Notes under the pieces: generated by a model | Database searches by the model: none | Told to the model about the DNA's origin: nothing | What the model saw: only the letters and a program-made list of their open reading frames with translations | In this document: in pieces, positions 1 through 64,000 of the stretch | How the letters are laid out: each line of letters begins with the position of its first letter | Numbering within the stretch: the first letter of the stretch is position 1 | Source of the DNA: Terriglobia bacterium | GTDB lineage: Bacteria > Acidobacteriota > Terriglobia > JAJPHL01 > JAPKYU01 | Direction: 5' to 3' | NCBI GenBank assembly: GCA_965206645.1 | Contig: CBDBKE010000004.1 | Span: 128,001 to 192,000 of the forward strand | Length of the DNA: 64,000 nt | Made by a program: the position numbers and the translations under genes

Positions 1-597
1 TTGCTGCCGGTGCAGGTCAAGCGGCGACCGGTGGCCGCCCTGTACGCCGACTCAGGCAAGGCCGGCCGGTCGCTGGACTTGATGGCTCTGGATCTGCTGG
101 CGCGGATGACCGGGATGTGCCTGGAGCTTTCCGTGGCGCGTGGGCGACCCGCGCCGGCCGAGGCCCCCGCGGCAGCCGAAGCCATAGCCGAGGCGGAGCC
201 CGCCCCGGCTCCTGCCATGGCCCAGCCCGTGGCTGCCCCAGCCCCGGAACCGGCGCCTATGGCACCGGCCGCCGCGGCACCAACTGCAGCTGGTCCTAAC
301 TATGACAACATCCCAAAGGGCGAACACCCTATCCACAAGAAGGCATTTCGTTTCGCCAAGCTGTTGGTGGATGACCTGGTCCTGTACAACAAGGACAAGA
401 TCGAGCAAGGGCGTTCGCAGCGCGACATCTACAGCGTCATCAAGGATGACATAGACAAGAGCCGTGCCGCCTACGAGAAGAAATACAGCAGCACCCCTGC
501 CGGCAAGGTGGACTACTTCCACCAGGAGATGCTGCGGCGCATCGCAGGCGAAGACCCCGGTGTGCTGGGGGGTGAGTATCCCGGCCCTCTGGGTTGA
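1..597 (+). CDS. 5'-partial protein: GAF-like tail, Pro/Ala linker and C-terminal RomX-like helical domain
   Basis: ORF is open at the window edge. LPVQVKRRPVAALYAD resembles the end of a GAF domain, followed by an Ala/Pro/Glu-rich linker. The C-terminal KAFRFAKLLVDDLVLYNKDKIEQG...IDKSRAAY resembles Myxococcus RomX as recalled (not searched). Confidence 0.6.
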   Translation: MLPVQVKRRPVAALYADSGKAGRSLDLMALDLLARMTGMCLELSVARGRPAPAEAPAAAEAIAEAEPAPAPAMAQPVAAPAPEPAPMAPAAAAPTAAGPNYDNIPKGEHPIHKKAFRFAKLLVDDLVLYNKDKIEQGRSQRDIYSVIKDDIDKSRAAYEKKYSSTPAGKVDYFHQEMLRRIAGEDPGVLGGEYPGPLG

Positions 598-622
598 AGG
601 CAGTGCACTTCCGCGGGCCTCG

Positions 623-2974
623 ATGAGTTGGTTTCAACGGTCATTTGCCCTCTTCCTCGGTTGCTTCCTCCTGCTGCTTGTAGGCCTCGGGTTGGTGCTG
701 GAGCCGCCGCCAGCAGACGCGGCCCAGCGCGCGCGGCGTAAGGGATCAGCGAGCCCCGCGAAGAAGAAGACCCGGACGCGGCCCCAGTCCACACTTGCCG
801 GCACCGGGATCCGGCCGCACGCCAACCCGCTGCTCGCCGACCCGGTGATGAGCCGGCTTCGGACAGTCAGCCAGGGTTTCCTGGATTCGTCCACCCCCGA
901 TGCTCGGCGAGCGCTGCTGCGCTTCGCCTCCAAGCATGCCAACCACCCGGCCGGTGCCCTGGCCTACTTGGCGCTCGGCTACCGCGCCATTCAGGAAGGG
1001 GAACTTGAGGATGCCGTGCTCGTTCTGCGCGGCGGCCGGAACCTCGTCTCGCCGGTGCGAGACTATCTGGACTACTACCTGGGGCGCGCGCTGCTGCAGT
1101 TGGGGCGACATCAGGAAGCTCTCCAGGTGTGGAACCGCTTCCGGCAGCGACACCCGAATAGCTCGCTGCGGGCGCGGGCGGCGGCGGCACAAGCCGAAAC
1201 CCTAATCGAGGCCGCGCAGCCTGCCGCCGCGGTCCAGTTTCTCAAGGCGTCGGGGCCAGACCTGAATCGGCCGCAGGCGGACCTGCTGCTGGGCCGGGCG
1301 TATGCCGCGGCGGGCAACGGGCGCGCCGCCATCGAGGCGTACCGCCAGGCCTACTACCTTTATCCGGCCTCGCAGGAGGCCAAACAGGCCGAGCAGGAAA
1401 TCCAGCGGCTGCGACGGCAGGTCAAGGGTAAAATTCCTGCGGCACGGGTGGCCCTGCGCAAGCAACGGGCGCAGCGGCTGTTTGAGGCGCGGCAGTTCCG
1501 TGCAGCGCAAGAAGCCTACCGGCAGCTGGCCAACGTGGTCTCGGGGGCCGAACGCGAGTCCGCGCTGGTCCGGGCCGCGACTGCCGCCTTCCGAGGCCGA
1601 AGGACACGGACGGCTTGCGCCTCGCTCCCTCGGCTGCGACCGGCCAGCGCTTCGGTTGCCGCCGAACGCCTCTATTACCTCGGAGAGTGCCACCGCCGGC
1701 GGCGGCAGACGTCGGCTTTCCGCCAGACAGTGAGCCGCCTGGGCCGCGAGTTTCCTGATTCTCCCTGGCACGGGAAGGCGCTGTTTTCCGCAGGGAACTT
1801 CTATTTCCTGAGGCGCGACGAAGCCCTCTACGAGAGCTACTATCGAACACTCTACCAGAAGTTCTCATCCGGGAAGGATGCAGAGCGGGCGCACTGGCAG
1901 GTGGCCTGGAAGCACTACCGGTCCGGACGTTTTGAGTCGGCGCGGCGGCTGCTGGAGCAGCAGGTCCTGCGCTTCCCGAACAGCACGACGGTGGCGGCCG
2001 CGCTGTACTGGCTTGGACGCCTTGCCGAGAACCAGCAACCCGCGGTCGCCCTGGCCTACTTCCGCAAAGCCAGCGAGAATTTCCCGCAGTATTTTTACGG
2101 CACGATGGCGAGGCGGAGGCTAAGCGATAGGTCCGCCGCGGCTGGCTGGGGCGGCGGCTGGGTGGTACCGGCGAATGCCGTGCCCAGCAACGTAGCCGGA
2201 GTGCTGGCTGCGGTGCCCACCTACCGGCCAGACCCCATTGGAATAGGGTTGCCGGCGGAATTCCTGGCGCGCCGGCTTCGAGCCCAGGCGTTGGAGGCTG
2301 CTTGGCTGCTTGATCTGGCGGCCCTGGAGTTGCGATCCGAGGCGGACGATGCCACCGCGTCCCGGCACCTGCAGCTAGACCTGGCCCGCCTGGAACACAA
2401 CCGAGGCAGGTTCTTACACGCCATCCGGCATTTTCGCAAGGCATTCCCCAACTACCTCGCCTATGCCCCGGAAGAGCTGGGAAGGAAGGAGTGGGAGCTG
2501 GTTTTTCCGCTGCCCTGGTGGCCGCTGGTCGAGGCGGGGGCCGAACGGCGCGGTCTAGACCCATATCTGGTGGCGGCCCTCATCCGGCAGGAGTCGGCTT
2601 TCCAGCCGCGGGCCGTCTCGCGGGCCGGCGCCCGCGGCCTGATGCAACTGCTGCCTTCCACCGCCCGGCTCGTGGCCCGCAAGATGGGCAAGCCGCGGCC
2701 GAGCCGAACGCGGTTGTTCGATCCACAGACCAACGTCGAGCTGGGCATGCAGTATCTCTCCCAGGTGCTTCAGCGCTATGACGGGCGCCTGGAGGCGGCC
2801 CTGGCCAGCTACAATGCCGGCCCAGGCCGGGTGGACGCCTGGCTGGCCCGGGGGGGCTACCGCGATCCGGCCGAATTCATCGAGAGCATCCCCTTCACCG
2901 AAACACGCAACTACGTTAAGGCGGTCCTCCGCAACGTTGCCGTCTACCGCCGTCTCTATGCCCGCGGGCGATAG
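623..2974 (+). CDS. TPR-containing soluble lytic transglycosylase (Slt70-like)
   Basis: ATG at 623 followed by a hydrophobic signal/anchor and TPR-like helical repeats. C-terminal SLT motifs: IRQES (catalytic Glu), AVSRAGARGLMQL, SYNAGPG, ETRNYV. Confidence 0.9.
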   Translation: MSWFQRSFALFLGCFLLLLVGLGLVLEPPPADAAQRARRKGSASPAKKKTRTRPQSTLAGTGIRPHANPLLADPVMSRLRTVSQGFLDSSTPDARRALLRFASKHANHPAGALAYLALGYRAIQEGELEDAVLVLRGGRNLVSPVRDYLDYYLGRALLQLGRHQEALQVWNRFRQRHPNSSLRARAAAAQAETLIEAAQPAAAVQFLKASGPDLNRPQADLLLGRAYAAAGNGRAAIEAYRQAYYLYPASQEAKQAEQEIQRLRRQVKGKIPAARVALRKQRAQRLFEARQFRAAQEAYRQLANVVSGAERESALVRAATAAFRGRRTRTACASLPRLRPASASVAAERLYYLGECHRRRRQTSAFRQTVSRLGREFPDSPWHGKALFSAGNFYFLRRDEALYESYYRTLYQKFSSGKDAERAHWQVAWKHYRSGRFESARRLLEQQVLRFPNSTTVAAALYWLGRLAENQQPAVALAYFRKASENFPQYFYGTMARRRLSDRSAAAGWGGGWVVPANAVPSNVAGVLAAVPTYRPDPIGIGLPAEFLARRLRAQALEAAWLLDLAALELRSEADDATASRHLQLDLARLEHNRGRFLHAIRHFRKAFPNYLAYAPEELGRKEWELVFPLPWWPLVEAGAERRGLDPYLVAALIRQESAFQPRAVSRAGARGLMQLLPSTARLVARKMGKPRPSRTRLFDPQTNVELGMQYLSQVLQRYDGRLEAALASYNAGPGRVDAWLARGGYRDPAEFIESIPFTETRNYVKAVLRNVAVYRRLYARGR

Positions 2975-3057
2975 ATCGCTCCGCGCCCACTAGCGGCAGG
3001 CTCCCGCCTGCTAGAAGAGACTTCATTCGTTCTCACATGTTGTCTAACCTAGGACCG

Positions 3058-4266
3058 ATGCAGCAGGGATTGGAACGCGCGGTGATCTCCCACAAGGCGA
3101 GTCAGTTCACCGAGTCGGTCATCCGCGAGATGACGCGGCTGGCAATGCGTTACGGCGCGGTCAACATGGCCCAGGGGTTCCCCGACTTTCCCGCCCCGCG
3201 CGAGCTCAAGGAAGCGGCCAAGCGTGCCATTGACGCTGACATCAATCAGTACGCGATCACTTGGGGCGCGCGCTCGATGCGCGAGGCGGTGGCGGCCAAG
3301 GCACAGCGCTTCCTTGGCAGGGGGGGCGGCAAGGGGGGCCTTGAGAACGGCCTGAAGGTGGATCCGGAAACGGAGGTCACCATCACCTGCGGCTGCACGG
3401 AGGCCATGATCGCCTCGCTGCTGGCGATCGTGGATCCAGGCGAGGAGGTAGTGATCTTTGAGCCCTTCTACGAGAACTACGGCCCGGACGCCATCCTGTC
3501 AGGCGCCGTGCCGCGCTTTGTGAATCTGCGCCCGCCCGACTGGACCTTCGACGAGGGGGAGTTGCGCACCGCCTTCAGCAACCGCACCCGGGCCATCATC
3601 CTGAACACCCCTAACAACCCCACCGGCAAGGTATTCCCCAGGGAAGAGCTGGAGGTGATTGCGCGGTTGTGCTGCGAGTGGAATGTGGTGGCCCTCACGG
3701 ACGAGATCTACGAGCACATCGTCTACGGCCCCCGCCCCCACCTATCCATGGCTACCCTGGACGGCATGCGCGAGCGCACGGTCATCATCAGCGGCATTGG
3801 CAAGACCTACAGTGTCACCGGCTGGCGAGTGGGCTGGGCCATTGCCGCCCCGGCGCTCACCGCTGGCATCCGCAAGGTGCACGACTTCCTCACGGTGGGC
3901 GCCGCCGCGCCCTTGCAGGAGGCCGGCGCCGTGGCCTGTGCCTTACCCGACGAATATTACCAGCGCCTGGCCGCAGACTACCGCGCTCGCCGCGACCTGC
4001 TGCTGCCGCATCTCGAAGCCGCCGGCTTCCTCTGCTACCCGCCCGAGGGCGCCTACTACGTCATGACCGACATCGGCCGCTTCGGCTTCGCAAGTGACGT
4101 GGAATTTACTGACTACCTGGTGCGCGAAATCGGCATCGCGGTCGTGCCGGGCTCCAGCTTCTATCGCGACCCGGCCGCCGGCCGCCAGCAGGTGCGCTTC
4201 GCCTTCTGCAAGCGAAATGAAACCCTGGAGGAAGCCGGCCGCCGCTTGCAGCGCCTTCGCCCCTAA
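3058..4266 (+). CDS. PLP-dependent aminotransferase class I/II (methionine/glutamine aminotransferase-like)
   Basis: Motifs NMAQGFPDF, NTPNNPTG, TDEIYE, GIGKTYSVTGWRVGW (PLP lysine) and VRFAFCK. Start could be 3037, 3058 or 3082. Confidence 0.9.
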   Translation: MQQGLERAVISHKASQFTESVIREMTRLAMRYGAVNMAQGFPDFPAPRELKEAAKRAIDADINQYAITWGARSMREAVAAKAQRFLGRGGGKGGLENGLKVDPETEVTITCGCTEAMIASLLAIVDPGEEVVIFEPFYENYGPDAILSGAVPRFVNLRPPDWTFDEGELRTAFSNRTRAIILNTPNNPTGKVFPREELEVIARLCCEWNVVALTDEIYEHIVYGPRPHLSMATLDGMRERTVIISGIGKTYSVTGWRVGWAIAAPALTAGIRKVHDFLTVGAAAPLQEAGAVACALPDEYYQRLAADYRARRDLLLPHLEAAGFLCYPPEGAYYVMTDIGRFGFASDVEFTDYLVREIGIAVVPGSSFYRDPAAGRQQVRFAFCKRNETLEEAGRRLQRLRP

Positions 4267-4400
4267 CAGGGTACTGAAAAACTGATTTTGTGGACCGCTT
4301 GCTTAGGCGCGCGGCTCGGTAACCGCGGGGGAATCAATCGGGCTGATTCAGAGCCGCGACCATTAGCGAGCGGTTTCCCGGGTTTTCAGCACTCCGCTAG
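4263..4400. repeat. REP/MITE-like palindromic intergenic element (copy 1)
   Basis: Outer imperfect inverted repeat: CTAACAGGGTACTGAAAA (4263-4280) versus the reverse complement of 4383-4400, 14/18 identical. Inner inverted arms at 4292-4317 and 4351-4374. The 4292-4317 arm matches the reverse complement of 26466-26491 at 24/26. Confidence 0.6.
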
Positions 4401-4443
4401 GCGCTGTTGTCTAGGGGAGGGATCGAACCGTCGCCTAGCGAGC

Positions 4444-4746
4444 TTACTTCCAGCGGCGTTTGATGTCGGCAGAGAAAGCTTCATACTCGCGCACCGGCAC
4501 GATCTCCTCAATCTCCAGGTAGTGCGCCATGGGGAGCTTGGCCATCAGAATCTGGTCTAGTTCATCATGCGACTCCACGTTCACGATGGCCAGTATGCGC
4601 CGTTGCCCAGACACCTTGTAGAGCGCAACGATCTTGCCGGCGGCTTTGGCCTTCAGGCTCGCTACATTCTCCTCTTCCCAGATGTCCCACAACTGATCTA
4701 GCGACAGCTCTTTTGGCTCAACGCGTACTTTGACGAAGAACAGCAT
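4444..4746 (-). CDS. Muconolactone delta-isomerase family protein
   Basis: About 100 aa with the pattern MLFFVKVRV...GKIVALYKVSGQRRILAIVNVESHDELDQILMAKLPM, typical of the CatC/MIase fold. GGAG RBS upstream. Confidence 0.65.
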   Translation of the reverse strand: MLFFVKVRVEPKELSLDQLWDIWEEENVASLKAKAAGKIVALYKVSGQRRILAIVNVESHDELDQILMAKLPMAHYLEIEEIVPVREYEAFSADIKRRWK

Positions 4747-4773
4747 CAATCATCTCCTCATGAGGTTTTAGGG

Positions 4774-5421
4774 CTAGCAACACTTGGATCCCGAAAGCAA
4801 GGAGCCGCCCACCAGTCGGCGATAGCTGTCCGGGGTGTCAATGTTGGCGAGGATGCCGGCGTCATGGACCGGCAACTCGCGCGCAGCGTGGCGCCGCACC
4901 ACCGCGCGCGCGCCTTCCTCCAGCGACGCGGCCAGCAGTTCGGCAAACAATCGAGCCGAGAAGATTACCGGATGACCGCGGCGGCCGTCAAAGATGGGGA
5001 CCAGCACCTCGGGTTGCTCGGCGGCAAAGGTCTCGAGCAGCGCCGCTACCACCTCGGGCTCCACCGCGGGATGGTCCACCGGGGCGACCAGCAACCCCGA
5101 GAAGGCGCTGGCCTCGAGCGCCCGAATGGCGGACTGCAGCGAGGAGAGCTGGCCCAGCCGGTAGTTCGGGTTGAGCAGCACACGCACCTGGGGCGGCAAA
5201 TGCAGGGCCGCGCGGATTCGGTCTACATCGTGACCCAGCACCACCAGCAGAGGCTCCACTCGGCCCTGCAGCAGGTTCACCAGGTGTTCCAGGAACGTTG
5301 TGCCGCGATACGGCAGCAGCGCCTTGGGGGAGCCCATGCGAGAGGACTCGCCGGCAGAAAGGATCACGCCGGCGAGTGGCCGCTTCGGTTCGGTGGAGGC
5401 TGAACCCGGCTGGGACGCCAT
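4774..5421 (-). CDS. MocA-like molybdenum cofactor nucleotidyltransferase (NTP_transf_3)
   Basis: Motifs ILSAGESSRMGSPKALL, GQLSSL, PVDHP, GRRGHPV and NIDTPDSY. Adjacent to xdhC. Confidence 0.85.
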   Translation of the reverse strand: MASQPGSASTEPKRPLAGVILSAGESSRMGSPKALLPYRGTTFLEHLVNLLQGRVEPLLVVLGHDVDRIRAALHLPPQVRVLLNPNYRLGQLSSLQSAIRALEASAFSGLLVAPVDHPAVEPEVVAALLETFAAEQPEVLVPIFDGRRGHPVIFSARLFAELLAASLEEGARAVVRRHAARELPVHDAGILANIDTPDSYRRLVGGSLLSGSKCC

Positions 5422-5436
5422 GGCAGGGCGGTCCGC

Positions 5437-6249
5437 CTAACTGGCGGCGAAGATGGACTTGGTGACCGGCTGGGAAATCTGAGCGCCCCGGCGCGCGGCG
5501 ATCATCTCGGCGACCACGCTGACGGCGATCTCTTCGGGAGAAATGGCGCCGATCTCCAGGCCCATGGGCGAGTGGAGACGCTCCAGTTGCTGGCGCGGCA
5601 GACCTTCCTTCTCCAGCGTCTTCAGCACCTCGATGGCCTTGCGCTTGCTGCCGATCATGCCGATGTAGCGCGCCGGCGTGCTCACTGCCCAGCGCAACAC
5701 ACGCATGTCGTCCTTGTGCCCGCGGGTGACGATGACCAGGTGCGAGGAATCGTTGACTGGCAGCTTGGGGAACACGTCCTCAAACTCCGCGGCATGGATT
5801 TCGTCAGCCTCGGGGAAACGCTCGCGGTTCGCGAACTGCTCGCGGTTGTCCACCACCACGGTGCAGAAGCCGGCCAGCGAGGCTATCTTGGAGAGGCTCA
5901 GCGAAACGTGGCCGGCGCCGAAGATGTAGGCCGTCTGGACCGGCAGGATGGCCTCGATGAAGACGTCCAGTTGACCGCCGCAGATCAGGCCGTTGTCGTA
6001 GAGGGCCTCGCCTGCCAGGTTGAAGGACATCTTGCGCGGCTTCTCGGTTTCGATCACCTCGCGCGCCGCGTTCCAGACCTCAGCTTCCACGCAGCCGCCG
6101 CCGACCGTGCCCAGCATGCTGCCGTCCTCGCGCACCAGCAGCTTGGCGCTCTCGTGGCTGGGGATGGAGCCGCGGACGGCGACGATCGTGGCCAGGGCTG
6201 CCTTCTGCCCGACCCGCCGCAGACGTACGAGTTCTTCCAGCAGGTCCAT
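5437..6249 (-). CDS. xdhC: XdhC/CoxI family molybdoenzyme accessory protein
   Basis: Motifs GTVGGGCVEAEV, GLICGG, FGAGHV, VTRGHKDD, YIGMIGSKRK and SPMGLEIGAISPEEIAVS. Confidence 0.88.
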   Translation of the reverse strand: MDLLEELVRLRRVGQKAALATIVAVRGSIPSHESAKLLVREDGSMLGTVGGGCVEAEVWNAAREVIETEKPRKMSFNLAGEALYDNGLICGGQLDVFIEAILPVQTAYIFGAGHVSLSLSKIASLAGFCTVVVDNREQFANRERFPEADEIHAAEFEDVFPKLPVNDSSHLVIVTRGHKDDMRVLRWAVSTPARYIGMIGSKRKAIEVLKTLEKEGLPRQQLERLHSPMGLEIGAISPEEIAVSVVAEMIAARRGAQISQPVTKSIFAAS

Positions 6250-6361
6250 CGGGAGTTATGTTAACACGATTGAAACCCTGGTAAGAGACCGATCATTTTC
6301 TAAGGGAATAATGTGATATTCATCACTCATATCCAACAACGGCGCGCAGGACACCGGTAGA

Positions 6362-7054
6362 ATGTTTCGAGTCTTAATCATTGACAACGACGTCCCGGTG
6401 CTAAATTTGATCAGCGAAGTTCTCACTTCACTGGAAGTGGAGACCCGGCCTGTCAGCGACACTCGGCAGGCGTCCGTCTTGGTCCAACGGGAGAAGTTTG
6501 ACAGCATTTTTCTCGAGATGTTGATGCCCGAGGTCGATGGCCTAGCGCTGACCCGCCAGATCCGCCAATCTTCCTGGAACCGACTCACCCCCGTGGTCAT
6601 CATCACCAGATCAACAGAGCAACAATCGATGAAATTGGCGTTTGAGGCCGGGGCAACCTTTTTTTTCGCCAAGCCTGTCGATAAGCAAAAGCTGACCCAG
6701 CTATTCAACTCCGTTCAAGGGGCCATGCTGGGTGAGCGCCGCCGGGTGCAGCGCGTGCCCCTGGAAACAGAAGTGGATTGCCTATTGGGCCCGCGCAAGA
6801 TCACAGGCAGAACCCTTAACATCAGCCAGGACGGAATTCTTTTCGAAGCCGAGGGTGCGCCCCCGCCCGGTAGCGAGATTCGGTTGTTGTTCCGCCTGCC
6901 TAACCTCCCGCAGACGATTGCACCGATTGAAGCCGAGGGAGTCGTGATCCGATTGGGCAGCCAACACCGTGTTGGGGTCCGCTTCACTCGCTTGAGCCCG
7001 GAAGACCGCCAGCGTATCGGAAGCTTCGTCCTGCGCCAGTCTGACAAGGCTTGA
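6362..7054 (+). CDS. Receiver (REC)-PilZ domain protein with atypical phospho-site
   Basis: REC fold: VLIIDND, SIFLEMLMPEVDG, AKPVD. PilZ motifs: RRVQR (RxxxR) and NISQDG (D/NxSxxG). Confidence 0.85.
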   Translation: MFRVLIIDNDVPVLNLISEVLTSLEVETRPVSDTRQASVLVQREKFDSIFLEMLMPEVDGLALTRQIRQSSWNRLTPVVIITRSTEQQSMKLAFEAGATFFFAKPVDKQKLTQLFNSVQGAMLGERRRVQRVPLETEVDCLLGPRKITGRTLNISQDGILFEAEGAPPPGSEIRLLFRLPNLPQTIAPIEAEGVVIRLGSQHRVGVRFTRLSPEDRQRIGSFVLRQSDKA

Positions 7055-7133
7055 ATTGTCTCTGGATGCCTTGGACCGCCCTGGACGCTATCACCCGCCC
7101 GCTATGGCAGATTGAAGCTCTGCCGGGGAAACG

Positions 7134-8162
7134 ATGAAGGCTGTACGATTTCACGAGCATGGCGGGCCGGAGGTGCTGCGCTACGAAGATGCGCCGGAGC
7201 CGGCCGCGCCGCCCGGCGAGGTGCTGGTGCGCGTGCGCGCTTGCGCCATGAACCACCTCGATCTGTGGCTGCGCCGCGGACTGCCCGGCCGCCCGATGTC
7301 GCTGCCGCGCATTGTGGGTAGCGACATCGCCGGGGAAGTCGTCCGGGTGGGTGAAGGCGTCAGCAAGGTCGCTCCCGGCGATCGCGTCCTGATTGCCCCT
7401 GGCCATAGTTGCGGCCTTTGCCAGGCTTGTCTGCAAGGCCGCGACAATCTCTGCCGCCAGTACTCGATCTTCGGCATTGTGCGCGATGGTGGCTACGCCG
7501 AGCTGGTCACGGCCCCGGAGGTGAACGCCATCCCGATCCCGGACGATTTCTCGTTTGACGAGGCCTCCGCCGTGCCGCTCGTGTTTCTCACTGCTTGGCA
7601 CATGCTGCTCGCCCGCGCGCAGCTGCGCGCGGGCGAGGAGGTGCTGGTGCTGGGCGCGGGAAGCGGTGTGGGCAGCGCTGCTGTGCAGATCGCCATGCTG
7701 TTCCAGGCCCGCGTGATCGCCACCGCCGGCACCGAGGCGAAGCTCGCCAAGGCCCGCGAACTCGGCGCCAACGAGGTGATCAATCACGGCACGCAGGATT
7801 TTTACCAGGAAGTGAAACGGCTCACCCAGAAGCGGGGTGTGGACGTGGTCTTCGAGCACGTGGGCGCCGCCACTTGGGAGAAGAGCATGATGTGCCTGGC
7901 GCCCGGCGGGCGGCTGGTCACCTGCGGCGCCACCACCGGCGCCGACGTGCGCGTCGATCTTCGCTACCTGTTTGCTCGCCAGCTCTCCTTATTAGGTTCT
8001 TTCATGGGCAGCAAGGCGGAGTTGCTGGAAGTGCTGCCGTTCCTGTTCCGGCGCCAGCTCAAGCCAGTGATTGACTGCCGCTTTCCGCTGGCCGAAGCCC
8101 AGGCAGCTCACCGGCGCATGGAGCAGCGCGAGCTGTTCGGCAAAATTCTGCTACACCCCTAA
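7134..8162 (+). CDS. Zinc-binding MDR-family dehydrogenase/quinone oxidoreductase
   Basis: N-terminus MKAVRFHEHGGPEVL, NHLD, structural Zn cysteines CGLCQAC...C, and GAGSGVG nucleotide-binding motif. Confidence 0.9.
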   Translation: MKAVRFHEHGGPEVLRYEDAPEPAAPPGEVLVRVRACAMNHLDLWLRRGLPGRPMSLPRIVGSDIAGEVVRVGEGVSKVAPGDRVLIAPGHSCGLCQACLQGRDNLCRQYSIFGIVRDGGYAELVTAPEVNAIPIPDDFSFDEASAVPLVFLTAWHMLLARAQLRAGEEVLVLGAGSGVGSAAVQIAMLFQARVIATAGTEAKLAKARELGANEVINHGTQDFYQEVKRLTQKRGVDVVFEHVGAATWEKSMMCLAPGGRLVTCGATTGADVRVDLRYLFARQLSLLGSFMGSKAELLEVLPFLFRRQLKPVIDCRFPLAEAQAAHRRMEQRELFGKILLHP

Positions 8163-8186
8163 GCTGTTTCCCGATAGAATCATAAC

Positions 8187-8690
8187 GTGGGCACACTGCA
8201 AAGCGGCGATCAGGGCTGGGAAGGCGTCCTCACCACCACAATGGACAAGGTGGTCAACTGGGGGCGCAAGTCTTCGATCTGGCCGATGACTTTCGGCCTG
8301 GCCTGTTGCGCCATCGAGATGATGTCGATGAGCGCCGCCCGCTTTGATATCGCCCGCTTCGGCGCCGAGGTGTTCCGTGCCTCGCCCCGCCAGGCCGACC
8401 TGATGATTATCGCCGGCCGCGTCTCGCAAAAGATGGCGCCCGTCATCCGCCACCTTTACGAGCAGATGCCTGAGCCCAAGTGGGTGATCTCGATGGGGGC
8501 CTGCGCCACCTCCGGCGGCGTGTTCAACAACTACGCTCTGGTGCAGGGAGTCAACCAGGTCATCCCGGTGGACGTCTACGTGCCCGGCTGCCCGCCCCGG
8601 CCCGAGCAGTTGATCTACGCCATCACGCTGCTGCAAAAAAAGATCGAAGCCGAGCGCGGCTCCTTCAAAAAAGCGTTGAATCTGGCCTGA
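8187..8690 (+). CDS. nuoB: NADH-quinone oxidoreductase subunit B
   Basis: Motifs [25 protein letters not shown] and [12 protein letters not shown] (N2 cluster ligands). Confidence 0.93.
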
Positions 8691-8693
8691 ACG

Positions 8694-9164
8694 ATGAGCG
8701 CCAGCGACCCCGATGCCGCCGGGGTGATCGCTCTCCCTCCTGTCATTTACGTCGCGTTCCTGGGGATCGAGGTCGCGCTCGATCTCCTGTTTCCCCTCCC
8801 GCTGTTGCCAGACAGTGTTCAGTACAGGGCCGGTTTTGTGGTAATTGCCGGCAGCGGCTGCATCATGCCTTTTGTCCTTCTCCAATTCCACAGGGCGGGG
8901 ACGAATTTCGATCCGCGCAAGGCGACTACCGCGTTAATCAGCGGCGGTCCCTATCGGTTCTCGCGCAACCCGTCCTACGTCTCGTTGAGTCTTTTGTACG
9001 TGGGCGTCGGTATCGCGGCCGACAGCATCTGGATCCTGGGGTTGCTCGCCCCGACTCTGACCGTCATGCACTACGGGGTGATCTTGCGCGAGGAGCGTTA
9101 CCTGGAAAACAAGTTCGGCGAGGAATACCTGCGCTACAAGCGCGCAGTCCGCCGCTGGATCTAG
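8694..9164 (+). CDS. Isoprenylcysteine carboxyl methyltransferase/PEMT family membrane protein
   Basis: GPYRFSRNPSY and REERYLENKFGEEYLRYKRAVRRWI motifs, with several TM segments. Confidence 0.82.
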   Translation: MSASDPDAAGVIALPPVIYVAFLGIEVALDLLFPLPLLPDSVQYRAGFVVIAGSGCIMPFVLLQFHRAGTNFDPRKATTALISGGPYRFSRNPSYVSLSLLYVGVGIAADSIWILGLLAPTLTVMHYGVILREERYLENKFGEEYLRYKRAVRRWI

Positions 9165-9179
9165 GAATTGTTGGGTGAT

Positions 9180-10253
9180 TTAGACTCCGGGGAAGGGAAG
9201 CGAGGACACTTCCGCAGTTGTGCCTTCCACCTGGACGTGCGCTCCTGGCTCGGAGAATTCGTGGCGGAGGTAGGCCAGGGCGATAGGTTTGCCCAGGGCG
9301 AAGGAGTGGGCGGCGCTCGTGAGGCGCCCAATTTCGCGGCCGCCGTCGCGGTCGCCGGCCGCGATCTTCATCCCGACGCGCAGCGGAGCCCCGGCCGGCG
9401 CCACCAGCCCCACCAGCTTGCGATTCACTTTGCCGCGCGAGCGCACCCGCTCGACGATTTCCTGTCCCAGGTAGCAGCCCTTGGTGAAGCTGAGGGCGCG
9501 GAACTGGCCGGTTTCCTGAGGGATGTTGTTCTCTTCGATGTCGGCGCCGTAGCGCGGGGTGCCAGCCTCGATGCGAGCCACTTCCAATGCCGCGAATCCC
9601 ACGGGCCGTCCGCCCAGCGGGCGGGCTGCTTCCACCAGCGCTTGCCACAGTTCCGGTAGGCGCTCGACCGGAGCTACAATCCAGAACCCTTCCCCGGTCA
9701 GAGCCGTCCGGACCAGCAGGAAGTTGGGATTTCCGTCCGGACTCAGGTGAGCCAGTGGCGCGGTCGGTAGTTCGTCCACGCCTAACGCCGCCGACACCAC
9801 CTGCGGAGCCGCCGGTCCCTCGACCGCCAGGGTTCCCAGGTGCGCCGAGCGATCCTCCAGCTCCACTTCATCCATGATGATGTAGCGCTCCAGCGTCGTC
9901 AGCAGCTTCTCGGTCACCAACGGCTCACAGTCCAGCAGCAGACGTTCGGGCTGGGCCAGTACGTTCAGGTCCGCCAGGATGTGTCCCTGGGCGTTGAGCA
10001 GGAAGCAGTAATTGCCCTGGCCGGGCTGGAGCTGTTCCACGTCGTTCGACACCATGCCTTGCAGGAAGCGCGCGCGATCTTCTCCGGTGGTCACCAGCTT
10101 CCCACGAAAGGAAAGGTCCACGATGCCCGCTGCGCGCCGCAGCGCCTGGTATTCGGCCTCCACGCTGCCAAAGTTTTCCGGAATCTCCCAGCCGTGGTAA
10201 GCGCAGAACTGCGCGCCAGCCGCGTTGTGAACAGAGTTGAGGACAGTGCGCAT
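9180..10253 (-). CDS. YgfZ/GcvT-like folate-binding aminomethyltransferase family protein
   Basis: GEDRARFLQGMVSNDV, RIEAG and the YgfZ signature KGCYLGQE. ATG at 10253 preferred as start. Confidence 0.85.
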   Translation of the reverse strand: MRTVLNSVHNAAGAQFCAYHGWEIPENFGSVEAEYQALRRAAGIVDLSFRGKLVTTGEDRARFLQGMVSNDVEQLQPGQGNYCFLLNAQGHILADLNVLAQPERLLLDCEPLVTEKLLTTLERYIIMDEVELEDRSAHLGTLAVEGPAAPQVVSAALGVDELPTAPLAHLSPDGNPNFLLVRTALTGEGFWIVAPVERLPELWQALVEAARPLGGRPVGFAALEVARIEAGTPRYGADIEENNIPQETGQFRALSFTKGCYLGQEIVERVRSRGKVNRKLVGLVAPAGAPLRVGMKIAAGDRDGGREIGRLTSAAHSFALGKPIALAYLRHEFSEPGAHVQVEGTTAEVSSLPFPGV

Positions 10254-10404
10254 GGCGAGCCGACTTGTCAACCAACCTCCTAAGAGTTGAATACACCGTT
10301 GGGGGTGCAACTGGCAAGCGCCATTCCAGCTTCCCTATAATGCCGGCCTCGCTATAATGAAAGCCCCGGGGGGATGCCATTCTAACCCTAAGGTTGTCTG
10401 CAGC

Positions 10405-11058
10405 ATGATCCACGAGATTCTGCCGGTAGGCTGGTTGCAGTGCAATTGCTCGATCTTTGGCGACCGGGAGGGCGGGGAAGCGATCGTCATTGATCCTGGC
10501 GACGAGATTGAGCGCGTCCTGGCAGTGCTGCGCCGCCACCGCTTGAAGCTCACCCTGATCGCCGTCACCCACGCTCACATTGACCACATCGGGGGGGCAA
10601 GGAAGCTCAAGCAGGCCACCGGCGCGCCCGTCTACCTGCACGAGGCTGACCTGTGGCTGGCGCAAGCACTGCCGCAGCAGGCGCAGATGATCGGGCTGCC
10701 CGAGGGGGAGGCGCCGGAAGCGCTCGAGGCGCCCGACGCGCTGCTGCGGGAAGGCGACACGGTGCGCGTCGGGCCGGCTACCGGCAGCGTCCTTCACAGC
10801 CCCGGTCACACGGAGGGCAGTGTCTGCCTGTACTTTCCCGACGCTGGCGGCAGCAAGAAGCTGTTCGCCGGCGACACCCTGTTTCAGGGCAGCATCGGAC
10901 GAACGGATCTGCCCGGCGGCGACACCGACCAAATCTTGCGTTCGCTCCAAACCAAATTGCTGGCGCTGGACGACGACACCGTGGTGGTGCCGGGTCACGG
11001 CCCGCTGACCACCATTGGCCGCGAGCGCGCCGAGAACCCCTTCCTGCAAGGCCTGTAG
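10405..11058 (+). CDS. MBL-fold metallo-hydrolase (glyoxalase II-like)
   Basis: Motifs THAHIDH, PGHTEG, GDTLF, GRTDLPGG and PGHGP. Confidence 0.9.
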   Translation: MIHEILPVGWLQCNCSIFGDREGGEAIVIDPGDEIERVLAVLRRHRLKLTLIAVTHAHIDHIGGARKLKQATGAPVYLHEADLWLAQALPQQAQMIGLPEGEAPEALEAPDALLREGDTVRVGPATGSVLHSPGHTEGSVCLYFPDAGGSKKLFAGDTLFQGSIGRTDLPGGDTDQILRSLQTKLLALDDDTVVVPGHGPLTTIGRERAENPFLQGL

Positions 11059-11083
11059 CCCGCCCGTGTTGGGGCTTTACTGT

Positions 11084-11143
11084 CAAGTCGTGACTGGGCA
11101 AGTGGTGACTGGGCAAGTGATGAATGGGCAGGTGGTGATTTCG
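11084..11143. repeat. 15-bp tandem repeat, about 4 copies (CAAGTGGTGACTGGG consensus)
   Basis: Units caagtcgtgactggg / caagtggtgactggg / caagtgatgaatggg / caggtggtgatttcg, intergenic. Confidence 0.7.
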
Positions 11144-11208
11144 ACACGTCCTCTTTGTGGCGTTGCCAGTGCCGCGTGGGCAAAGAGGGCAAAGAAAGGC
11201 TAGCCCGC

Positions 11209-12195
11209 ATGGATGAAATGAATGCAATGGATGGATCAGGCAACCTGGCCTGGCAGTTCTTGGACCAGCACCTGGAAGCCGGTCATGAAGAGCGGCCGGC
11301 GTTGCTCACTGCCGGCGCAACTCACACTTATGGGGAACTGACGGAATTGAGCAACCGCGCTGCCGGAGTATTTCGCGACCTGAGTGTGGGCCGCCGGGAG
11401 CATGTATTGCTGGCTCTGCCCAACGGCGCGGAGCTGGTGGCAGCCTTGCTGGGCGCGCTGCGACTGGGCGCCGTCGCTGTGCCCGTGAACCCGCTTTCCC
11501 GGGCGAGCGAGTTGCTGGCGTTGATCCAGGATTGCGCGCCTCGGGTGCTGGTGGTGGATGAGCTTGCGCTGGGCGAGCTGAAGCAGTGCCGCCAGCATGT
11601 TCGGCCCGAAGGCCTGCTGGTAGTGGGAGAGACCGCGCCCGAGTGGTCGTGGCGGCACCGAATCGAGGATGTGGAACCCCACGCTGAAACTCCAGAGGGG
11701 GCGCCCGAAGACCCGGTGGTGTTCCTGTACGCTCCCGCTCCCGGGGGCGAATTCCAAGGTGTCTACTACCGCCAGGAGCATCTGCTCCATTGGAGCCAGC
11801 AGCTCGGCCGCCGTTTAGTTAATATTGACTGTCAGGATCGTGTCTACTCGACTCTTCCCATCTGGTCGGCCTGGGGGCTGCTCGCCAGCTTGGCCTTGCC
11901 TTTTTCGTCAGGCGCAGCGACAGTGCTGGAGTCGCAAGAGGTCACAGCGGAGGCGGCGGTTGGCGCTATCGCGCGTTTTCGTCCTTCACTCTTCTTCACG
12001 GCCACGTGGTTGTACAGCACGCTGCTCCAGACGCCGGGCGAGTTCGACCGCACATCCCTTCGGCAGGCGATTGCGGTTGGGGAGAGCCTGCCCGCCGAGG
12101 TCGCCCGCCGGTTCCGTGAGCGCTTCGGGGTGGAGCTGCTGCAGGGCTTGAGCCTGGACGAGATGGCGCAGGTCGCGCCCTCCGGCACGGATTAG
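11209..12195 (+). CDS. Truncated, degenerate acyl-CoA ligase-like (AMP-binding, benzoate-CoA-ligase-like) protein
   Basis: N-terminal ANL-fold features are present (TYGEL, LGAVAVPVNP, SLRQAIAVGESLP). The P-loop is degenerate (FLYAPAPGGEFQGV) and the ORF ends just after the GxGxTE-equivalent site, lacking the C-terminal part. Confidence 0.62.
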   Translation: MDEMNAMDGSGNLAWQFLDQHLEAGHEERPALLTAGATHTYGELTELSNRAAGVFRDLSVGRREHVLLALPNGAELVAALLGALRLGAVAVPVNPLSRASELLALIQDCAPRVLVVDELALGELKQCRQHVRPEGLLVVGETAPEWSWRHRIEDVEPHAETPEGAPEDPVVFLYAPAPGGEFQGVYYRQEHLLHWSQQLGRRLVNIDCQDRVYSTLPIWSAWGLLASLALPFSSGAATVLESQEVTAEAAVGAIARFRPSLFFTATWLYSTLLQTPGEFDRTSLRQAIAVGESLPAEVARRFRERFGVELLQGLSLDEMAQVAPSGTD

Positions 12196-12296
12196 CTGGC
12201 GTGTAGTAAAATGATTTGGGGAATCCGCCGTGGTATGGCTCCGCGCTAACACACCAGACATCAACTCTGAGCGGAAGCATTAGGGAGGGTAAGGAT

Positions 12297-13196
12297 ATGG
12301 CAGAGCCCTGGAATTTCCTGGACGAACAGTACCGCCTGAAGGTGGGACTGGCGGAGATGCTCAAAGGCGGGGTCATCATGGATGTGATCAATGCCGAGCA
12401 TGCGGAAATCGCCGAGAAGGCGGGGGCGGTAGCAGTGATGGCCCTGGAGCGGGTGCCGGCTGACATTCGGCGGGAAGGGGGTGTGGCCCGCATGGCTCCC
12501 GTCAAGACCATCCGCGCCATCATGAGCACCGTCTCCATCCCGGTGATGGCCAAGGTGCGCATCGGGCACTTCACCGAGGCGCAGGTGCTGGAGGCGCTGG
12601 AGGTGGATTTCATTGACGAAAGCGAAGTGCTGACCCCGGCCGACGAGCAGCACCACATCCACAAGAGTGGCTTCAAGGTGCCGTTCGTCTGCGGCGCGCG
12701 GAACCTGGGTGAGGCGCTGCGGCGCATCGCCGAGGGCGCGGCCATGATCCGAACCAAGGGAGAAGCCGGCTCGGGCAACGTCGTGGAAGCGGTTCGGCAC
12801 ATGCGAGCCATCGTGGGAGAGATGCGCCGGCTGACAGTGCTGGGCGAGGACGAGCTGATGGCGAAATCCAAAGAGCTGGGGGCGCCGCTGGAGCTGGTGC
12901 GCTGGGTGGCCCAGAATGGCCGCTTGCCGGTTCCCAATTTCTCTGCCGGCGGCATCGCGACTCCCGCCGACGCGGCGCTGGTGATGCAGTTGGGGGCCGA
13001 GACGGTTTTTGTCGGCTCGGGCATCTTTAAGTCTTCGGACCCGGAGGTGCGCGCCCGCGCCGTCGTGACCGCCACGACTCATTTCAATGAGCCGAAGGTG
13101 TTGCTGGAGTGCTCGGAAATGCTGGGGGAGGCCATGCGCGGGCTTGACATCGCGGCCCTGGAGGAGAAGGAGCTGCTGCAAACGCGCGGCTGGTAA
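12297..13196 (+). CDS. pdxS: Pyridoxal 5'-phosphate synthase lyase subunit
   Basis: Motifs [45 protein letters not shown] and [11 protein letters not shown]. Confidence 0.97.
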
Positions 13197-13198
13197 AG

Positions 13199-13813
13199 AT
13201 GGGGGAAGCCGAAACTCGGAAACCGAGCAAGAACGGCGCGCGCATCGGCGTACTTGCGGTGCAGGGTGATTTCGAGGCTCATGCCCGCGCCCTGCGCCAC
13301 GTCGGGGCCACGCCGGTACTGGTGAAGCATGCGCGACAGGTGGCCCAGGTGGATGGACTCATTCTGCCTGGCGGCGAGAGCACCACGTTGCTGAAGTTCC
13401 TCAGCGAAGACGGCTTGCTGGAAGCCATCCGCGAGATGGCGGCCAAGGGTCGGCCGCTTTTCGGCACCTGCGCCGGCGCCATCCTGATGGCCAGCGAGGT
13501 CAGCAGTCCTCCACAACGCAGTCTGGCTCTGATGGACATTGCAGTTCGTCGCAATGGTTATGGCCGCCAGTTGTCCAGTTTCATCACCCGAGAAAGTCCC
13601 GTTGGCGGCTGGTCCGATTCTTCATTGGAGATGGTCTTTATCCGCGCGCCCATCATTGAACGGGTTGGGCCGGGAGTTCAGGTGCTGGCTGAATGCCGGG
13701 GTTCGGCGGTGCTGGTGCGCCAACAGTACCTGTTGGCCGCTACGTTCCACCCGGAATTGACCCCCGACCCTCGCCTCCATCAATATTTCCTCACCATGGT
13801 CGAGGGGCGCTGA
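13199..13813 (+). CDS. pdxT: PLP synthase glutaminase subunit
   Basis: Motifs GVLAVQGDF, PGGESTT, GTCAG, RNGYGRQ, FIRAP and FHPEL. Directly follows pdxS. Confidence 0.95.
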   Translation: MGEAETRKPSKNGARIGVLAVQGDFEAHARALRHVGATPVLVKHARQVAQVDGLILPGGESTTLLKFLSEDGLLEAIREMAAKGRPLFGTCAGAILMASEVSSPPQRSLALMDIAVRRNGYGRQLSSFITRESPVGGWSDSSLEMVFIRAPIIERVGPGVQVLAECRGSAVLVRQQYLLAATFHPELTPDPRLHQYFLTMVEGR

Positions 13814-13851
13814 AGCGAGGCGGCGCAGCCGCGGGAATCACCTCAATTAAA

Positions 13852-15510
13852 CCGGAATTTCCATTTTGAGCTTCCCCTTCACCCGAAAACCTATGCCTCT
13901 TACCCTGTCGTGTCAATCGCAAATCGCCCGGGCCTCTTTGAGGTGGTAGTGCGGCACATTTTGGCTGTTCTTCGGAGTCGCTGTGCGGGTTTCGCCTGCC
14001 CAGCCTGCCTCGCCGCTGACACTTGTCCGGCCCGACCACTTCTGAGCACCTAAAATTACCCTCTCTCCTGGGTCGCTAGCCGTCTGGCAGCGGCAGTGCC
14101 GAGATCGTTCGCAGCATGCTGCTGAACAGCCTCCGGCTCAAGTGCCCTTCGGCCAGCAAAAGCCAGTAATATCGCGCATGTTTCACCAGCCGTCCTCCCG
14201 TTTTCACCAGCCGCTGCTGCAAACTCGTCAGCGACCAGTTGTTGATCCTCTTCGGTAGCACCAGCCGCCGCCACAGGTTTCCCAAGTTGTAGGCGATCAG
14301 GCTCAGCCATAGGCGCACCTCGTTCGACCGAAACCGATGGCAACTCAGCCGGGTCATCTTTACCGCCTGCTTGCCTTCCTTGATCCATTGCTCTGCGGTG
14401 CCCCGCTTGTTGTAGAACCGGACCACCGCCCGGCTGTCGGTCTCCAGATTGGTGACGATGAACCCCACGCGAGGGAACAGTTCGCCAAAGTGGAACTCCA
14501 CCTTCGCCACCACCCGCCGCGCCTTTTTCCAACTGGCTGCCTGGTAGAGAAAGCTCTTGTACCAGACCACCGGCTTGTGGCTCGGTCGCCCCACTGACCG
14601 CGTCAACAACTCCGCGATGTCCCTCTCCAGACTGTCGTTGGCCGGGATGCGAATCGCATACTTCACGTCCCGCTCCTCCAGTGCGTCGTAGATCTCCGGC
14701 TTGGCGAAGGCGGCGTCGGCGCGAAACACCACTTCCTTGCCCAGCTTCTGCTGCCGTTCGATCTCTGGCAGGAGAAGTTCTTCCCAATCCTCGGCGCTGT
14801 GCACGTTGCCGGGTCGCAGCTTGGCCGCCAGACAGTCACCCTCGCGACTGAACAGCAACAACGGGTGATAGCAACTCGACTCGAAATGCCCGTTGTAGGC
14901 GCTCTGCTCCTGTTCGCCGTAGACCGGGATCTCGGTGCTGTCCATGTCCAGCACCACCCGGCGCGGCGCATCCATAGCTTCCGCCCTGGCGATCAAATCC
15001 CGGTTGATCGCTGCCAAACCAGCAAGGTTCTCGTCTTGCGTCAGCAGTTCTGTCTCGAACGACTGTAACCGGGAAGTCAGGGCTGCGCCACGTTCCCAGA
15101 TCTTCTCCGAACCGATCAGCCGGAACGTCGGATCTTGGGAAAGCCGCTCGGCGTCGTTGACGTCTTCGTATCCTGCCAAGCGGCTGTAGATGGACTGCCG
15201 CAGCAAGTCAGCGAGGGGCAACCGGGTGTTCTTCCCCCGAGAGTCGATCAAGTGCTGTTCGATAAGTTCGCCGAACCCCAAACGTTCGTCCAACTCGCGC
15301 ACCACAATCAGACCGCCGTCGGAAGTGATTCGCGATCCCTGAAATGTGACCCGCAGAAACCGGTTGAATGACAGTTGAAACGCCTGTTTTTGGCTCTCAC
15401 CCATTCGGTGTACACCTCCGGAAGGCAATGTTGATGCTGGAACCCGCATCAATACTGACGTTGGAGTCATTCAGAAGGTTGCCGCCGATAGTTCATAAAG
15501 GAAATCCGGG
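13852..15510 (-). mobile_element. Complete IS1380-family insertion sequence (1659 bp)
   Basis: Imperfect terminal IRs CCGGAATTTCCATTTTGAG (13852-13870) and CCCGGATTTCCTTTATGAA (reverse complement of 15492-15510), 14/19 identical. TTAAA directly flanks both ends (13847-13851, 15511-15515). Contains a single transposase. Confidence 0.9.
14076..15404 (-). CDS. IS1380-family DDE transposase
   Basis: Motifs ITSDGG, GYEDVND, LDMDST, YNGHF, CYHPL, LRPGN, RADAAF and FYNKRGTAEQWIKEGK. Confidence 0.92.
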   Translation of the reverse strand: MGESQKQAFQLSFNRFLRVTFQGSRITSDGGLIVVRELDERLGFGELIEQHLIDSRGKNTRLPLADLLRQSIYSRLAGYEDVNDAERLSQDPTFRLIGSEKIWERGAALTSRLQSFETELLTQDENLAGLAAINRDLIARAEAMDAPRRVVLDMDSTEIPVYGEQEQSAYNGHFESSCYHPLLLFSREGDCLAAKLRPGNVHSAEDWEELLLPEIERQQKLGKEVVFRADAAFAKPEIYDALEERDVKYAIRIPANDSLERDIAELLTRSVGRPSHKPVVWYKSFLYQAASWKKARRVVAKVEFHFGELFPRVGFIVTNLETDSRAVVRFYNKRGTAEQWIKEGKQAVKMTRLSCHRFRSNEVRLWLSLIAYNLGNLWRRLVLPKRINNWSLTSLQQRLVKTGGRLVKHARYYWLLLAEGHLSRRLFSSMLRTISALPLPDG

Positions 15511-15514
15511 TTAA

Positions 15515-15686
15515 ACCCCCATTTTCAAAAGCGCAGTACTCACGCTGGGCGAATGGTACTTTTATGATCGGACGGTTCGGGGAAGCCGACCGCATCTAGC
15601 AGCAGGTCCTCGTCCTGCAGCCCAATGCCCCCGACTACCTGGCCTCCCGCGCCGCGCTCCGCAAGGTCCTGAATCGTCCCCCGTAG
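15515..15686 (+). pseudogene. 3'-end remnant of a paralogue of the adjacent TMTC-like gene
   Basis: Translates TPIFKSAVLTLGEWYF[+1 frameshift]MIGRFGEADRI*QQVLVLQPNAPDYLASRAALRKVLNRPP*, collinear with TPSSKTAVLSLGRLYFITRRYEEADRMYQQGLVLRPNDPDYLNFRAAVRKILHP at 16878-17039. Confidence 0.8.
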
Positions 15687-15728
15687 ACGGCCCGTGCAAT
15701 CCTTAACGTAGTATAGTGGCCGTAAAAA

Positions 15729-17102
15729 ATGAGCTTCTCCACCTGCATGAGCCTTCGGGGCCTGACGCTAGGCCGGGGCGCGGTGGCTTTGGTTCTGCTG
15801 ACCGGTCTGGTCTATGCACACTCGCTGGGCGGCGCCTTTATCTGGGACGACGAATGGCTCTACTTCGACAACCCGCGACTATTCAAGGAAACCGTGACGT
15901 CGGTGTTTAGCCGCGACTCCCATCTACTTGATCCGGAAAAGGCGCAGTACGTGGTTTACCGTCCGTTCCAGTTTTTGGCTCATTCCTGGCTCGCCCGGCT
16001 TACCGACCGGCAGTCCTTCGGACTGCACCTGGCTTCCGTCGCCGTGCACGCCGCCGCCGGCCTGCTTCTCTTCTTGCTGGTCCTGGAATTCGCCGAACTC
16101 CGAGTGGCCTGGTTCACGGCCGCCCTCTTCCTGGTCCATCCCCTGCATGTGGAAGCGGTGGCCTGGATGGCCGCCTTCTCCGAGGTGCTGGCCGGCGCCT
16201 TGATGTTGCTGAGCCTTTACGCCCTGCTGCGGGCTCGGGCCGGCCCAAGATGGCTGCTGGCCGTCAGCTACCTGGCCGCCACCATCGCTTTCTTGACGAA
16301 AGAAACAGCCCTGGCGCTGCCGCTGATGGCGGCGCTGTTTGTCGGTTGGCGGGCCTGGGCATTCTTTGCCATTGCCGGCGCCACGCTCCTGCTGCGTTTC
16401 TCGGCGCTCGGTCTTGCCGTCGGTCATCTGCACCAGCGCTCCGTGTTTGGGCACATCGACATCATCGGCGCAATTGCCTTGCAGTACGCGAAGAAGCTGA
16501 TTTGGCCGTGGCCGCTGGCTCCCGAGTACCACCTGGCGCATCCGCCCACCGCCTGGGTGGTCTTCGCGCTCGCCTGTGCGCTGGCAGGCTGGGCCGCTAC
16601 TCGGCACAAGGAAGTGCGGCGTGCGCTGCTGCTGCTCTTCCTAGCCTTGACCCCTGCGCTGGCGTCCAGCATCGTCCTGCCTCCTCTGCGGCAGGTGCAG
16701 GATCGCTACGCGTATGTCGCGGTCCTGGGCCTCGCCTTACTGATCGGGTACGCGACCCGCCACCGAGCGGGGGCCGCGGCTGCGCTGGCGTTGCTGCTGA
16801 TATGGAGCGCGCTTTCGGTGGCTGCCGTTCTGAATTGGCGCCATGCGGAGACGCTGTGGACTCACACCCTGTGCGTAACCCCCAGTTCCAAGACCGCCGT
16901 GTTGAGCCTGGGCCGCTTGTATTTCATAACCCGACGCTACGAGGAAGCTGACCGCATGTATCAGCAGGGCCTGGTCCTGCGGCCGAATGACCCCGACTAC
17001 CTGAACTTTCGCGCTGCAGTTCGAAAGATTCTGCACCCCGAGCAGCTCGCTGAACCCAACCGTTCGTCCAGTCTCGCACCAGGATCAGGCCGCCATCAGT
17101 AG
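15729..17102 (+). CDS. TMTC-like GT-C membrane glycosyltransferase with C-terminal TPR
   Basis: First-loop acidic motif FIWDD, plus YRP, HPLHVEAVAW, KETAL and DRYAY motifs characteristic of TMTC-like protein O-mannosyltransferases. Many TM helices and one TPR. Confidence 0.75.
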   Translation: MSFSTCMSLRGLTLGRGAVALVLLTGLVYAHSLGGAFIWDDEWLYFDNPRLFKETVTSVFSRDSHLLDPEKAQYVVYRPFQFLAHSWLARLTDRQSFGLHLASVAVHAAAGLLLFLLVLEFAELRVAWFTAALFLVHPLHVEAVAWMAAFSEVLAGALMLLSLYALLRARAGPRWLLAVSYLAATIAFLTKETALALPLMAALFVGWRAWAFFAIAGATLLLRFSALGLAVGHLHQRSVFGHIDIIGAIALQYAKKLIWPWPLAPEYHLAHPPTAWVVFALACALAGWAATRHKEVRRALLLLFLALTPALASSIVLPPLRQVQDRYAYVAVLGLALLIGYATRHRAGAAAALALLLIWSALSVAAVLNWRHAETLWTHTLCVTPSSKTAVLSLGRLYFITRRYEEADRMYQQGLVLRPNDPDYLNFRAAVRKILHPEQLAEPNRSSSLAPGSGRHQ

Positions 17103-17289
17103 TCGCCCGTGATCCTTGGAAAATCAGCACGAAAGAACCTATTGAGCGAGAGTTGAAAATGGTGGTTTTGGCTCTGATCCACTGGGTTTCTACCTCCGGA
17201 AGGCTGTCCTGAGGCTGGAACCGGCATGCATATCGGCGCTGGAGGTCAGGATACGGTTAGGTCTGAAATTTGGAAACGGATATGCGGGG
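17041..17289 (-). mobile_element. Degenerate IS1380 left-end remnant
   Basis: Collinear nucleotide similarity to about 15262-15510 (shared cgttcgtcca, gagttgaaa, ttttggctct, acctccggaaggc, gctggaacc). Encodes FQGSRATTDGGLILVR, like the transposase N-terminus. Ends in GGG followed by TTAAA. Confidence 0.8.
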
Positions 17290-17383
17290 TTAAAGCTTCT
17301 GCAAAAGAAATCGGTTGACAAATCAAGAGATTGGAATTGAAATTGTCTTCCCCCCTTACCAAAGAAGTGAGGGAAAAGCCAAG

Positions 17384-17890
17384 ATGAGCAAACAGAGGGG
17401 TTTCTCGCTGATCGAGTTGCTGATCGTAGTGGCGATCATTTTGATTATTGCCGCAATTGCGATCCCCAACTTGTTGCGATCCCGCATGGCCGCCAACGAA
17501 GCGTCTGCCGTCAGCTCCATGCGATCGCTGAACACCGCCGAGCTAACATTCAACGCCACTTATGGTTCGGGTTATACGGAAAATCTAACCCGGCTGGGTC
17601 CGCCGGCGGCTGGCTCGCAAGCCGACTCCAATCGCGCCGACATAGTGGACCAGATTCTGGCGGGTATGGGTACGGGCGGCACGGCTACCAGCTTCATTAA
17701 GAGTGGCTATAGTTTCTCGTACGCTCCCACTGGCACCAACATGACCTTCGGGTTCATTGCCGCCTACGAGATCGCGGTAGACCCAGTGGTTCGTGGCTCC
17801 AGCGGCCAGCGTTCCTTCTATACCAACGAACCCCTGGTCATTCGTTTTAACCCCACGACCACGGCGACAGCTACCGACACGGTTCTCTAG
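17384..17890 (+). CDS. pilA: Type IVa major pilin (copy 1)
   Basis: Class III signal MSKQRG|FSLIELLIVVAIILIIAAIAIP with Glu5. Confidence 0.9.
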   Translation: MSKQRGFSLIELLIVVAIILIIAAIAIPNLLRSRMAANEASAVSSMRSLNTAELTFNATYGSGYTENLTRLGPPAAGSQADSNRADIVDQILAGMGTGGTATSFIKSGYSFSYAPTGTNMTFGFIAAYEIAVDPVVRGSSGQRSFYTNEPLVIRFNPTTTATATDTVL

Positions 17891-17930
17891 ACTGCTGCGC
17901 TCGGGCGGCGCCAAGAAGTGTCCACCCGGG

Positions 17931-17947
17931 GTGACGCTTTGTGTCAC
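17931..17947. promoter_or_regulatory. Palindrome GTGAC-N7-GTCAC, candidate enhancer (UAS) for a sigma54 activator
   Basis: Perfect 5-bp inverted repeat about 100 bp upstream of the -24 box of pilin copy 2. Confidence 0.42.
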
Positions 17948-18049
17948 TTCGCTGAGTTGCTCGCGTTTGCACAAGCGACGGTAAAAACCAACCTGTTGCT
18001 TGGTTTGAGTTTGTTCCTGCCCCGTGGGTCGTGGACGAGGCTTGCTGTT

Positions 18050-18065
18050 TGGAACAATGATTGCT
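18050..18065 (+). promoter_or_regulatory. Sigma54 (-24/-12) promoter of pilin copy 2
   Basis: TGGAAC-AATGA-TTGCT matches TGGCAC-N5-TTGCW with exact spacing, 87 nt upstream of the ATG. Confidence 0.75.
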
Positions 18066-18152
18066 ACTCTTAGCGGCGCGGGGTTTATCCTGCAACTATA
18101 ACACACGAATACAGCCTCCCCTTGAAGGGGGGGCGGAAGGGCAAAAACAGAT

Positions 18153-18656
18153 ATGAAGAAGCAGAAGGGCTTTTCACTGATTGAGTTGTTGATTGTGGTG
18201 GCGATCATTTTGATTATCGCGGCTATCGCCATCCCGAACCTGCTGAGGTCCCGGATTGCCGCCAACGAGGCGTCTGTAACCAGTTCCTTGCGTACGTTGA
18301 ACACCGCGGAGATCACGTACGCCTCTACATATAACTCGGGCTTCACGGATGGATTGAACCGCCTTGGCCCACCGGCGTCCGGCAGCCAGGCCGATGCAAC
18401 CCGCGCCGATTTGGTGGACCCCGTACTTGCCGGGATTGAGGGGGGGTCGGACACCACGTTTACCAAGAGCGGGTACATCATCACCTTTGCTCCGACCGGC
18501 TCGAACACTACTTACGGGTTTATCGCTCAGTTCCTAACCAACGCGGATCCGGTCGCACGTGGCTCCAGCGGCCAGCGTTCCTTCTGCAGCAGCGAAGCCA
18601 ACGTGATCCGTTTCAATCCTACGGCCGTCGCCACGCTCACCGACACGCCGATCTAG
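18153..18656 (+). CDS. pilA: Type IVa major pilin (copy 2)
   Basis: MKKQKG|FSLIELLIVVAIILIIAAIAIP; paralogous to copy 1 along its whole length. Confidence 0.92.
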   Translation: MKKQKGFSLIELLIVVAIILIIAAIAIPNLLRSRIAANEASVTSSLRTLNTAEITYASTYNSGFTDGLNRLGPPASGSQADATRADLVDPVLAGIEGGSDTTFTKSGYIITFAPTGSNTTYGFIAQFLTNADPVARGSSGQRSFCSSEANVIRFNPTAVATLTDTPI

Positions 18657-18683
18657 TCGGCTCGGTGCATTTGTCCTGTTGAG

Positions 18684-18713
18684 GAAGGGAGAACCTCCCT
18701 GGGTTCTCCCTTC
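18684..18713 (+). terminator. 12-bp stem hairpin downstream of pilin (terminator/mRNA-stabilising)
   Basis: GAAGGGAGAACC, 6-nt loop, GGTTCTCCCTTC. No U-tract. Confidence 0.5.
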
Positions 18714-18739
18714 ACGCGTAGCGCGGGTCAAGTCAGGCT

Positions 18740-21031
18740 ATGGCCCACCAGCGGCGATTGCTGCTCGCCCTATCTACCCTCGCCATCTTGTATGCCGCTC
18801 TGAGCGGCCTGCGCACAGTGGGCGACTCGGACCTGGGGTGGCAACTGGCTACCGGCCGTTACGTCCTCTTACATAAACAAATTCCTTCCCACGACGTCCT
18901 TTCCTACACAGCTCGCGGTCGGGAGTGGATCTATCCGCCCTTTTCGGGGGTTCTCTTCTATGGGGCGCACTGGCTTGGAGGCTACGCGGCAATCTCCTGG
19001 CTGGCCGCGGCGGCGTGCGCGGGGACGGTGGCGATGCTGCTAGCTGCCGGTGGCCCCACCTCCGCAGCCCTGGTACGCGCCTCCCTTGCGGTGCTGGCCG
19101 TTCCCGTGGTGGCCTTTCGCACAGCTCCGCGGGCTGATTTGTTCAGTACCCTGCTGTTTGCTCCGCTCGTGGTTATCTTGTGGCGCCACCACCGCGACCG
19201 GCCTTCTCCCCTGTGGCTGCTGCCGCTGCTGCTGTGCCTGTGGGCCAACCTACACCTGGGATTTGTCGCGGGAGTGGCGTTGTTGGCCGCCTACGTAGTG
19301 GTGGAGCTTCTGGAGCTGCCATTCCCGGAGAAGCGCGCCCAGGCCTCGGCTCGCCTGCGGCGCGCCGCTCCCTGGCTGGCCACGGCCGCACTGGCCACAC
19401 TGGTGAATCCGTGGGGGCCGCGTCTCTATGCGGCGTTGTTCCGGCAGAGCCGCCTGCTGGAGTCACTGGAAGGGCATGTCGGCGACTGGCTGGTGGTCCG
19501 AGTCTCCCGGGCAAGCCTGTCGGAACTGCTGGCCTGGCGGAACCCTGACAGCGCGTTCTGGTGGTTGCTGGTGGCGAGCGTGCTGGCTGCCGGCGTGGCG
19601 CTGTGGCGTAGGTCACCGGGAGCAGCGCTCCTGTTGGCCGTCGCACTGTTCGGCTCCATGCGCTACCTGCGCTTACAGGCGCTATTTGCCATAGTGGTGG
19701 TTGTGGTCGGCGGGGAGCTCCTGGCTTCGTGGTCCTGGAAACCTAACTGGCTGGTGCGCCGACAGTGGCCGGCCGCGGCCGGCGTTCTGCTGGCGTTGGT
19801 GGCTCTGGGAGGCTTGGTTGGCGTGCGGGCCGCCGATCTGGTTTCCAACCGCCATTACCTCAGCGTGGTGGGTAACGTGGGTTTCGGCCCCGGCGTTTCC
19901 TGGTGGTACCCGGAGCGCGCTACCGCTTTTCTGCTGCGCGAGCGCCTGCCGGGCCGTATCCTGAACGACTTCAACCTGGGCGGCTATTTAACCTGGCGGC
20001 TGGGGCCGGACTACCCGGTGTCGCTGGACGGCCGCGCCGTGCCCTTTGGCGCGGAGCTGTTTTTCCAGCACAAGGCACTGTTATTGCAGCCACCCGATTC
20101 CCCGCAATGGCAGCAGCAGGCCGAGCGGTGGGGCGTCAACACTGTGATCCTGGCTGTGGCGCGCTATGCTGGGCTGGGCAATATCGCGTTGCGGCGCTTT
20201 TGCGAGAGTCAGACCTGGCGGCCAGTCTACTTGGATGAGGTGGCTGCGCTGTTCGTGCGTAACCGGCCTGAGAACGCGTTCTGGCTGGATCGTTTCCAGA
20301 TTGACTGCGCTAGCACGCAGTTTACGCCGCCCAAGCCGACCTCCAGGTTCGGTTCTCGAAACGCTGCCGAATTGTATAACTTCCATGCCAATGCTGGCTG
20401 GGTGCTGTTTGCCCTGGGGCGCAACCAGGAAGCCTTCGATGCCTTGGAGCGAGCCCATCGGATTTTCGCGGACGACCCACAGCTGCATCTGATGAAAGGC
20501 TCCGTTCTGCAGGCCAGCCACCGGATTCGCGAAGCGGAGCAGGAATACCGGGCGGCTCTGCGGCTCCGAGAAAGCGATCAAGGCTGGTACGCCGTCGGCC
20601 AGGCACAGGCGCTGCAGGGGCACTATCAAGAAGCGGAAGAAGCGATCCGCCGCGCCGCCCGTCATTCCGTGTTCGCACATGAGATGTACCGTGTCCTGGG
20701 CGAGGTGTACTTGTCCATGAAGCAGCCGCGGCAAGCCCTTCGGGCTTGGGAGGAGGCGGAGAAACGCAGCCCTTACCGCGGCCCGGCGGCGCCCCTGGGG
20801 CAGGCGTTTCGCGTGCAGGTAGCGGTCGGTCGGGCCCGCGCCTGGAGGAGCCTCGGAGACCTGGGCCGCGCTGTCTCTTTTCAGGAACAGGCGGTACAAT
20901 CGGTGCCGAAGGACCCGGCTGGGTGGCTTAACCTAGCGGAGCTGTATCAGGCCCAGGACCGCCAGCAGAGTGCGCAACAGGCACGCCAGCAAGCCCGGGA
21001 GCTGCAAACGGATCGGCTTCTGGCCCAATGA
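18740..21031 (+). CDS. Multi-pass membrane protein with C-terminal TPRs, probable GT-C-type glycosyltransferase
   Basis: First-loop acidic motif DSDLGWQLATGR, plus RADLFS, LWANLHLGF, NPWG, GGYL and DGR motifs. About 11 TM segments followed by a TPR array. Confidence 0.6.
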   Translation: MAHQRRLLLALSTLAILYAALSGLRTVGDSDLGWQLATGRYVLLHKQIPSHDVLSYTARGREWIYPPFSGVLFYGAHWLGGYAAISWLAAAACAGTVAMLLAAGGPTSAALVRASLAVLAVPVVAFRTAPRADLFSTLLFAPLVVILWRHHRDRPSPLWLLPLLLCLWANLHLGFVAGVALLAAYVVVELLELPFPEKRAQASARLRRAAPWLATAALATLVNPWGPRLYAALFRQSRLLESLEGHVGDWLVVRVSRASLSELLAWRNPDSAFWWLLVASVLAAGVALWRRSPGAALLLAVALFGSMRYLRLQALFAIVVVVVGGELLASWSWKPNWLVRRQWPAAAGVLLALVALGGLVGVRAADLVSNRHYLSVVGNVGFGPGVSWWYPERATAFLLRERLPGRILNDFNLGGYLTWRLGPDYPVSLDGRAVPFGAELFFQHKALLLQPPDSPQWQQQAERWGVNTVILAVARYAGLGNIALRRFCESQTWRPVYLDEVAALFVRNRPENAFWLDRFQIDCASTQFTPPKPTSRFGSRNAAELYNFHANAGWVLFALGRNQEAFDALERAHRIFADDPQLHLMKGSVLQASHRIREAEQEYRAALRLRESDQGWYAVGQAQALQGHYQEAEEAIRRAARHSVFAHEMYRVLGEVYLSMKQPRQALRAWEEAEKRSPYRGPAAPLGQAFRVQVAVGRARAWRSLGDLGRAVSFQEQAVQSVPKDPAGWLNLAELYQAQDRQQSAQQARQQARELQTDRLLAQ

Positions 21032-21058
21032 AGTTCTTGTCAGAATAGGAATCGAGCA

Positions 21059-22015
21059 ATGGCAGGACCGGCGATCGAAATCGAGCAACTGACCAAGGAC
21101 TACCTGATCGGCTTCTGGCGGAAACGACCGCGCCGGGCGCTGGACGGGTTGACGCTGAGGGTCCAGGAGGGCGAGGTGTTCGGTTTTCTCGGTCCCAACG
21201 GTGCCGGCAAGACCACAACGTTGAAACTGCTGACAGGACTGATCTTCCCCACCTCAGGAGAGGCGCGCATTCTGGGGCACTCCATTGAAGACGTGAGCAT
21301 GCACCGCGACATCGGCTACCTGCCCGAGCAGCCGTATTTCTACGATTACTTGACGGCCCGGGAATTGCTCGACTACTTCGCGCGCTTCTTTGGCTACGGG
21401 GTGAAGGAGCGCCGGCGGCGCGTTGAGCAGTTCCTGGAATTGGTGGGGCTGGCATCGGCCGGCAACCTGCAACTTCGCCTTTTTTCCAAGGGAATGCTGC
21501 AACGGGTGGGACTGGCCCAGGCGATCCTGCACGACCCGCAGGTGCTGTTTCTGGACGAGCCGATGTCGAGTTTGGATCCGCTGGGCCGCCGCGAAGTTCG
21601 CGACATCATCCTCGAATTGAAGCGCCGGGGGCACACCGTCTTCTTTTCCACGCATATCCTGTCTGATGCGGAAATGCTGTGCGACCGCGTGGCCGTGCTG
21701 GTGAACGGGCGCTTGCAGGGGGTGGGCTCGCCCGAGGAAATCGTCTCCATCCAGGTGCACGGCCTGGAGATTCTGTTCGAGTTGCCGGCCGATGCCTCGC
21801 TGCCGCCGACTTTGGCTTCTCGGGCCACCCGGACAGGGGCCCGCTACCGCATCGAGGTACCCGAGGAGGAGTTTTACCCGACGCTGGAGCGGCTGGGCGC
21901 TTGCAGGGCCCGCATCCTCTCGGTGACCCAACTGAAACCGACGCTGGAAGATTTCTTCCTGCGCCTGGTCGGGCGGGAACAGGCGGCGCCGCCCGCCGTC
22001 GAAGTGGAGCGCTGA
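21059..22015 (+). CDS. ABC transporter ATP-binding protein (PilH-like)
   Basis: Walker A GPNGAGKTT, signature FSKGMLQR, Walker B LFLDEP, H-loop. Located in the pilin cluster. Confidence 0.9.
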   Translation: MAGPAIEIEQLTKDYLIGFWRKRPRRALDGLTLRVQEGEVFGFLGPNGAGKTTTLKLLTGLIFPTSGEARILGHSIEDVSMHRDIGYLPEQPYFYDYLTARELLDYFARFFGYGVKERRRRVEQFLELVGLASAGNLQLRLFSKGMLQRVGLAQAILHDPQVLFLDEPMSSLDPLGRREVRDIILELKRRGHTVFFSTHILSDAEMLCDRVAVLVNGRLQGVGSPEEIVSIQVHGLEILFELPADASLPPTLASRATRTGARYRIEVPEEEFYPTLERLGACRARILSVTQLKPTLEDFFLRLVGREQAAPPAVEVER

Positions 22016-22017
22016 GC

Positions 22018-22791
22018 ATGTTGAGCTGGGTGGTTGCTGTCAATACCTTTCGCGAAGCGGTGCGCGACCGTGTGCTCTACAACCTGATCTTCTTCGCACT
22101 GCTGATGATTGCCGCCGCCGTGCTGGTGGGCCAGATCTCGATCGACATCGAGCGCCTCGTGATCGTCAACCTCGGGCTGACGTCCATCTCAGTGTTCGGC
22201 TTGTTGATGGCAGTGTTCATCGGGGTTGGGTTGGTCTACAAAGAGATCGACAAGTTCACTTTATACGCGTTGCTCTCCAAGCCCATCCGCCGCTGGGAAT
22301 TCCTGGTGGGTAAGTACGCCGGGCTGCTGCTAACCCTGACCGTCAATACGGCGCTCATGACTGTGGGACTGGCGGCAGCGCTGTTTTACGTCACGCGCGC
22401 GTTCCCGCGTAGCGACCTCTCCGTGCTGGTCGCCATCTACTTCATTTTGCTCAAGCTGGCGCTGGTAACGGCGCTGGCCCTGTTGTTTTCTTGCTTTTCG
22501 ACGCCGCTGCTGTCCACCTTGTTCACCCTCGGTGTGTACCTCACCGGGCTGTTTGCCCAGGACATCCGGACCTTCGGCGCCATGACCGAGAATCCCCTGT
22601 TGGAGAGGCTCACGGTAGTGCTGTACTACCTGCTGCCAAATTTCAGCAATTTCAATGTCATTGCCGCCGCCGCCTACGGACGGCCCATCCCGCTGTCGCT
22701 GGTCCTGCTGAATACGGGCTACGCCGCCCTGTACATCAGCGTGATGTTGCTGGCCGCTTCGGCGATCTTCTCCAGCCGCAACCTGAAGTGA
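22018..22791 (+). CDS. ABC-2 type permease (PilI-like)
   Basis: Motifs NTFREAVRDRVLY, KEIDKFTLYALLSKPIRRWEFLVGKY and YYLLPNF; 6 TM segments. Confidence 0.85.
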   Translation: MLSWVVAVNTFREAVRDRVLYNLIFFALLMIAAAVLVGQISIDIERLVIVNLGLTSISVFGLLMAVFIGVGLVYKEIDKFTLYALLSKPIRRWEFLVGKYAGLLLTLTVNTALMTVGLAAALFYVTRAFPRSDLSVLVAIYFILLKLALVTALALLFSCFSTPLLSTLFTLGVYLTGLFAQDIRTFGAMTENPLLERLTVVLYYLLPNFSNFNVIAAAAYGRPIPLSLVLLNTGYAALYISVMLLAASAIFSSRNLK

Positions 22792-22792
22792 A

Positions 22793-23716
22793 ATGAGTAG
22801 TCGCGGGCGCACAGGACAAATCTGGATCGCCGTACTGGCCCTGCCGGTTCTGCTGGTGGCGGTGTATCCGCTTCAGGTGCGCATTGAGGAGCAGACACAG
22901 ACCGTGCAGCAGCAGAAGGAGGTGTTGCTTCTGCGTTCACGTGGGCTGCTGAAGAAGTTGAGTTTTGGTTACGACTCGCTGCTGTCGAACATCTATTGGA
23001 CGCGCGCCGTGCAGTACTACGGTGGTAAGCGGCGCGACCGGGATCCTAACTTCGAGCTGCTGGGGCCCCTGCTCGACTTGACCACCACGCTGGACCCACA
23101 CCTACTGGTTGCTTACAAGTTCGGCGCCATCTTCCTGGCGGAGCCGGCTCCCCGAGGTGCCGGGCGTCCTGACCTAGCAGTGGCCTTGATCCGCCGGGGC
23201 ATCGTAGCCAACCCCGAGGAATGGCGCCTGTGGCACGACCTTGGCTTTATCTACTACTGGGACATAAAGGACTACGAGAAAGCCTCCCAAGCCTACCGCC
23301 AGGGAAGCAAGCATCCCAAGGCCCGCGACTGGATGAGAGTGATGGCGGCCAAGATCGCCCAGGAGGGAGGCTCGCGGGAAACCTCGCGCTTCCTCTGGCG
23401 GGAAATCTACGAATCCACGAAGGACCCCAACATCCGCAAGAATGCCCTGGACCACCTGACTGGCTTGAAGGCGGAAGAGGATGTCGAACAACTGGAGAAG
23501 CTGGCGACGGACTTCAACAGTCGCTTTCGCCGGCTTCCGAGATCGGTGGCCGAAATGGTTGGGGCCGGAATGCTGCGGGGCCTGCCGATGGACCCGTCCG
23601 GCTACCCCTACATTCTGCGCCCGGACGGCAAGGTACACCTGCATCCTTCCAGCCCGGTAGTATCCGAGGTTCTCAGGCCGTTCCGGCCGAATTTACCCCC
23701 AAACGCCGGATTCTAG
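22793..23716 (+). CDS. Pilus-associated periplasmic TPR-like protein (PilG-like)
   Basis: N-terminal TM, then YWTRAVQYYG, TTLDPH, helical repeats and DPSGYPY. Follows the ABC pair, as in Myxococcus pilGHI-type modules. Confidence 0.6.
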   Translation: MSSRGRTGQIWIAVLALPVLLVAVYPLQVRIEEQTQTVQQQKEVLLLRSRGLLKKLSFGYDSLLSNIYWTRAVQYYGGKRRDRDPNFELLGPLLDLTTTLDPHLLVAYKFGAIFLAEPAPRGAGRPDLAVALIRRGIVANPEEWRLWHDLGFIYYWDIKDYEKASQAYRQGSKHPKARDWMRVMAAKIAQEGGSRETSRFLWREIYESTKDPNIRKNALDHLTGLKAEEDVEQLEKLATDFNSRFRRLPRSVAEMVGAGMLRGLPMDPSGYPYILRPDGKVHLHPSSPVVSEVLRPFRPNLPPNAGF

Positions 23717-23857
23717 ATGCGCTCCTAAGACGCGCCCCTAAGGCTCGCCCCCGGCCACTTCAGATTCTGTCTCCGTTCTGCTGGTGTTACCTGCCGCCCG
23801 GGGGTCGCGAAACCCGCTGCCGGTTAATGAGATAATCAATCTGAACGATTGCCGAGG

Positions 23858-24505
23858 ATGGACCGTCCTAAACAAAGAGAGATGGTCACAGCGGGAGAGA
23901 CGCTGGCGGGGAGGGTGCCCTCAGGCGCCGTCGCCGAAGTTCGCCAGGCCACCGCCGTCTCTGTGACCGACTCCCCAGAGTGGTTTTCCGAGCTGGTTCG
24001 CTACCACCTGCGTCGCGTCTTTGCCTTGCTGTACCGGATGGTAGGCAACCGCGCTGATGCTCAGGATCTGGCCCAGGAGGTGTTTCTTAAGGCTTTCCAG
24101 CGTCGGCACCAGTTGCGTGACCCGGATCGGGCACTACCTTGGCTGTTGCGCATCGCGTCCAACACAGCCATTGACTTCCAGCGGGGGCGCGCCGCCGAGC
24201 GCCGGACTGAGCCGTGGAGCGAAGAACTTGAGCCCTCGTCACTGGCGCCTTCGCCCGAGCAGAAACTGGTTCGGCAGGAGCGGGAGCAGCGCCTACACGA
24301 AGCCCTCCGGGTGCTGAGTCCCAAAGAACGGGCCGCGATCGTGCTGCGCGACCTGGAGGACCTCAGCGGGGCTGAGGTAGCCCGCGTCCTGGGTTGTTCC
24401 CAGATTACCGTGCGCACCCACATTGCCAGCGCCCGAATCAAGCTGCGCCGTGTCCTTAAGAAAACTCAAGCTCGGGTGGCGCACCCAGCGAAGGAGATTT
24501 TGTGA
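23858..24505 (+). CDS. ECF sigma-70 factor
   Basis: Region 2 DAQDLAQEVFLKAF and WLLRIASN; region 4 LSPKERAAIVLRDLEDLSGAEVARVLG. Confidence 0.9.
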   Translation: MDRPKQREMVTAGETLAGRVPSGAVAEVRQATAVSVTDSPEWFSELVRYHLRRVFALLYRMVGNRADAQDLAQEVFLKAFQRRHQLRDPDRALPWLLRIASNTAIDFQRGRAAERRTEPWSEELEPSSLAPSPEQKLVRQEREQRLHEALRVLSPKERAAIVLRDLEDLSGAEVARVLGCSQITVRTHIASARIKLRRVLKKTQARVAHPAKEIL

Positions 24506-25044
24506 TCTGGCATCCTTCTGAATTTGATCTCGCCCTGGTGAATGCCGGCGATCTGCCGGGCTGGAAGCGCTACCTGGTAGAGCGTCACCTTCAGCGGTGC
24601 GCTGCTTGTTCGGAGCAGGCCCAGGGCTACGGAGAAGTTTCCCGCGAGCTACGGCGGCTCGGCCAAGGCATCCCGGAAACGCCCGAGTGGCTGGCGGCCA
24701 GAATTGTGGCCGGCCCGACGCACGCGTCGCGCCACGCTTTTGAGATACCACGCCCGTTGGCGCCGGCCGCGGCTTTGCTGGCGCTGATTTGCCTGGCGGT
24801 GTTGCTCATCGGACAACGGACGCCGCTGCCTCCCCGCCTCGACTACCAGGCATCCGCCAGCGCTGAGGCGATCGTGGGCGAGTTGAACGGTCCGCAGGGG
24901 CGCCAGCGCGTGGTGCTCTATACTGGGATGCGCCGCGGGCCGGTGGAAGTGTCGGCTGGCGCGGGGGTCCTCGGCATTTCCTACACCGACCCGGACACCG
25001 GCGCCCTAACCATTGCCCGCGTTTCACTGGAGGGCGCAAGGTGA
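24502..25044 (+). CDS. Zinc-binding (ZAS) transmembrane anti-sigma factor
   Basis: HLQRCAAC (HxxxCxxC), central TM helix; start overlaps the sigma factor stop codon. Confidence 0.8.
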   Translation: MIWHPSEFDLALVNAGDLPGWKRYLVERHLQRCAACSEQAQGYGEVSRELRRLGQGIPETPEWLAARIVAGPTHASRHAFEIPRPLAPAAALLALICLAVLLIGQRTPLPPRLDYQASASAEAIVGELNGPQGRQRVVLYTGMRRGPVEVSAGAGVLGISYTDPDTGALTIARVSLEGAR

Positions 25045-26345
25045 GCACCCGTTGCCGTCCCTGTTGCCGGTTTCGATTGGCCCGCTTCACGTGTGCCCTG
25101 CTAGTGCTGCTGCTGGCAGCACCGGCCGCGCTGCTGGCGCAACCAGGCCAGACCACCCGCTCGCCGTTCCAGCACCCGTCGCTCAGGCCGGCCGACATTG
25201 ACCCTCGCCGCTTCGTGCGGGTAGTTCTCCCAACGTCTGGGCCGCTGGAATTGGTTCACCTCGACTACGGCTCCAGTCGCATCACTCGCGGCGAGCAGGG
25301 CATGCTGATGGACTTGGACCTGCGCCTGACGGTGCGCAACCGCTCGTCTAAACCTATCGAAGGGCTGGCGCTGGCCCTGAGCTACGGTTTCAGCACGCCC
25401 GGCACGGGAGGGTTGAACGCCGTATCCGGGATTCGCTTGGCGCCCGGCGAAACCTACTCCGTCCCGGCACGGATGCGCGTGGAAATTGAGCTGCCTCCCC
25501 GCACCTCGCGGGCGCGTCCTGTGGACCTGCCCACCTCGGTGCGCATGCAGTTGGATTCCGTGCTGTTTGCCGATGGGTCCGCTTACGGCCCCGACCGAAT
25601 GCGGGTGCTCGGTACCATGCGGATTAACCAGGCCGAGTCTGCCCGCGACCGACGTTACCTGCAGGGGGAGTTCCAGAGGGCGGGATTTTCCCGCCTGATT
25701 CAGCTACTCGAGAAATGGGCCAGCCCGGCGGCCGGGCCCGGCCCCAGTTCGGCACAGGGGACTCCGCGGGTGTTGGCCGGAGCTGCAGCTGTGCGCGCCC
25801 GCAGGCTGGCGCGGAAGGCCAATTTCCGCGTCGTGCGCTTTGCCGACGCACCGCTGGAGATTGTGTGGGCGCGGGTCAGCGTCTATGAATCCGGCCCGGA
25901 ATCCGGCCCGAAATCCGGCTTGGTTGACCCCGAACTGGAGGTGCGCAACCGCGCTGGAACCGGGATTGTCGACTTCCAGGTTGGCTGGCTGTTGCAAGGC
26001 GCTTCGGGAACAGAGTCTCGTGTGACCACCATTTCCAGTTCTGGTTCTGGCTCCGGCAGAGCGTCAGCAAATCGCGTCCTCGTCTTGCCGCCGGGTGAGT
26101 CCTTCGAGTGGAGTGATTCGGTGGTACTGGAGACTGGCTCGGACGCCTCTGAGCCCCTCCTTTCCGGCCGTGTGTATTTGCGCGCTGTGCAACTTAGCGA
26201 TGGAAGGATCTGGGTTCCCGAGCGGTCTGCCTTGGAGGATGCCGGGCTGGGAAGCGTGCTGCCTCCTTCCCCGGAGATGATTCGCCTGTTGCGGTTCTAC
26301 CAGGCGCGCGGCCCCCAGGCTCTCAGCGCCGAGCTGCGGCAATAG
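25041..26345 (+). CDS. Secreted protein with two internally repeated beta-sandwich-like domains
   Basis: Signal peptide. Repeated pattern PLE(L/I)V..VRNR..L(A/P)PGE..V(L/Q)(F/L)(A/S)DG..P(D/E)R. Translationally coupled to the anti-sigma gene. Confidence 0.65.
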   Translation: MSTRCRPCCRFRLARFTCALLVLLLAAPAALLAQPGQTTRSPFQHPSLRPADIDPRRFVRVVLPTSGPLELVHLDYGSSRITRGEQGMLMDLDLRLTVRNRSSKPIEGLALALSYGFSTPGTGGLNAVSGIRLAPGETYSVPARMRVEIELPPRTSRARPVDLPTSVRMQLDSVLFADGSAYGPDRMRVLGTMRINQAESARDRRYLQGEFQRAGFSRLIQLLEKWASPAAGPGPSSAQGTPRVLAGAAAVRARRLARKANFRVVRFADAPLEIVWARVSVYESGPESGPKSGLVDPELEVRNRAGTGIVDFQVGWLLQGASGTESRVTTISSSGSGSGRASANRVLVLPPGESFEWSDSVVLETGSDASEPLLSGRVYLRAVQLSDGRIWVPERSALEDAGLGSVLPPSPEMIRLLRFYQARGPQALSAELRQ

Positions 26346-26420
26346 ACAGGCTTCCCTTCAACCGCTGTCCGCACTTCTGGTCCCCATTTTTCACTTTCCT
26401 AATTCGCCACAAAAGTTCAA

Positions 26421-26491
26421 GACCACTCGCTCACGCTCGTGGCTCGGAAGCGCGTTGAAAATACAGAGCCGCGCGCGTCAGCAAGCGGTCC
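26421..26491. repeat. REP-like palindromic element (copy 2)
   Basis: Inverted arms at 26421-26445 and 26466-26491; same family as 4292-4374; lies between convergent genes. Confidence 0.65.
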
Positions 26492-26627
26492 CACAAGCGC
26501 ACAAACAGAGGCCACGTTTTTTCGGGACACGACACTAGGTGCAACCTGCGGCTGCGGCACTGCGGCACCCGTTCTACAACAGATACGCGTGGGGGCTCGC
26601 TCCCATTGCTTGAGCCACTGCGCACGC

Positions 26628-27728
26628 TTACTGAAGAATCGGAAGGAAGGGGCGGTCAGCGATCTGTCGGTGGAAGGACTCGGCCCAGCGGCCCGGAACG
26701 GCGACAGAGCAAGTGGGGCAGCGGCCCTCCCGGGTCAGCCGGTAGTCACGGATGCGGTAGCCGTAACGCTCCACCAGCAGGTCGCCGCATGCCGGGCAAT
26801 AGGTGTTCTCCAGGGTGCCCACCCTCCCGGGCAGATTGCCGGCGTAGACGTAGCGCAGCCCGGCGCGCTTGCCGATCTGGGCGGCCCGAACCAGCGTCTG
26901 TGGCGGCGTGTCGTCCGGGTCCAGCATCTTGTAATCCTTGTGGAAAGCAGTGACGTGCCAGGGAATGTCGGGCGAGATGTCAGCTAGAAACTCGGCCATC
27001 CGGGTAAGTTCCTCATCCGAGTCATTGAAGCCGGGAATGACCAGGGTGACGATCTCCAGCCAGAAGCCCATCTGGTGAATGAGCCGGATGCTCTCCAGGA
27101 TCGGCTGCAGCCGCCCGCCCAGTTGGCGATAGTGGCGGTCATCGAAACTTTTCAGATCCACCTTGTAGAGGTCCACCCAGGGGCGGATGTATTCCAACAC
27201 CTGCGGGGTGGCGTTGCCGTTGGAGACAAAGCCGGTGAGCAGGCCAGCGGCGCGCGCCTCCTGGAAGACGGCCACAGCCCACTCGGCGGTGATCAGCGGC
27301 TCGTTGTAAGTGCTGACCACCGCGTCGCCTCCCATCTCGCGGGCAAGCTTCACCAATTGGGGCGGGCTGGTCAACTCAGGCGGCGCTACCGCACCGGGGT
27401 CGCGGATGGCCTGGGAAGTCACCCAGTTCTGGCAGTAGGAGCAGTGCAGGTCGCAGCCCAGCATGCCGAAGCTGAACGCCAGCGCGCCCGGCCGCACGTG
27501 GAAAAACGGCTTCTTCTCGATGGGATCGCACTGGATGCCGCCCACGTAGCCCCAGGGCACGTACAGTCGGCCGCCCCGGTTGAACCGCACCTTGCAGACT
27601 CCCGGCTGCCCCTCCGGAATGGGACACTGGTGGCCGCAGGCATAGCAGCGGATGCGGTTGCGCTCCAGTGGCTCCCACAAGACGCCTTCTCGCACGTGCT
27701 GGGCCAGGACTTCAGCCAGGGTGGACAT
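26628..27728 (-). CDS. amrS: AmmeMemoRadiSam system radical SAM enzyme
   Basis: N-terminal CxxCxxxC...C, DPIEKKPFFH, GCDLHCSYCQN (CxxxCxxC), TYNEP, YVYAGN and TYCPAC. Confidence 0.88.
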   Translation of the reverse strand: MSTLAEVLAQHVREGVLWEPLERNRIRCYACGHQCPIPEGQPGVCKVRFNRGGRLYVPWGYVGGIQCDPIEKKPFFHVRPGALAFSFGMLGCDLHCSYCQNWVTSQAIRDPGAVAPPELTSPPQLVKLAREMGGDAVVSTYNEPLITAEWAVAVFQEARAAGLLTGFVSNGNATPQVLEYIRPWVDLYKVDLKSFDDRHYRQLGGRLQPILESIRLIHQMGFWLEIVTLVIPGFNDSDEELTRMAEFLADISPDIPWHVTAFHKDYKMLDPDDTPPQTLVRAAQIGKRAGLRYVYAGNLPGRVGTLENTYCPACGDLLVERYGYRIRDYRLTREGRCPTCSVAVPGRWAESFHRQIADRPFLPILQ

Positions 27729-27769
27729 CCCCTGTTCACCTCCACCTAATTATACCTCCGCGTCGGGGC

Positions 27770-28558
27770 TTAGGGGTTACTGGCGGAGTCTCCCGTGTCG
27801 GTGGGGGTCTGGCTCGGAGCTGGAAACAGCAGGTAGCCGGGATTCGGCGGGAAGGTCTCTGCCAGCAGCTCCAGGCGTCGGCGCAGGTAGCGCGAGGCCA
27901 GTTGCTGCGGGCCGGGATCTACATTGATGTCGCAACAGAGTCCGTGCAGAAACAGGGTGAGCGTGTCTTCGAGCGCCTGGCGTACGTAGCGGCGCATGAG
28001 CTTGGTGTTGCGGCCGGGAAGGTGCTGGCGCCGCTGCAACTGCAGCTTCAAGTGCAAGCTGGCTTCGTCCACCTCACCTCGGGTGCCGCGGTTCAGCTCA
28101 TCCAGAACCAGGGTAGAGAAACGGAAAAACTCTTCCTCACGGAGCGCGCCGCAGGCCAAGCCAGACACCATGCTGAACAGCTCGTGGTGGTAGTCCGCCA
28201 CGTCTTGCTGTTCAACGGCAAACAGCAGGAACATTTCCTCGCGCACGTCGAAGATCGTGCGGCGCAGCAAGCGCTGGTTGGGGGGCTTCTCGAAGGCGAC
28301 CAGGCCGGGGCTGCCGGCCGTTCCCTTCTCCAGATGCGGCACCAGCAGCAGCCGCAAGGGCACCAGCCGCTCCAGCAGCGCGGTCGGGATAGCTTCCGTT
28401 GGTTCTTGCAAAAACTGGCGCTGCTGCTCGGCGTCCAAAGAGACGGCCTGGAAACAACTCAGATGCGAGGTCAGGGGAACCAGGTGGCGGCGGCACTGCC
28501 CCGCAAACTCTTCCACGGCGATCCGGGTGATGCTGGTGCTCTGCGGAGTGTCGCCCAT
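27770..28558 (-). CDS. Hypothetical protein
   Basis: 262-aa ORF with a plausible globular sequence, co-oriented with amrS; no family recognised. Confidence 0.6.
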   Translation of the reverse strand: MGDTPQSTSITRIAVEEFAGQCRRHLVPLTSHLSCFQAVSLDAEQQRQFLQEPTEAIPTALLERLVPLRLLLVPHLEKGTAGSPGLVAFEKPPNQRLLRRTIFDVREEMFLLFAVEQQDVADYHHELFSMVSGLACGALREEEFFRFSTLVLDELNRGTRGEVDEASLHLKLQLQRRQHLPGRNTKLMRRYVRQALEDTLTLFLHGLCCDINVDPGPQQLASRYLRRRLELLAETFPPNPGYLLFPAPSQTPTDTGDSASNP

Positions 28559-28750
28559 ACGCTTAGATGGTCCCGGAATCCTCTAACAATCTTATCATGC
28601 TGCTGGGACGCCTAGAGAAGGTCGGCCAGTGAACTTCCGGGTGATCCGCATCTTGCGGCATCTTGCAACCAGGCTTCCCTGTTTCGGCTGTAACTTGGGC
28701 TACAATTATGACAGTGCTAGGTGGCGCATCATGCGCCACCTGAATGAGGG

Positions 28751-28828
28751 CGGGGCGTAGCTCAGCCTGGTTAGAGCGCGTGCCTTGGGCGCACGAGGCC
28801 GGAGGTTCGAATCCTCTCGCCCCGACCA
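28751..28828 (+). tRNA. tRNA-Pro (anticodon UGG)
   Basis: CGGGGCG/CGCCCCG acceptor stem, D arm GCTC..GAGC, anticodon arm CGTGC-CTTGGGC-GCACG, GTTCGAATC T loop and encoded CCA. Confidence 0.96.
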
Positions 28829-28850
28829 TTCCTTTCCGTGACTTGCCGGC

Positions 28851-30974
28851 TCACTCACCGATGCTCCAGGGTTTGCCTTCGAAGTGCGGCGGCAGCGGCA
28901 CGCCGAACAGGTCCAGCGCGGTGGGCGCAATGTCCAGCAGCGAGGGCCGTTCGCAGTGAATCTTTTTGTCCGAGAACAGCACGCCGGGGACCAGCCGAGG
29001 GTCTATGCAGTGGTCGCCACTCCAGGCCTTGCAGTTGTCCTGGAACACTTCACTGCCGATCGTGCCCGTCACAGAGTCCCAGGCGGCGCGATAGCCCTCG
29101 TTGTAGCCGACGATCAGGTCTGGCGCATTGTCTCGATAGGGGCCGGAAAAGACCTTGCCGCTGTCAAACATCTCACGGATGGCCACCCGGCCGGTTTGCG
29201 GATCCACCAGCCCGCCGAGCTTTTCGCACAATTCGCGCTTGAGTTCCTCAGTTTCTCGGCCCGCAGTGACGATCCCGCCACGCTCACGCCCCTTTTGGTT
29301 GATGTAAACGCCGCTGAGTCCGAGTGCGTAGGCACGGGTCCGCTGCCAGTCCACATTGCGCAGCCACTCGGCACCGGGCTGAGTGCCGTCCTGCAAGGCG
29401 AGATACTCGTTTCGCCAAAGCCAAGTGTTGAGGTTGACACCGCGCTCGAAGGACTTGAACCCGTGGTCAGAAATCACCAATAAAATGGACTCCTCATCCA
29501 TCTGCTGGAGTGTGCGACCGACCAGATCGTCCATCCGGCGATATAGTTCCTCGATGACGCCGCTGAACGGATTCGCTGCGCCGTCTTTGCCGTCGGCCGG
29601 ATGGCCGCTGTCCAGATAGCGCCAGAACATGTGCTGCACCCGGTCGGTAATATCAAACACGCAGACGCAAAGACCGCGCGGCGTCTTCTCCAGCGCGTCG
29701 AAGAACATGCGTTCCCGCTCTTCGTGAATCAGGTAGCACTGCCGGAGAAAGGCCTCCTCGTCGAGCACGCCTTCGTTCAGTGCCCAGGTATCTTCAGCCA
29801 GCCCCAGCGTGGCGTAGGGCCCCAGGAGCTTGGATAGATAGATCGAGTAGGTGAACGGGTGTGAGATCGGCAACGCAGGCTTTCCGGGATGGATGTTGAT
29901 GGGAGTGACGTAGAGCTCCAGGTGTGGCTCGAGTTCCTTCAAGTAGAAGCGGCAAATGCCGTGCACCTTGATGCCCAGACCGGCCTTGAACTTCAACTCG
30001 ACCCACTCGGAATACTTCCCCTTGCGCAAGGTGATGCGCTGTCTCTGGATCTCGATGTCCGCCTCGCTCCGGGCAGCGTCTGAACGCACACGGAACGGAA
30101 TGCGCAATTCGCTATGTCGCGTCTTCAACAAATGGTTCTCCGGGCCGGGAATGTAGGACCGGAACAGGCCGCCCTCGGACTGCAACCGGAAGCGCAGGCC
30201 GCCCTGCGGGCCTTCGGTAGTGCCGTCGCGCGTCGTGTAGAAAGAAAAGGTTCCCTGGCTGCCCTTCAGGTCCGGGACGCACATGCTCGCCAGCAACACG
30301 CCGGAGAATTTTTCGGCGGGAAAAGTAATCGGGACGCGAAGCACGGAGCAGAAAACGTCTGCCTCTGCCAGGTAGTGCCAGAAGGGCTTGGCCTTGCGCA
30401 GCAGCCTGCTACGAGGGCGGCCCAGCGGAATCGCGTACTTTCCCAGAGCAAGGCTCCGGCGCGGCGCCCGAATTTCGACCGAGGAGAGGTAGGGAAGATA
30501 GGTGGCGCAATCCCTGGCCAGAAAGTCGTAGATGTTGTGCTTGCCGGGATTGACGCCGGTTTGAAACGAGGACCAGGCTACCGGGGAAATCGGCGGGCAA
30601 GTAGTCTGCAAAGGGAGAAAGGTGCCTCGATCGCGTAGCGCTGCCAGATGAGGCAATTTGCCCTCTTGCATGTACCTTGCGGCCAGCTCGGGGTCCATGC
30701 CATCCAGGCCCAGAACGACCACCCGTCGCACGCGGGCTTTGCGAAGAACTTTGCGGCGGCGCAGCAGTCGGCGAAGCTGTCTCAGCGGCCAGCTCAACAG
30801 GGCGAACAGGGAATACAGGAACGCCAAGAACAGGGTCAAAAACGACGACAGGACCGCGAAGCCAGCCCCGGGTCCAACGTACCCCCAAGCTTCCCCGGGC
30901 CATAGCAACAGGGCAGCAAGCGTGCCTGCCAGCAGGCGTCCGGTACGCGAGGTCTTTTGGTGCCTCGAAATCAT
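28851..30974 (-). CDS. AlkP-superfamily (NPP/phosphodiesterase-like, COG3379-type) protein A with signal peptide, YVGPG motif and TM anchor
   Basis: Motifs LGLDG, PPISPVAWSSFQTG (Ser nucleophile position), DRVQH, SDHGF and WSGDH. Confidence 0.85.
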   Translation of the reverse strand: MISRHQKTSRTGRLLAGTLAALLLWPGEAWGYVGPGAGFAVLSSFLTLFLAFLYSLFALLSWPLRQLRRLLRRRKVLRKARVRRVVVLGLDGMDPELAARYMQEGKLPHLAALRDRGTFLPLQTTCPPISPVAWSSFQTGVNPGKHNIYDFLARDCATYLPYLSSVEIRAPRRSLALGKYAIPLGRPRSRLLRKAKPFWHYLAEADVFCSVLRVPITFPAEKFSGVLLASMCVPDLKGSQGTFSFYTTRDGTTEGPQGGLRFRLQSEGGLFRSYIPGPENHLLKTRHSELRIPFRVRSDAARSEADIEIQRQRITLRKGKYSEWVELKFKAGLGIKVHGICRFYLKELEPHLELYVTPINIHPGKPALPISHPFTYSIYLSKLLGPYATLGLAEDTWALNEGVLDEEAFLRQCYLIHEERERMFFDALEKTPRGLCVCVFDITDRVQHMFWRYLDSGHPADGKDGAANPFSGVIEELYRRMDDLVGRTLQQMDEESILLVISDHGFKSFERGVNLNTWLWRNEYLALQDGTQPGAEWLRNVDWQRTRAYALGLSGVYINQKGRERGGIVTAGRETEELKRELCEKLGGLVDPQTGRVAIREMFDSGKVFSGPYRDNAPDLIVGYNEGYRAAWDSVTGTIGSEVFQDNCKAWSGDHCIDPRLVPGVLFSDKKIHCERPSLLDIAPTALDLFGVPLPPHFEGKPWSIGE

Positions 30975-30984
30975 GGGAAGGGCG

Positions 30985-31803
30985 TTAGAACTGGGTTCTA
31001 GTCACGGCCTTCGCCGCTAGCGTCCAGACCGTTACAAGAACAAAAAATGGAATCAGCCAGTGCCCCCGGTATGGTCCCAACTCAATGCTGCGCGGCGGGT
31101 ACCTCACCCGAATTGTTTCCAACGGGCCATCGGCAGGCAAGGGGAGTTCCCCGGGATGTAGCAGCGCCTGGAGCCAGTTGCTCTGGAGACGTGCGGCGGA
31201 GAGCCGGGCGAGATCAGGCGCGACCGTCACCTGTTTTGTGAAGCTCTGGCCTGCGGCCATCACCTCGACAAGAAAGTCTCCGTAAGTTTCCACTCGAATG
31301 CGCCAACTGATTTCCTTCTGCTCCGGAATTCGCACCGGCGAGGCGGAAAGCGCCAATCCATTGGGCAGGCGAAGCACCACCTGGTCCGCCGAAACGCGCC
31401 CGTCCAGACGGGCTTGCAGTAGAAACGTGTCGCGCGGCTGGAGGGCAGCCCGGCCCAGGCGCAGCTCAACCTGCGCCAGCAGTAACACCATCGGCACCAG
31501 CATCACTGCCAGGGGCTTCAGGCAATGCCGCAAGTAGGTGAGCGTGCAACGCAGGATGCGCCCGTAAGACCGCAGCACCACTCCCAACTGGTCCTGATAC
31601 AGGCGGACCGCCAGCACGTGCGCTTGCAGTCGGTCTTTCACCTGCCGTATGGCCTGCTGGTTGGAGGCGTACCGGAATACCAACACCAGGAAGGCGCCAG
31701 TGAACAAGGAAGAGGCTGCCAAACCGTAGCGCGGGTCCAGCGTCCGGAAGGGCCAAAACAGAAGATCAAAGAGGCCATTCACAAGGGACAGAAAAAACGG
31801 CAT
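30985..31803 (-). CDS. Membrane protein with DUF106/EMC3-like (Oxa1 superfamily) layout and an inserted soluble domain
   Basis: Amphipathic N-terminal helix, TM1, basic coiled-coil hairpin, TM2 starting KPLAVMLVPMV, a beta-rich insert of about 125 aa, and TM3 starting GHWLIPFF. Confidence 0.5.
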   Translation of the reverse strand: MPFFLSLVNGLFDLLFWPFRTLDPRYGLAASSLFTGAFLVLVFRYASNQQAIRQVKDRLQAHVLAVRLYQDQLGVVLRSYGRILRCTLTYLRHCLKPLAVMLVPMVLLLAQVELRLGRAALQPRDTFLLQARLDGRVSADQVVLRLPNGLALSASPVRIPEQKEISWRIRVETYGDFLVEVMAAGQSFTKQVTVAPDLARLSAARLQSNWLQALLHPGELPLPADGPLETIRVRYPPRSIELGPYRGHWLIPFFVLVTVWTLAAKAVTRTQF

Positions 31804-31857
31804 CGGGGGCGCCTTGAACCGCGTTCCTCTTCCGGCGTGTGGCCGGCCAGCAACTAT

Positions 31858-32064
31858 TCACTCGATATAGCCCAGGCCTTGCAGCCGCTTTTTCACTTCT
31901 TCCTCAGGATCGCGGCCTTCTTCCTCCGAACCCAGGAGGCGGGCGACCTCTTTTTCCAGCAGGTGAGTGACGAACTCCTCCGCCGAGGCGTAGTCGGCCT
32001 TTTCGGCGCAGGTCGTCACCTTATCAAACAACTCGTCGTCAATCTTGATGCGCGTACCGAACAT
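31858..32064 (-). CDS. Small RHH/CopG-like protein with C-terminal RLQGLGYIE motif
   Basis: 68 aa with strong GAGGAG RBS. N-terminal beta-helix-helix pattern, acidic linker, and tail EEEVKKRLQGLGYIE. Confidence 0.75.
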   Translation of the reverse strand: MFGTRIKIDDELFDKVTTCAEKADYASAEEFVTHLLEKEVARLLGSEEEGRDPEEEVKKRLQGLGYIE

Positions 32065-32088
32065 GCTGTGTCTCCTCGGCGCGGCGGC

Positions 32089-34110
32089 CTAGTGTGAACC
32101 CGTTGATGGAGCCCCGAACAACGACCTGCCTTCCATGTTCTCTGGTCTGGCGACCTGAAATTCGGCCAGGATCGTGGGAGCCACATCCCGCAGCTCGGGT
32201 GATTCGGCCGCGATCTTTTTGTTGCTCAGCAGGACCCCCGGCACCAGCGCAGGCTCCACGCAATGGTCGCCGCTCCACGGCTCGGTATTGTCTTCCAACG
32301 TCACCCGGGAAACTCCTCCCAGCACAGAAGCCCAGCCTACCCGGTAGCCGCGCGCATAGCCAATGAGCAGGTCCGGCGCGTCGCGGACTTTCGGACCTGA
32401 ATACACCTCAGTCGCCTGGTGGGCCCGGGCCACCACAGGCGACCCGGTGAGCGGATCGCGCAGCTCCTCCAGGCGGGCTGCGATCTCCGCCCGCAGCGCC
32501 TGGGCTTGTGTTCCCCGAGGCACAATGCCGTAACGCTCCCGGCCCTGCAAGTTCAGATACAGGGCGTTTAGCCCCAGCCCATAGGCGCGCGTCCTAGACC
32601 AATCCACATCGCGTAGGAATTCGCTTTCGCCACGTTCCGTTCCCGGTTTCAGTGCCAGGTAGCCGTTTTCCAGTAGCCAGGCGTTTAGATTGAGGGAACG
32701 ATAATAGGGCGCGAAGCCGTGATCCGACACTACCAACAGGGTGCCATGCGGATCCAGTTTCTCCAATACCTTGCCCACAACCCGATCCATCTCCCGATAC
32801 AAGTCTTCGAGGACGCCACCGAAATCGGCTGCCAGTTGCGTTTCGTAAGCGGGATGGCGCTCGTCCATGGCCCGCCAGAGCATATGCGCATTCTGGTCCA
32901 AGGTGGAGAAATAGAAGAAAAACAGCCCGTCACGAAAGCGGCCGAGTTCGATATCAAAAATTCTTAGGCGCTCGTCCAGCACCATGCGTGCCTGCTGCAC
33001 GTATTCCTTATCGGTCCAGATGCCGCTGGAGAGAGCTTTGGTGTCTTCGGCGATCCCTTGCGTATAGAAGTAGCCGATTTGCTTGGACAGCTGACGCGCG
33101 TAGCGCTTGGGGGTAGACAAGGGCAAAGCCGGCCTCGAAGGATCTAGATTGATGGGGGTGACATACAGCTGAAACTGCGGACGCACCTGCTTCAGGTAAA
33201 ACTTGCAAATGCCCGCTACGCTCTCCAGATAGGGGATCAGCTCGAACGACAGCGGCACCCAATCGCTCCATTCTCCTTCCTCGAGAAGAATCTCCTGATC
33301 TTGAATCGCAATCTTGGCTGCCGGTTCCTGCGGATCGAGCCAAACGGCGAAGTTCACCGTCGCGGGAGGTTCACCCTGGCGAAACGGGTTGCGCGGGCCT
33401 TCCAGCCTTGCATCCACCCGCCCGCCCTCTACATCCACCGAGTAGATCCGCCCTCCGCTCACCGTGCCGGCCTCGACAAGCGGGTCGTCAGTGAAGAAGA
33501 AGAATGTCCCGTAGGTCCCCAAAAGGTCGGGAGTCCCCATGCCAGCGAACGTTCGTGCGTTCGACTCCACTGGGGGGAAGTTGGCGGGCATCCGAAGGAC
33601 GGTTGCAGGAATACCGTGGTCGTCCAAAACTTCCCAAAAGGCTTTCCCCTGCCGCAACAGAGTGACACGGCCGCCGGAAATGGGAACCACCCACTGGCCT
33701 AAGCGCAGGGTGTACTTGGGAGGTTCCACGCGGGAGGTTGAAAAGTAAGGAAGCAAAGTATCCGGATCGCGGTGGACGAAGTCAAAGATGCCGTGCACGC
33801 CCGGATTGGTGCCCGTGATCAGGTTGGACCAGGCCACCGGACTTTGCGGTGGAGTGCTGGTGCCCAGCCGGCGGAAGCTGCCGCTCGCGGCCAACTTGGC
33901 AAAATTGGGCAGCTTGCCTTCCTGCATATAGCGCTGAAGAAGTTCCGGGTCCATCCCATCGATTCCAAGCACGATCACCTGCTTGGCGGGCATGCCGTTT
34001 CCCCGGGGGGCAAGCCAGCATGCTGCGGCTCCCAAGGCAGCGGAGAGCACCAGGACCAGCGCCAGCAGCCTGGCCTCCCCTGAAACGCCTGTAAGCCTGC
34101 TCCGTATCAT
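32089..34110 (-). CDS. AlkP-superfamily protein B, exported (signal/possible lipoprotein)
   Basis: Hydrophobic signal ending LGAAAC; motifs LGIDG, PPQSPVAWSNLITG, DQNAH, SDHGF and WSGDH. Paralogue of protein A. Confidence 0.85.
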   Translation of the reverse strand: MIRSRLTGVSGEARLLALVLVLSAALGAAACWLAPRGNGMPAKQVIVLGIDGMDPELLQRYMQEGKLPNFAKLAASGSFRRLGTSTPPQSPVAWSNLITGTNPGVHGIFDFVHRDPDTLLPYFSTSRVEPPKYTLRLGQWVVPISGGRVTLLRQGKAFWEVLDDHGIPATVLRMPANFPPVESNARTFAGMGTPDLLGTYGTFFFFTDDPLVEAGTVSGGRIYSVDVEGGRVDARLEGPRNPFRQGEPPATVNFAVWLDPQEPAAKIAIQDQEILLEEGEWSDWVPLSFELIPYLESVAGICKFYLKQVRPQFQLYVTPINLDPSRPALPLSTPKRYARQLSKQIGYFYTQGIAEDTKALSSGIWTDKEYVQQARMVLDERLRIFDIELGRFRDGLFFFYFSTLDQNAHMLWRAMDERHPAYETQLAADFGGVLEDLYREMDRVVGKVLEKLDPHGTLLVVSDHGFAPYYRSLNLNAWLLENGYLALKPGTERGESEFLRDVDWSRTRAYGLGLNALYLNLQGRERYGIVPRGTQAQALRAEIAARLEELRDPLTGSPVVARAHQATEVYSGPKVRDAPDLLIGYARGYRVGWASVLGGVSRVTLEDNTEPWSGDHCVEPALVPGVLLSNKKIAAESPELRDVAPTILAEFQVARPENMEGRSLFGAPSTGSH

Positions 34111-34156
34111 TTCGCTGGTCTGCCAGGTTTCGCGCTTGCGTTCATTGGTATTGCCA

Positions 34157-35569
34157 TCATGCCCTACCGCTGAGGTCCGCCTGCTTGCTGACCAATCCTT
34201 TGACCAGCGAACGCCCCTGGACAGTCCCTGGGATTTTGTAGCCGGCCAGATCCAGCAGTGTCGGGGCGATATCCAGCAGGCCGGCGCCTTCGTAGGTGCC
34301 GCTCAGCGGACAGTTGGGAGCCACAAGCAGGAACATGCCGAACTGGGAGTGGTTGCAGGCGTCCGGACCCGTGTCGTTCTCCGCCACGTGCACCCGGCCA
34401 TGGCCTACGCTACCGATCGAGCGCCAGTACAGACCACCCAAGTGCACGATGAGGTCCGGCGCGACGTTCCGCACATGGCGGTAAATTTCCTGTGGTTTGA
34501 AAACCACCGAGTTCAGCGGCCGTTCCCGATCGTCGGTAAGCGCCTCGAATTCGACCTTCATCTCGTCCTGCAGGGCCTCATAGTCGGACGGCAGAACCAC
34601 ACCCTGCGGCTCGCGCCCCTTTACGTTAAAGAACACGCGGGCGTAGTAGCCGCCCTCGCTCCACGCTTTGGTTTTCGCCCAGTTCACCTTCAGCTTCTCA
34701 AAGGGCGTGACCGCGTTGGGAAACTCCTCTACCACCAGCAGCCCCTTGCGGATCAGCCACTCGTTGATCGCGAAGCCACCGTCCAACCGCTGGGCTCCGT
34801 GGTCCGACACCACCAGCAGAATTGTCTCGCGATCCAGCAACTCGACGACGGCGCCGAGTTGTTCGTCAATCCAACGATAGTATTCCGGAATGACACTCTC
34901 ATATGGGTTTCCTGCTTCGTAATGCCGGTGTTGTGAGTCAAAATATTGCCAGAAGCCATGGTGCACGCGGTCCAGGCCGATATCCACGAAGTGAAAATAG
35001 TCCCACTCCTGCTCTGCGAGCAGCCAGCGCACCACCTGCCATTGCTTCTGACTCATCCGGAAAATCTCTTGTTTCAGCCACTGCTTGTCCTTGGTGCGGA
35101 AGCCCTTGACGTCCACCGGGTATTCCCCCACCCGCTTGCGGATCTGGGCCTGGAGGCTGGCCGGGTAGGTGAAGGGGTCCCGGGTCGGGTCGGGTGTCAG
35201 GAAGCAGCCGATGCTGAGGCCGTGGACGCGCCGGGGCGGGTAGTTTGGTGGTACGCCCACCAGGATGGACCGCTTCCCCTGACGCGCCAAGTGATCCCAG
35301 ATGGCCGCCTGCTGGATAGAAGTGGAATTGGCAATGCTGAGCCGGCTGTAGGAGTGGTCGGTCCGGTTGCGGAAGCCGTAGACGCCGAGCGACCCTGGAT
35401 CCTGGCTCGTTGCCATGCACATCCAGGCCGGCACCGTGATGGGTGGAATGACGCTTTCCAGGCGCCCATACACACCCGCCTGCATCAGCCGTCGGATGTT
35501 GTGCAGCCGCTCGTCCCCGAAGATGATTTCCGGGGCGGCGCAGTCCAATCCCAGCACGCAGATTCTCAT
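34157..35569 (-). CDS. AlkP-superfamily protein C, cytoplasmic
   Basis: Starts directly at MRICVLGLDC with no signal peptide; motifs PPITVPAW (Thr nucleophile position), DRVHH, SDHGA and DACNH. Confidence 0.85.
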   Translation of the reverse strand: MRICVLGLDCAAPEIIFGDERLHNIRRLMQAGVYGRLESVIPPITVPAWMCMATSQDPGSLGVYGFRNRTDHSYSRLSIANSTSIQQAAIWDHLARQGKRSILVGVPPNYPPRRVHGLSIGCFLTPDPTRDPFTYPASLQAQIRKRVGEYPVDVKGFRTKDKQWLKQEIFRMSQKQWQVVRWLLAEQEWDYFHFVDIGLDRVHHGFWQYFDSQHRHYEAGNPYESVIPEYYRWIDEQLGAVVELLDRETILLVVSDHGAQRLDGGFAINEWLIRKGLLVVEEFPNAVTPFEKLKVNWAKTKAWSEGGYYARVFFNVKGREPQGVVLPSDYEALQDEMKVEFEALTDDRERPLNSVVFKPQEIYRHVRNVAPDLIVHLGGLYWRSIGSVGHGRVHVAENDTGPDACNHSQFGMFLLVAPNCPLSGTYEGAGLLDIAPTLLDLAGYKIPGTVQGRSLVKGLVSKQADLSGRA

Positions 35570-35839
35570 CGCTCGACCGGCGTCGGGCAGCGACCGGTGT
35601 CAGGCAACAAATTGACGCTCCCCTTTTCGCTGGAGTATGTTACTAGATTCCAAAGGGACGAATGGCCAGTAGAGGCAGAAATTCCCGGCGCACGATTGCG
35701 GTCGATTTTGAGGGGGTGATCGCCCAGTACGACGGCTGGAAGGGCCGGGGTGTGCTGGGCGGGCGCCAGTGAGGACTTTCTCGCCTCGGCTGTCTGAGTG
35801 CTGCAAGGCTCCGCTGTTGCGTCCCATTCCTGGAGGATC

Positions 35840-37042
35840 ATGTCCAACCGACCTCACGGTGGCAGGCTAATCAACCGCGTGCTGGAAGATCAGGCGCGCC
35901 AGAAGTGGCACGAGCGGGCCGAACGCCTGCCGCGCCTGCAGTTGAACTCGCGCCAGATCTCCGACGTCGAGCTGATCGCCATTGGCGCCTTCTCGCCGCT
36001 GGAGGGATTCATGGGCCAGCGCGACTACGAGAGCGTCCTGGCCCAGCAGCGGCTCACCAGCGGCCTCCCCTGGACCATCCCGGTTACCCTGGCAGTCGCT
36101 AAAGAAGAGGTCCAGCGACTCGGGGGGGCCGAGGAGGTGGCTCTGGCTGACGCGCAGGGCCACCTGCGCGCCGTGCTCCACCTCGAGGAGGTGTTCCAGT
36201 ATGACCGGCAGCGCGAAGCGCAGGCCGTGCTGCTGACCGACAGCGACCAGCACCCGGGTGTCCGCTACCTGCGCAGTGTCGGCGACTACTGCTTGGCGGG
36301 GCCCATCAGTCTGCTAGAGCGCTCCGACCGCGGACCCTTCGCTAAATACACGCTGGACCCGAAGGAAACCCGGTTCCTGTTCGATTACCGACGCTGGCGC
36401 ACGATCGTGGCCTTCCAAACGCGCAATCCCATTCACCGGGCTCACGAGTACATACTCAGATGCGCGCTGGAGACCGTCGATGGCCTGCTGCTCCACCCTC
36501 TGGTGGGCGCTACTCAGGAAGAGGACGTGCCCGCTGAGGTCCGCGTGGAGTGCTACCTGGCCTTGTTGCGTGACGCGCTGCCAGCGCGGCACTGCGTCCT
36601 GAGCCTGTATCCGGCGGCGATGCGTTACGCGGGTCCCCGCGAGGCGATCTTCCACGCCCTGGTCCGCAAGAACTATGGTTGTACCCACTTCATCGTTGGT
36701 CGCGATCATGCCGGGGTCGGCAATTTTTACGGACCCTATGACGCGCAGAGGAAATTTTTCGAATTTGAGCTGGGCGAGCTGGACATCACGCCCCTTTTCT
36801 TCGGCGCCACTTTTTACTGCAAGAAGTGCGGGCAAATCGCGTCGGAGAAGACCTGCCCGCACGGGGCGGAGGAGCGGCTGATTCTGAGCGGCACCAAAGT
36901 GCGCGAACTGCTCCGCGACGGCCAGAAGCTGCCGGTGGAGTTCACACGGCCTGAAGTGGGCGAAATCCTCCGTGAGGCCTACCGCCAGAAGGAGCTCGGC
37001 AGTCAAGTCGCTGGCCGCGAGGCAGGCAATCCCAACAGATGA
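35840..37042 (+). CDS. sat: Sulfate adenylyltransferase (ATP sulfurylase)
   Basis: Motifs PHGGRL, FSPLEGFM, FQTRNPIHRAHEY, MRYAGPREA, HFIVGRDHAG and FTRPEV. GGAGG RBS. Confidence 0.96.
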   Translation: MSNRPHGGRLINRVLEDQARQKWHERAERLPRLQLNSRQISDVELIAIGAFSPLEGFMGQRDYESVLAQQRLTSGLPWTIPVTLAVAKEEVQRLGGAEEVALADAQGHLRAVLHLEEVFQYDRQREAQAVLLTDSDQHPGVRYLRSVGDYCLAGPISLLERSDRGPFAKYTLDPKETRFLFDYRRWRTIVAFQTRNPIHRAHEYILRCALETVDGLLLHPLVGATQEEDVPAEVRVECYLALLRDALPARHCVLSLYPAAMRYAGPREAIFHALVRKNYGCTHFIVGRDHAGVGNFYGPYDAQRKFFEFELGELDITPLFFGATFYCKKCGQIASEKTCPHGAEERLILSGTKVRELLRDGQKLPVEFTRPEVGEILREAYRQKELGSQVAGREAGNPNR

Positions 37043-37662
37043 ATCCCAACATGAGAAACAAAGGGTTTACGCTGTGGTTCACCGGTCTGCCGTGCTCAGG
37101 TAAATCCACGCTGGCGCAACTGGTCGGCGAAGAACTGGCGCGCCGCGGTCGTGCCGTCGAGGTTCTGGACGCCGAAGTCGTCCGTACCCATTTGTGCAAG
37201 AACCTGGGCTTCAGCAAGGAGGATCGCGACACGAACATCCGGCGCATCGGTTTCCTCTGCCAGATCCTCAGTAGGCATGGTGTGGCGGCCATCGCTGCCG
37301 CCATCTCCCCCTACCGAGCCACCCGTGAGGAAGTTCGTGCCACCATTGAGAATTTTGTGGAGATATACGTGAATGCTCCCGTGGAAATTTGTAGCCAGCG
37401 CGATGTTAAGGGTTTGTACAAGCGAGCACTCACTGGCGAGATCAAGAACTTCACCGGAGTTGATGATCCCTACGAAGCGCCGCTCAATCCGGAATTGGTG
37501 CTCGAGACGGACAGGGAACCTCCGGCCGCCTCGGCCGCTCGCGCTCTGGCCAAGCTGGAGCAACTGCAGCTGATTGAACCGCCCGGGGCGCCTGCTGACC
37601 GGCCGGAGGAGGCGGAAAAGATCCGTGCCCGGCTGATCGCCTTTGGCTACATTTCGCAGTAA
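37039..37662 (+). CDS. cysC: Adenylyl-sulfate (APS) kinase with C-terminal RLIAFGYI extension
   Basis: Motifs WFTGLPCSGKST, LGFSKEDRDTNIRRIG, RDVKGLY and FTGVDDPYEAP. Start overlaps the sat stop codon. Confidence 0.95.
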   Translation: MNPNMRNKGFTLWFTGLPCSGKSTLAQLVGEELARRGRAVEVLDAEVVRTHLCKNLGFSKEDRDTNIRRIGFLCQILSRHGVAAIAAAISPYRATREEVRATIENFVEIYVNAPVEICSQRDVKGLYKRALTGEIKNFTGVDDPYEAPLNPELVLETDREPPAASAARALAKLEQLQLIEPPGAPADRPEEAEKIRARLIAFGYISQ

Positions 37663-37799
37663 TCGTAAGCAGTTCTTTACCCCGGAACTCCTCCCATGTC
37701 CTGGCCTTGAGCTGGCCTTATGCTGCCTGGAGAAGGTAGGTCCCGCGGGAGAAACCGTTTGTCAACCGAAGCGCAGAGCTAGAGCTGATTGATGGCGGG

Positions 37800-38261
37800 C
37801 TAGGCTGAGAGATGGGGCGGAAGCTGATTCTGGGGGGAGAGGCCACAGACACCCACCATACCGGCGGCCAGGTCTTCGACCAGTTGCTGGAACAACTCCA
37901 TTAGTGAGGCTTCGCTGGGGCCGTGCGGAAAATTGTGCGTCAGGTCCTGCCGCACTTCCGTGGCCAGGCGGACTCCAATCCCCGCACTGCTGAGCGGTTC
38001 CAGGGCGAACGGGGTGTTGAACACTGTGCCGGTGCTGCCGCTGACGAAGGTGCGGGCCGCTGCCAACCGCCCCACCTGGCGTGGGTTGGCGGCGTCAAAG
38101 AACATAGGGCGCCGCTCGACGGGGAGCAGCGAGATCAGCAAGGCCCGTTGCTGCTTCTGGATCTCGGCCTGAAAGCCGGCCTCGGCGGCGATCTTCTGCA
38201 GCTCTTCCTGATCTGGCTCAAACAGTACGTAGGTGGCCTCCTTGACGGTGAACAGTTGCAT
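37800..38261 (-). CDS. Hypothetical protein
   Basis: 153-aa ORF downstream of the response regulator; no family recognised. Confidence 0.55.
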   Translation of the reverse strand: MQLFTVKEATYVLFEPDQEELQKIAAEAGFQAEIQKQQRALLISLLPVERRPMFFDAANPRQVGRLAAARTFVSGSTGTVFNTPFALEPLSSAGIGVRLATEVRQDLTHNFPHGPSEASLMELFQQLVEDLAAGMVGVCGLSPQNQLPPHLSA

Positions 38262-38336
38262 CGGCTTTCGGCAGTGACGTGTTGCGTGCGATAGCCTGCG
38301 TCTCCGCGGTCACAGACACCCGCGCGCACTTTTGTA

Positions 38337-39722
38337 CTAAAGGTTCAAAGCGCGGGCCTTAGCCAGCAGGGTCTTGTAGGCGATCCCCAGTTTTTCGGCG
38401 GCTTTCATCTTATTCCAGCGCGCTTCCTTGAGGGCCCCCAGAATCTTCGTCTTTTCCACCAGGGTCACGGCCCGCCGGCTGACTTCCTCCAGCGGTCCTT
38501 CCCAGTTGAACGGCTCGGGGCCCAGCTCCGGCTCGGAGCGAGCAACTGCCGGGGCCTGCAGAACCAGGTCTTCGGGCTGGATGCAGGCGGCGGCCCGGTC
38601 GCAAAGAATGACGGCGCGCTCGATGCTGTTCTGCAATTCCCGGACGTTGCCCGGCCAGTAGTAGGCCAGCAGGGCCTTCTCAGCTTCCGGCGAAAGCCGC
38701 AGGTCACCCTTGCGGAATTCGCCGGCGTAGTGGTGCAGGAAAGCACGGGCCAGTAGCAAGATGTCGGCGTCGCGCTCGCGCAACGGCGGGATGGTGATGG
38801 GAACGGTCGAGATACGGAAGTACAGGTCTTCCCGGAAACTCTTTTCCGCGATCGCCTGGCGCAGGTCGCGGTTGGTGGCGACCAGAATGCGCACGTCCAC
38901 CTCGATCCTCTGCAGGCCGCCCACCCGCTCGAAGGCGCGCTCTTCCAGTACACGCAGAATCTTGGACTGCACCGCCAGCGGCAGCTCACCGATCTCGTCC
39001 AGGAAGATGGTGCCGTGGTGGGCCAACTCAAACTTGCCGATCTTGCGCGCCCCAGCTCCGGTGTAGGCACCCTTTTCGTGCCCGAACAGTTCATTCTCCA
39101 CCAGTCCCTCAGGGATGGCGGCACAGTTCAGGGCCACAAACAGCCTGTCTTTGCGGGAGCTCAGGGAGTGGATGGCACGGGCGAATAGTTCTTTGCCGGT
39201 TCCGCTTTCGCCCAACAGCAGGACAGTGGTTTCCGTTGGAGCAACGCGCTGCACGTCGCGGGCGACCGCTACCATCGAAGGATGCTCGGCGATGATACGG
39301 GGAAACCCATGCCGGACTGCCGCTTCCTCCTTCAGCAGCAGGTTCTCGCGCACCAGTTGCCTCTGGAGCAGGGCGCGCTCCAGCAGCAGCTTTAGGTGTT
39401 CCAGGTCCACCGGCTTCTGGATGAAGTCGTAGGCTCCGCCCTTCATCGCCTGCACGGCTTCCTCGATCGAGCCGTAGGCGGTCAGCAGCACGACCGGCAT
39501 GCCGGGGTCCATCTCCTGGGCCTGGCGAAGCAGTTCCAGGCCGGAGCGGCCTGGCAGCTTCAGGTCTGTGAGCAGCAGGGAGAAGGGTTGGGAATGGAGC
39601 AAGTGAGAGGCCTGAGTTCCGTCACCAGCGTCCTCGACGCGGAACCCAGCTTTTTGCAGCGCCAGCTTCAGCATCTGGCGGAGTTCGGCCTTGTCCTCAA
39701 CCAGCAGGAGGGGTTCGGCCAT
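38337..39722 (-). CDS. Sigma54-dependent response regulator (NtrC/PilR-like)
   Basis: REC domain (LLVEDK, TDLKLPG, KP), GESGTGKE, ELFGHEKGAYTGA, FLDEIGE, WPGNVREL and a Fis-type HTH. Confidence 0.93.
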   Translation of the reverse strand: MAEPLLLVEDKAELRQMLKLALQKAGFRVEDAGDGTQASHLLHSQPFSLLLTDLKLPGRSGLELLRQAQEMDPGMPVVLLTAYGSIEEAVQAMKGGAYDFIQKPVDLEHLKLLLERALLQRQLVRENLLLKEEAAVRHGFPRIIAEHPSMVAVARDVQRVAPTETTVLLLGESGTGKELFARAIHSLSSRKDRLFVALNCAAIPEGLVENELFGHEKGAYTGAGARKIGKFELAHHGTIFLDEIGELPLAVQSKILRVLEERAFERVGGLQRIEVDVRILVATNRDLRQAIAEKSFREDLYFRISTVPITIPPLRERDADILLLARAFLHHYAGEFRKGDLRLSPEAEKALLAYYWPGNVRELQNSIERAVILCDRAAACIQPEDLVLQAPAVARSEPELGPEPFNWEGPLEEVSRRAVTLVEKTKILGALKEARWNKMKAAEKLGIAYKTLLAKARALNL

Positions 39723-39727
39723 CCCGA

Positions 39728-40303
39728 TTAGCGGGCCCAACCGGGCGGTAGTCCCTTGCGGCGCAACTCCTCTTCGAGGTCGGCGATGGCTTTCCGGGCG
39801 GCCGCAATGGCAGCCTTTTGCTCTTCGAGCTCCTGTTGGCGGGCGGTGAGTTCGGCGCGGGCGGTTTGCTCGCGAAGCGCAACGTTAGGGTCGGAGTAAA
39901 ACTGCACGTTGGCCATGTTGAATTCGCGCTGCAGCACCTCCAGTCTCCGCTCCTCGAGGGTGAGGTTCTCACGCAGCTTGCCGGCCCTCTCGCGGTACTC
40001 CTTTTCTAGTTCGGCCCGGGACTTCTTGCCTTCTGCCGGTTCCGCTGTTTTGTCTTCTTTTGCTTTTTCCCCAGGCTTGGCTTTCGTCTCAGTTGTGACC
40101 GCAGCGGTGCTCAAGCGGCTTGCGCGTGGCAGGGTGTCGTTCGTGTAGACACGGGTGGCCTTGGGCTGCCTAGCCTTTTTCGCCCGTGCCCGGCGAGCCA
40201 ACTCGCCGAGCGACTGCGCCGAAGCGGTCGCCGCCAGCAACAGCGCTACCATCAGGACCAGCATTTGGAAAACTCGCCCGAGATGCTTATTCATAAAAAC
40301 CAT
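39728..40303 (-). CDS. Secreted coiled-coil protein
   Basis: Signal peptide ending ASA|QSLGELAR, RVYTNDTL motif and a long coiled coil. Confidence 0.7.
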   Translation of the reverse strand: MVFMNKHLGRVFQMLVLMVALLLAATASAQSLGELARRARAKKARQPKATRVYTNDTLPRASRLSTAAVTTETKAKPGEKAKEDKTAEPAEGKKSRAELEKEYRERAGKLRENLTLEERRLEVLQREFNMANVQFYSDPNVALREQTARAELTARQQELEEQKAAIAAARKAIADLEEELRRKGLPPGWAR

Positions 40304-40419
40304 CCTTTAGACGCCGTCATGCGTGCCGTAACCAAGATCGCAGCCCAAATTCTCGACCCGCATTCTCGACTAAGCCGAGTTTAGCGCTCGCAGTGGCGCA
40401 AATCAAGGAAACGCGCTGC

Positions 40420-41874
40420 TCAGGTGCCACCGCCTGCACCTGATGGAGCCGGAGCGACTGAGGCCACCAGCGGCAGCGTCACCGTAAAGGTGGTCCCACC
40501 GCCAGCCGCGCTTGCCACCTGGATCTTCCCGTTGTGGTTCACCACAATCTTATGGACGAGCGCCAGCCCCAAGCCGGTTCCCTCGTTCTTGGTGGTGAAG
40601 AAAGGAATAAAGACTTTATCGAGGTTCTCCGGGGGAATCCCCGGCCCATTGTCGGTGAACCGCAGCCGGAGGATCGGACTGCTCTCGGTTTGTTCCAACT
40701 GTCCATCCACAAGAATGCGTCCGGGCCGACCGCCCTGGGCAATCGCTTCGCAGCCGTTACGCAGCAGGTTGGCAAAACACTGCCGCAGCAGGGTCTGGTC
40801 GGCCGTCACGGTAGGGAACTCGCCGGCCAACTCCAGCGTCACCCCAAGGAACTCGCCTTGCCCGGCAATTTCCTGAAAGCTCCGCTCGATCAGCTCACGC
40901 GTAGAAACGTCGCAGGCGACTAGGTTCAGCGGGCGCGAGAAATTCAAAAAGTCATTGACGACCTGGGTGAGGAACTGGGTCTCGCCGACCAGGCGGGCGG
41001 CATGCTGGCGTGCGGTCTCCAGACTCTCTTCCTGACGTATCAATTGTCCGTAGCCGGAAATTGTGGCCAGCGAGTTCTTGAATTCATGAGCGATTCCGGC
41101 CGACATCTCCCCCAGCGCGGCCAGGCTTTCCTTCAGCCGTACCTGCTGTTGCAGGGCGGCCATCTCCGTGAGGTCGCTGAGCAGGCATATGACGCCGCCC
41201 TCCCGGCTTTCCTGCTGAATCGGCGCCATGCCCACCCCCAGAACCTTATTTTCGCCCGTGGGAGCGCGGTAGGGCACCGTGATGCGATGGAACCCCTGGC
41301 CTGTGTGCAAGCAGGTTTCCAGCATCTCGGCCAGCGCCGAGGTGGCGTGGGACAGCTCTCGGGTCTGTCCCAGGACCTCGCGGAAACTCCGCCCCTCCAG
41401 GAGCTGGTGTCCCAGCATCTCCTTCGCAGCCGGATTCGACCCGGTGATGAGTTCCTGCGCGCTGACCATCAGCACTCCGGTAGCCAGGTTGTGCAGGATG
41501 GCCGCGGTGAGCTGAGCGCTCTGCTGGGCTCGCTGGCGCTCGGCGTGGTGCAACCGCTCCAGTTCCTTTTCCTGCTCGCGCAGACGCTGGATGACGCCCT
41601 GGAAGGCAGCCATAGCGAAGGCGGAATCGTCCGCAGTCCTGCCGGTACCCGACTGCGGTTCGAGGCTGGGTTTGGCGTCAACTTTCTTGAAAACCCGGCG
41701 CACCAGCAGCATCGCCACCACCAGCAGAACCGCCGCCACCACCGACAACGCCAGCAAATTGATGAGTAGCGACCGGTGCTCATCGCCGCCCGCCCCGGGG
41801 CTGTCGGGGAATACTGCTTGCAGCCAAGTTAAAAAGAGAGAAACAGGTACCAATGCACAATCTCCCTGCCCCAC
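40420..41874 (-). CDS. PAS-containing sensor histidine kinase (PilS-like); start uncertain
   Basis: H-box AGIAHEFKNSL, N-box NLLRNG, DNGPG, FIPFFTTK and GTGLGL. Single N-terminal TM. Confidence 0.9.
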   Translation of the reverse strand: MGQGDCALVPVSLFLTWLQAVFPDSPGAGGDEHRSLLINLLALSVVAAVLLVVAMLLVRRVFKKVDAKPSLEPQSGTGRTADDSAFAMAAFQGVIQRLREQEKELERLHHAERQRAQQSAQLTAAILHNLATGVLMVSAQELITGSNPAAKEMLGHQLLEGRSFREVLGQTRELSHATSALAEMLETCLHTGQGFHRITVPYRAPTGENKVLGVGMAPIQQESREGGVICLLSDLTEMAALQQQVRLKESLAALGEMSAGIAHEFKNSLATISGYGQLIRQEESLETARQHAARLVGETQFLTQVVNDFLNFSRPLNLVACDVSTRELIERSFQEIAGQGEFLGVTLELAGEFPTVTADQTLLRQCFANLLRNGCEAIAQGGRPGRILVDGQLEQTESSPILRLRFTDNGPGIPPENLDKVFIPFFTTKNEGTGLGLALVHKIVVNHNGKIQVASAAGGGTTFTVTLPLVASVAPAPSGAGGGT

Positions 41875-42653
41875 ATCGCCGAGACCAGCGCCGTAAGACC
41901 CAGAAAGGTTCCGAAGGGCAATTCGTACTGGCTGTCCTTTCCCCCGAGCAATATGTAGGAGCCGCCAATCACCGTGCCGAGCAGCGAGCCCAGGAAGATG
42001 GTCAGCAGTGCCAACGCGGGCCCCAGGAAGGTGCCCACCAGCGCCATTAGCTTCACGTCGCCAAAGCCCAGGCCCTCGCGATGACGCAGCCGCTTGTAGG
42101 CTTCCGCAACAAACCAGAGTACGCCCGCACCGACAAGGCCACCCAACAGGGCATCGGCCAGCGACAGCAGCCGCAAAGAGTCCGGCCGCAGGCCTGCCAC
42201 TCGCAGCAGTGCCGCTGCGCTACCGTCGCCCACCGGGACCAGCAGGCTGAAAACCAGCCCGGCCGCCATTCCCGGAAATGTGAGGACATCGGGGAGCAAG
42301 CGATCGGCAAGATCAATGAACATCAGCGCAATGGTTAGCGAGGCGAACAGGGCGTATTTGAGGAACGGCAATCCGAAGCCGAAGACGGCGGCCAGGATTG
42401 CAAAGACAGCTCCGGTCAGCAACTCCACCATGAAGTACCGGACAGAGATCGGCACCCCGCAAGAGCTGCAACGCCCTCGCAGCGCCAGGTAGCTGGCCAG
42501 AGGAATGTTCTCGTACCAGGCGATCTGGTGGCCGCAGTGCGGGCACCGCGAGCGGGGAGCCACAACGGATTCCCCGCGCGGCACGCGGTGGATGACCACA
42601 TTCAGGAAGCTGCCGATAACCAGGCCGAAGAGGAATGCCGAAAGTGGGAACAC
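41829..42653 (-). CDS. pilD: Prepilin peptidase/N-methyltransferase
   Basis: Motifs GSFLNVVIHRVP, two CxxC, ENIPL, IDLADRLLPD, GFGDVKL and LPFGTFL. Confidence 0.93.
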   Translation of the reverse strand: MFPLSAFLFGLVIGSFLNVVIHRVPRGESVVAPRSRCPHCGHQIAWYENIPLASYLALRGRCSSCGVPISVRYFMVELLTGAVFAILAAVFGFGLPFLKYALFASLTIALMFIDLADRLLPDVLTFPGMAAGLVFSLLVPVGDGSAAALLRVAGLRPDSLRLLSLADALLGGLVGAGVLWFVAEAYKRLRHREGLGFGDVKLMALVGTFLGPALALLTIFLGSLLGTVIGGSYILLGGKDSQYELPFGTFLGLTALVSAMWGREIVHWYLFLSF

Positions 42654-42692
42654 GTCTGACGCGCGAATTGTCCTTGCTTGTAACCCCTCAGT

Positions 42693-43730
42693 TCAACTCA
42701 GACTCCGAAGGGCCTCCAGGTACACGCGCTCCGAAGCTTCGGCCATTATATCATCCGTTGCCCGAGCCTCAACGAACTGGCGTGCCCGGCGACCCATGGC
42801 TGCCGCCAGTTCCCGTTCCGCCAGTAGCTTTTCCAGACCCGCGCCCACTTCGGCGGCCTGGTTCCCCACCAGCAGCCCGGTTTCACCCTCGAGCACAATC
42901 TCCGGCAGGCCGCCGACGTTGCTGGCGACCACAGGCAGGCCGTGGGCCATGGCCAGAAGCGCCGCCGAGCCCAGCCCTTCGGAGTCTGACAGGTGCACAA
43001 ACGCGTCCAGCGCGAACAGGAACGGGGAGATATCGTCTTCAGGACGGAGGAAGTGAATGTTGCTGGCTCCGGCGAAGGCTCGGGGCCGGGTTAAGAGATC
43101 TGCCGTATCGGTGGAAGTGATCAGCAGATGCATTCGCTGGCGACCCTCTGCGGCCTCCAGTAGCGGCAGGATCGGCTTCTCGCGCAGGCTGGTCAACGTC
43201 CCGGCGACGAAGGTCTCGGCGGGGAGATTCCAGCGGCGGCGAAATGCCGCGCGCTGCTCGCCGCGCTGGGTCAGGACGGGCAGGGAAACGCCATCGTGGA
43301 CTACCGTAATGCGTTCCTGTGGGATGCCGGCCGAACGCAATTGACGCGCCACGTAGTCGGACACGGCAATGTAGTGTGCAGCGCGTGCGTATTTCCAGCG
43401 CGAAAGCCTGCCGCGTCCCACTGGAAAGCTGACCCGCCGCGAGACCACTAGCGGTGCCCGCCTGCGCCGCAGGACGGCCGCCGTGTGCGAAGCGGCATCG
43501 TGCGCGTGAATCAGGTCGGCAGGGAAGCCACTCCCGGGAGGCAGACGCCAGCCCAGGCGTGAGGGTTCAACGGCGAAGCCGGCGCGCCGCGCCCGCTCGA
43601 GCAGTGGAGATCCGGGCCGCGCCAGCAGTTGCTGGCGGTGCCCGCGCCGGCTTAGCGCCTGCATCAGGAGCAATACCTGCCACTGGCCGCCGCGCAACTG
43701 GCGCCCGCTGTCCAGGTGAAGGATGTTCAT
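42693..43730 (-). CDS. GT4 family glycosyltransferase
   Basis: Motifs RGGQWQ, DLIHAH, EGLGSAALLAMAHGLPVVASNVGGLPE and ETGLLV. Confidence 0.85.
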   Translation of the reverse strand: MNILHLDSGRQLRGGQWQVLLLMQALSRRGHRQQLLARPGSPLLERARRAGFAVEPSRLGWRLPPGSGFPADLIHAHDAASHTAAVLRRRRAPLVVSRRVSFPVGRGRLSRWKYARAAHYIAVSDYVARQLRSAGIPQERITVVHDGVSLPVLTQRGEQRAAFRRRWNLPAETFVAGTLTSLREKPILPLLEAAEGRQRMHLLITSTDTADLLTRPRAFAGASNIHFLRPEDDISPFLFALDAFVHLSDSEGLGSAALLAMAHGLPVVASNVGGLPEIVLEGETGLLVGNQAAEVGAGLEKLLAERELAAAMGRRARQFVEARATDDIMAEASERVYLEALRSLS

Positions 43731-44464
43731 CCGGGTTCTCGCGTCTTGGCCCACTTCAGGAAGACGTACCAGGCGGCCATAGCCGAGATGAGCAGTCCCG
43801 GATAGCCGTCGCGAAAGCCTTGCTGCAGCAGGTAGGTCTTCAGGAAGGTCAGGGGTGGCGCCAGCAGCAGGCGAGCCGCGGTGCCCCGGCGTCCCTGGGT
43901 ACGCAGCTCCTGCGCGGCCAGCGTAGTGTAGCGATTTAGGGTGAGCAGGTGCTGGCTCAGCGAATCACAGGTGTAGTGCAGCAGGTCGGCCTCGAGCATC
44001 TCCACTGGTCCTTCGACCTCGACGTTTTCGTGGACGTACTGACCCGCCCAGCGTCCCCGGCGGCGATCGTAGAGCCGCAGCTTATAGTCGGGATACCAGC
44101 CGGAGTGCAGGATCCATCGACCCAGATATTGGGCGCGGCGGGGCATGCGGTAGCCGGCCGCACGCGGCTCCTCCTGCTTCAGGCGCACGATTTCCGCCGA
44201 CAGGCTCTCGCTGAGCGCCTCGTCGGCGTCCAGGGACAGAATCCAATCGTGGCTGGCCTGCTCGGCGGCGAAGTTCTTCTGGGCTGCGTAGCCGGGCCAG
44301 GCATTCTCGATGACGCGCGCGCCGTAGCGGAGAGCAACCTCGCGGGTGAGGTCGGTGGATCCAGAGTCCACCACCACCACCTCGTCGGCGCAGTCCAGCG
44401 TCTCCAGCGCTCGCGGCAAATTGCGCTCCTCATTCAAGGCGATGATGGTGGCCGAAATCTTCAC
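43727..44464 (-). CDS. GT2 glycosyltransferase (KdtX/WaaE-like LPS beta-glucosyltransferase family)
   Basis: Motifs IIALNEE, VDSGSTD, QKNFA, LSLDADE, GWYPD and VHE. GTG start at 44464. Confidence 0.88.
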   Translation of the reverse strand: MKISATIIALNEERNLPRALETLDCADEVVVVDSGSTDLTREVALRYGARVIENAWPGYAAQKNFAAEQASHDWILSLDADEALSESLSAEIVRLKQEEPRAAGYRMPRRAQYLGRWILHSGWYPDYKLRLYDRRRGRWAGQYVHENVEVEGPVEMLEADLLHYTCDSLSQHLLTLNRYTTLAAQELRTQGRRGTAARLLLAPPLTFLKTYLLQQGFRDGYPGLLISAMAAWYVFLKWAKTREPG

Positions 44465-44704
44465 GGTACCTGAGCGCCTATTAGGACACGTGTTTCCGCA
44501 ACTGAATCCTTCGCGCCCGCCACGCCCGCATGTTACCGAATCTACCGCTCGCAAGGCACCATATTGTTGCTTTTTGGCGCAGCCTGCTTGTTCGCCGTGG
44601 TGGCGCTTCCGGCGATGCAAAACGGCGTTTGCTTGGCGGACTGTGCTATCTTTAGTGGAAATGTGACGTCATCACCTGAAGCGTCCTCGATAGGAAAGAT
44701 TCAA

Positions 44705-46231
44705 ATGAAAATGGCGCGCGGTTTGTCTCCCCTTCTGGTTTGCGTTATATGGACGACGACCCTGGCCGGGGCTCTGACTAGTCAGCAGAAGAGCAGAATT
44801 GAGCAGATGGTAGGGACGAAGGGCAGCTACACTTCGGAGGAGGACGTCTACAAGGTCACCTTCCCTCGTACGGATGTGAAGGTTACTGTGGACCGCCGGC
44901 CGATACATCCGTTCCTGGGACTCACCTCGTGGGCGGCGTTCACTTCCGGCCGCCATCAGGAAGCGATCGTCATGGGCGATCTGGTGCTGTTCCAGGACGA
45001 GGTTGACGCCGCGATGTCGGTCGCGCTCGACAACGGCCTGGAAGTCACTGCGCTTCATAACCATTTCCTTTTTGATAAGCCGAAGGTAGTGTTCATGCAC
45101 ATCGGCGGCAGCGGGAGCGTGGAACAGCTTGCCGTTGCTGTGCGCAAAGCGCTGGATAAAGTCAGGGAGATCCGAGAGGCCACGCCGGTCCCTGCCACTC
45201 ATTTCCCCGGATCGCTAATTCCTGAGAAGAGCTCGATCACGACAGCCGGCATTGACGGCATTCTCGGGGTCAAGGGGCAGTCGAAGGAGGGCATGTATAA
45301 AGTGAGCATTGGCCGCACGGCGGAAATGCACGGGCGCACGGTTGGCAACCGAATGGGGGTGAACACGTGGGCGGCTTTTGCCGGCACCGACGACAACGCG
45401 GTGGTAGACGGCGACTTCGCCATGCGGGAATCCGAGCTGCAGGCGGTGTTGAAGGCCCTGCGCAAAGCGGGAATTTCCATTGTTGCCATTCACAACCACA
45501 TGACTGAGGAAGAGCCACGGTACGTTTTCTTACACTACTGGGGCAAGGGACCGGCCGCGGCCCTAGCGCAGGGGATCAAGGCTGCCCTGAATGCGCAGCG
45601 CACTGCCGGCAAGAACTGCAACCACACCGGAATCATCAACTTTGACTCCGCCGTGCCGGGCCCATTACCAGCCGCATGGGTTTCAACGATGACCAGCACT
45701 GGCAGGCCGCCTCGGTGGGAAGTGGTTGCCGACAGCACCGCACCCAGCCGGCCGAACGTGTTGGGACAGCTCTCCGGCGATGCAAGTCGGGGCCGCTTTC
45801 CGCTGGCCATCCTGAACACTCCGGAGTGCAAGGACGGCGAGCTCAGCGTGGGATTCAAGCCGATTTCGGGTAAAGTGGACCAAGCGGCTGGGCTGGTGTG
45901 GCGATACCGGGACGAGAATCACTACTACATCGTTCGCGCCAATGGCGTCGAAGACAACGTGGTGCTCTACAAGGTAGAAGGCGGCAAGCGGACGTCTCTG
46001 GCGCCTAAAGATATGCCTGCCGGAACTTACGGGGTCGGGCGTCCAGTACCTACACAGACCTGGAGCACGCTGCGAGTTGTCTTCCAGGACTCAGTGTTCA
46101 CGGTTTATTTCAACGGGCAGAAACTTTTCGAGATAGAGGATTCTACCTTCACCGGGTCTGGTAAAGTCGGGCTGTGGACGAAGGCGGACAGCGTCACCTA
46201 TTTCGACGATTTTCGCCTGGTTCGGAAGTGA
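44705..46231 (+). CDS. Secreted tandem DUF1259 (LppY/LpqO-like) protein fused to a ConA-like/DUF1080-like domain
   Basis: Two repeats with WAAF, GD(L/F), HNH and F(M/L)H motifs. C-terminal domain carries GKVDQAAGLVWRY, NVVLYKV and GKVGLWTKADSVTYFDD. Confidence 0.75.
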   Translation: MKMARGLSPLLVCVIWTTTLAGALTSQQKSRIEQMVGTKGSYTSEEDVYKVTFPRTDVKVTVDRRPIHPFLGLTSWAAFTSGRHQEAIVMGDLVLFQDEVDAAMSVALDNGLEVTALHNHFLFDKPKVVFMHIGGSGSVEQLAVAVRKALDKVREIREATPVPATHFPGSLIPEKSSITTAGIDGILGVKGQSKEGMYKVSIGRTAEMHGRTVGNRMGVNTWAAFAGTDDNAVVDGDFAMRESELQAVLKALRKAGISIVAIHNHMTEEEPRYVFLHYWGKGPAAALAQGIKAALNAQRTAGKNCNHTGIINFDSAVPGPLPAAWVSTMTSTGRPPRWEVVADSTAPSRPNVLGQLSGDASRGRFPLAILNTPECKDGELSVGFKPISGKVDQAAGLVWRYRDENHYYIVRANGVEDNVVLYKVEGGKRTSLAPKDMPAGTYGVGRPVPTQTWSTLRVVFQDSVFTVYFNGQKLFEIEDSTFTGSGKVGLWTKADSVTYFDDFRLVRK

Positions 46232-46242
46232 AGGAGGCTGTC

Positions 46243-47280
46243 ATGAAGACGATAGTTAGGGTTTTTACGGGGGCGATCTTGTTGGCCTTCGCGCTTGGTG
46301 CTGCCCTGTGGGCGGGCAGCGAGCAAACCCCGTCACGAGTGTTCGTGGTGAACACCCAAGATGCTTCCGTCTCGCTGGTGGACCTGAAGGCCATGAAGGA
46401 AATCCGCAGGTTCACCGTCGGCCAGGGTCCTTATGGCATTGCGGTCAGCCCGGATGGTAGGACAGTGGCGGTGGGTGTTGAGGATGAAGAGAAGGTCAAG
46501 TTCTTTGACGCGGCCGATTTCCGTCTGAAAGGGGAAGTCCCCATCGGGAAGATGCACCACGACCACATGGTGCTCACTCAGGACAGCAAACATGTACTGG
46601 TGGCCAACTTCTACAGCGACGACGTGGTCGCCATTGACATCACGAAGATGAAGGAGGCATACCGCATCGAAGGGACCAGTGCGCCGCACGTAGTCAAGTA
46701 CGGGCCCTTGAAACAATACGCCTATGTGACCTGCAAGAAGATCACCGGCGTCGCCATCATTGACCCAGCCGCCCCCAGGCTGGTCAAGTTTCACCAGATC
46801 AACGTCAATCCCCGCAGCCTGACCCTCTCGCCCGACGAGTCCAAGCTGTACTTTGGCTCGTTCTGGGTGGACGGCTTCTTTGAAATGGAGACCCAGTCGG
46901 GCAAGGTAACGCGGCTATTTGCCCTGGAGCCGCCCTCGGGGAACCGGGCGCCCCAGGAGGTGACCTATCACGGCGTCGAGGTGATTGGAGCGAACCTGGT
47001 GCTTGCGGCTAACGAAGGGCGCTCCTATCTGGATGCGGTGGACCTCCGCACGGGCAAGTTGCTCGACCGCCTCATGGACGTTTCAAAGCCCTGCTGCATT
47101 GAGCAGATTCCTGGAACTGAAGACGGGCCCGTGCGCGTATTAGTCAGCAACATCGGCGACGCAACCATGCAGGTGGTGGAAGTTTCCAGCAGTGGTAAAT
47201 TAAAGTCCCTTGGCAAGGTCCAGGTGGGAAAGGCTCCCAAGCGCGTGGCTTTTCTGCCCGCTTCTGCTGGCCGGCTCTAG
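46243..47280 (+). CDS. Secreted YVTN/YncE-type beta-propeller protein
   Basis: Signal peptide; repeated P.GIAVSPDG / PRSLTLSPD blade motifs; AGGAGG RBS. Confidence 0.8.
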   Translation: MKTIVRVFTGAILLAFALGAALWAGSEQTPSRVFVVNTQDASVSLVDLKAMKEIRRFTVGQGPYGIAVSPDGRTVAVGVEDEEKVKFFDAADFRLKGEVPIGKMHHDHMVLTQDSKHVLVANFYSDDVVAIDITKMKEAYRIEGTSAPHVVKYGPLKQYAYVTCKKITGVAIIDPAAPRLVKFHQINVNPRSLTLSPDESKLYFGSFWVDGFFEMETQSGKVTRLFALEPPSGNRAPQEVTYHGVEVIGANLVLAANEGRSYLDAVDLRTGKLLDRLMDVSKPCCIEQIPGTEDGPVRVLVSNIGDATMQVVEVSSSGKLKSLGKVQVGKAPKRVAFLPASAGRL

Positions 47281-47380
47281 CCCCCGTATCGCAATCTTTC
47301 TAGAAACCCCATTATCAGAATAAGCACGGCACCACAGCGTCTGAACTGGTCAAGGACTTCGGCCTGACCGGCCGCCGAGT

Positions 47381-47656
47381 CTAGTTCGGGCGGGAGCCAT
47401 CGCCGCTGCGGCGGAGCCACTCCTCGAAGGCGCGAGCCAGCGAGTCCACCCGCTCGGTCAGCACTCCGAGGGCAGTAACGATAGTAGTGATCTGCGCCTG
47501 CTGTTCTCGCACGACAGCGACCAAAGCAGTCTGCTGTTCGGCGAGCGTTTGAATCTGTACCTCGGCCCGGTTCTGGCGCTCGGCCAACTCCTGGATCTTC
47601 GCCGTGGCTTGTGCCTGCTGGTTGAGGATGAATTCGATGGTCTTTTCGACGTCCAT
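47381..47656 (-). CDS. Small coiled-coil hypothetical protein
   Basis: MDVEKTIEFILNQQA followed by heptad repeats; GAGG RBS. Confidence 0.65.
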   Translation of the reverse strand: MDVEKTIEFILNQQAQATAKIQELAERQNRAEVQIQTLAEQQTALVAVVREQQAQITTIVTALGVLTERVDSLARAFEEWLRRSGDGSRPN

Positions 47657-47677
47657 CGTGTGCCTCTGCTCAGTTTG

Positions 47678-48106
47678 TCACGAAGGTGTAGCCGGCTGCC
47701 CTGAGAGCCCGAACAGAGCGCGATACTTCTCCGATAGCGGACGTGGCTGCAGGTTTGAGTCGGTGATGAAGTGCACGGTTTCGCCGGTGGCCAGCAACTG
47801 GCCACTCTCGGAATTGTGCAGCTCGTAGGCGAAGGCAATTACGGTGGGGCGGGTGTGCTTCAGCCAGGTGCGAATTCGCAGCAGGTCGTCGAAGCGAGCG
47901 GGCGCCTTATAGCGGCAGCGCGCTTCGGCCACCACCAGCAGCGCGCCGTCCTCCCGCTCCATGTCGCGATAATTGAAACCGCGCGCCCTGCACCACTCCA
48001 CGCGTCCCACCTCGAAGTAGGTGAAGTAATGCCCGTAGTAGACGACCCCCATCTGGTCGGTTTCGGCGTAGCGCACCCGCACGGTGCTTTCCACAGCCTC
48101 GCGCAT
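47678..48106 (-). CDS. Acyl-CoA thioesterase (YbgC/4HBT hotdog family)
   Basis: Motifs VRYAETDQMGVVYY, YFEVGR and YKAPARFDD. Confidence 0.9.
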   Translation of the reverse strand: MREAVESTVRVRYAETDQMGVVYYGHYFTYFEVGRVEWCRARGFNYRDMEREDGALLVVAEARCRYKAPARFDDLLRIRTWLKHTRPTVIAFAYELHNSESGQLLATGETVHFITDSNLQPRPLSEKYRALFGLSGQPATPS

Positions 48107-48666
48107 CAGACTGCCGTTTTTCGCCGCCTGGTTGGAGGTTCGGCCGGGACGAAGTAGACGTCGGTGGGCTTGAACTGGGACTTGCGGCGGAACCGCGCGG
48201 CGATGCCCATGCCCACGTGGATCTGTTCCTGGGTGACGCCCACCAGGCGGGACAGCAGCAACGTGTCGATTCCCTCAAACTCCACTAGTACCAGGTTGAA
48301 AGGGGTTTCTTTCAGAAACTCCTCGCTGCCAAAGTGGCAGGTGGTCCAGGTGTGGACGCGTCCCTGCTGGGAAAGCTCGATCCATTTGGTCGGGGCTCCG
48401 CACTGCATGCAATAGGCGCGGGGGGTGGCGAAGGCGTGCCGGCACCGGGTGCAGCGGCTGCCCATCAACTTTCCCTGCGACAGGCCGAGGAAGAATGGCG
48501 TGTCTTCTGCGTAGCTGTGGATGTAGTCAATTTCGTAGTGCGCGCGAATGATCAGCGGGTCAGTGTGCCAGACCACAGTGCCGGTATCCAACTCCGGCAA
48601 CCGGACCTTATCGTACCGGGGCTTAGAACCAGCCTGGCGGGAGGGCTTCGCTTTTTTCCTGGGCAT
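48106..48666 (-). CDS. DUF35 Zn-ribbon/OB-fold protein (thiolase partner)
   Basis: CTRC...CMQC Zn ribbon followed by an OB fold (GRVHTWT, PFNLVLVE). Directly downstream of the thiolase gene. Confidence 0.88.
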   Translation of the reverse strand: MPRKKAKPSRQAGSKPRYDKVRLPELDTGTVVWHTDPLIIRAHYEIDYIHSYAEDTPFFLGLSQGKLMGSRCTRCRHAFATPRAYCMQCGAPTKWIELSQQGRVHTWTTCHFGSEEFLKETPFNLVLVEFEGIDTLLLSRLVGVTQEQIHVGMGIAARFRRKSQFKPTDVYFVPAEPPTRRRKTAV

Positions 48667-48668
48667 GG

Positions 48669-49925
48669 CTAGACGCTCTCCATCAGCGTGGCGGTCACAT
48701 AGGTGCCGGTGCCGGCGTGGCTGTGGATCAGGCCGCGCATGGGGCGGTTCTTCTCCTGAATATGGCCGTCGCCGCCGTTGTGCTTGGCGACGGTGCCCTG
48801 CAACTGCCAGAAGGCGAACACGGCCTGCATCAGGCCGGTGGCTCCCACCGGGTGGCCGCAGGCGATCAGTCCTCCGGAAGGGTTGACCGGAATGTTTCCG
48901 TCCAACATCGGCGCCCCGGACTCAATGAACTTGCCGCCCTCACCGTAGCGACACAGGCCCATATCCTCGTAGGTCTGGATTTCGCTGGAGGTGTAGGCGT
49001 CGTGCAGCTCCATGAAGTCGATCTCTTCAACCGGGTTGGTGATGCCAGCCATCTTGTATACGTTGATAGCGGCCGTCCGCCCGGCGCGGAAGGAATGTAC
49101 GCCGGGATATTTCAAGTTCTTGTACGACTTCTTGTCCTCATGGGGCAGCAGGGGGACCTTCCCGTGGGGGCGATCGGCCATGCGCATGGCGTCGGAGCCG
49201 GCGCCGATCGCCTTCACCAGCACCGGGCGGCGGCAGACTCGCTGGGCTACCTCCTCCGAGCACATGATGCAGACTGCCGCGCCGTCCGACATGGTGCAGA
49301 TGTCGAGCATGGTCAGCGGGTAGGCTACCATCGGGGAATCCAGCACGTCCTCCACCGTCAGGTCGTAGTGGTGTTGCGCCCACCTGTTGTGGAGCGCGTT
49401 GCGGTGGTTTTTCACCGTCACCAGGGCCAGTTGCCGGCGGGTGGTGCCGAACTCATGCATGTGACGCACCACCATCATCGCGTAGTAGCCAGTGTAGAAG
49501 CCGCCCACCGGATAGTCAAAGTTGGTGTCGGAGGCGCAGGCGATGAATTCGTTCCCCTTCCAGGTGTTGACGCGGGACATGGTCTCGAAGCCCATAGCCA
49601 CCACGCAATCCATCATGCCGCTGGCAACGGTGCGCCAGGCCTCCTGGACACAGAGGCCGCCGGTGGCCCCGCCGCCCTCGATGCGCACCGTGGGCTTCGG
49701 AACCAGGCCGCACATGTCCACCGCCATCACTCCGGCTTTCAACTGGCGGGTGAAGTGGTCGGAGAAGTAGCTGACCACGGTGCCGTCAATTGTGTCGGTG
49801 GTGAGCTTGGGCACGTCGCGCCGAGCGTAGTCATAGGCCTCCTTGACCATCACCCGGAAGCTCTTACCCGGCTCGGCTTTGCGAAACTTGGTGATTCCGC
49901 CCGCGACCATGTAGACGGGACGCAT
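48669..49925 (-). CDS. SCP2-type thiolase-fold protein lacking the canonical nucleophilic Cys
   Basis: RIEGGGATGG at the position normally ExxCAS/TG; also SDGAA, ELHDAY and NPSGGLIACGHPVGATG. Confidence 0.85.
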   Translation of the reverse strand: MRPVYMVAGGITKFRKAEPGKSFRVMVKEAYDYARRDVPKLTTDTIDGTVVSYFSDHFTRQLKAGVMAVDMCGLVPKPTVRIEGGGATGGLCVQEAWRTVASGMMDCVVAMGFETMSRVNTWKGNEFIACASDTNFDYPVGGFYTGYYAMMVVRHMHEFGTTRRQLALVTVKNHRNALHNRWAQHHYDLTVEDVLDSPMVAYPLTMLDICTMSDGAAVCIMCSEEVAQRVCRRPVLVKAIGAGSDAMRMADRPHGKVPLLPHEDKKSYKNLKYPGVHSFRAGRTAAINVYKMAGITNPVEEIDFMELHDAYTSSEIQTYEDMGLCRYGEGGKFIESGAPMLDGNIPVNPSGGLIACGHPVGATGLMQAVFAFWQLQGTVAKHNGGDGHIQEKNRPMRGLIHSHAGTGTYVTATLMESV

Positions 49926-49976
49926 AGGGAGTTGCTCCTTCGGGAAATGTGCGTTCGAGCAGCCTGTCGCGGGGTC

Positions 49977-50399
49977 TCACCTGCGGGCAGGGCGCTCGGC
50001 GACATGAGTCTGGACGGACTGCCGGACGAATTGGATGATACCGTCCATCGAGGCGCCGGGCTGGAACACCGCGGTCACACCCTGCTCTTTCATCGCGGGG
50101 ATGTCGGCGTCGGGGATGATGCCCCCCAGCAGGACCAGCACGTCGTCCAGCCCCTTCTCCTTCAGCAGGGCGCAGACGCGCGGGACGATGGTGGTGTGCG
50201 CGCCCGACAGGATGGAAAGCCCCACCACGTCCACGTCCTCCTGGAGCGCGGCGGTGGCAATCATCTCCGGCGTCTGGCGCAACCCGGTGTAGATCACCTC
50301 CATGCCGGCGTCGCGCAGGGCGCGAGCGATCACCTTGGCCCCGCGGTCGTGACCGTCCAGGCCGGGTTTGGCAACCAATACCCGAATCTTTCGTTCCAC
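49977..50399 (-). CDS. icmB: Acyl-CoA mutase small, cobalamin-binding subunit
   Basis: [12 protein letters not shown] (DxHxxG), GLSILSGAH and GGIIP motifs. GTG start with GAGGT RBS. Confidence 0.82.
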
Positions 50400-50468
50400 C
50401 GCTGACCTACCTCGCATCTCGGCACGCTTTAGCCTGGCCTCCACGTCATGGCGTCATGAAGCGCGCCG

Positions 50469-52118
<1,650 letters not shown>

Positions 52119-52354
52119 GACTCCATAATAGCCCACTCACTGAGCTTTTACCGCCGGTAGCCGCGCCTTGCATCCAACAATCCATGGGGCATTTGTCCAA
52201 ACGGGCTGTCAATTACGGGCAACCGAAGGGCATCCGGGGTGTTACACTGCCGCCTCGATGGCACAAGTTCACTCCCGGTGAGCTACACTATAGCTTTACG
52301 GTGCGCTTGCGGCACCTCCCCCTTGAGGCAGGAATTCCGGAGGGAATTCGAGGG

Positions 52355-53743
52355 ATGGAAGGACAAATGAGTCCAGCAGGGCAGCGCGGTTCAAGTTTAG
52401 CGGCGAAGCGCAAGAACGCAACACGCGCGCGTGGTACGCATCCCGCCGTGATCCGGCCCGCGGCCGTCCTCATGGCCTGGTGTCTCTGGTTGGGCTCGCC
52501 TGCAATGGGTCTTGCAGCGGGGCATCCTCAAGCTGCCACTGAGGCCGACATCCGAGCGCTGATGAAGAGGCCGGCGGTCGAAGCCGCATTGAAGCACTTG
52601 AGCGACCACTACGACCAGATTCTTGAGGACTTGGTGGCCCTCACCGAGATTCCCGCTCCGCCGTTCAAGGAAGCAGCCCGGGCCCGGTACTTCGCCAAGC
52701 GCCTGCGCGGACTGGGCCTGAAAAACGTCCACATTGACGAAGAGGGAAATGTGGTAGGCGAGCGTCCCGGCGCGGGTGACGGGCCCACCCTGATGCTGGC
52801 CGCTCACCTGGATACGGTGTTCCCCGAGGGGACCAAAACACGGGTCCGGAAACACGGAAGCATCTACGCCGCCCCCGGCATCGGCGATAATGGGCATGGC
52901 CTGGCGGTCATGCTGGCGCTGATCCGGGCGCTAGAGGCCGTCTCGGTGCGCACCGGTGGCGACATCATCTTCGTCGGCGACGTGGGCGAAGAGGGGCTGG
53001 GCGATCTGCGCGGCGTCCGCTATCTATTCGAGAAGAGCCCGTTACGTCAGCGGGTGGACCTGTTCATTTCCATAGATGGGCTGGGGGATTCGGCAATCAC
53101 CAATGGCGGCGTGGCCAGCCGGCGCTACCGGGTCACCTACCGTGGCCCGGGCGGCCACAGCTATGGTGCCTTCGGCCTAGTGAATCCGGCATTCGCCATG
53201 GCTGCCACCGTGGCGCGCTTGAGCCGCTTGAAGGTGCCCGAGCATCCGAGGACGACCTTCAACGTGGGTCGTTACGGCGGCGGCACTTCGGTGAACGCCC
53301 TCCCCGAGTCGGTGTGGATGGAGGTGGACTTGCGATCCGACTCCCCGGCCGAGCTGGCCAGACTCGAACAGCAATTTCTGGCCGCGGTCAAGGAAGGAGC
53401 CAGGGAAGAGAACCAGGCGCGCAGCACCGAGTATGGCCGCATCGTTGTGGAACCCAAACTGGTGGGGGACCGCAAAGGCGGCCAGACGCCCGCCGACTCC
53501 CCGCTGGTCGAAACCGCCGTGGCCGTGACCCGAGCTCTGGGGAACCTGCCTGCGCTGCGCTACGGCAGCACTGATGCAAATGTGCCGATCAGCGTGGGGA
53601 TTCCCGCCATCACGGTCGGCTCCGGCGGCCGAGGTGGCCGCAGCCATTCTCTGGACGAATGGGTGAACGTGGACAAGGTCGGTACGCTGTCGGGCATCGA
53701 ACGCACTATGCTGCTGGTCCTGGCCTTGGTGGGCGTAGAGTAG
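52355..53743 (+). CDS. M20/M25/M40 family metallopeptidase/hydrolase, probably exported; start uncertain
   Basis: Motifs EIPAPPFKE, AHLDTVF, GIGDN, VGEEGLGDLRG, GGHS, STDAN and HSLDEW. Confidence 0.85.
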   Translation: MEGQMSPAGQRGSSLAAKRKNATRARGTHPAVIRPAAVLMAWCLWLGSPAMGLAAGHPQAATEADIRALMKRPAVEAALKHLSDHYDQILEDLVALTEIPAPPFKEAARARYFAKRLRGLGLKNVHIDEEGNVVGERPGAGDGPTLMLAAHLDTVFPEGTKTRVRKHGSIYAAPGIGDNGHGLAVMLALIRALEAVSVRTGGDIIFVGDVGEEGLGDLRGVRYLFEKSPLRQRVDLFISIDGLGDSAITNGGVASRRYRVTYRGPGGHSYGAFGLVNPAFAMAATVARLSRLKVPEHPRTTFNVGRYGGGTSVNALPESVWMEVDLRSDSPAELARLEQQFLAAVKEGAREENQARSTEYGRIVVEPKLVGDRKGGQTPADSPLVETAVAVTRALGNLPALRYGSTDANVPISVGIPAITVGSGGRGGRSHSLDEWVNVDKVGTLSGIERTMLLVLALVGVE

Positions 53744-53768
53744 CCGATGAGCCTGTAGCCGGGCAGGC

Positions 53769-56700
53769 TCAGGGCAGGCGGGCCAGCTCGACACGAGCGC
53801 GGAGCAGGCTGGCGTCGAAGATTAAGGCTCGCTGGAAGGCGTCGCGCGCGACCGCCATTCGGCCAGCGTGACGGGCCAGCAGGCCGCGCAGGTATGAACC
53901 TTGGGCGCGTTGTTGGCGCCGTGGGGCGCGCTCCAAGCCTTCGGCGTCGCTGCGCACAGATTCCAGAAGCAGCTCGGCCTGTTGGGTGCGGCCGAGGTGG
54001 GTCAGAGCCTGGGCGCGGAAGAAGCGTTCCTCAGGGCTGTCGGCCCCAGGACTAGCGATCTCTGCGGCGGCCAGTTCCCAGCGCTGCTGGAAGGCCAGCA
54101 GGCGGGCGCTAAGCCGACCGCCTGACTCATCCGACCCCAGGCCAGCCGGTGACTCGGCGGCGGCAGCAAAGCGCGCCGCGGCCACCTGCAGGTCGCCGTG
54201 CCGCTCAGCTCCCCCCCCCAGCCCAGGTGAACTTCCCGATACAGGTCCAGCAGCGAACGCGCCACCAGTTGCGGGCGGAAGGGGTGGCTGCGAAGCAGTT
54301 CGGCGGCCTCAGCCCAGAGTCCCTGCTGTGCCAGCAGCGCGGCGCGTTGTTCCACCACACGATCGTCATCGGCTGGCATGCCCTCCAGCAGCGCGGAGGC
54401 GTCGCGGGTGCGGTCCTGCTTCGAGTACACTCGTGCCAGCACCAGCCCGGTGGAAATGTCGTCGGGGGCCAGTTCGGCTGCGCGAGCCAGTGCGGCTAAC
54501 CCGGCTTCCTGATCGCCCACCTCCAGTTCAGCCGTGCCCAGGGCGCGCACCGCCAGGTAGTGGGGCTGCTCGCCGGCGCGCGCCTGGCGCCAGGCTGATA
54601 GGGCCTCCGGCTTCCGGTCCAGCGCCCACATCAAGGTGCCCAGCAAGTAGGAAGCGACTGAATCGCTGGGGTTGGCCTGCGCGGCGAACTGCAGGATGGC
54701 GACTTCCTCACGGCGGAATGGCCAGACGCCTAGCGTCAGTTCGCAGGAGGCGCCTTCCGCCAGATCCCTTCGAACCGCAGGAGGGATTTCGTCGGCCCTG
54801 GCCTGGGAAGCCGTGGCCTGCTGCGCCTGCGCGTAGGCGCGGTAGTAGAACAGCAGTGGATGGCGGGCGCCGGAAGCGGCCAGCCCGAGGCTGGCGATTT
54901 CGGCGCCCGACTCCCAGGCCCTTAGGCGCATGTAAGCGGCGGCTAGTTCCAAATAGCCCTGGACGTGGCGCACCACTCGCTGGTCCACGGCTGTGGTCGG
55001 GCCGGTGCGAGCGAACATCTTTTCGGCGGCGACGAAGGCGCTAGTCGGGTCCAGCGCGTCCAGTGCCGCTAGCTCATTGGCTGCCTCGCGGGGGCGTTCC
55101 ATCCGGCGCAGGGCATAGGCCAGAGATTCGCGGGCGCTGCGGTCTTGGCCATTGCCTTTCAGCACGCGGCGGAACAGGCGGGTGGCCGGCGCAGGGCGGC
55201 CTTCCAGCAGCTCCGCGCGTCCCAGCTCGAATTGCGCGCGGGTGTACTTCTGCGAACCGGGGAACACCTGGTAGAGCTGACGGCGCGCGGCGGCGATCCG
55301 GCCACGCTCCAGGTTCACCGGGCCGAGGTGGTAGCGCGCTTCGCCCCAATCCGGGGCGCGCTCGACGGCCGCACGGAACGTTCGCTCGGCGCTTTCCCAG
55401 TCCGCGCGCGCGAAGGCCAGCAGGCCCAGTTCCAGCAGCGCAGGGGCGAACCGGGCGTCGCTCCGTAGGGCCGCGCGGAAGCTCACGGTAGCCCTCTCCG
55501 GATCGCCCGATTTCAATTCGGCGACACCCTTACGATATGCCTCGTCGGCCGAAAGCGACTCAAGTGGGCCGAAGTTTCGCGCAAGGATATCGATGGCCAG
55601 CTCTTCCGGCTGAGCCGGCGTCCAACGCAGCAGCGTGGTGCCCTGGGCATCCGTTACCTCGACCGCATCCACCAGGGTAGCCGAGCCTGCAACGAGGCCG
55701 AGCACAAAGTCGCGCCGCCACGGCTTCTTCGGAGACAGGTCAGCCGAGGTACGGGCGATTTCGCGACCGCGGTGTAGAAGCCGCACCGTCGCCTGCTTCC
55801 AGACGCGGGTGGGGGAGATTCCCACCATCACCGCGCCGGGTTTCTCCATCACGTTCAGCGCACCGTTAAGGTTGGCGGTGATGAAGCCGCCGATGCCCCG
55901 CACCGGGTACCAGTATTCGGTCCAGCCATCGGTGGCGCCGTGCTCGAGAAACTCGTACTGGCGATGCCCGGCGAAGCGACCACTGCGCAGCTCGACGTAG
56001 GGGCCGTCGGCATCGGTGTAGGTGGAAACGAGCTGGCGGCCGGGCGCCCCGGCGCCCCAGGTCCAGATCCCGGCGCCTCGGGCCACAAAGCGGTTTGCGT
56101 GGCGCACCAGGCCGCGGTCCTTTTCCACGTCGTGGGAGCCAATGTAGTCGTCAGCCAGATCGAGAGCGAGCAGGCCCACCGCCCGCTGGTGGTTACGATA
56201 CCGGCTCCAGTCGATGCCGTCGGCCACCGGCCAGGGGCTCCACTGCGAAGACCCCGAGGCGCGGGCGCGTGTCATCGGGTAGAGGAACCGGGTGCCCGCA
56301 GAGGCTGGTATGGCAGCGTTGGTCCAGAGCAGGTAGCGCTTGCGGGTGCTGTTGGGGTTGAACAGGTTTAGCGTGACCTCGATGTAGGAGCGGCGGGGGT
56401 AGAGTCGGAAAGTGGCCAGCAGCTTGGTGCGGAACAGGTGGTCTACGTGGGAGAGCACGACGGCCACGCTGCCGTCGCGACCCAGCAGCACCGCGTCAGC
56501 CCATGGCTCGCCGGGATAGGTGAGCGTGTGCGCACCGTAGGGCCCGTACACCTCGAAACCGCCCGTCGGCCATGCCCCGCGCGGATTGCGATTGGTGGGC
56601 TTGACCACGTGGTTTTCGTAGAACACCGGCTGCCCGGTGGCCTTCTCGGTAGCCGACCAGATGCGGCCTCCCAGTTCGGGTACCAACGTCACCCGGAGGT

Positions 56701-56968
56701 ATTCGTTCTCCAGCACAATGGAGCGGTAGGTCTTGGTTTCCGGCGTCCGGCTCAGCGTAGTGCGATCGAAAGAGGCGTAAGGATAGAGGCCGCTGTCGTA
56801 CCGGGGAAATAGCGGCGGGGCCGGCTTCGTTCTGGCCAAGGTGTAGGTGGGCAAGACGAGCTTCTCTTCGCCGACGATTACGCTTCCCGCCGGAGCAGCT
56901 CCGGCGGTCTGGAGCAGCGTGCAGGCCAGCACGGAGAAGGCAACCGGCAGCCAGGCGCCGAGAGACAT
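53769..56968 (-). pseudogene. DUF5107 + TPR protein, frameshifted near the 3' end at a G9 tract
   Basis: LENEYLRVTLVPELGGRI and WTNAA (DUF5107-like) followed by TPRs. TPR-like sequence continues in another frame (ORF 53769-54185) after the C9 run at 54211-54219. Confidence 0.7.
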
Positions 56969-57122
56969 GAATCTATTTCACCACAACATGCCACGAACCA
57001 GCCACAAACCGGAAGGATCACATTGCCTGCAAGTAACTCAAAAGGCAAGGGGATGACGGGCGGAGGATGACCTGGAAAAAAGACTGATGCCCGAAAGCCT
57101 CAGTGCCTCACCGCTACGTTCA

Positions 57123-57154
57123 TTTTTGCTTTGTCCGGCCGGACAAAGCAAAAA
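57123..57154. repeat. Perfect 32-bp palindrome
   Basis: TTTTTGCTTTGTCCGG|CCGGACAAAGCAAAAA with no spacer. Confidence 0.85.
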
Positions 57155-57189
57155 AAACCGCCTCCAGACGGGTGAGCGTCTGGAGGCGG
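57150..57189 (-). terminator. Rho-independent terminator of the TonB receptor gene
   Basis: 13-bp stem CCGCCTCCAGACG/CGTCTGGAGGCGG with a 6-nt loop, followed on the minus strand by T8, 17 nt after the stop codon. Confidence 0.85.
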
Positions 57190-57206
57190 ATGCGTGTAAG
57201 TAGAAG

Positions 57207-60200
57207 CTAGAAGTTGAGCTTCAATGCCATCTGTCCCGTGCGAGCTTGATTCCCTGCGCCGCTAATCGTGCCAAAGGTAAGTTGGCTCACATCAATGGAA
57301 GGATTGCCGAACCGAACCCGGTTGAGGACGTTGAAGAACTCAATCCGCCATTCGATATTGACACGTTCCGTGATGCTCGTTCGCTTGATCAGCCCGATGT
57401 TCTCCTGGTAGAACGGGAAAGTCCTGACACCTGTGACAGAGGGCCCGTTTCCGAAGGTAAAGTCGGCGGGAATCTCAAAAGCAGATGGGTTGAGGAACTT
57501 ATCGCGTGATGCTGTGGCTAAACCGACGCCGGGGTCGAAATCGCCGCTGGCCCCTCCCTGAGACACTCCCGAAACTACGTTGGGAAGCTGGCGGCGACTG
57601 AACAAGCCCACGGTGTTGGGGGCAATCACCTGGATCGGATTTCCCGTCTGGTAGGTCAGGGCCCCAGTGATATTCCAGCCGCTCAGCACCTTGGCCGCAG
57701 CGCCGGTCGTCCCGCCGCCTAGCAGCTTTCCAGGACCAATCGGCAGTTCATACATGAACGCCGTGACCCATCGCGCCGCGATGTCGGAAGGCGCAATCGC
57801 CTTTTCCAGTTGCCGGTTATAGAAGTCGCGCGCCCGTGGCGACCAGAAAGCGCCCCAATTGGAATCCGAGTCGGTCAGCATCTTGGACCAGCGGAACGAA
57901 CTCAGCAGGTATAGGCCCCCCGTGAGCCGTCTCTCAAGCTTCGCTTGAAATGAGTGGAAAGTTGAGTTTCCAATGCCAACCGCGTCGATCGAGTCCCCGC
58001 CGATGTCCCCAACGGTCCCGACCAGGTTGTATTGCGGGAAAGGCCGCAAGGCCTGGGCCAGGGTGCCATCGAATCCTGCGTAGGGAGGCGAGAAGCCAGC
58101 CGCCGCAACCGCAGGGTCGTTAATGTTTCTGGTGAGCAGACCTGCGGGCCCCAGCGAGAGGAAGCTGGGATTGAGCTGGTTTTGATTAAAGATACCGCTC
58201 GTCAGCCGCGTTCCCTTGTTGCCCACATAGGCGACGTCAATGAGCCAATTGCCGGGCAACTGATGCTGAATATTGAAGCTCCATTCCTGCCTGTAAGGTA
58301 TTTTGTCAGTATCGTGGAACTCCCAGGCGCGGCCGCCATTGGCGAAGCCCGGCTCAAGAAGCGGAGGCCGCCGATAGAATGGAAATCCCAGAGTATCGGG
58401 ATTGCTCCAGTTGTAGGCAGGCGAGATGCCGTTATCGGGCGATATTAAACTGGGAAGGGCCTCAAAGCCGATCGCCGAGCGCCGCAGGTTCCCGGCCATG
58501 TGGATCATCGTCCCGTAGTAGTGGACGCCGTATCCGACACGAAGCACCGACGAAGGCGCAAACCTCCAGGCTATACCGATGCGCGGAGCAAAGTTGGTCT
58601 TATCCACCTTGTCCGCGCCGAGTAAACGGCTCGCTCCGGTGCGTCCCGGGCCTTGACCAGCAAAAATTAGCGCACCAGGTCGTCCCCCGGCGTCGGGATT
58701 GGGCAGGTTGAGATCCAGGACCGACCAGTTGTCATTCACATCGCGCATGGGAGTGAAAATATCCCACCGCACACCCATGTTCAGCGTGAGGGTCGGGGTG
58801 AGCTTGATGTCATTCTGGAAATATATTCCCAACATATTGACCCGAGACCTCGATAGTCCGTCGGGTTGAAATGCCGGGTCCAGAAGCCCCGCCGAGTCTA
58901 CATCGCCTAACAAGTAGCTCGCAAAATCAAGGCCCGTTCCGCCCGTGCCAGGCAGTCCAGTCTGGGTCCGCCTAAAATTAAAGCGCCCGTTGCTGGGAGC
59001 CGAAAACTGGTCCACGTGGATGGTGCGGTAGTCCATACCGATCTTGATGTTGTGCTTGCCGCGAAGCACCGTCAGAGTGTCCGAAAAAACGTAGACGTTT
59101 TGATAGAAATTCGTGTTCGTATCAATCGAGCCCCCGGAGCCGCTGATTCGAGCATAGCTTCCAGCCTCAAAGTTGATGTCGGGAAACGCGCCGTCATGGA
59201 GGCCGGTGAATGGGGCCTGCCCCTGCGGGCCCCGCATGCCGAAGCCCAGTGTGTCCGCCCATCCGTCTCCATCGCCCAGCATGAAGAACCCCTCAGGGTT
59301 CTGATTGAAGCCGCCCGCCAAATGATTGGTCACCGTCGGCGAGATTACGAAGTCCCAAGCGCCCCGAATATTCAAATTGTGGAAGCTCCCCCTTGCGTTC
59401 TGGCCGTGCGGGAAGGGGATGTCACCGACAGTTAACCTGGGCGCGGGAGAATAATTGTACATGCCGTAGATGCTGTGCTTGTCTTTAATCCGATGATCCA
59501 TTCTTATGGTCAGCTTATAGAGTTTTTGTTTGGGCGCGGTTGTAGACAGAAAATTGTTGAACTCGCCCGCACTTGTCGGGCCAGTGAGAAAGCCGTTGAT
59601 GTTCCGTGATATCGCACTGATCCGGTCCGATGGGATGATGTTGCCGGGAAACGGGTCGCGAATGAGCCCGCCTGGCCCTTCGCGGGTGGTTGCCGGGTCG
59701 AAGATCTGGTTCGCCTGATAGGGAGTCCCTGCGATCGGAGCTCCCAACAGCCTAGAAAGATCGCCGCTCTTGGCGGCGGCAGTTGGCACGGAAAGAAAAG
59801 CGCTCCCTCCGGCATCGCTCCGCCTGAAGTAGGTTTGGTTCGCAAAGACGAAGGTCCGATCCTTAAAGACTGGGCCGCCGATACTCCCTCCATACTCGTG
59901 CCAGCGCCGCTTCGGCACCGATGTGGCGAAGTAACCTCTCGCGTCCAGGTAGTCGTTACGCCAGAATTCATACAGGTTTCCGTGCCACTCATTGGTTCCG
60001 GACTTTGTGGTGAAACGTGCGACACCACCACCGGAGGAGGTCTCCGCCGTGGAGGTGCTTTGCGCCATCGAAGCTTCCTGAATCGCTTCGGGCGCGAAGG
60101 TCAACTCCCGACCTGTATTGGTCCACACCCCCGCTTGCGTACTCAGGCCGTCCAGGTGCATTTCCATGGTAAAGACCTGGCCACCATTCATTCTTTGGAA

Positions 60201-60758
60201 GAAGGTACTACCAACCTGTGAACTGCTGCTCCCGTCAGGGGCAGAGGTGCCGCCCGAAGAGGCGCCCGGCGTCAGGAAAATGAATTGAAGCGGCTGGCGG
60301 CCGCGGCCCCCAACCTCCAGAGGGATATCTGTCATCACGACTTGAGGGAGGACGCTTCCGACCTCGGTGGTCTCGGTTCTCAGTTGTGGCGCCGCCGCCG
60401 TCACTTCCACGCTTTCGGCCACCGCGCCCAGTTCCAGCGTGATGTCTAAGCCGACCACCTGCGAGACGTTCACTTCGACACCGGCTTGCACTGCGCGCTT
60501 GAAGCCGGCCAGCTCCACCGACACGACGTAGGTCTCCGGCCGCAGGTTCGCAACGTTGTACAGGCCGGAGGCGCTGGTCGTCGTTGTTAAGGCGACTCCC
60601 GTGGTAATGTTGGTGACTGTGACTGTGGCTCCGGGGACAGCTGCTCCCGTGGGATCCAGCACTGTTCCCCGAATCACTCCGCGCTCACCTACCTGTGCCG
60701 GCAAGTTCAGCGCGAATGCCAACACAAAAACCACGCCAAGAGACAGACTCTTCCTCAT
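57207..60758 (-). CDS. TonB-dependent receptor-like outer-membrane protein (CarboxypepD_reg N-terminus, Oar-like barrel)
   Basis: Signal peptide, IRGTVLDPTGAAVPGATVTV, TKSGTNEWHG, NFAPRIG and C-terminal QMALKLNF. Confidence 0.9.
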   Translation of the reverse strand: MRKSLSLGVVFVLAFALNLPAQVGERGVIRGTVLDPTGAAVPGATVTVTNITTGVALTTTTSASGLYNVANLRPETYVVSVELAGFKRAVQAGVEVNVSQVVGLDITLELGAVAESVEVTAAAPQLRTETTEVGSVLPQVVMTDIPLEVGGRGRQPLQFIFLTPGASSGGTSAPDGSSSSQVGSTFFQRMNGGQVFTMEMHLDGLSTQAGVWTNTGRELTFAPEAIQEASMAQSTSTAETSSGGGVARFTTKSGTNEWHGNLYEFWRNDYLDARGYFATSVPKRRWHEYGGSIGGPVFKDRTFVFANQTYFRRSDAGGSAFLSVPTAAAKSGDLSRLLGAPIAGTPYQANQIFDPATTREGPGGLIRDPFPGNIIPSDRISAISRNINGFLTGPTSAGEFNNFLSTTAPKQKLYKLTIRMDHRIKDKHSIYGMYNYSPAPRLTVGDIPFPHGQNARGSFHNLNIRGAWDFVISPTVTNHLAGGFNQNPEGFFMLGDGDGWADTLGFGMRGPQGQAPFTGLHDGAFPDINFEAGSYARISGSGGSIDTNTNFYQNVYVFSDTLTVLRGKHNIKIGMDYRTIHVDQFSAPSNGRFNFRRTQTGLPGTGGTGLDFASYLLGDVDSAGLLDPAFQPDGLSRSRVNMLGIYFQNDIKLTPTLTLNMGVRWDIFTPMRDVNDNWSVLDLNLPNPDAGGRPGALIFAGQGPGRTGASRLLGADKVDKTNFAPRIGIAWRFAPSSVLRVGYGVHYYGTMIHMAGNLRRSAIGFEALPSLISPDNGISPAYNWSNPDTLGFPFYRRPPLLEPGFANGGRAWEFHDTDKIPYRQEWSFNIQHQLPGNWLIDVAYVGNKGTRLTSGIFNQNQLNPSFLSLGPAGLLTRNINDPAVAAAGFSPPYAGFDGTLAQALRPFPQYNLVGTVGDIGGDSIDAVGIGNSTFHSFQAKLERRLTGGLYLLSSFRWSKMLTDSDSNWGAFWSPRARDFYNRQLEKAIAPSDIAARWVTAFMYELPIGPGKLLGGGTTGAAAKVLSGWNITGALTYQTGNPIQVIAPNTVGLFSRRQLPNVVSGVSQGGASGDFDPGVGLATASRDKFLNPSAFEIPADFTFGNGPSVTGVRTFPFYQENIGLIKRTSITERVNIEWRIEFFNVLNRVRFGNPSIDVSQLTFGTISGAGNQARTGQMALKLNF

Positions 60759-61128
60759 GATGGTCAAAACTCCTCTTTTCGTAAGCTAGACTTTCCACCC
60801 GAAACTGGGCAGATAGTAGGACAGTGCCATTTACCGTGTCAAGTGTTTTTTTTACGTCGTTTAGCCGACATCACCACTAGCCGAGAAATGCGCCCTGGTG
60901 GCGCCCACCCGCTCAAATGCTCGCGCCTGTTCGCACATTACGCCGTGCACCTCGAAGCCGGGGGCGGCAAGTCTGAGGATGAGGCTGAGGCTAAGGTGGA
61001 GGAATGTTCTCAATCCTCACGGGGCTGAGGCCGAGGAAGAAAAGCAGCTTCATGCCGGCTTTGCTATGGTCGCAGTCGTCCGGATCCGGACGGCTTCATC
61101 CTGGAAAAGGTCACTAAGGACATCCCAG

Positions 61129-64000
61129 TCAATTGGAAGCTGGCTGTGGAGGGGCAGGTTCGGTGCGCTCCGGCTCGCGTACCGTCAGGATATGGTTGGG
61201 CTGGACTCCCTCCAGCCGCTGCACCACTCCGCTGGGCCAGCGGATCTCCAGCAGGCGGATGGTCCGCTCACTCCCCAGGCCGAAGTGGACGCGCTTGTCG
61301 TTGGAGGACATGTAGCTGCCTGCGGTGCTCACAAAGGCGCGCTGCTCGCGTCCGGAGCCCGACACCAGGCGCAGCGCAGCCCCGATGCCTTCCCGGTTGC
61401 TGCGCGTGCCCACCGTGTTCACCAGCAGCCAGTAGTTCTCCGGCGGGCTGGCATTGCGCAGGACCAGCGCCGGACCGTCCAGGACACTGACGACGATATC
61501 CGGCCGCCCGTCGTTGTTCAGGTCGCCGAAGGCTGCGCCACGGGCGGCCAGCGGAACCTGGAAGGCCGGGCCCGCCTGCTGGGATACATCCTCGAAGCGG
61601 CCGCCCAGGTTGCGCATCAGCAGCAGCGGCTCCAGGTAACGCGCGAAGGTCTGCCGCAAGTGGATGTTGTCCATCACGTGGCCCTGGGCCACCATCAGGT
61701 CCTTCCAGCCGTCATTGTCGAAATCGACGAACTTGGTGCCCCAGCCCGAGTGCAACAGCGTGATGCGGGCGACCTCGGTGGGCCCTGAGGCGTACTCAAA
61801 CGAGTCGTCATCGTTGCGGAACAGCGCATAGCGCTGGGCAGCCAGAGCATTGACGAAGATGTCGGGCCAGCCATCATTGTCGTAGTCGCCGAAGTCAGTC
61901 CCCATCCCGGCAAACGTTTTTCCGTCGTCGTCATAAGCCAGGCCCAGCAACAGGGCGGTTTCGGTGAAGGTATCGTCGCCGTTGTTGCGGAACAGCTGCT
62001 GCGGGAACGAGTCGTTGGCCACGAAGATGTCAGGCCAGCCGTCGCGGTCGAAATCGTGCACCGCCACCCCCAACCCTTTTCCGGGCGAGGCTTCCACCCC
62101 CGATGGCCCAGACACATCGGTGAAGGTGCCGTCGCCATTGTTGCGGTAGAGCAGGTGGGAAATGGGCTTGAAACGGTCCGGGTGACAATACGCGCGGTAG
62201 CCGGGTTTGCGCGGTCCGCAGAACGGGCTCAACTGGAAGTCCCAGACCACGTAGCGCGTGACGAACAGGTCCAGGTGGCCATCGCGGTCATAGTCGAGGA
62301 AGGCTGCGCTGGCCGACCAGCCCCCGCCCCCTACGCCCGCCTGCTCTGTCACGTCGCGAAAGGTGCCGTCGCCGTTGTTGTGGTACAGGATGTTGTTCCC
62401 GTAATTGGTGACGTACAGGTCCGCATGCCCGTCGTTGTCATAGTCGCCCGCCACCGCCCCCATCCCGTAGGAATACCCCGCCACGCCCGCTTCCTCCGTG
62501 ACATCGGTGAAGGTGCCGTCTCCGTCGTTGCGGTACAGCCGGTTCCAATAGCGCGGCTCGGATTTGTCGGGCCGGGCGCCCTCCGGCATCGGGTCCGCCA
62601 GCGCCGCCCCGTTCACCAGGAACAGGTCCAGCAGCCCGTCGGCGTCGAAATCCAGCATCGCCACGCCGCCGACCATCGATTCCATCAGGTACTTCTCCGA
62701 GGTCTTGCTGTTCGCGGTCTTGAAGCTGATGCCCGAGCGGGCCGTCTCATCCACAAAGGAGATCGGGGGAGCCGTGGAAGCGGGCCTGGACTGCGGCCCG
62801 GCCCTCACCACCTCCAGAACCTTCTCCCGGGTCGCTCGCAAGCGCTTGAAGAGCGGTTCGGCTGCGGCCTCGTTGCCTTGGGCACGGTAAAGCCGTGCCA
62901 GGTTGTTCAGGGTCTGGGCCGCATCGGGATGCTCCGGGCCCAGAGCCTTCTCCTGGGTCGCCAGCAAGCGCTTGTAGAGTGGTTCGGCTGCGGCGTAGTC
63001 GCCCTGGATGTCGTAAAGCTCCGCTAGGTTGTTGAGGCTCGTGGCTATGTCGGGATGCTCCGGCCCCAGGGCTTTCTCCCGGATCGCCAGCGCGCGCTTG
63101 TAGAGCGGTTCGGCTGCCGCGTTGTTGCCTTGGATGTTGTAAAGCTCCGCCAAGTTGTTGAGGCTCGTGGCTACATCGGGATGCTCCGGCCCCAGAGCCT
63201 TCTCCCGGATCGGCAGCGCGCGCTTCAAGAGCGGTTCAGCTGCTGTGTAATTGCCCTGGGCGCGGTAAACCCCCGCTAGGTTGTTGAGGCTCCTGGCCAC
63301 GTCGGGATGCTCCGGCCCCAGAACCTTCTCCTGGATCGCCAGCGCGCGCTTCAAGAGCGGTTCGGCCGCGACGTAGTTGGCCTGGGCGTGATTCAGCCCC
63401 GCCAGGTTGTTGAGGCTCCTGGCCACATCGGGGTGCCCCGGCCACAGGGTCTCCTCCCGGATCGCCAGCGCGCGTTTCAACAGCGGTTCGGCTGCCGCGT
63501 TGTGGCCCTGGACGCGGTACAACTCCGCTAGGTTACTGAGGCTCGTGGCCACCGCGGGATGCTCCGGCCCCAGAGCCCTCTCCCGGATCGCCAGCGCACG
63601 CTTGTAGAGCGGTTCGGCTGCCGCGTTGTGGCCCTGGGCCTGGTAAATCCCCGCCAAGTTGTTGAGGGTCGTGGCCACCTCAGGATGCTCCGGCCCCAGA
63701 ACCTTCTCCTGGATCGCCAGTGAACGCTTCAAGAGCGGTTCGGCTTCCGCGTAGTTGCCCTGGGCGTGGTAAAACGCTGCTAGGTTGTTGAAACTCGTGG
63801 CTACGCTGGGATGCTCCGGTCCCAGAGCCTTCTCCTGGATCGCTAGCGCGCGCTTGAAGAGCGGTTCGGCTGCCGCGTAGCTGGCCCGGGCGTGGTACAG
63901 CCCCGCCAGGCTGCTAAGACTCGTGGCTACGTTGGGATGTTCCGGCCCCAGAACCTTCTTTTGAATCGCCAGCGCGCGTTTCAACAGCGGTTCGGCTTCC
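61129..64000 (-). CDS. 5'-partial protein: 42-aa TPR array fused to FG-GAP/CRTAC1 and ASPIC-UnbV domains
   Basis: ORF is open at the window edge. At least 9 LGPEHP.VA.SLNNLA repeats, repeated DYDNDGxxD and NNGDGTF motifs, and C-terminal VHFGLG..IRWPSG. Confidence 0.88.
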   Translation of the reverse strand, partial: EAEPLLKRALAIQKKVLGPEHPNVATSLSSLAGLYHARASYAAAEPLFKRALAIQEKALGPEHPSVATSFNNLAAFYHAQGNYAEAEPLLKRSLAIQEKVLGPEHPEVATTLNNLAGIYQAQGHNAAAEPLYKRALAIRERALGPEHPAVATSLSNLAELYRVQGHNAAAEPLLKRALAIREETLWPGHPDVARSLNNLAGLNHAQANYVAAEPLLKRALAIQEKVLGPEHPDVARSLNNLAGVYRAQGNYTAAEPLLKRALPIREKALGPEHPDVATSLNNLAELYNIQGNNAAAEPLYKRALAIREKALGPEHPDIATSLNNLAELYDIQGDYAAAEPLYKRLLATQEKALGPEHPDAAQTLNNLARLYRAQGNEAAAEPLFKRLRATREKVLEVVRAGPQSRPASTAPPISFVDETARSGISFKTANSKTSEKYLMESMVGGVAMLDFDADGLLDLFLVNGAALADPMPEGARPDKSEPRYWNRLYRNDGDGTFTDVTEEAGVAGYSYGMGAVAGDYDNDGHADLYVTNYGNNILYHNNGDGTFRDVTEQAGVGGGGWSASAAFLDYDRDGHLDLFVTRYVVWDFQLSPFCGPRKPGYRAYCHPDRFKPISHLLYRNNGDGTFTDVSGPSGVEASPGKGLGVAVHDFDRDGWPDIFVANDSFPQQLFRNNGDDTFTETALLLGLAYDDDGKTFAGMGTDFGDYDNDGWPDIFVNALAAQRYALFRNDDDSFEYASGPTEVARITLLHSGWGTKFVDFDNDGWKDLMVAQGHVMDNIHLRQTFARYLEPLLLMRNLGGRFEDVSQQAGPAFQVPLAARGAAFGDLNNDGRPDIVVSVLDGPALVLRNASPPENYWLLVNTVGTRSNREGIGAALRLVSGSGREQRAFVSTAGSYMSSNDKRVHFGLGSERTIRLLEIRWPSGVVQRLEGVQPNHILTVREPERTEPAPPQPASN
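62817..64000 (-). repeat. 126-bp tandem repeat array encoding TPRs (at least 9 units)
   Basis: Recurring near-identical blocks such as gagcggttcggctgc and gggatgctccggccccag with a 126-nt period. Confidence 0.9.

Follow-up and report, generated by a model that had tools for sequence, protein, structure and literature searches.

Sulfate transfer by enzymes of the alkaline phosphatase (AlkP) fold has a published precedent in Halobacterium salinarum. Agl30 (VNG1056C) and Agl31 (VNG1057C), one of them membrane-bound and the other soluble, are needed for glycan sulfation there, and the accessible text places them near sulfatases, names neither donor nor mechanism, and contains "PAPS" 0 times (PMC11980604). 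According to the accessible part of a second report, Agl7 (HVO_2046) of Haloferax volcanii contributes to DolP-hexose sulfation (PMC3892788). In the PatA/PatB pair, as far as the accessible text describes it, the invariant Tyr of a short C-terminal peptide carries an activated group from a cytoplasm-fed enzyme to an extracytoplasmic one (PMC12148441).

We analyzed a gene cluster in a 64,000-nucleotide stretch of a Terriglobia genome (hereafter, the window), in which sat and cysC are transcribed divergently from 5 genes for proteins C, B, small, TM, and A (Table 1). The cluster resembles Agl30/Agl31, compared by description only, in a putative use of the AlkP fold for sulfation, but its 3 enzymes belong to the nucleotide pyrophosphatase/phosphodiesterase (NPP) branch, and the accessible account of Agl30/Agl31 describes no Oxa1-like partner, ribbon-helix-helix (RHH) protein, or periplasmic twin. 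No published description of the system was found in a search of article main texts lying mostly outside subscription journals, and the cluster would represent a so far undescribed means of sulfating the cell surface.

The sat-cysC cluster and its AlkP-fold proteins

Table 1. Features of the cluster in window positions
Feature	Position	Strand	Description
A	28851-30974	-	707 aa; signal peptide, YVGPG, one TM helix, NPP-fold domain (Ser nucleophile) predicted cytoplasmic
A residues 32-59	30798..30881	-	Conserved Tyr (YxGPG) at predicted new N-terminus, and TM helix
TM	30985-31803	-	272 aa; 3-TM DUF106/EMC3/TMCO1-like (Oxa1-superfamily), cytoplasmic helical hairpin, Ig-like periplasmic insert
Small	31858-32064	-	68 aa; RHH/CopG-like, RLxxLGY tail at end
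Tail of small protein	31861..31905	-	Residues 54-68
B	32089-34110	-	673 aa; predicted exported NPP-fold enzyme (Ser nucleophile), probably a lipoprotein
C	34157-35569	-	470 aa; soluble NPP-fold enzyme, Thr45, tail-less here; candidate PAPS sulfotransferase
Divergent intergenic region	35570..35839		270 bp; short two-copy repeat across C start
sat	35840..37042	+	Sulfate adenylyltransferase
cysC	37039-37662	+	APS kinase with C-terminal extension
Tail on CysC	37606..37659	+	Last 18 residues; motif as on small protein

The divergent arrangement and its 270-bp gap, claimed in a first-pass annotation of the window, are borne out by the positions of all 7 open reading frames; the gap assumes that sat starts at the ATG at 35840, with an in-frame GTG at 35798. 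A contig of another study spans 28801-37236 (17 differences), so the locus is not misassembled. Contigs from 3 RNA runs, all of one study, overlap every gene in part; this neither shows transcription nor ranks the genes. A radical SAM gene at 26628-27728 was rejected as a maturase, being of the AmmeMemoRadiSam type and lying beyond a tRNA.

The first-pass annotation had also described A, B, and C as AlkP/NPP-like paralogues with Ser, Ser, and Thr nucleophiles. All 3 match PF01663 (99, 114, and 138 bits; cut-off 23), and their motifs PPISPVAW, PPQSPVAW, and PPITVPAW align at one position. The formylglycine (type I) sulfatase reading was rejected, with PPxS/TxxAW standing in place of C/SxPxR in each; PF00884 is below cut-off for C and absent for A and B. 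The JGI name for this PF01663 branch is "predicted AlkP superfamily phosphohydrolase/phosphomutase" (COG3379).

A model of a C homologue (pLDDT 95) matched NPPs in Foldseek at E ~1e-15. Across 103 C sequences, the two-metal set and nucleophile of C (D9, T45, D200, H204, D256, H257, and H407) are each conserved to at least 90%, and A and B keep the same columns in the alignment; this is the two-metal ligand and Thr/Ser nucleophile pattern of the NPP-type AlkP superfamily. The 3 proteins share fold, two-metal site, and Thr/Ser nucleophile with the NPP/PhnA branch (PF01663) but differ from it in their genomic ties to sulfate activation and in having only 11-16% identity to solved members, and a PDB search by sequence returned no relative at E < 0.05. 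Haloarchaeal relatives other than Agl30/31 match C at 23-28% identity.

The topologies suggested earlier (C soluble, B exported, and A anchored and facing the cytoplasm) agree with our own reading of the sequences and homologues, from which all 3 are predicted. C has no hydrophobic stretch, and B homologues carry a lipobox-like LxxC in many cases and an ordinary signal peptide in others. A runs from signal peptide through YVGPG and one TM helix to a basic stretch. Tyr was found in 30 of 32 distinct motif matches, and in another architecture a free small membrane peptide with YxGPDQ occupies the place of A's YxGPG and TM helix.

Sulfate activation and exchange of the PAPS-side enzyme

Sat and CysC exceed their NCBIfam cut-offs and are the sole copies found in the genome. 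That the window holds neither reductase nor sulfotransferase, as first annotated, is correct; across the genome this extends to the sulfotransferase but not to the reductase. PF13469, PF00685, and a small sulfotransferase profile had no match in the 97.9% complete genome, A, B, and C included, whereas a cysH lies elsewhere (G000:C2:69951-70640). The argument that PAPS has no recognisable consumer therefore fails and was rejected: with cysH present the sulfate pathway is not orphan, and assimilation alone could keep this only sat/cysC pair. The encoded CysH has CC..CxxC cysteines, which mark the APS-using type, and its score is nearer the cut-off of the APS than of the PAPS model.

A gene-neighbourhood comparison, which the first-pass annotation had proposed, found the linkage kept in relatives of C. 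We identified sat/cysC within 10 kb in 32 of 80 loci, with 48 lacking them within the DNA examined, and within 1.5 kb in 22 of 29 loci phylum-wide. Fusions among 150 C representatives comprised Sat-C, CysC-C-tail, and C-pyruvate kinase-Sat, and 25 of the 80 loci had a PF00459 gene that we interpret as cysQ (PAP phosphatase).

The small protein co-occurs with TM (72/80), B (65/80), and A (50/80). Of 301 genomes sampled from the phylum, 86 carried the TM gene, with a P-loop sulfotransferase only in 56, C only in 11, both in 0, and neither, for the queries used, in 19; the corresponding counts in 80 metagenome loci were 17, 9, 0, and 54. Because the 2 never occur together in the 86 genomes, C probably stands in for a PAPS sulfotransferase, although 3 genomes without the TM gene carry both. 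It holds the same place in the module as the classical P-loop enzyme (PF13469/PF00685) does in most relatives, with an unrelated fold. The Fisher value for this exclusivity (2e-6) ignores kinship and is not taken at face value, because related genomes are not independent. Few independent swaps lie behind the pattern: a single 19-row branch of a quick tree holds 10 of the 11 C-type modules, and the strongly supported branches of that tree require just 1 change in C and 3 in the sulfotransferase. The paralogue C', absent from this genome, is not exclusive with the sulfotransferase.

C belongs to a PAPS-side module, and A, B, small, and TM form a membrane module, whose feeder is more often a P-loop sulfotransferase. 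The idea of the enzyme trio as a sulfate relay unit gains from linkage, from fusions, and from the alternation of C with the classical enzyme, but A, B, and C do not form a single invariable unit. Close relatives of C most often occur in an architecture lacking B, TM, and the RHH-like protein. Related loci showed neither an acceptor gene conserved next to the module nor a transporter conserved within it. Pilin or glycan was rejected as acceptor, since a prepilin peptidase and 2 glycosyltransferases 4-7 kb off in the window do not recur in those loci.

The membrane protein and the RLxxLGY tail

Neither the identity of TM nor the C-terminal tail described below figured in the first-pass annotation. 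TM is a member of the DUF106/Oxa1 superfamily, additional to the YidC that the genome also encodes. A profile of 39 members had MJ0480 as its sole PDB match (E 9e-10, colinear second segment); PF01956 matched 8 of the 39 weakly (best E 0.0013) and the window protein alone not at all, and TM and small, each scanned singly against Pfam and NCBIfam, returned nothing. The TM model (pLDDT 89.8) contains a surface helix H0, TM1, a cytoplasmic hairpin, TM2, and TM3. Foldseek gave it nothing at E 0.001, with Ig-like rows only, and Oxa1 proteins were reached by the wide structural search only. The top match there, 7tut_8 (a 177-residue chain of the multipass translocon; Z 10.3, rmsd 4.5, 136 aligned), and YidC 3wo7 (Z 7.8 over the whole span) score in the range where helical bundles can match by chance. 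We take 7tut_8 to be TMCO1. Conserved S32 in TM1 and W249 before TM3 are as described for archaeal YidC. TM shares with MJ0480/Ylp1 (PDB 5c8j) the order of helices and the conserved Trp at TM3, but it is bacterial, dedicated to an operon, additional to YidC, and has an Ig-like periplasmic insert. No EMC6/Elp1-like partner was seen in the operon or related loci.

The small protein has no Pfam match; its Atlas neighbours are named CopG family, the nearest (score 0.88) with PF01402 in 28% of members, and a sister tailed family reaches 21 bits against the PF01402 cut-off of 20.5. In the window the RLxxLGY tail ends both this protein and CysC, and residues L61, G63, L64, G65, and Y66 of the small protein are invariant in 44 of 44 aligned homologues. 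A third tail in the genome, missed by our first pattern (which found 2) and by the tail profile, ends an exported sulfatase-fold protein (G000:C4:724925-726463). The tail is soluble, moves between at least 5 kinds of host protein, and was identified in 126 of 301 sampled genomes of the phylum; AlkP and sulfatase-like proteins of a haloarchaeal plasmid glycan cluster (L082) also end in it. Its profile had no real match in the PDB.

A second exclusivity concerns where the tail sits. Among 79 scored loci it was on C in 67, on CysC and/or the small protein with a tail-less C in 9, and on both in 0; 2 loci with tail-less C (L017 and L043) had no tail nearby. At most 1 of 3 catalytic motifs is kept in 17 of 24 tailed full-length C representatives versus 9 of 99 untailed ones, and the tail persists on these catalytically dead copies. 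Distinct tails had Tyr at the Tyr position in 248 cases, Phe in 0, Asp in 1, and Leu in 2, in a set partly found with the Tyr-containing pattern of the metagenome scan. We rejected these counts as proof of chemistry, because of that pattern and because other tyrosines (Y25 in small, Y90 in TM) show the same invariance.

Complex prediction for C with the CysC tail scored 0.54 against 0.01 for the best control, which weakly suggests that the tail may bind C; the score mark was attained by 116 of 157 solved pairs and by 2 of 215 mismatched ones, with 18 solved pairs and both mismatches at 0.60 or under. At least 77% of contacts agreed between runs, and partner pLDDT was at least 58. Folded with its own tail, C is predicted to carry it as a helix (pLDDT ~75) whose location the model does not fix. 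In sequence the tail resembles a PatA/PatB-type shuttle by its invariant Tyr in a short terminal motif; its putative load would be sulfuryl rather than acyl, and it is soluble and on several hosts. DltB/DltX/DltD form another MBOAT-SGNH tyrosine shuttle, and Pfam placed no MBOAT plus SGNH/DltD pair in the operon.

A candidate sulfation route and its alternatives

On balance we hold it probable, if only just, that the locus is a PAPS-fed, two-module sulfation system with a covalent sulfate relay to the periplasm. PAPS would be made by Sat and CysC, and C, tethered to CysC through the tail, would take the sulfuryl group on Thr45 with release of PAP, doing the job of the small P-loop sulfotransferase in most relatives. 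A on the cytoplasmic face and B on the periplasmic face would be held at the dedicated Oxa1-family protein and hand the group across the membrane covalently bound to Ser. The tail that the small RHH-like protein bears may join the 2 modules, as docking helix or as Tyr-O-sulfate carrier, and B would sulfate an acceptor in the envelope, either itself or by way of exported proteins that combine a sulfatase fold with the same tail. Directly observed are the genes present, their protein folds, the preserved catalytic residues, the association with sat/cysC, the gene fusions, and the 2 exclusivities. We infer that the chemistry concerns sulfur and not phosphorus, that the group travels from C via the tail to A and then B, how the Oxa1-like groove takes part, and what the acceptor is.

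A bolder form, which we find doubtful, has the tail carry sulfotyrosine in general. Tyr-O-sulfate would be made on it by C or by the small P-loop enzyme, A would take the group over and load the Tyr that tips its own TM helix (YxGPG) for crossing in the Oxa1-family groove, and B would reload tails on periplasmic sulfatase-fold proteins that are in truth sulfotransferases.

Sulfation might also proceed with no single sulfate crossing the membrane, each enzyme serving an acceptor in its own compartment, which we consider unlikely. Agl30 and Agl31 seem to work independently of each other, on different sugars (PMC11980604). Oxa1-family proteins are insertases, and TM might merely insert or anchor A. 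The tail would be a docking or inhibitory helix capping the active site against futile PAPS hydrolysis; the predicted binding suits docking as well as carrying, the CysC tail is simply explained as a tether, and RelB-type antitoxins likewise combine an RHH domain with a C-terminal helix. Exported B, however, has no PAPS supply on its side, with no conserved transporter in the module; A, B, TM, and small remain associated when the feeder changes; and Phe never replaces the tail Tyr, within the partly Tyr-selected set.

NPP-type phosphorus chemistry, with C hydrolysing PAPS or APS to control the pool, or with the enzymes transferring nucleotidyl or phosphodiester groups, and the sulfur-gene link being regulatory, strikes us as improbable. 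The fold and all metal ligands are those of NPP phosphodiesterases, which attack phosphorus; ENPP5, ENPP1, Xac NPP, and PhnA are the best structural matches of the C-type model, a human nucleotide pyrophosphatase degrading PAPS is cited in the accessible part of PMC8038981, and a Natrinema relative sits behind an inorganic pyrophosphatase with no sulfur gene near. Yet a hydrolase is not expected to alternate with a sulfotransferase or to fuse to both Sat and CysC, and the periplasmic twin and the tail on dead copies would be left unexplained. Least probable is sulfur scavenging, in which A, B, and C, as formylglycine-independent sulfatases, free sulfate from esters for Sat and CysH: the genome's only sat/cysC, its cysH, the divergent shared promoter region, and a locus with sat-cysC, module, and cysH/sulfite reductase side by side (L118) would fit, but the tail is on the PAPS maker CysC and on no Sat protein seen, a PAPS-consuming sulfotransferase occupies C's place elsewhere, CysH looks APS-using, and 2 ordinary C/SxxxR sulfatases are encoded elsewhere in the genome.

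How prokaryotes sulfate targets outside the cytoplasm, where PAPS is absent, is largely an open question, and for the haloarchaeal AlkP-fold sulfotransferases neither donor nor mechanism is known. The locus offers a testable route, with C as a candidate non-P-loop PAPS sulfotransferase and a short motif open to single-residue mutation. The presence in bacteria of a DUF106/TMCO1-type Oxa1 protein whose role is distinct from that of YidC bears on insertase evolution, and the tail supplies a criterion by which a large family can be re-annotated (C is matched by 12,478 clusters at 50% identity). If the sulfotyrosine carrier were true, an Oxa1-family protein would have been repurposed from protein insertion to group transfer, many tailed Ser/Thr "sulfatases" and "phosphodiesterases" of bacteria and haloarchaea would in fact carry out sulfation, and the same answer might hold for the donor of Agl30/31.

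Locus, catalytic site, and membrane protein

An ORF check bore out all 7 genes at the positions assigned by the first-pass annotation, in a genome of 4.4 Mb and 97.9% completeness. A, B, and C were identified as PF01663 proteins by Pfam scan, and Sat and CysC passed the NCBIfam cut-offs. The nearest relatives (L001 and L002, both Terriglobia) had the identical gene order and a C protein 96-97% identical, and almost the entire locus was covered by one contig of a separate study. The tRNA gene beside A, with 22 bases between its end and the A stop, is a possible integration site. Genes around the locus (TPR, ABC transporter, prepilin peptidase, and glycosyltransferases) could be a source of the acceptor; their linkage to the A/B/small/TM membrane module did not recur in other loci, and no conserved neighbor recurred beside the module in related loci as an acceptor candidate.

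Features of the locus and related features (G000, the genome; C2 and C4, its contigs; L-numbers, related loci)
Feature	Location	Remark
A	window 28851-30974(-)	NPP-like AlkP-superfamily paralogue
TM	window 30985-31803(-)	3-TM membrane protein
Small protein	window 31858-32064(-)	68 aa, RHH/CopG-like
B	window 32089-34110(-)	NPP-like AlkP-superfamily paralogue
C	window 34157-35569(-)	NPP-like AlkP-superfamily paralogue
sat, cysC	window 35840-37662(+)	divergent
tRNA-Pro(TGG)	window 28751-28828	convergent with operon
DDE transposase (PF13701)	window 14076-15470	
Two membrane TPR proteins, ABC transporter, two-component pair, prepilin peptidase, GT4/GT2 glycosyltransferases	window 15729-23716 and 38337-44620	around locus
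cysH region	G000:C2:69125-70640 (L081:7126-8641)	
Exported PF00884 protein	G000:C4:724925-726463(-) (L224:12926-14464)	outside window
C'	L105:4322-5632; L244-L253	fourth paralogue, ~25% to C
266-aa proteins	L226:16605-17408; L238:16477-17352	near module; C-terminus KLRSLGYM
Tail fused to DUF2061 membrane domain	L122:1723-2019	
Natrinema C relative	L083:9011-11305	closest to C in Natrinema; no tail; downstream of inorganic pyrophosphatase

The model of a C homologue bearing the C-terminal tail described below (pLDDT 95) had ENPP5, ENPP1, Xac NPP, and PhnA as its best structural matches, at 11-16% identity. Residues D9, T45, D200, H204, D256, H257, and H407 of C were each kept in at least 90% of 103 sequences, and the alignment gave A and B the same catalytic columns but with Ser as the nucleophile. 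These residues form the two-metal NPP set and not the site of a formylglycine sulfatase. The fold alone would predict attack on phosphorus, making phosphorus chemistry of the NPP type a rival explanation, and sulfur chemistry is proposed because of the genomic context, not the fold.

A profile of 39 TM homologues had one match in the PDB, the archaeal DUF106 "YidC" MJ0480 (E 9e-10), with the last helix as a weak colinear match. The TM model runs in the order surface helix, TM1, cytoplasmic hairpin, TM2, Ig-like domain, and TM3, and a preprint on the Oxa1 superfamily describes the same element order (bioRxiv 10.1101/2020.12.20.422553). In a wide structure search, a multipass-translocon chain ranked top (Z 10.3, rmsd 4.5, 136 aligned) with YidC below it (Z 7.8), values that are not decisive for helical proteins; Foldseek with the TM model returned no Oxa1 protein among its matches. 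Since an ordinary YidC is encoded elsewhere in the genome, the TM copy is dedicated.

Sulfate activation and the alternation of C with a sulfotransferase

PAPS had initially been considered to lack a recognizable consumer, which fails as an argument, as the genome has no further copies of sat and cysC and carries cysH on contig C2, so that Sat also serves assimilation. CysH passed the general cysH models, narrowly missed the APS-reductase model (231.5, cut-off 235.3), and widely missed the PAPS model (185, cut-off 254); its CC..CxxC cysteines are of the APS-using type, and CysC may not be required for assimilation. Before cysH lies the gene for a hydrophobic 266-aa protein; after it come genes for two LysR-like regulators. 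Domain and profile searches found no P-loop sulfotransferase in the genome.

Of 209 loci encoding C, the best 80 were considered: sat or cysC lay within 10 kb of C in 32, in several arrangements, and a PF00459 gene, read as cysQ, was present in 25. Of 301 genomes sampled evenly across the phylum, 40 had C at E < 1e-60, and sat or cysC adjoined C in 22 of 29 further loci from this sample (1.5-kb flanks). Fusions among 150 distant C representatives comprised Sat-C, CysC-C, and C-pyruvate kinase-Sat, along with fusions of C to a nucleotidyltransferase and to a GT2. The commonest build among close C relatives combined a small YxGPDQ membrane peptide (59/80), an A/B-like enzyme, and a tailed C, often with a membrane-anchored sulfatase-fold protein (35/80), and B, TM, and the RHH protein were absent from it. 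C' was found in many genomes, alongside either C or the sulfotransferase, between cysC and A or directly before A.

Across 80 metagenome loci, the small protein neighbored TM in 72, B in 65, and A in 50; sat/cysC accompanied it in just 7 (5 of the 29 loci of at least 10 kb), many contigs being short. A ~200-aa PF13469 sulfotransferase lay beside the module in 17 of these loci and C in 9, with both in none. Likewise, 56 of 86 TM genomes had the sulfotransferase, 11 had C, none had both, and 19 had neither, including 1 with the sulfotransferase gene interrupted at a contig end and 14 that group as one divergent branch. In a quick TM tree of 70 of the 86 proteins (11/11 C-type, 41/57 sulfotransferase-type, and 18 neither), the C label required 6 changes, of which strongly supported branches force just 1; such branches force 3 for the sulfotransferase label. 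The exclusivity is clean, yet few events lie behind it. No other result speaks as strongly for sulfate being handled by the module, and for C doing the job of a PAPS sulfotransferase.

The RLxxLGY tail

The motif E..[IV]..RL..[LF]GY was identified at the C-terminus of both the small protein and CysC. In 67 of 79 scored loci, C carried the tail and its neighbors did not, and in 9 a tail-less C accompanied a tailed CysC or small protein; the full set of 80 included two loci with no tail on C or a neighbor and one truncated C. Stand-alone CysC was tailed in 7/7 loci with a tail-less C and 0/3 with a tailed C, and the tail was absent from 18/18 Sat-CysC fusions. Elsewhere in the phylum, in other families, another tailed RHH family adjoins C, and haloarchaeal AlkP and sulfatase-like proteins of a glycan cluster have the same C-terminus. 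The exported PF00884 protein on C4 lacks the C/SxPxR motif and ends in the LGY tail, making it a candidate periplasmic end-point of a relay; close to a related module, the tail is internal to a sulfatase-TPR protein. The 266-aa proteins of L226 and L238, which we assume to be CysD, are a possible origin or additional host of the tail.

Among 123 representatives of at least 400 aa (27 shorter ones left out), at most 1 of three catalytic motifs was kept in 17/24 tailed versus 9/99 untailed proteins; dead enzymes thus retain the tail, which argues that its function is separate from its host's own catalysis. C copies with metal ligands or nucleophile lost and tail intact (loci L068, L071, and L075; proteins P0185-P0187, P0192, P0193, and P0201) are possible pseudoenzyme scaffolds. 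Distinct tails collected with a Tyr-blind pattern had Tyr in 248, Phe in 0, Asp in 1, and Leu in 2, the small-protein tails being partly Tyr-pattern-selected, and this invariance is matched by other tyrosines. Co-folding of C with the CysC tail scored 0.54 (runs 0.40, 0.69, and 0.54) versus 0.01 for the highest-scoring of 3 controls, with contacts agreeing at least 77% and partner pLDDT at least 58; the mark was reached by 116/157 solved and 2/215 mismatched pairs, both mismatches in this low range. The models weakly support binding of the CysC tail to C.

Proposed relay and standing of the system

That the system performs sulfation at all is likely. We lean toward a whole relay as the most likely mechanism, in which sulfate would pass from PAPS to the Thr of C, through the tail to the Ser of A, then at the Oxa1-like protein through the membrane to the Ser of B, and finally to an envelope acceptor. 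A role of the tail Tyr as covalent carrier is put forward tentatively, and the full version, in which the N-terminal Tyr of A (30/32 motif matches) crosses in the groove of the Oxa1-like protein, is rather unlikely. Alternatively, each enzyme might sulfate independently, with the tail as a docking or inhibitory element; sulfate scavenging is a further rival to the relay.

Deletion and heterologous expression of Agl30/Agl31 show that AlkP-fold proteins can be required for sulfation, and that study names neither donor nor mechanism (PMC11980604). PatA/PatB is a Tyr shuttle carrying acetyl (PMC12148441). The present system would act like Agl30/Agl31 and like Tyr-shuttle group transfer but is a member of neither. 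Our literature search found no description of this sulfate system, which we conclude to be undescribed in the literature searched, real, and conserved.
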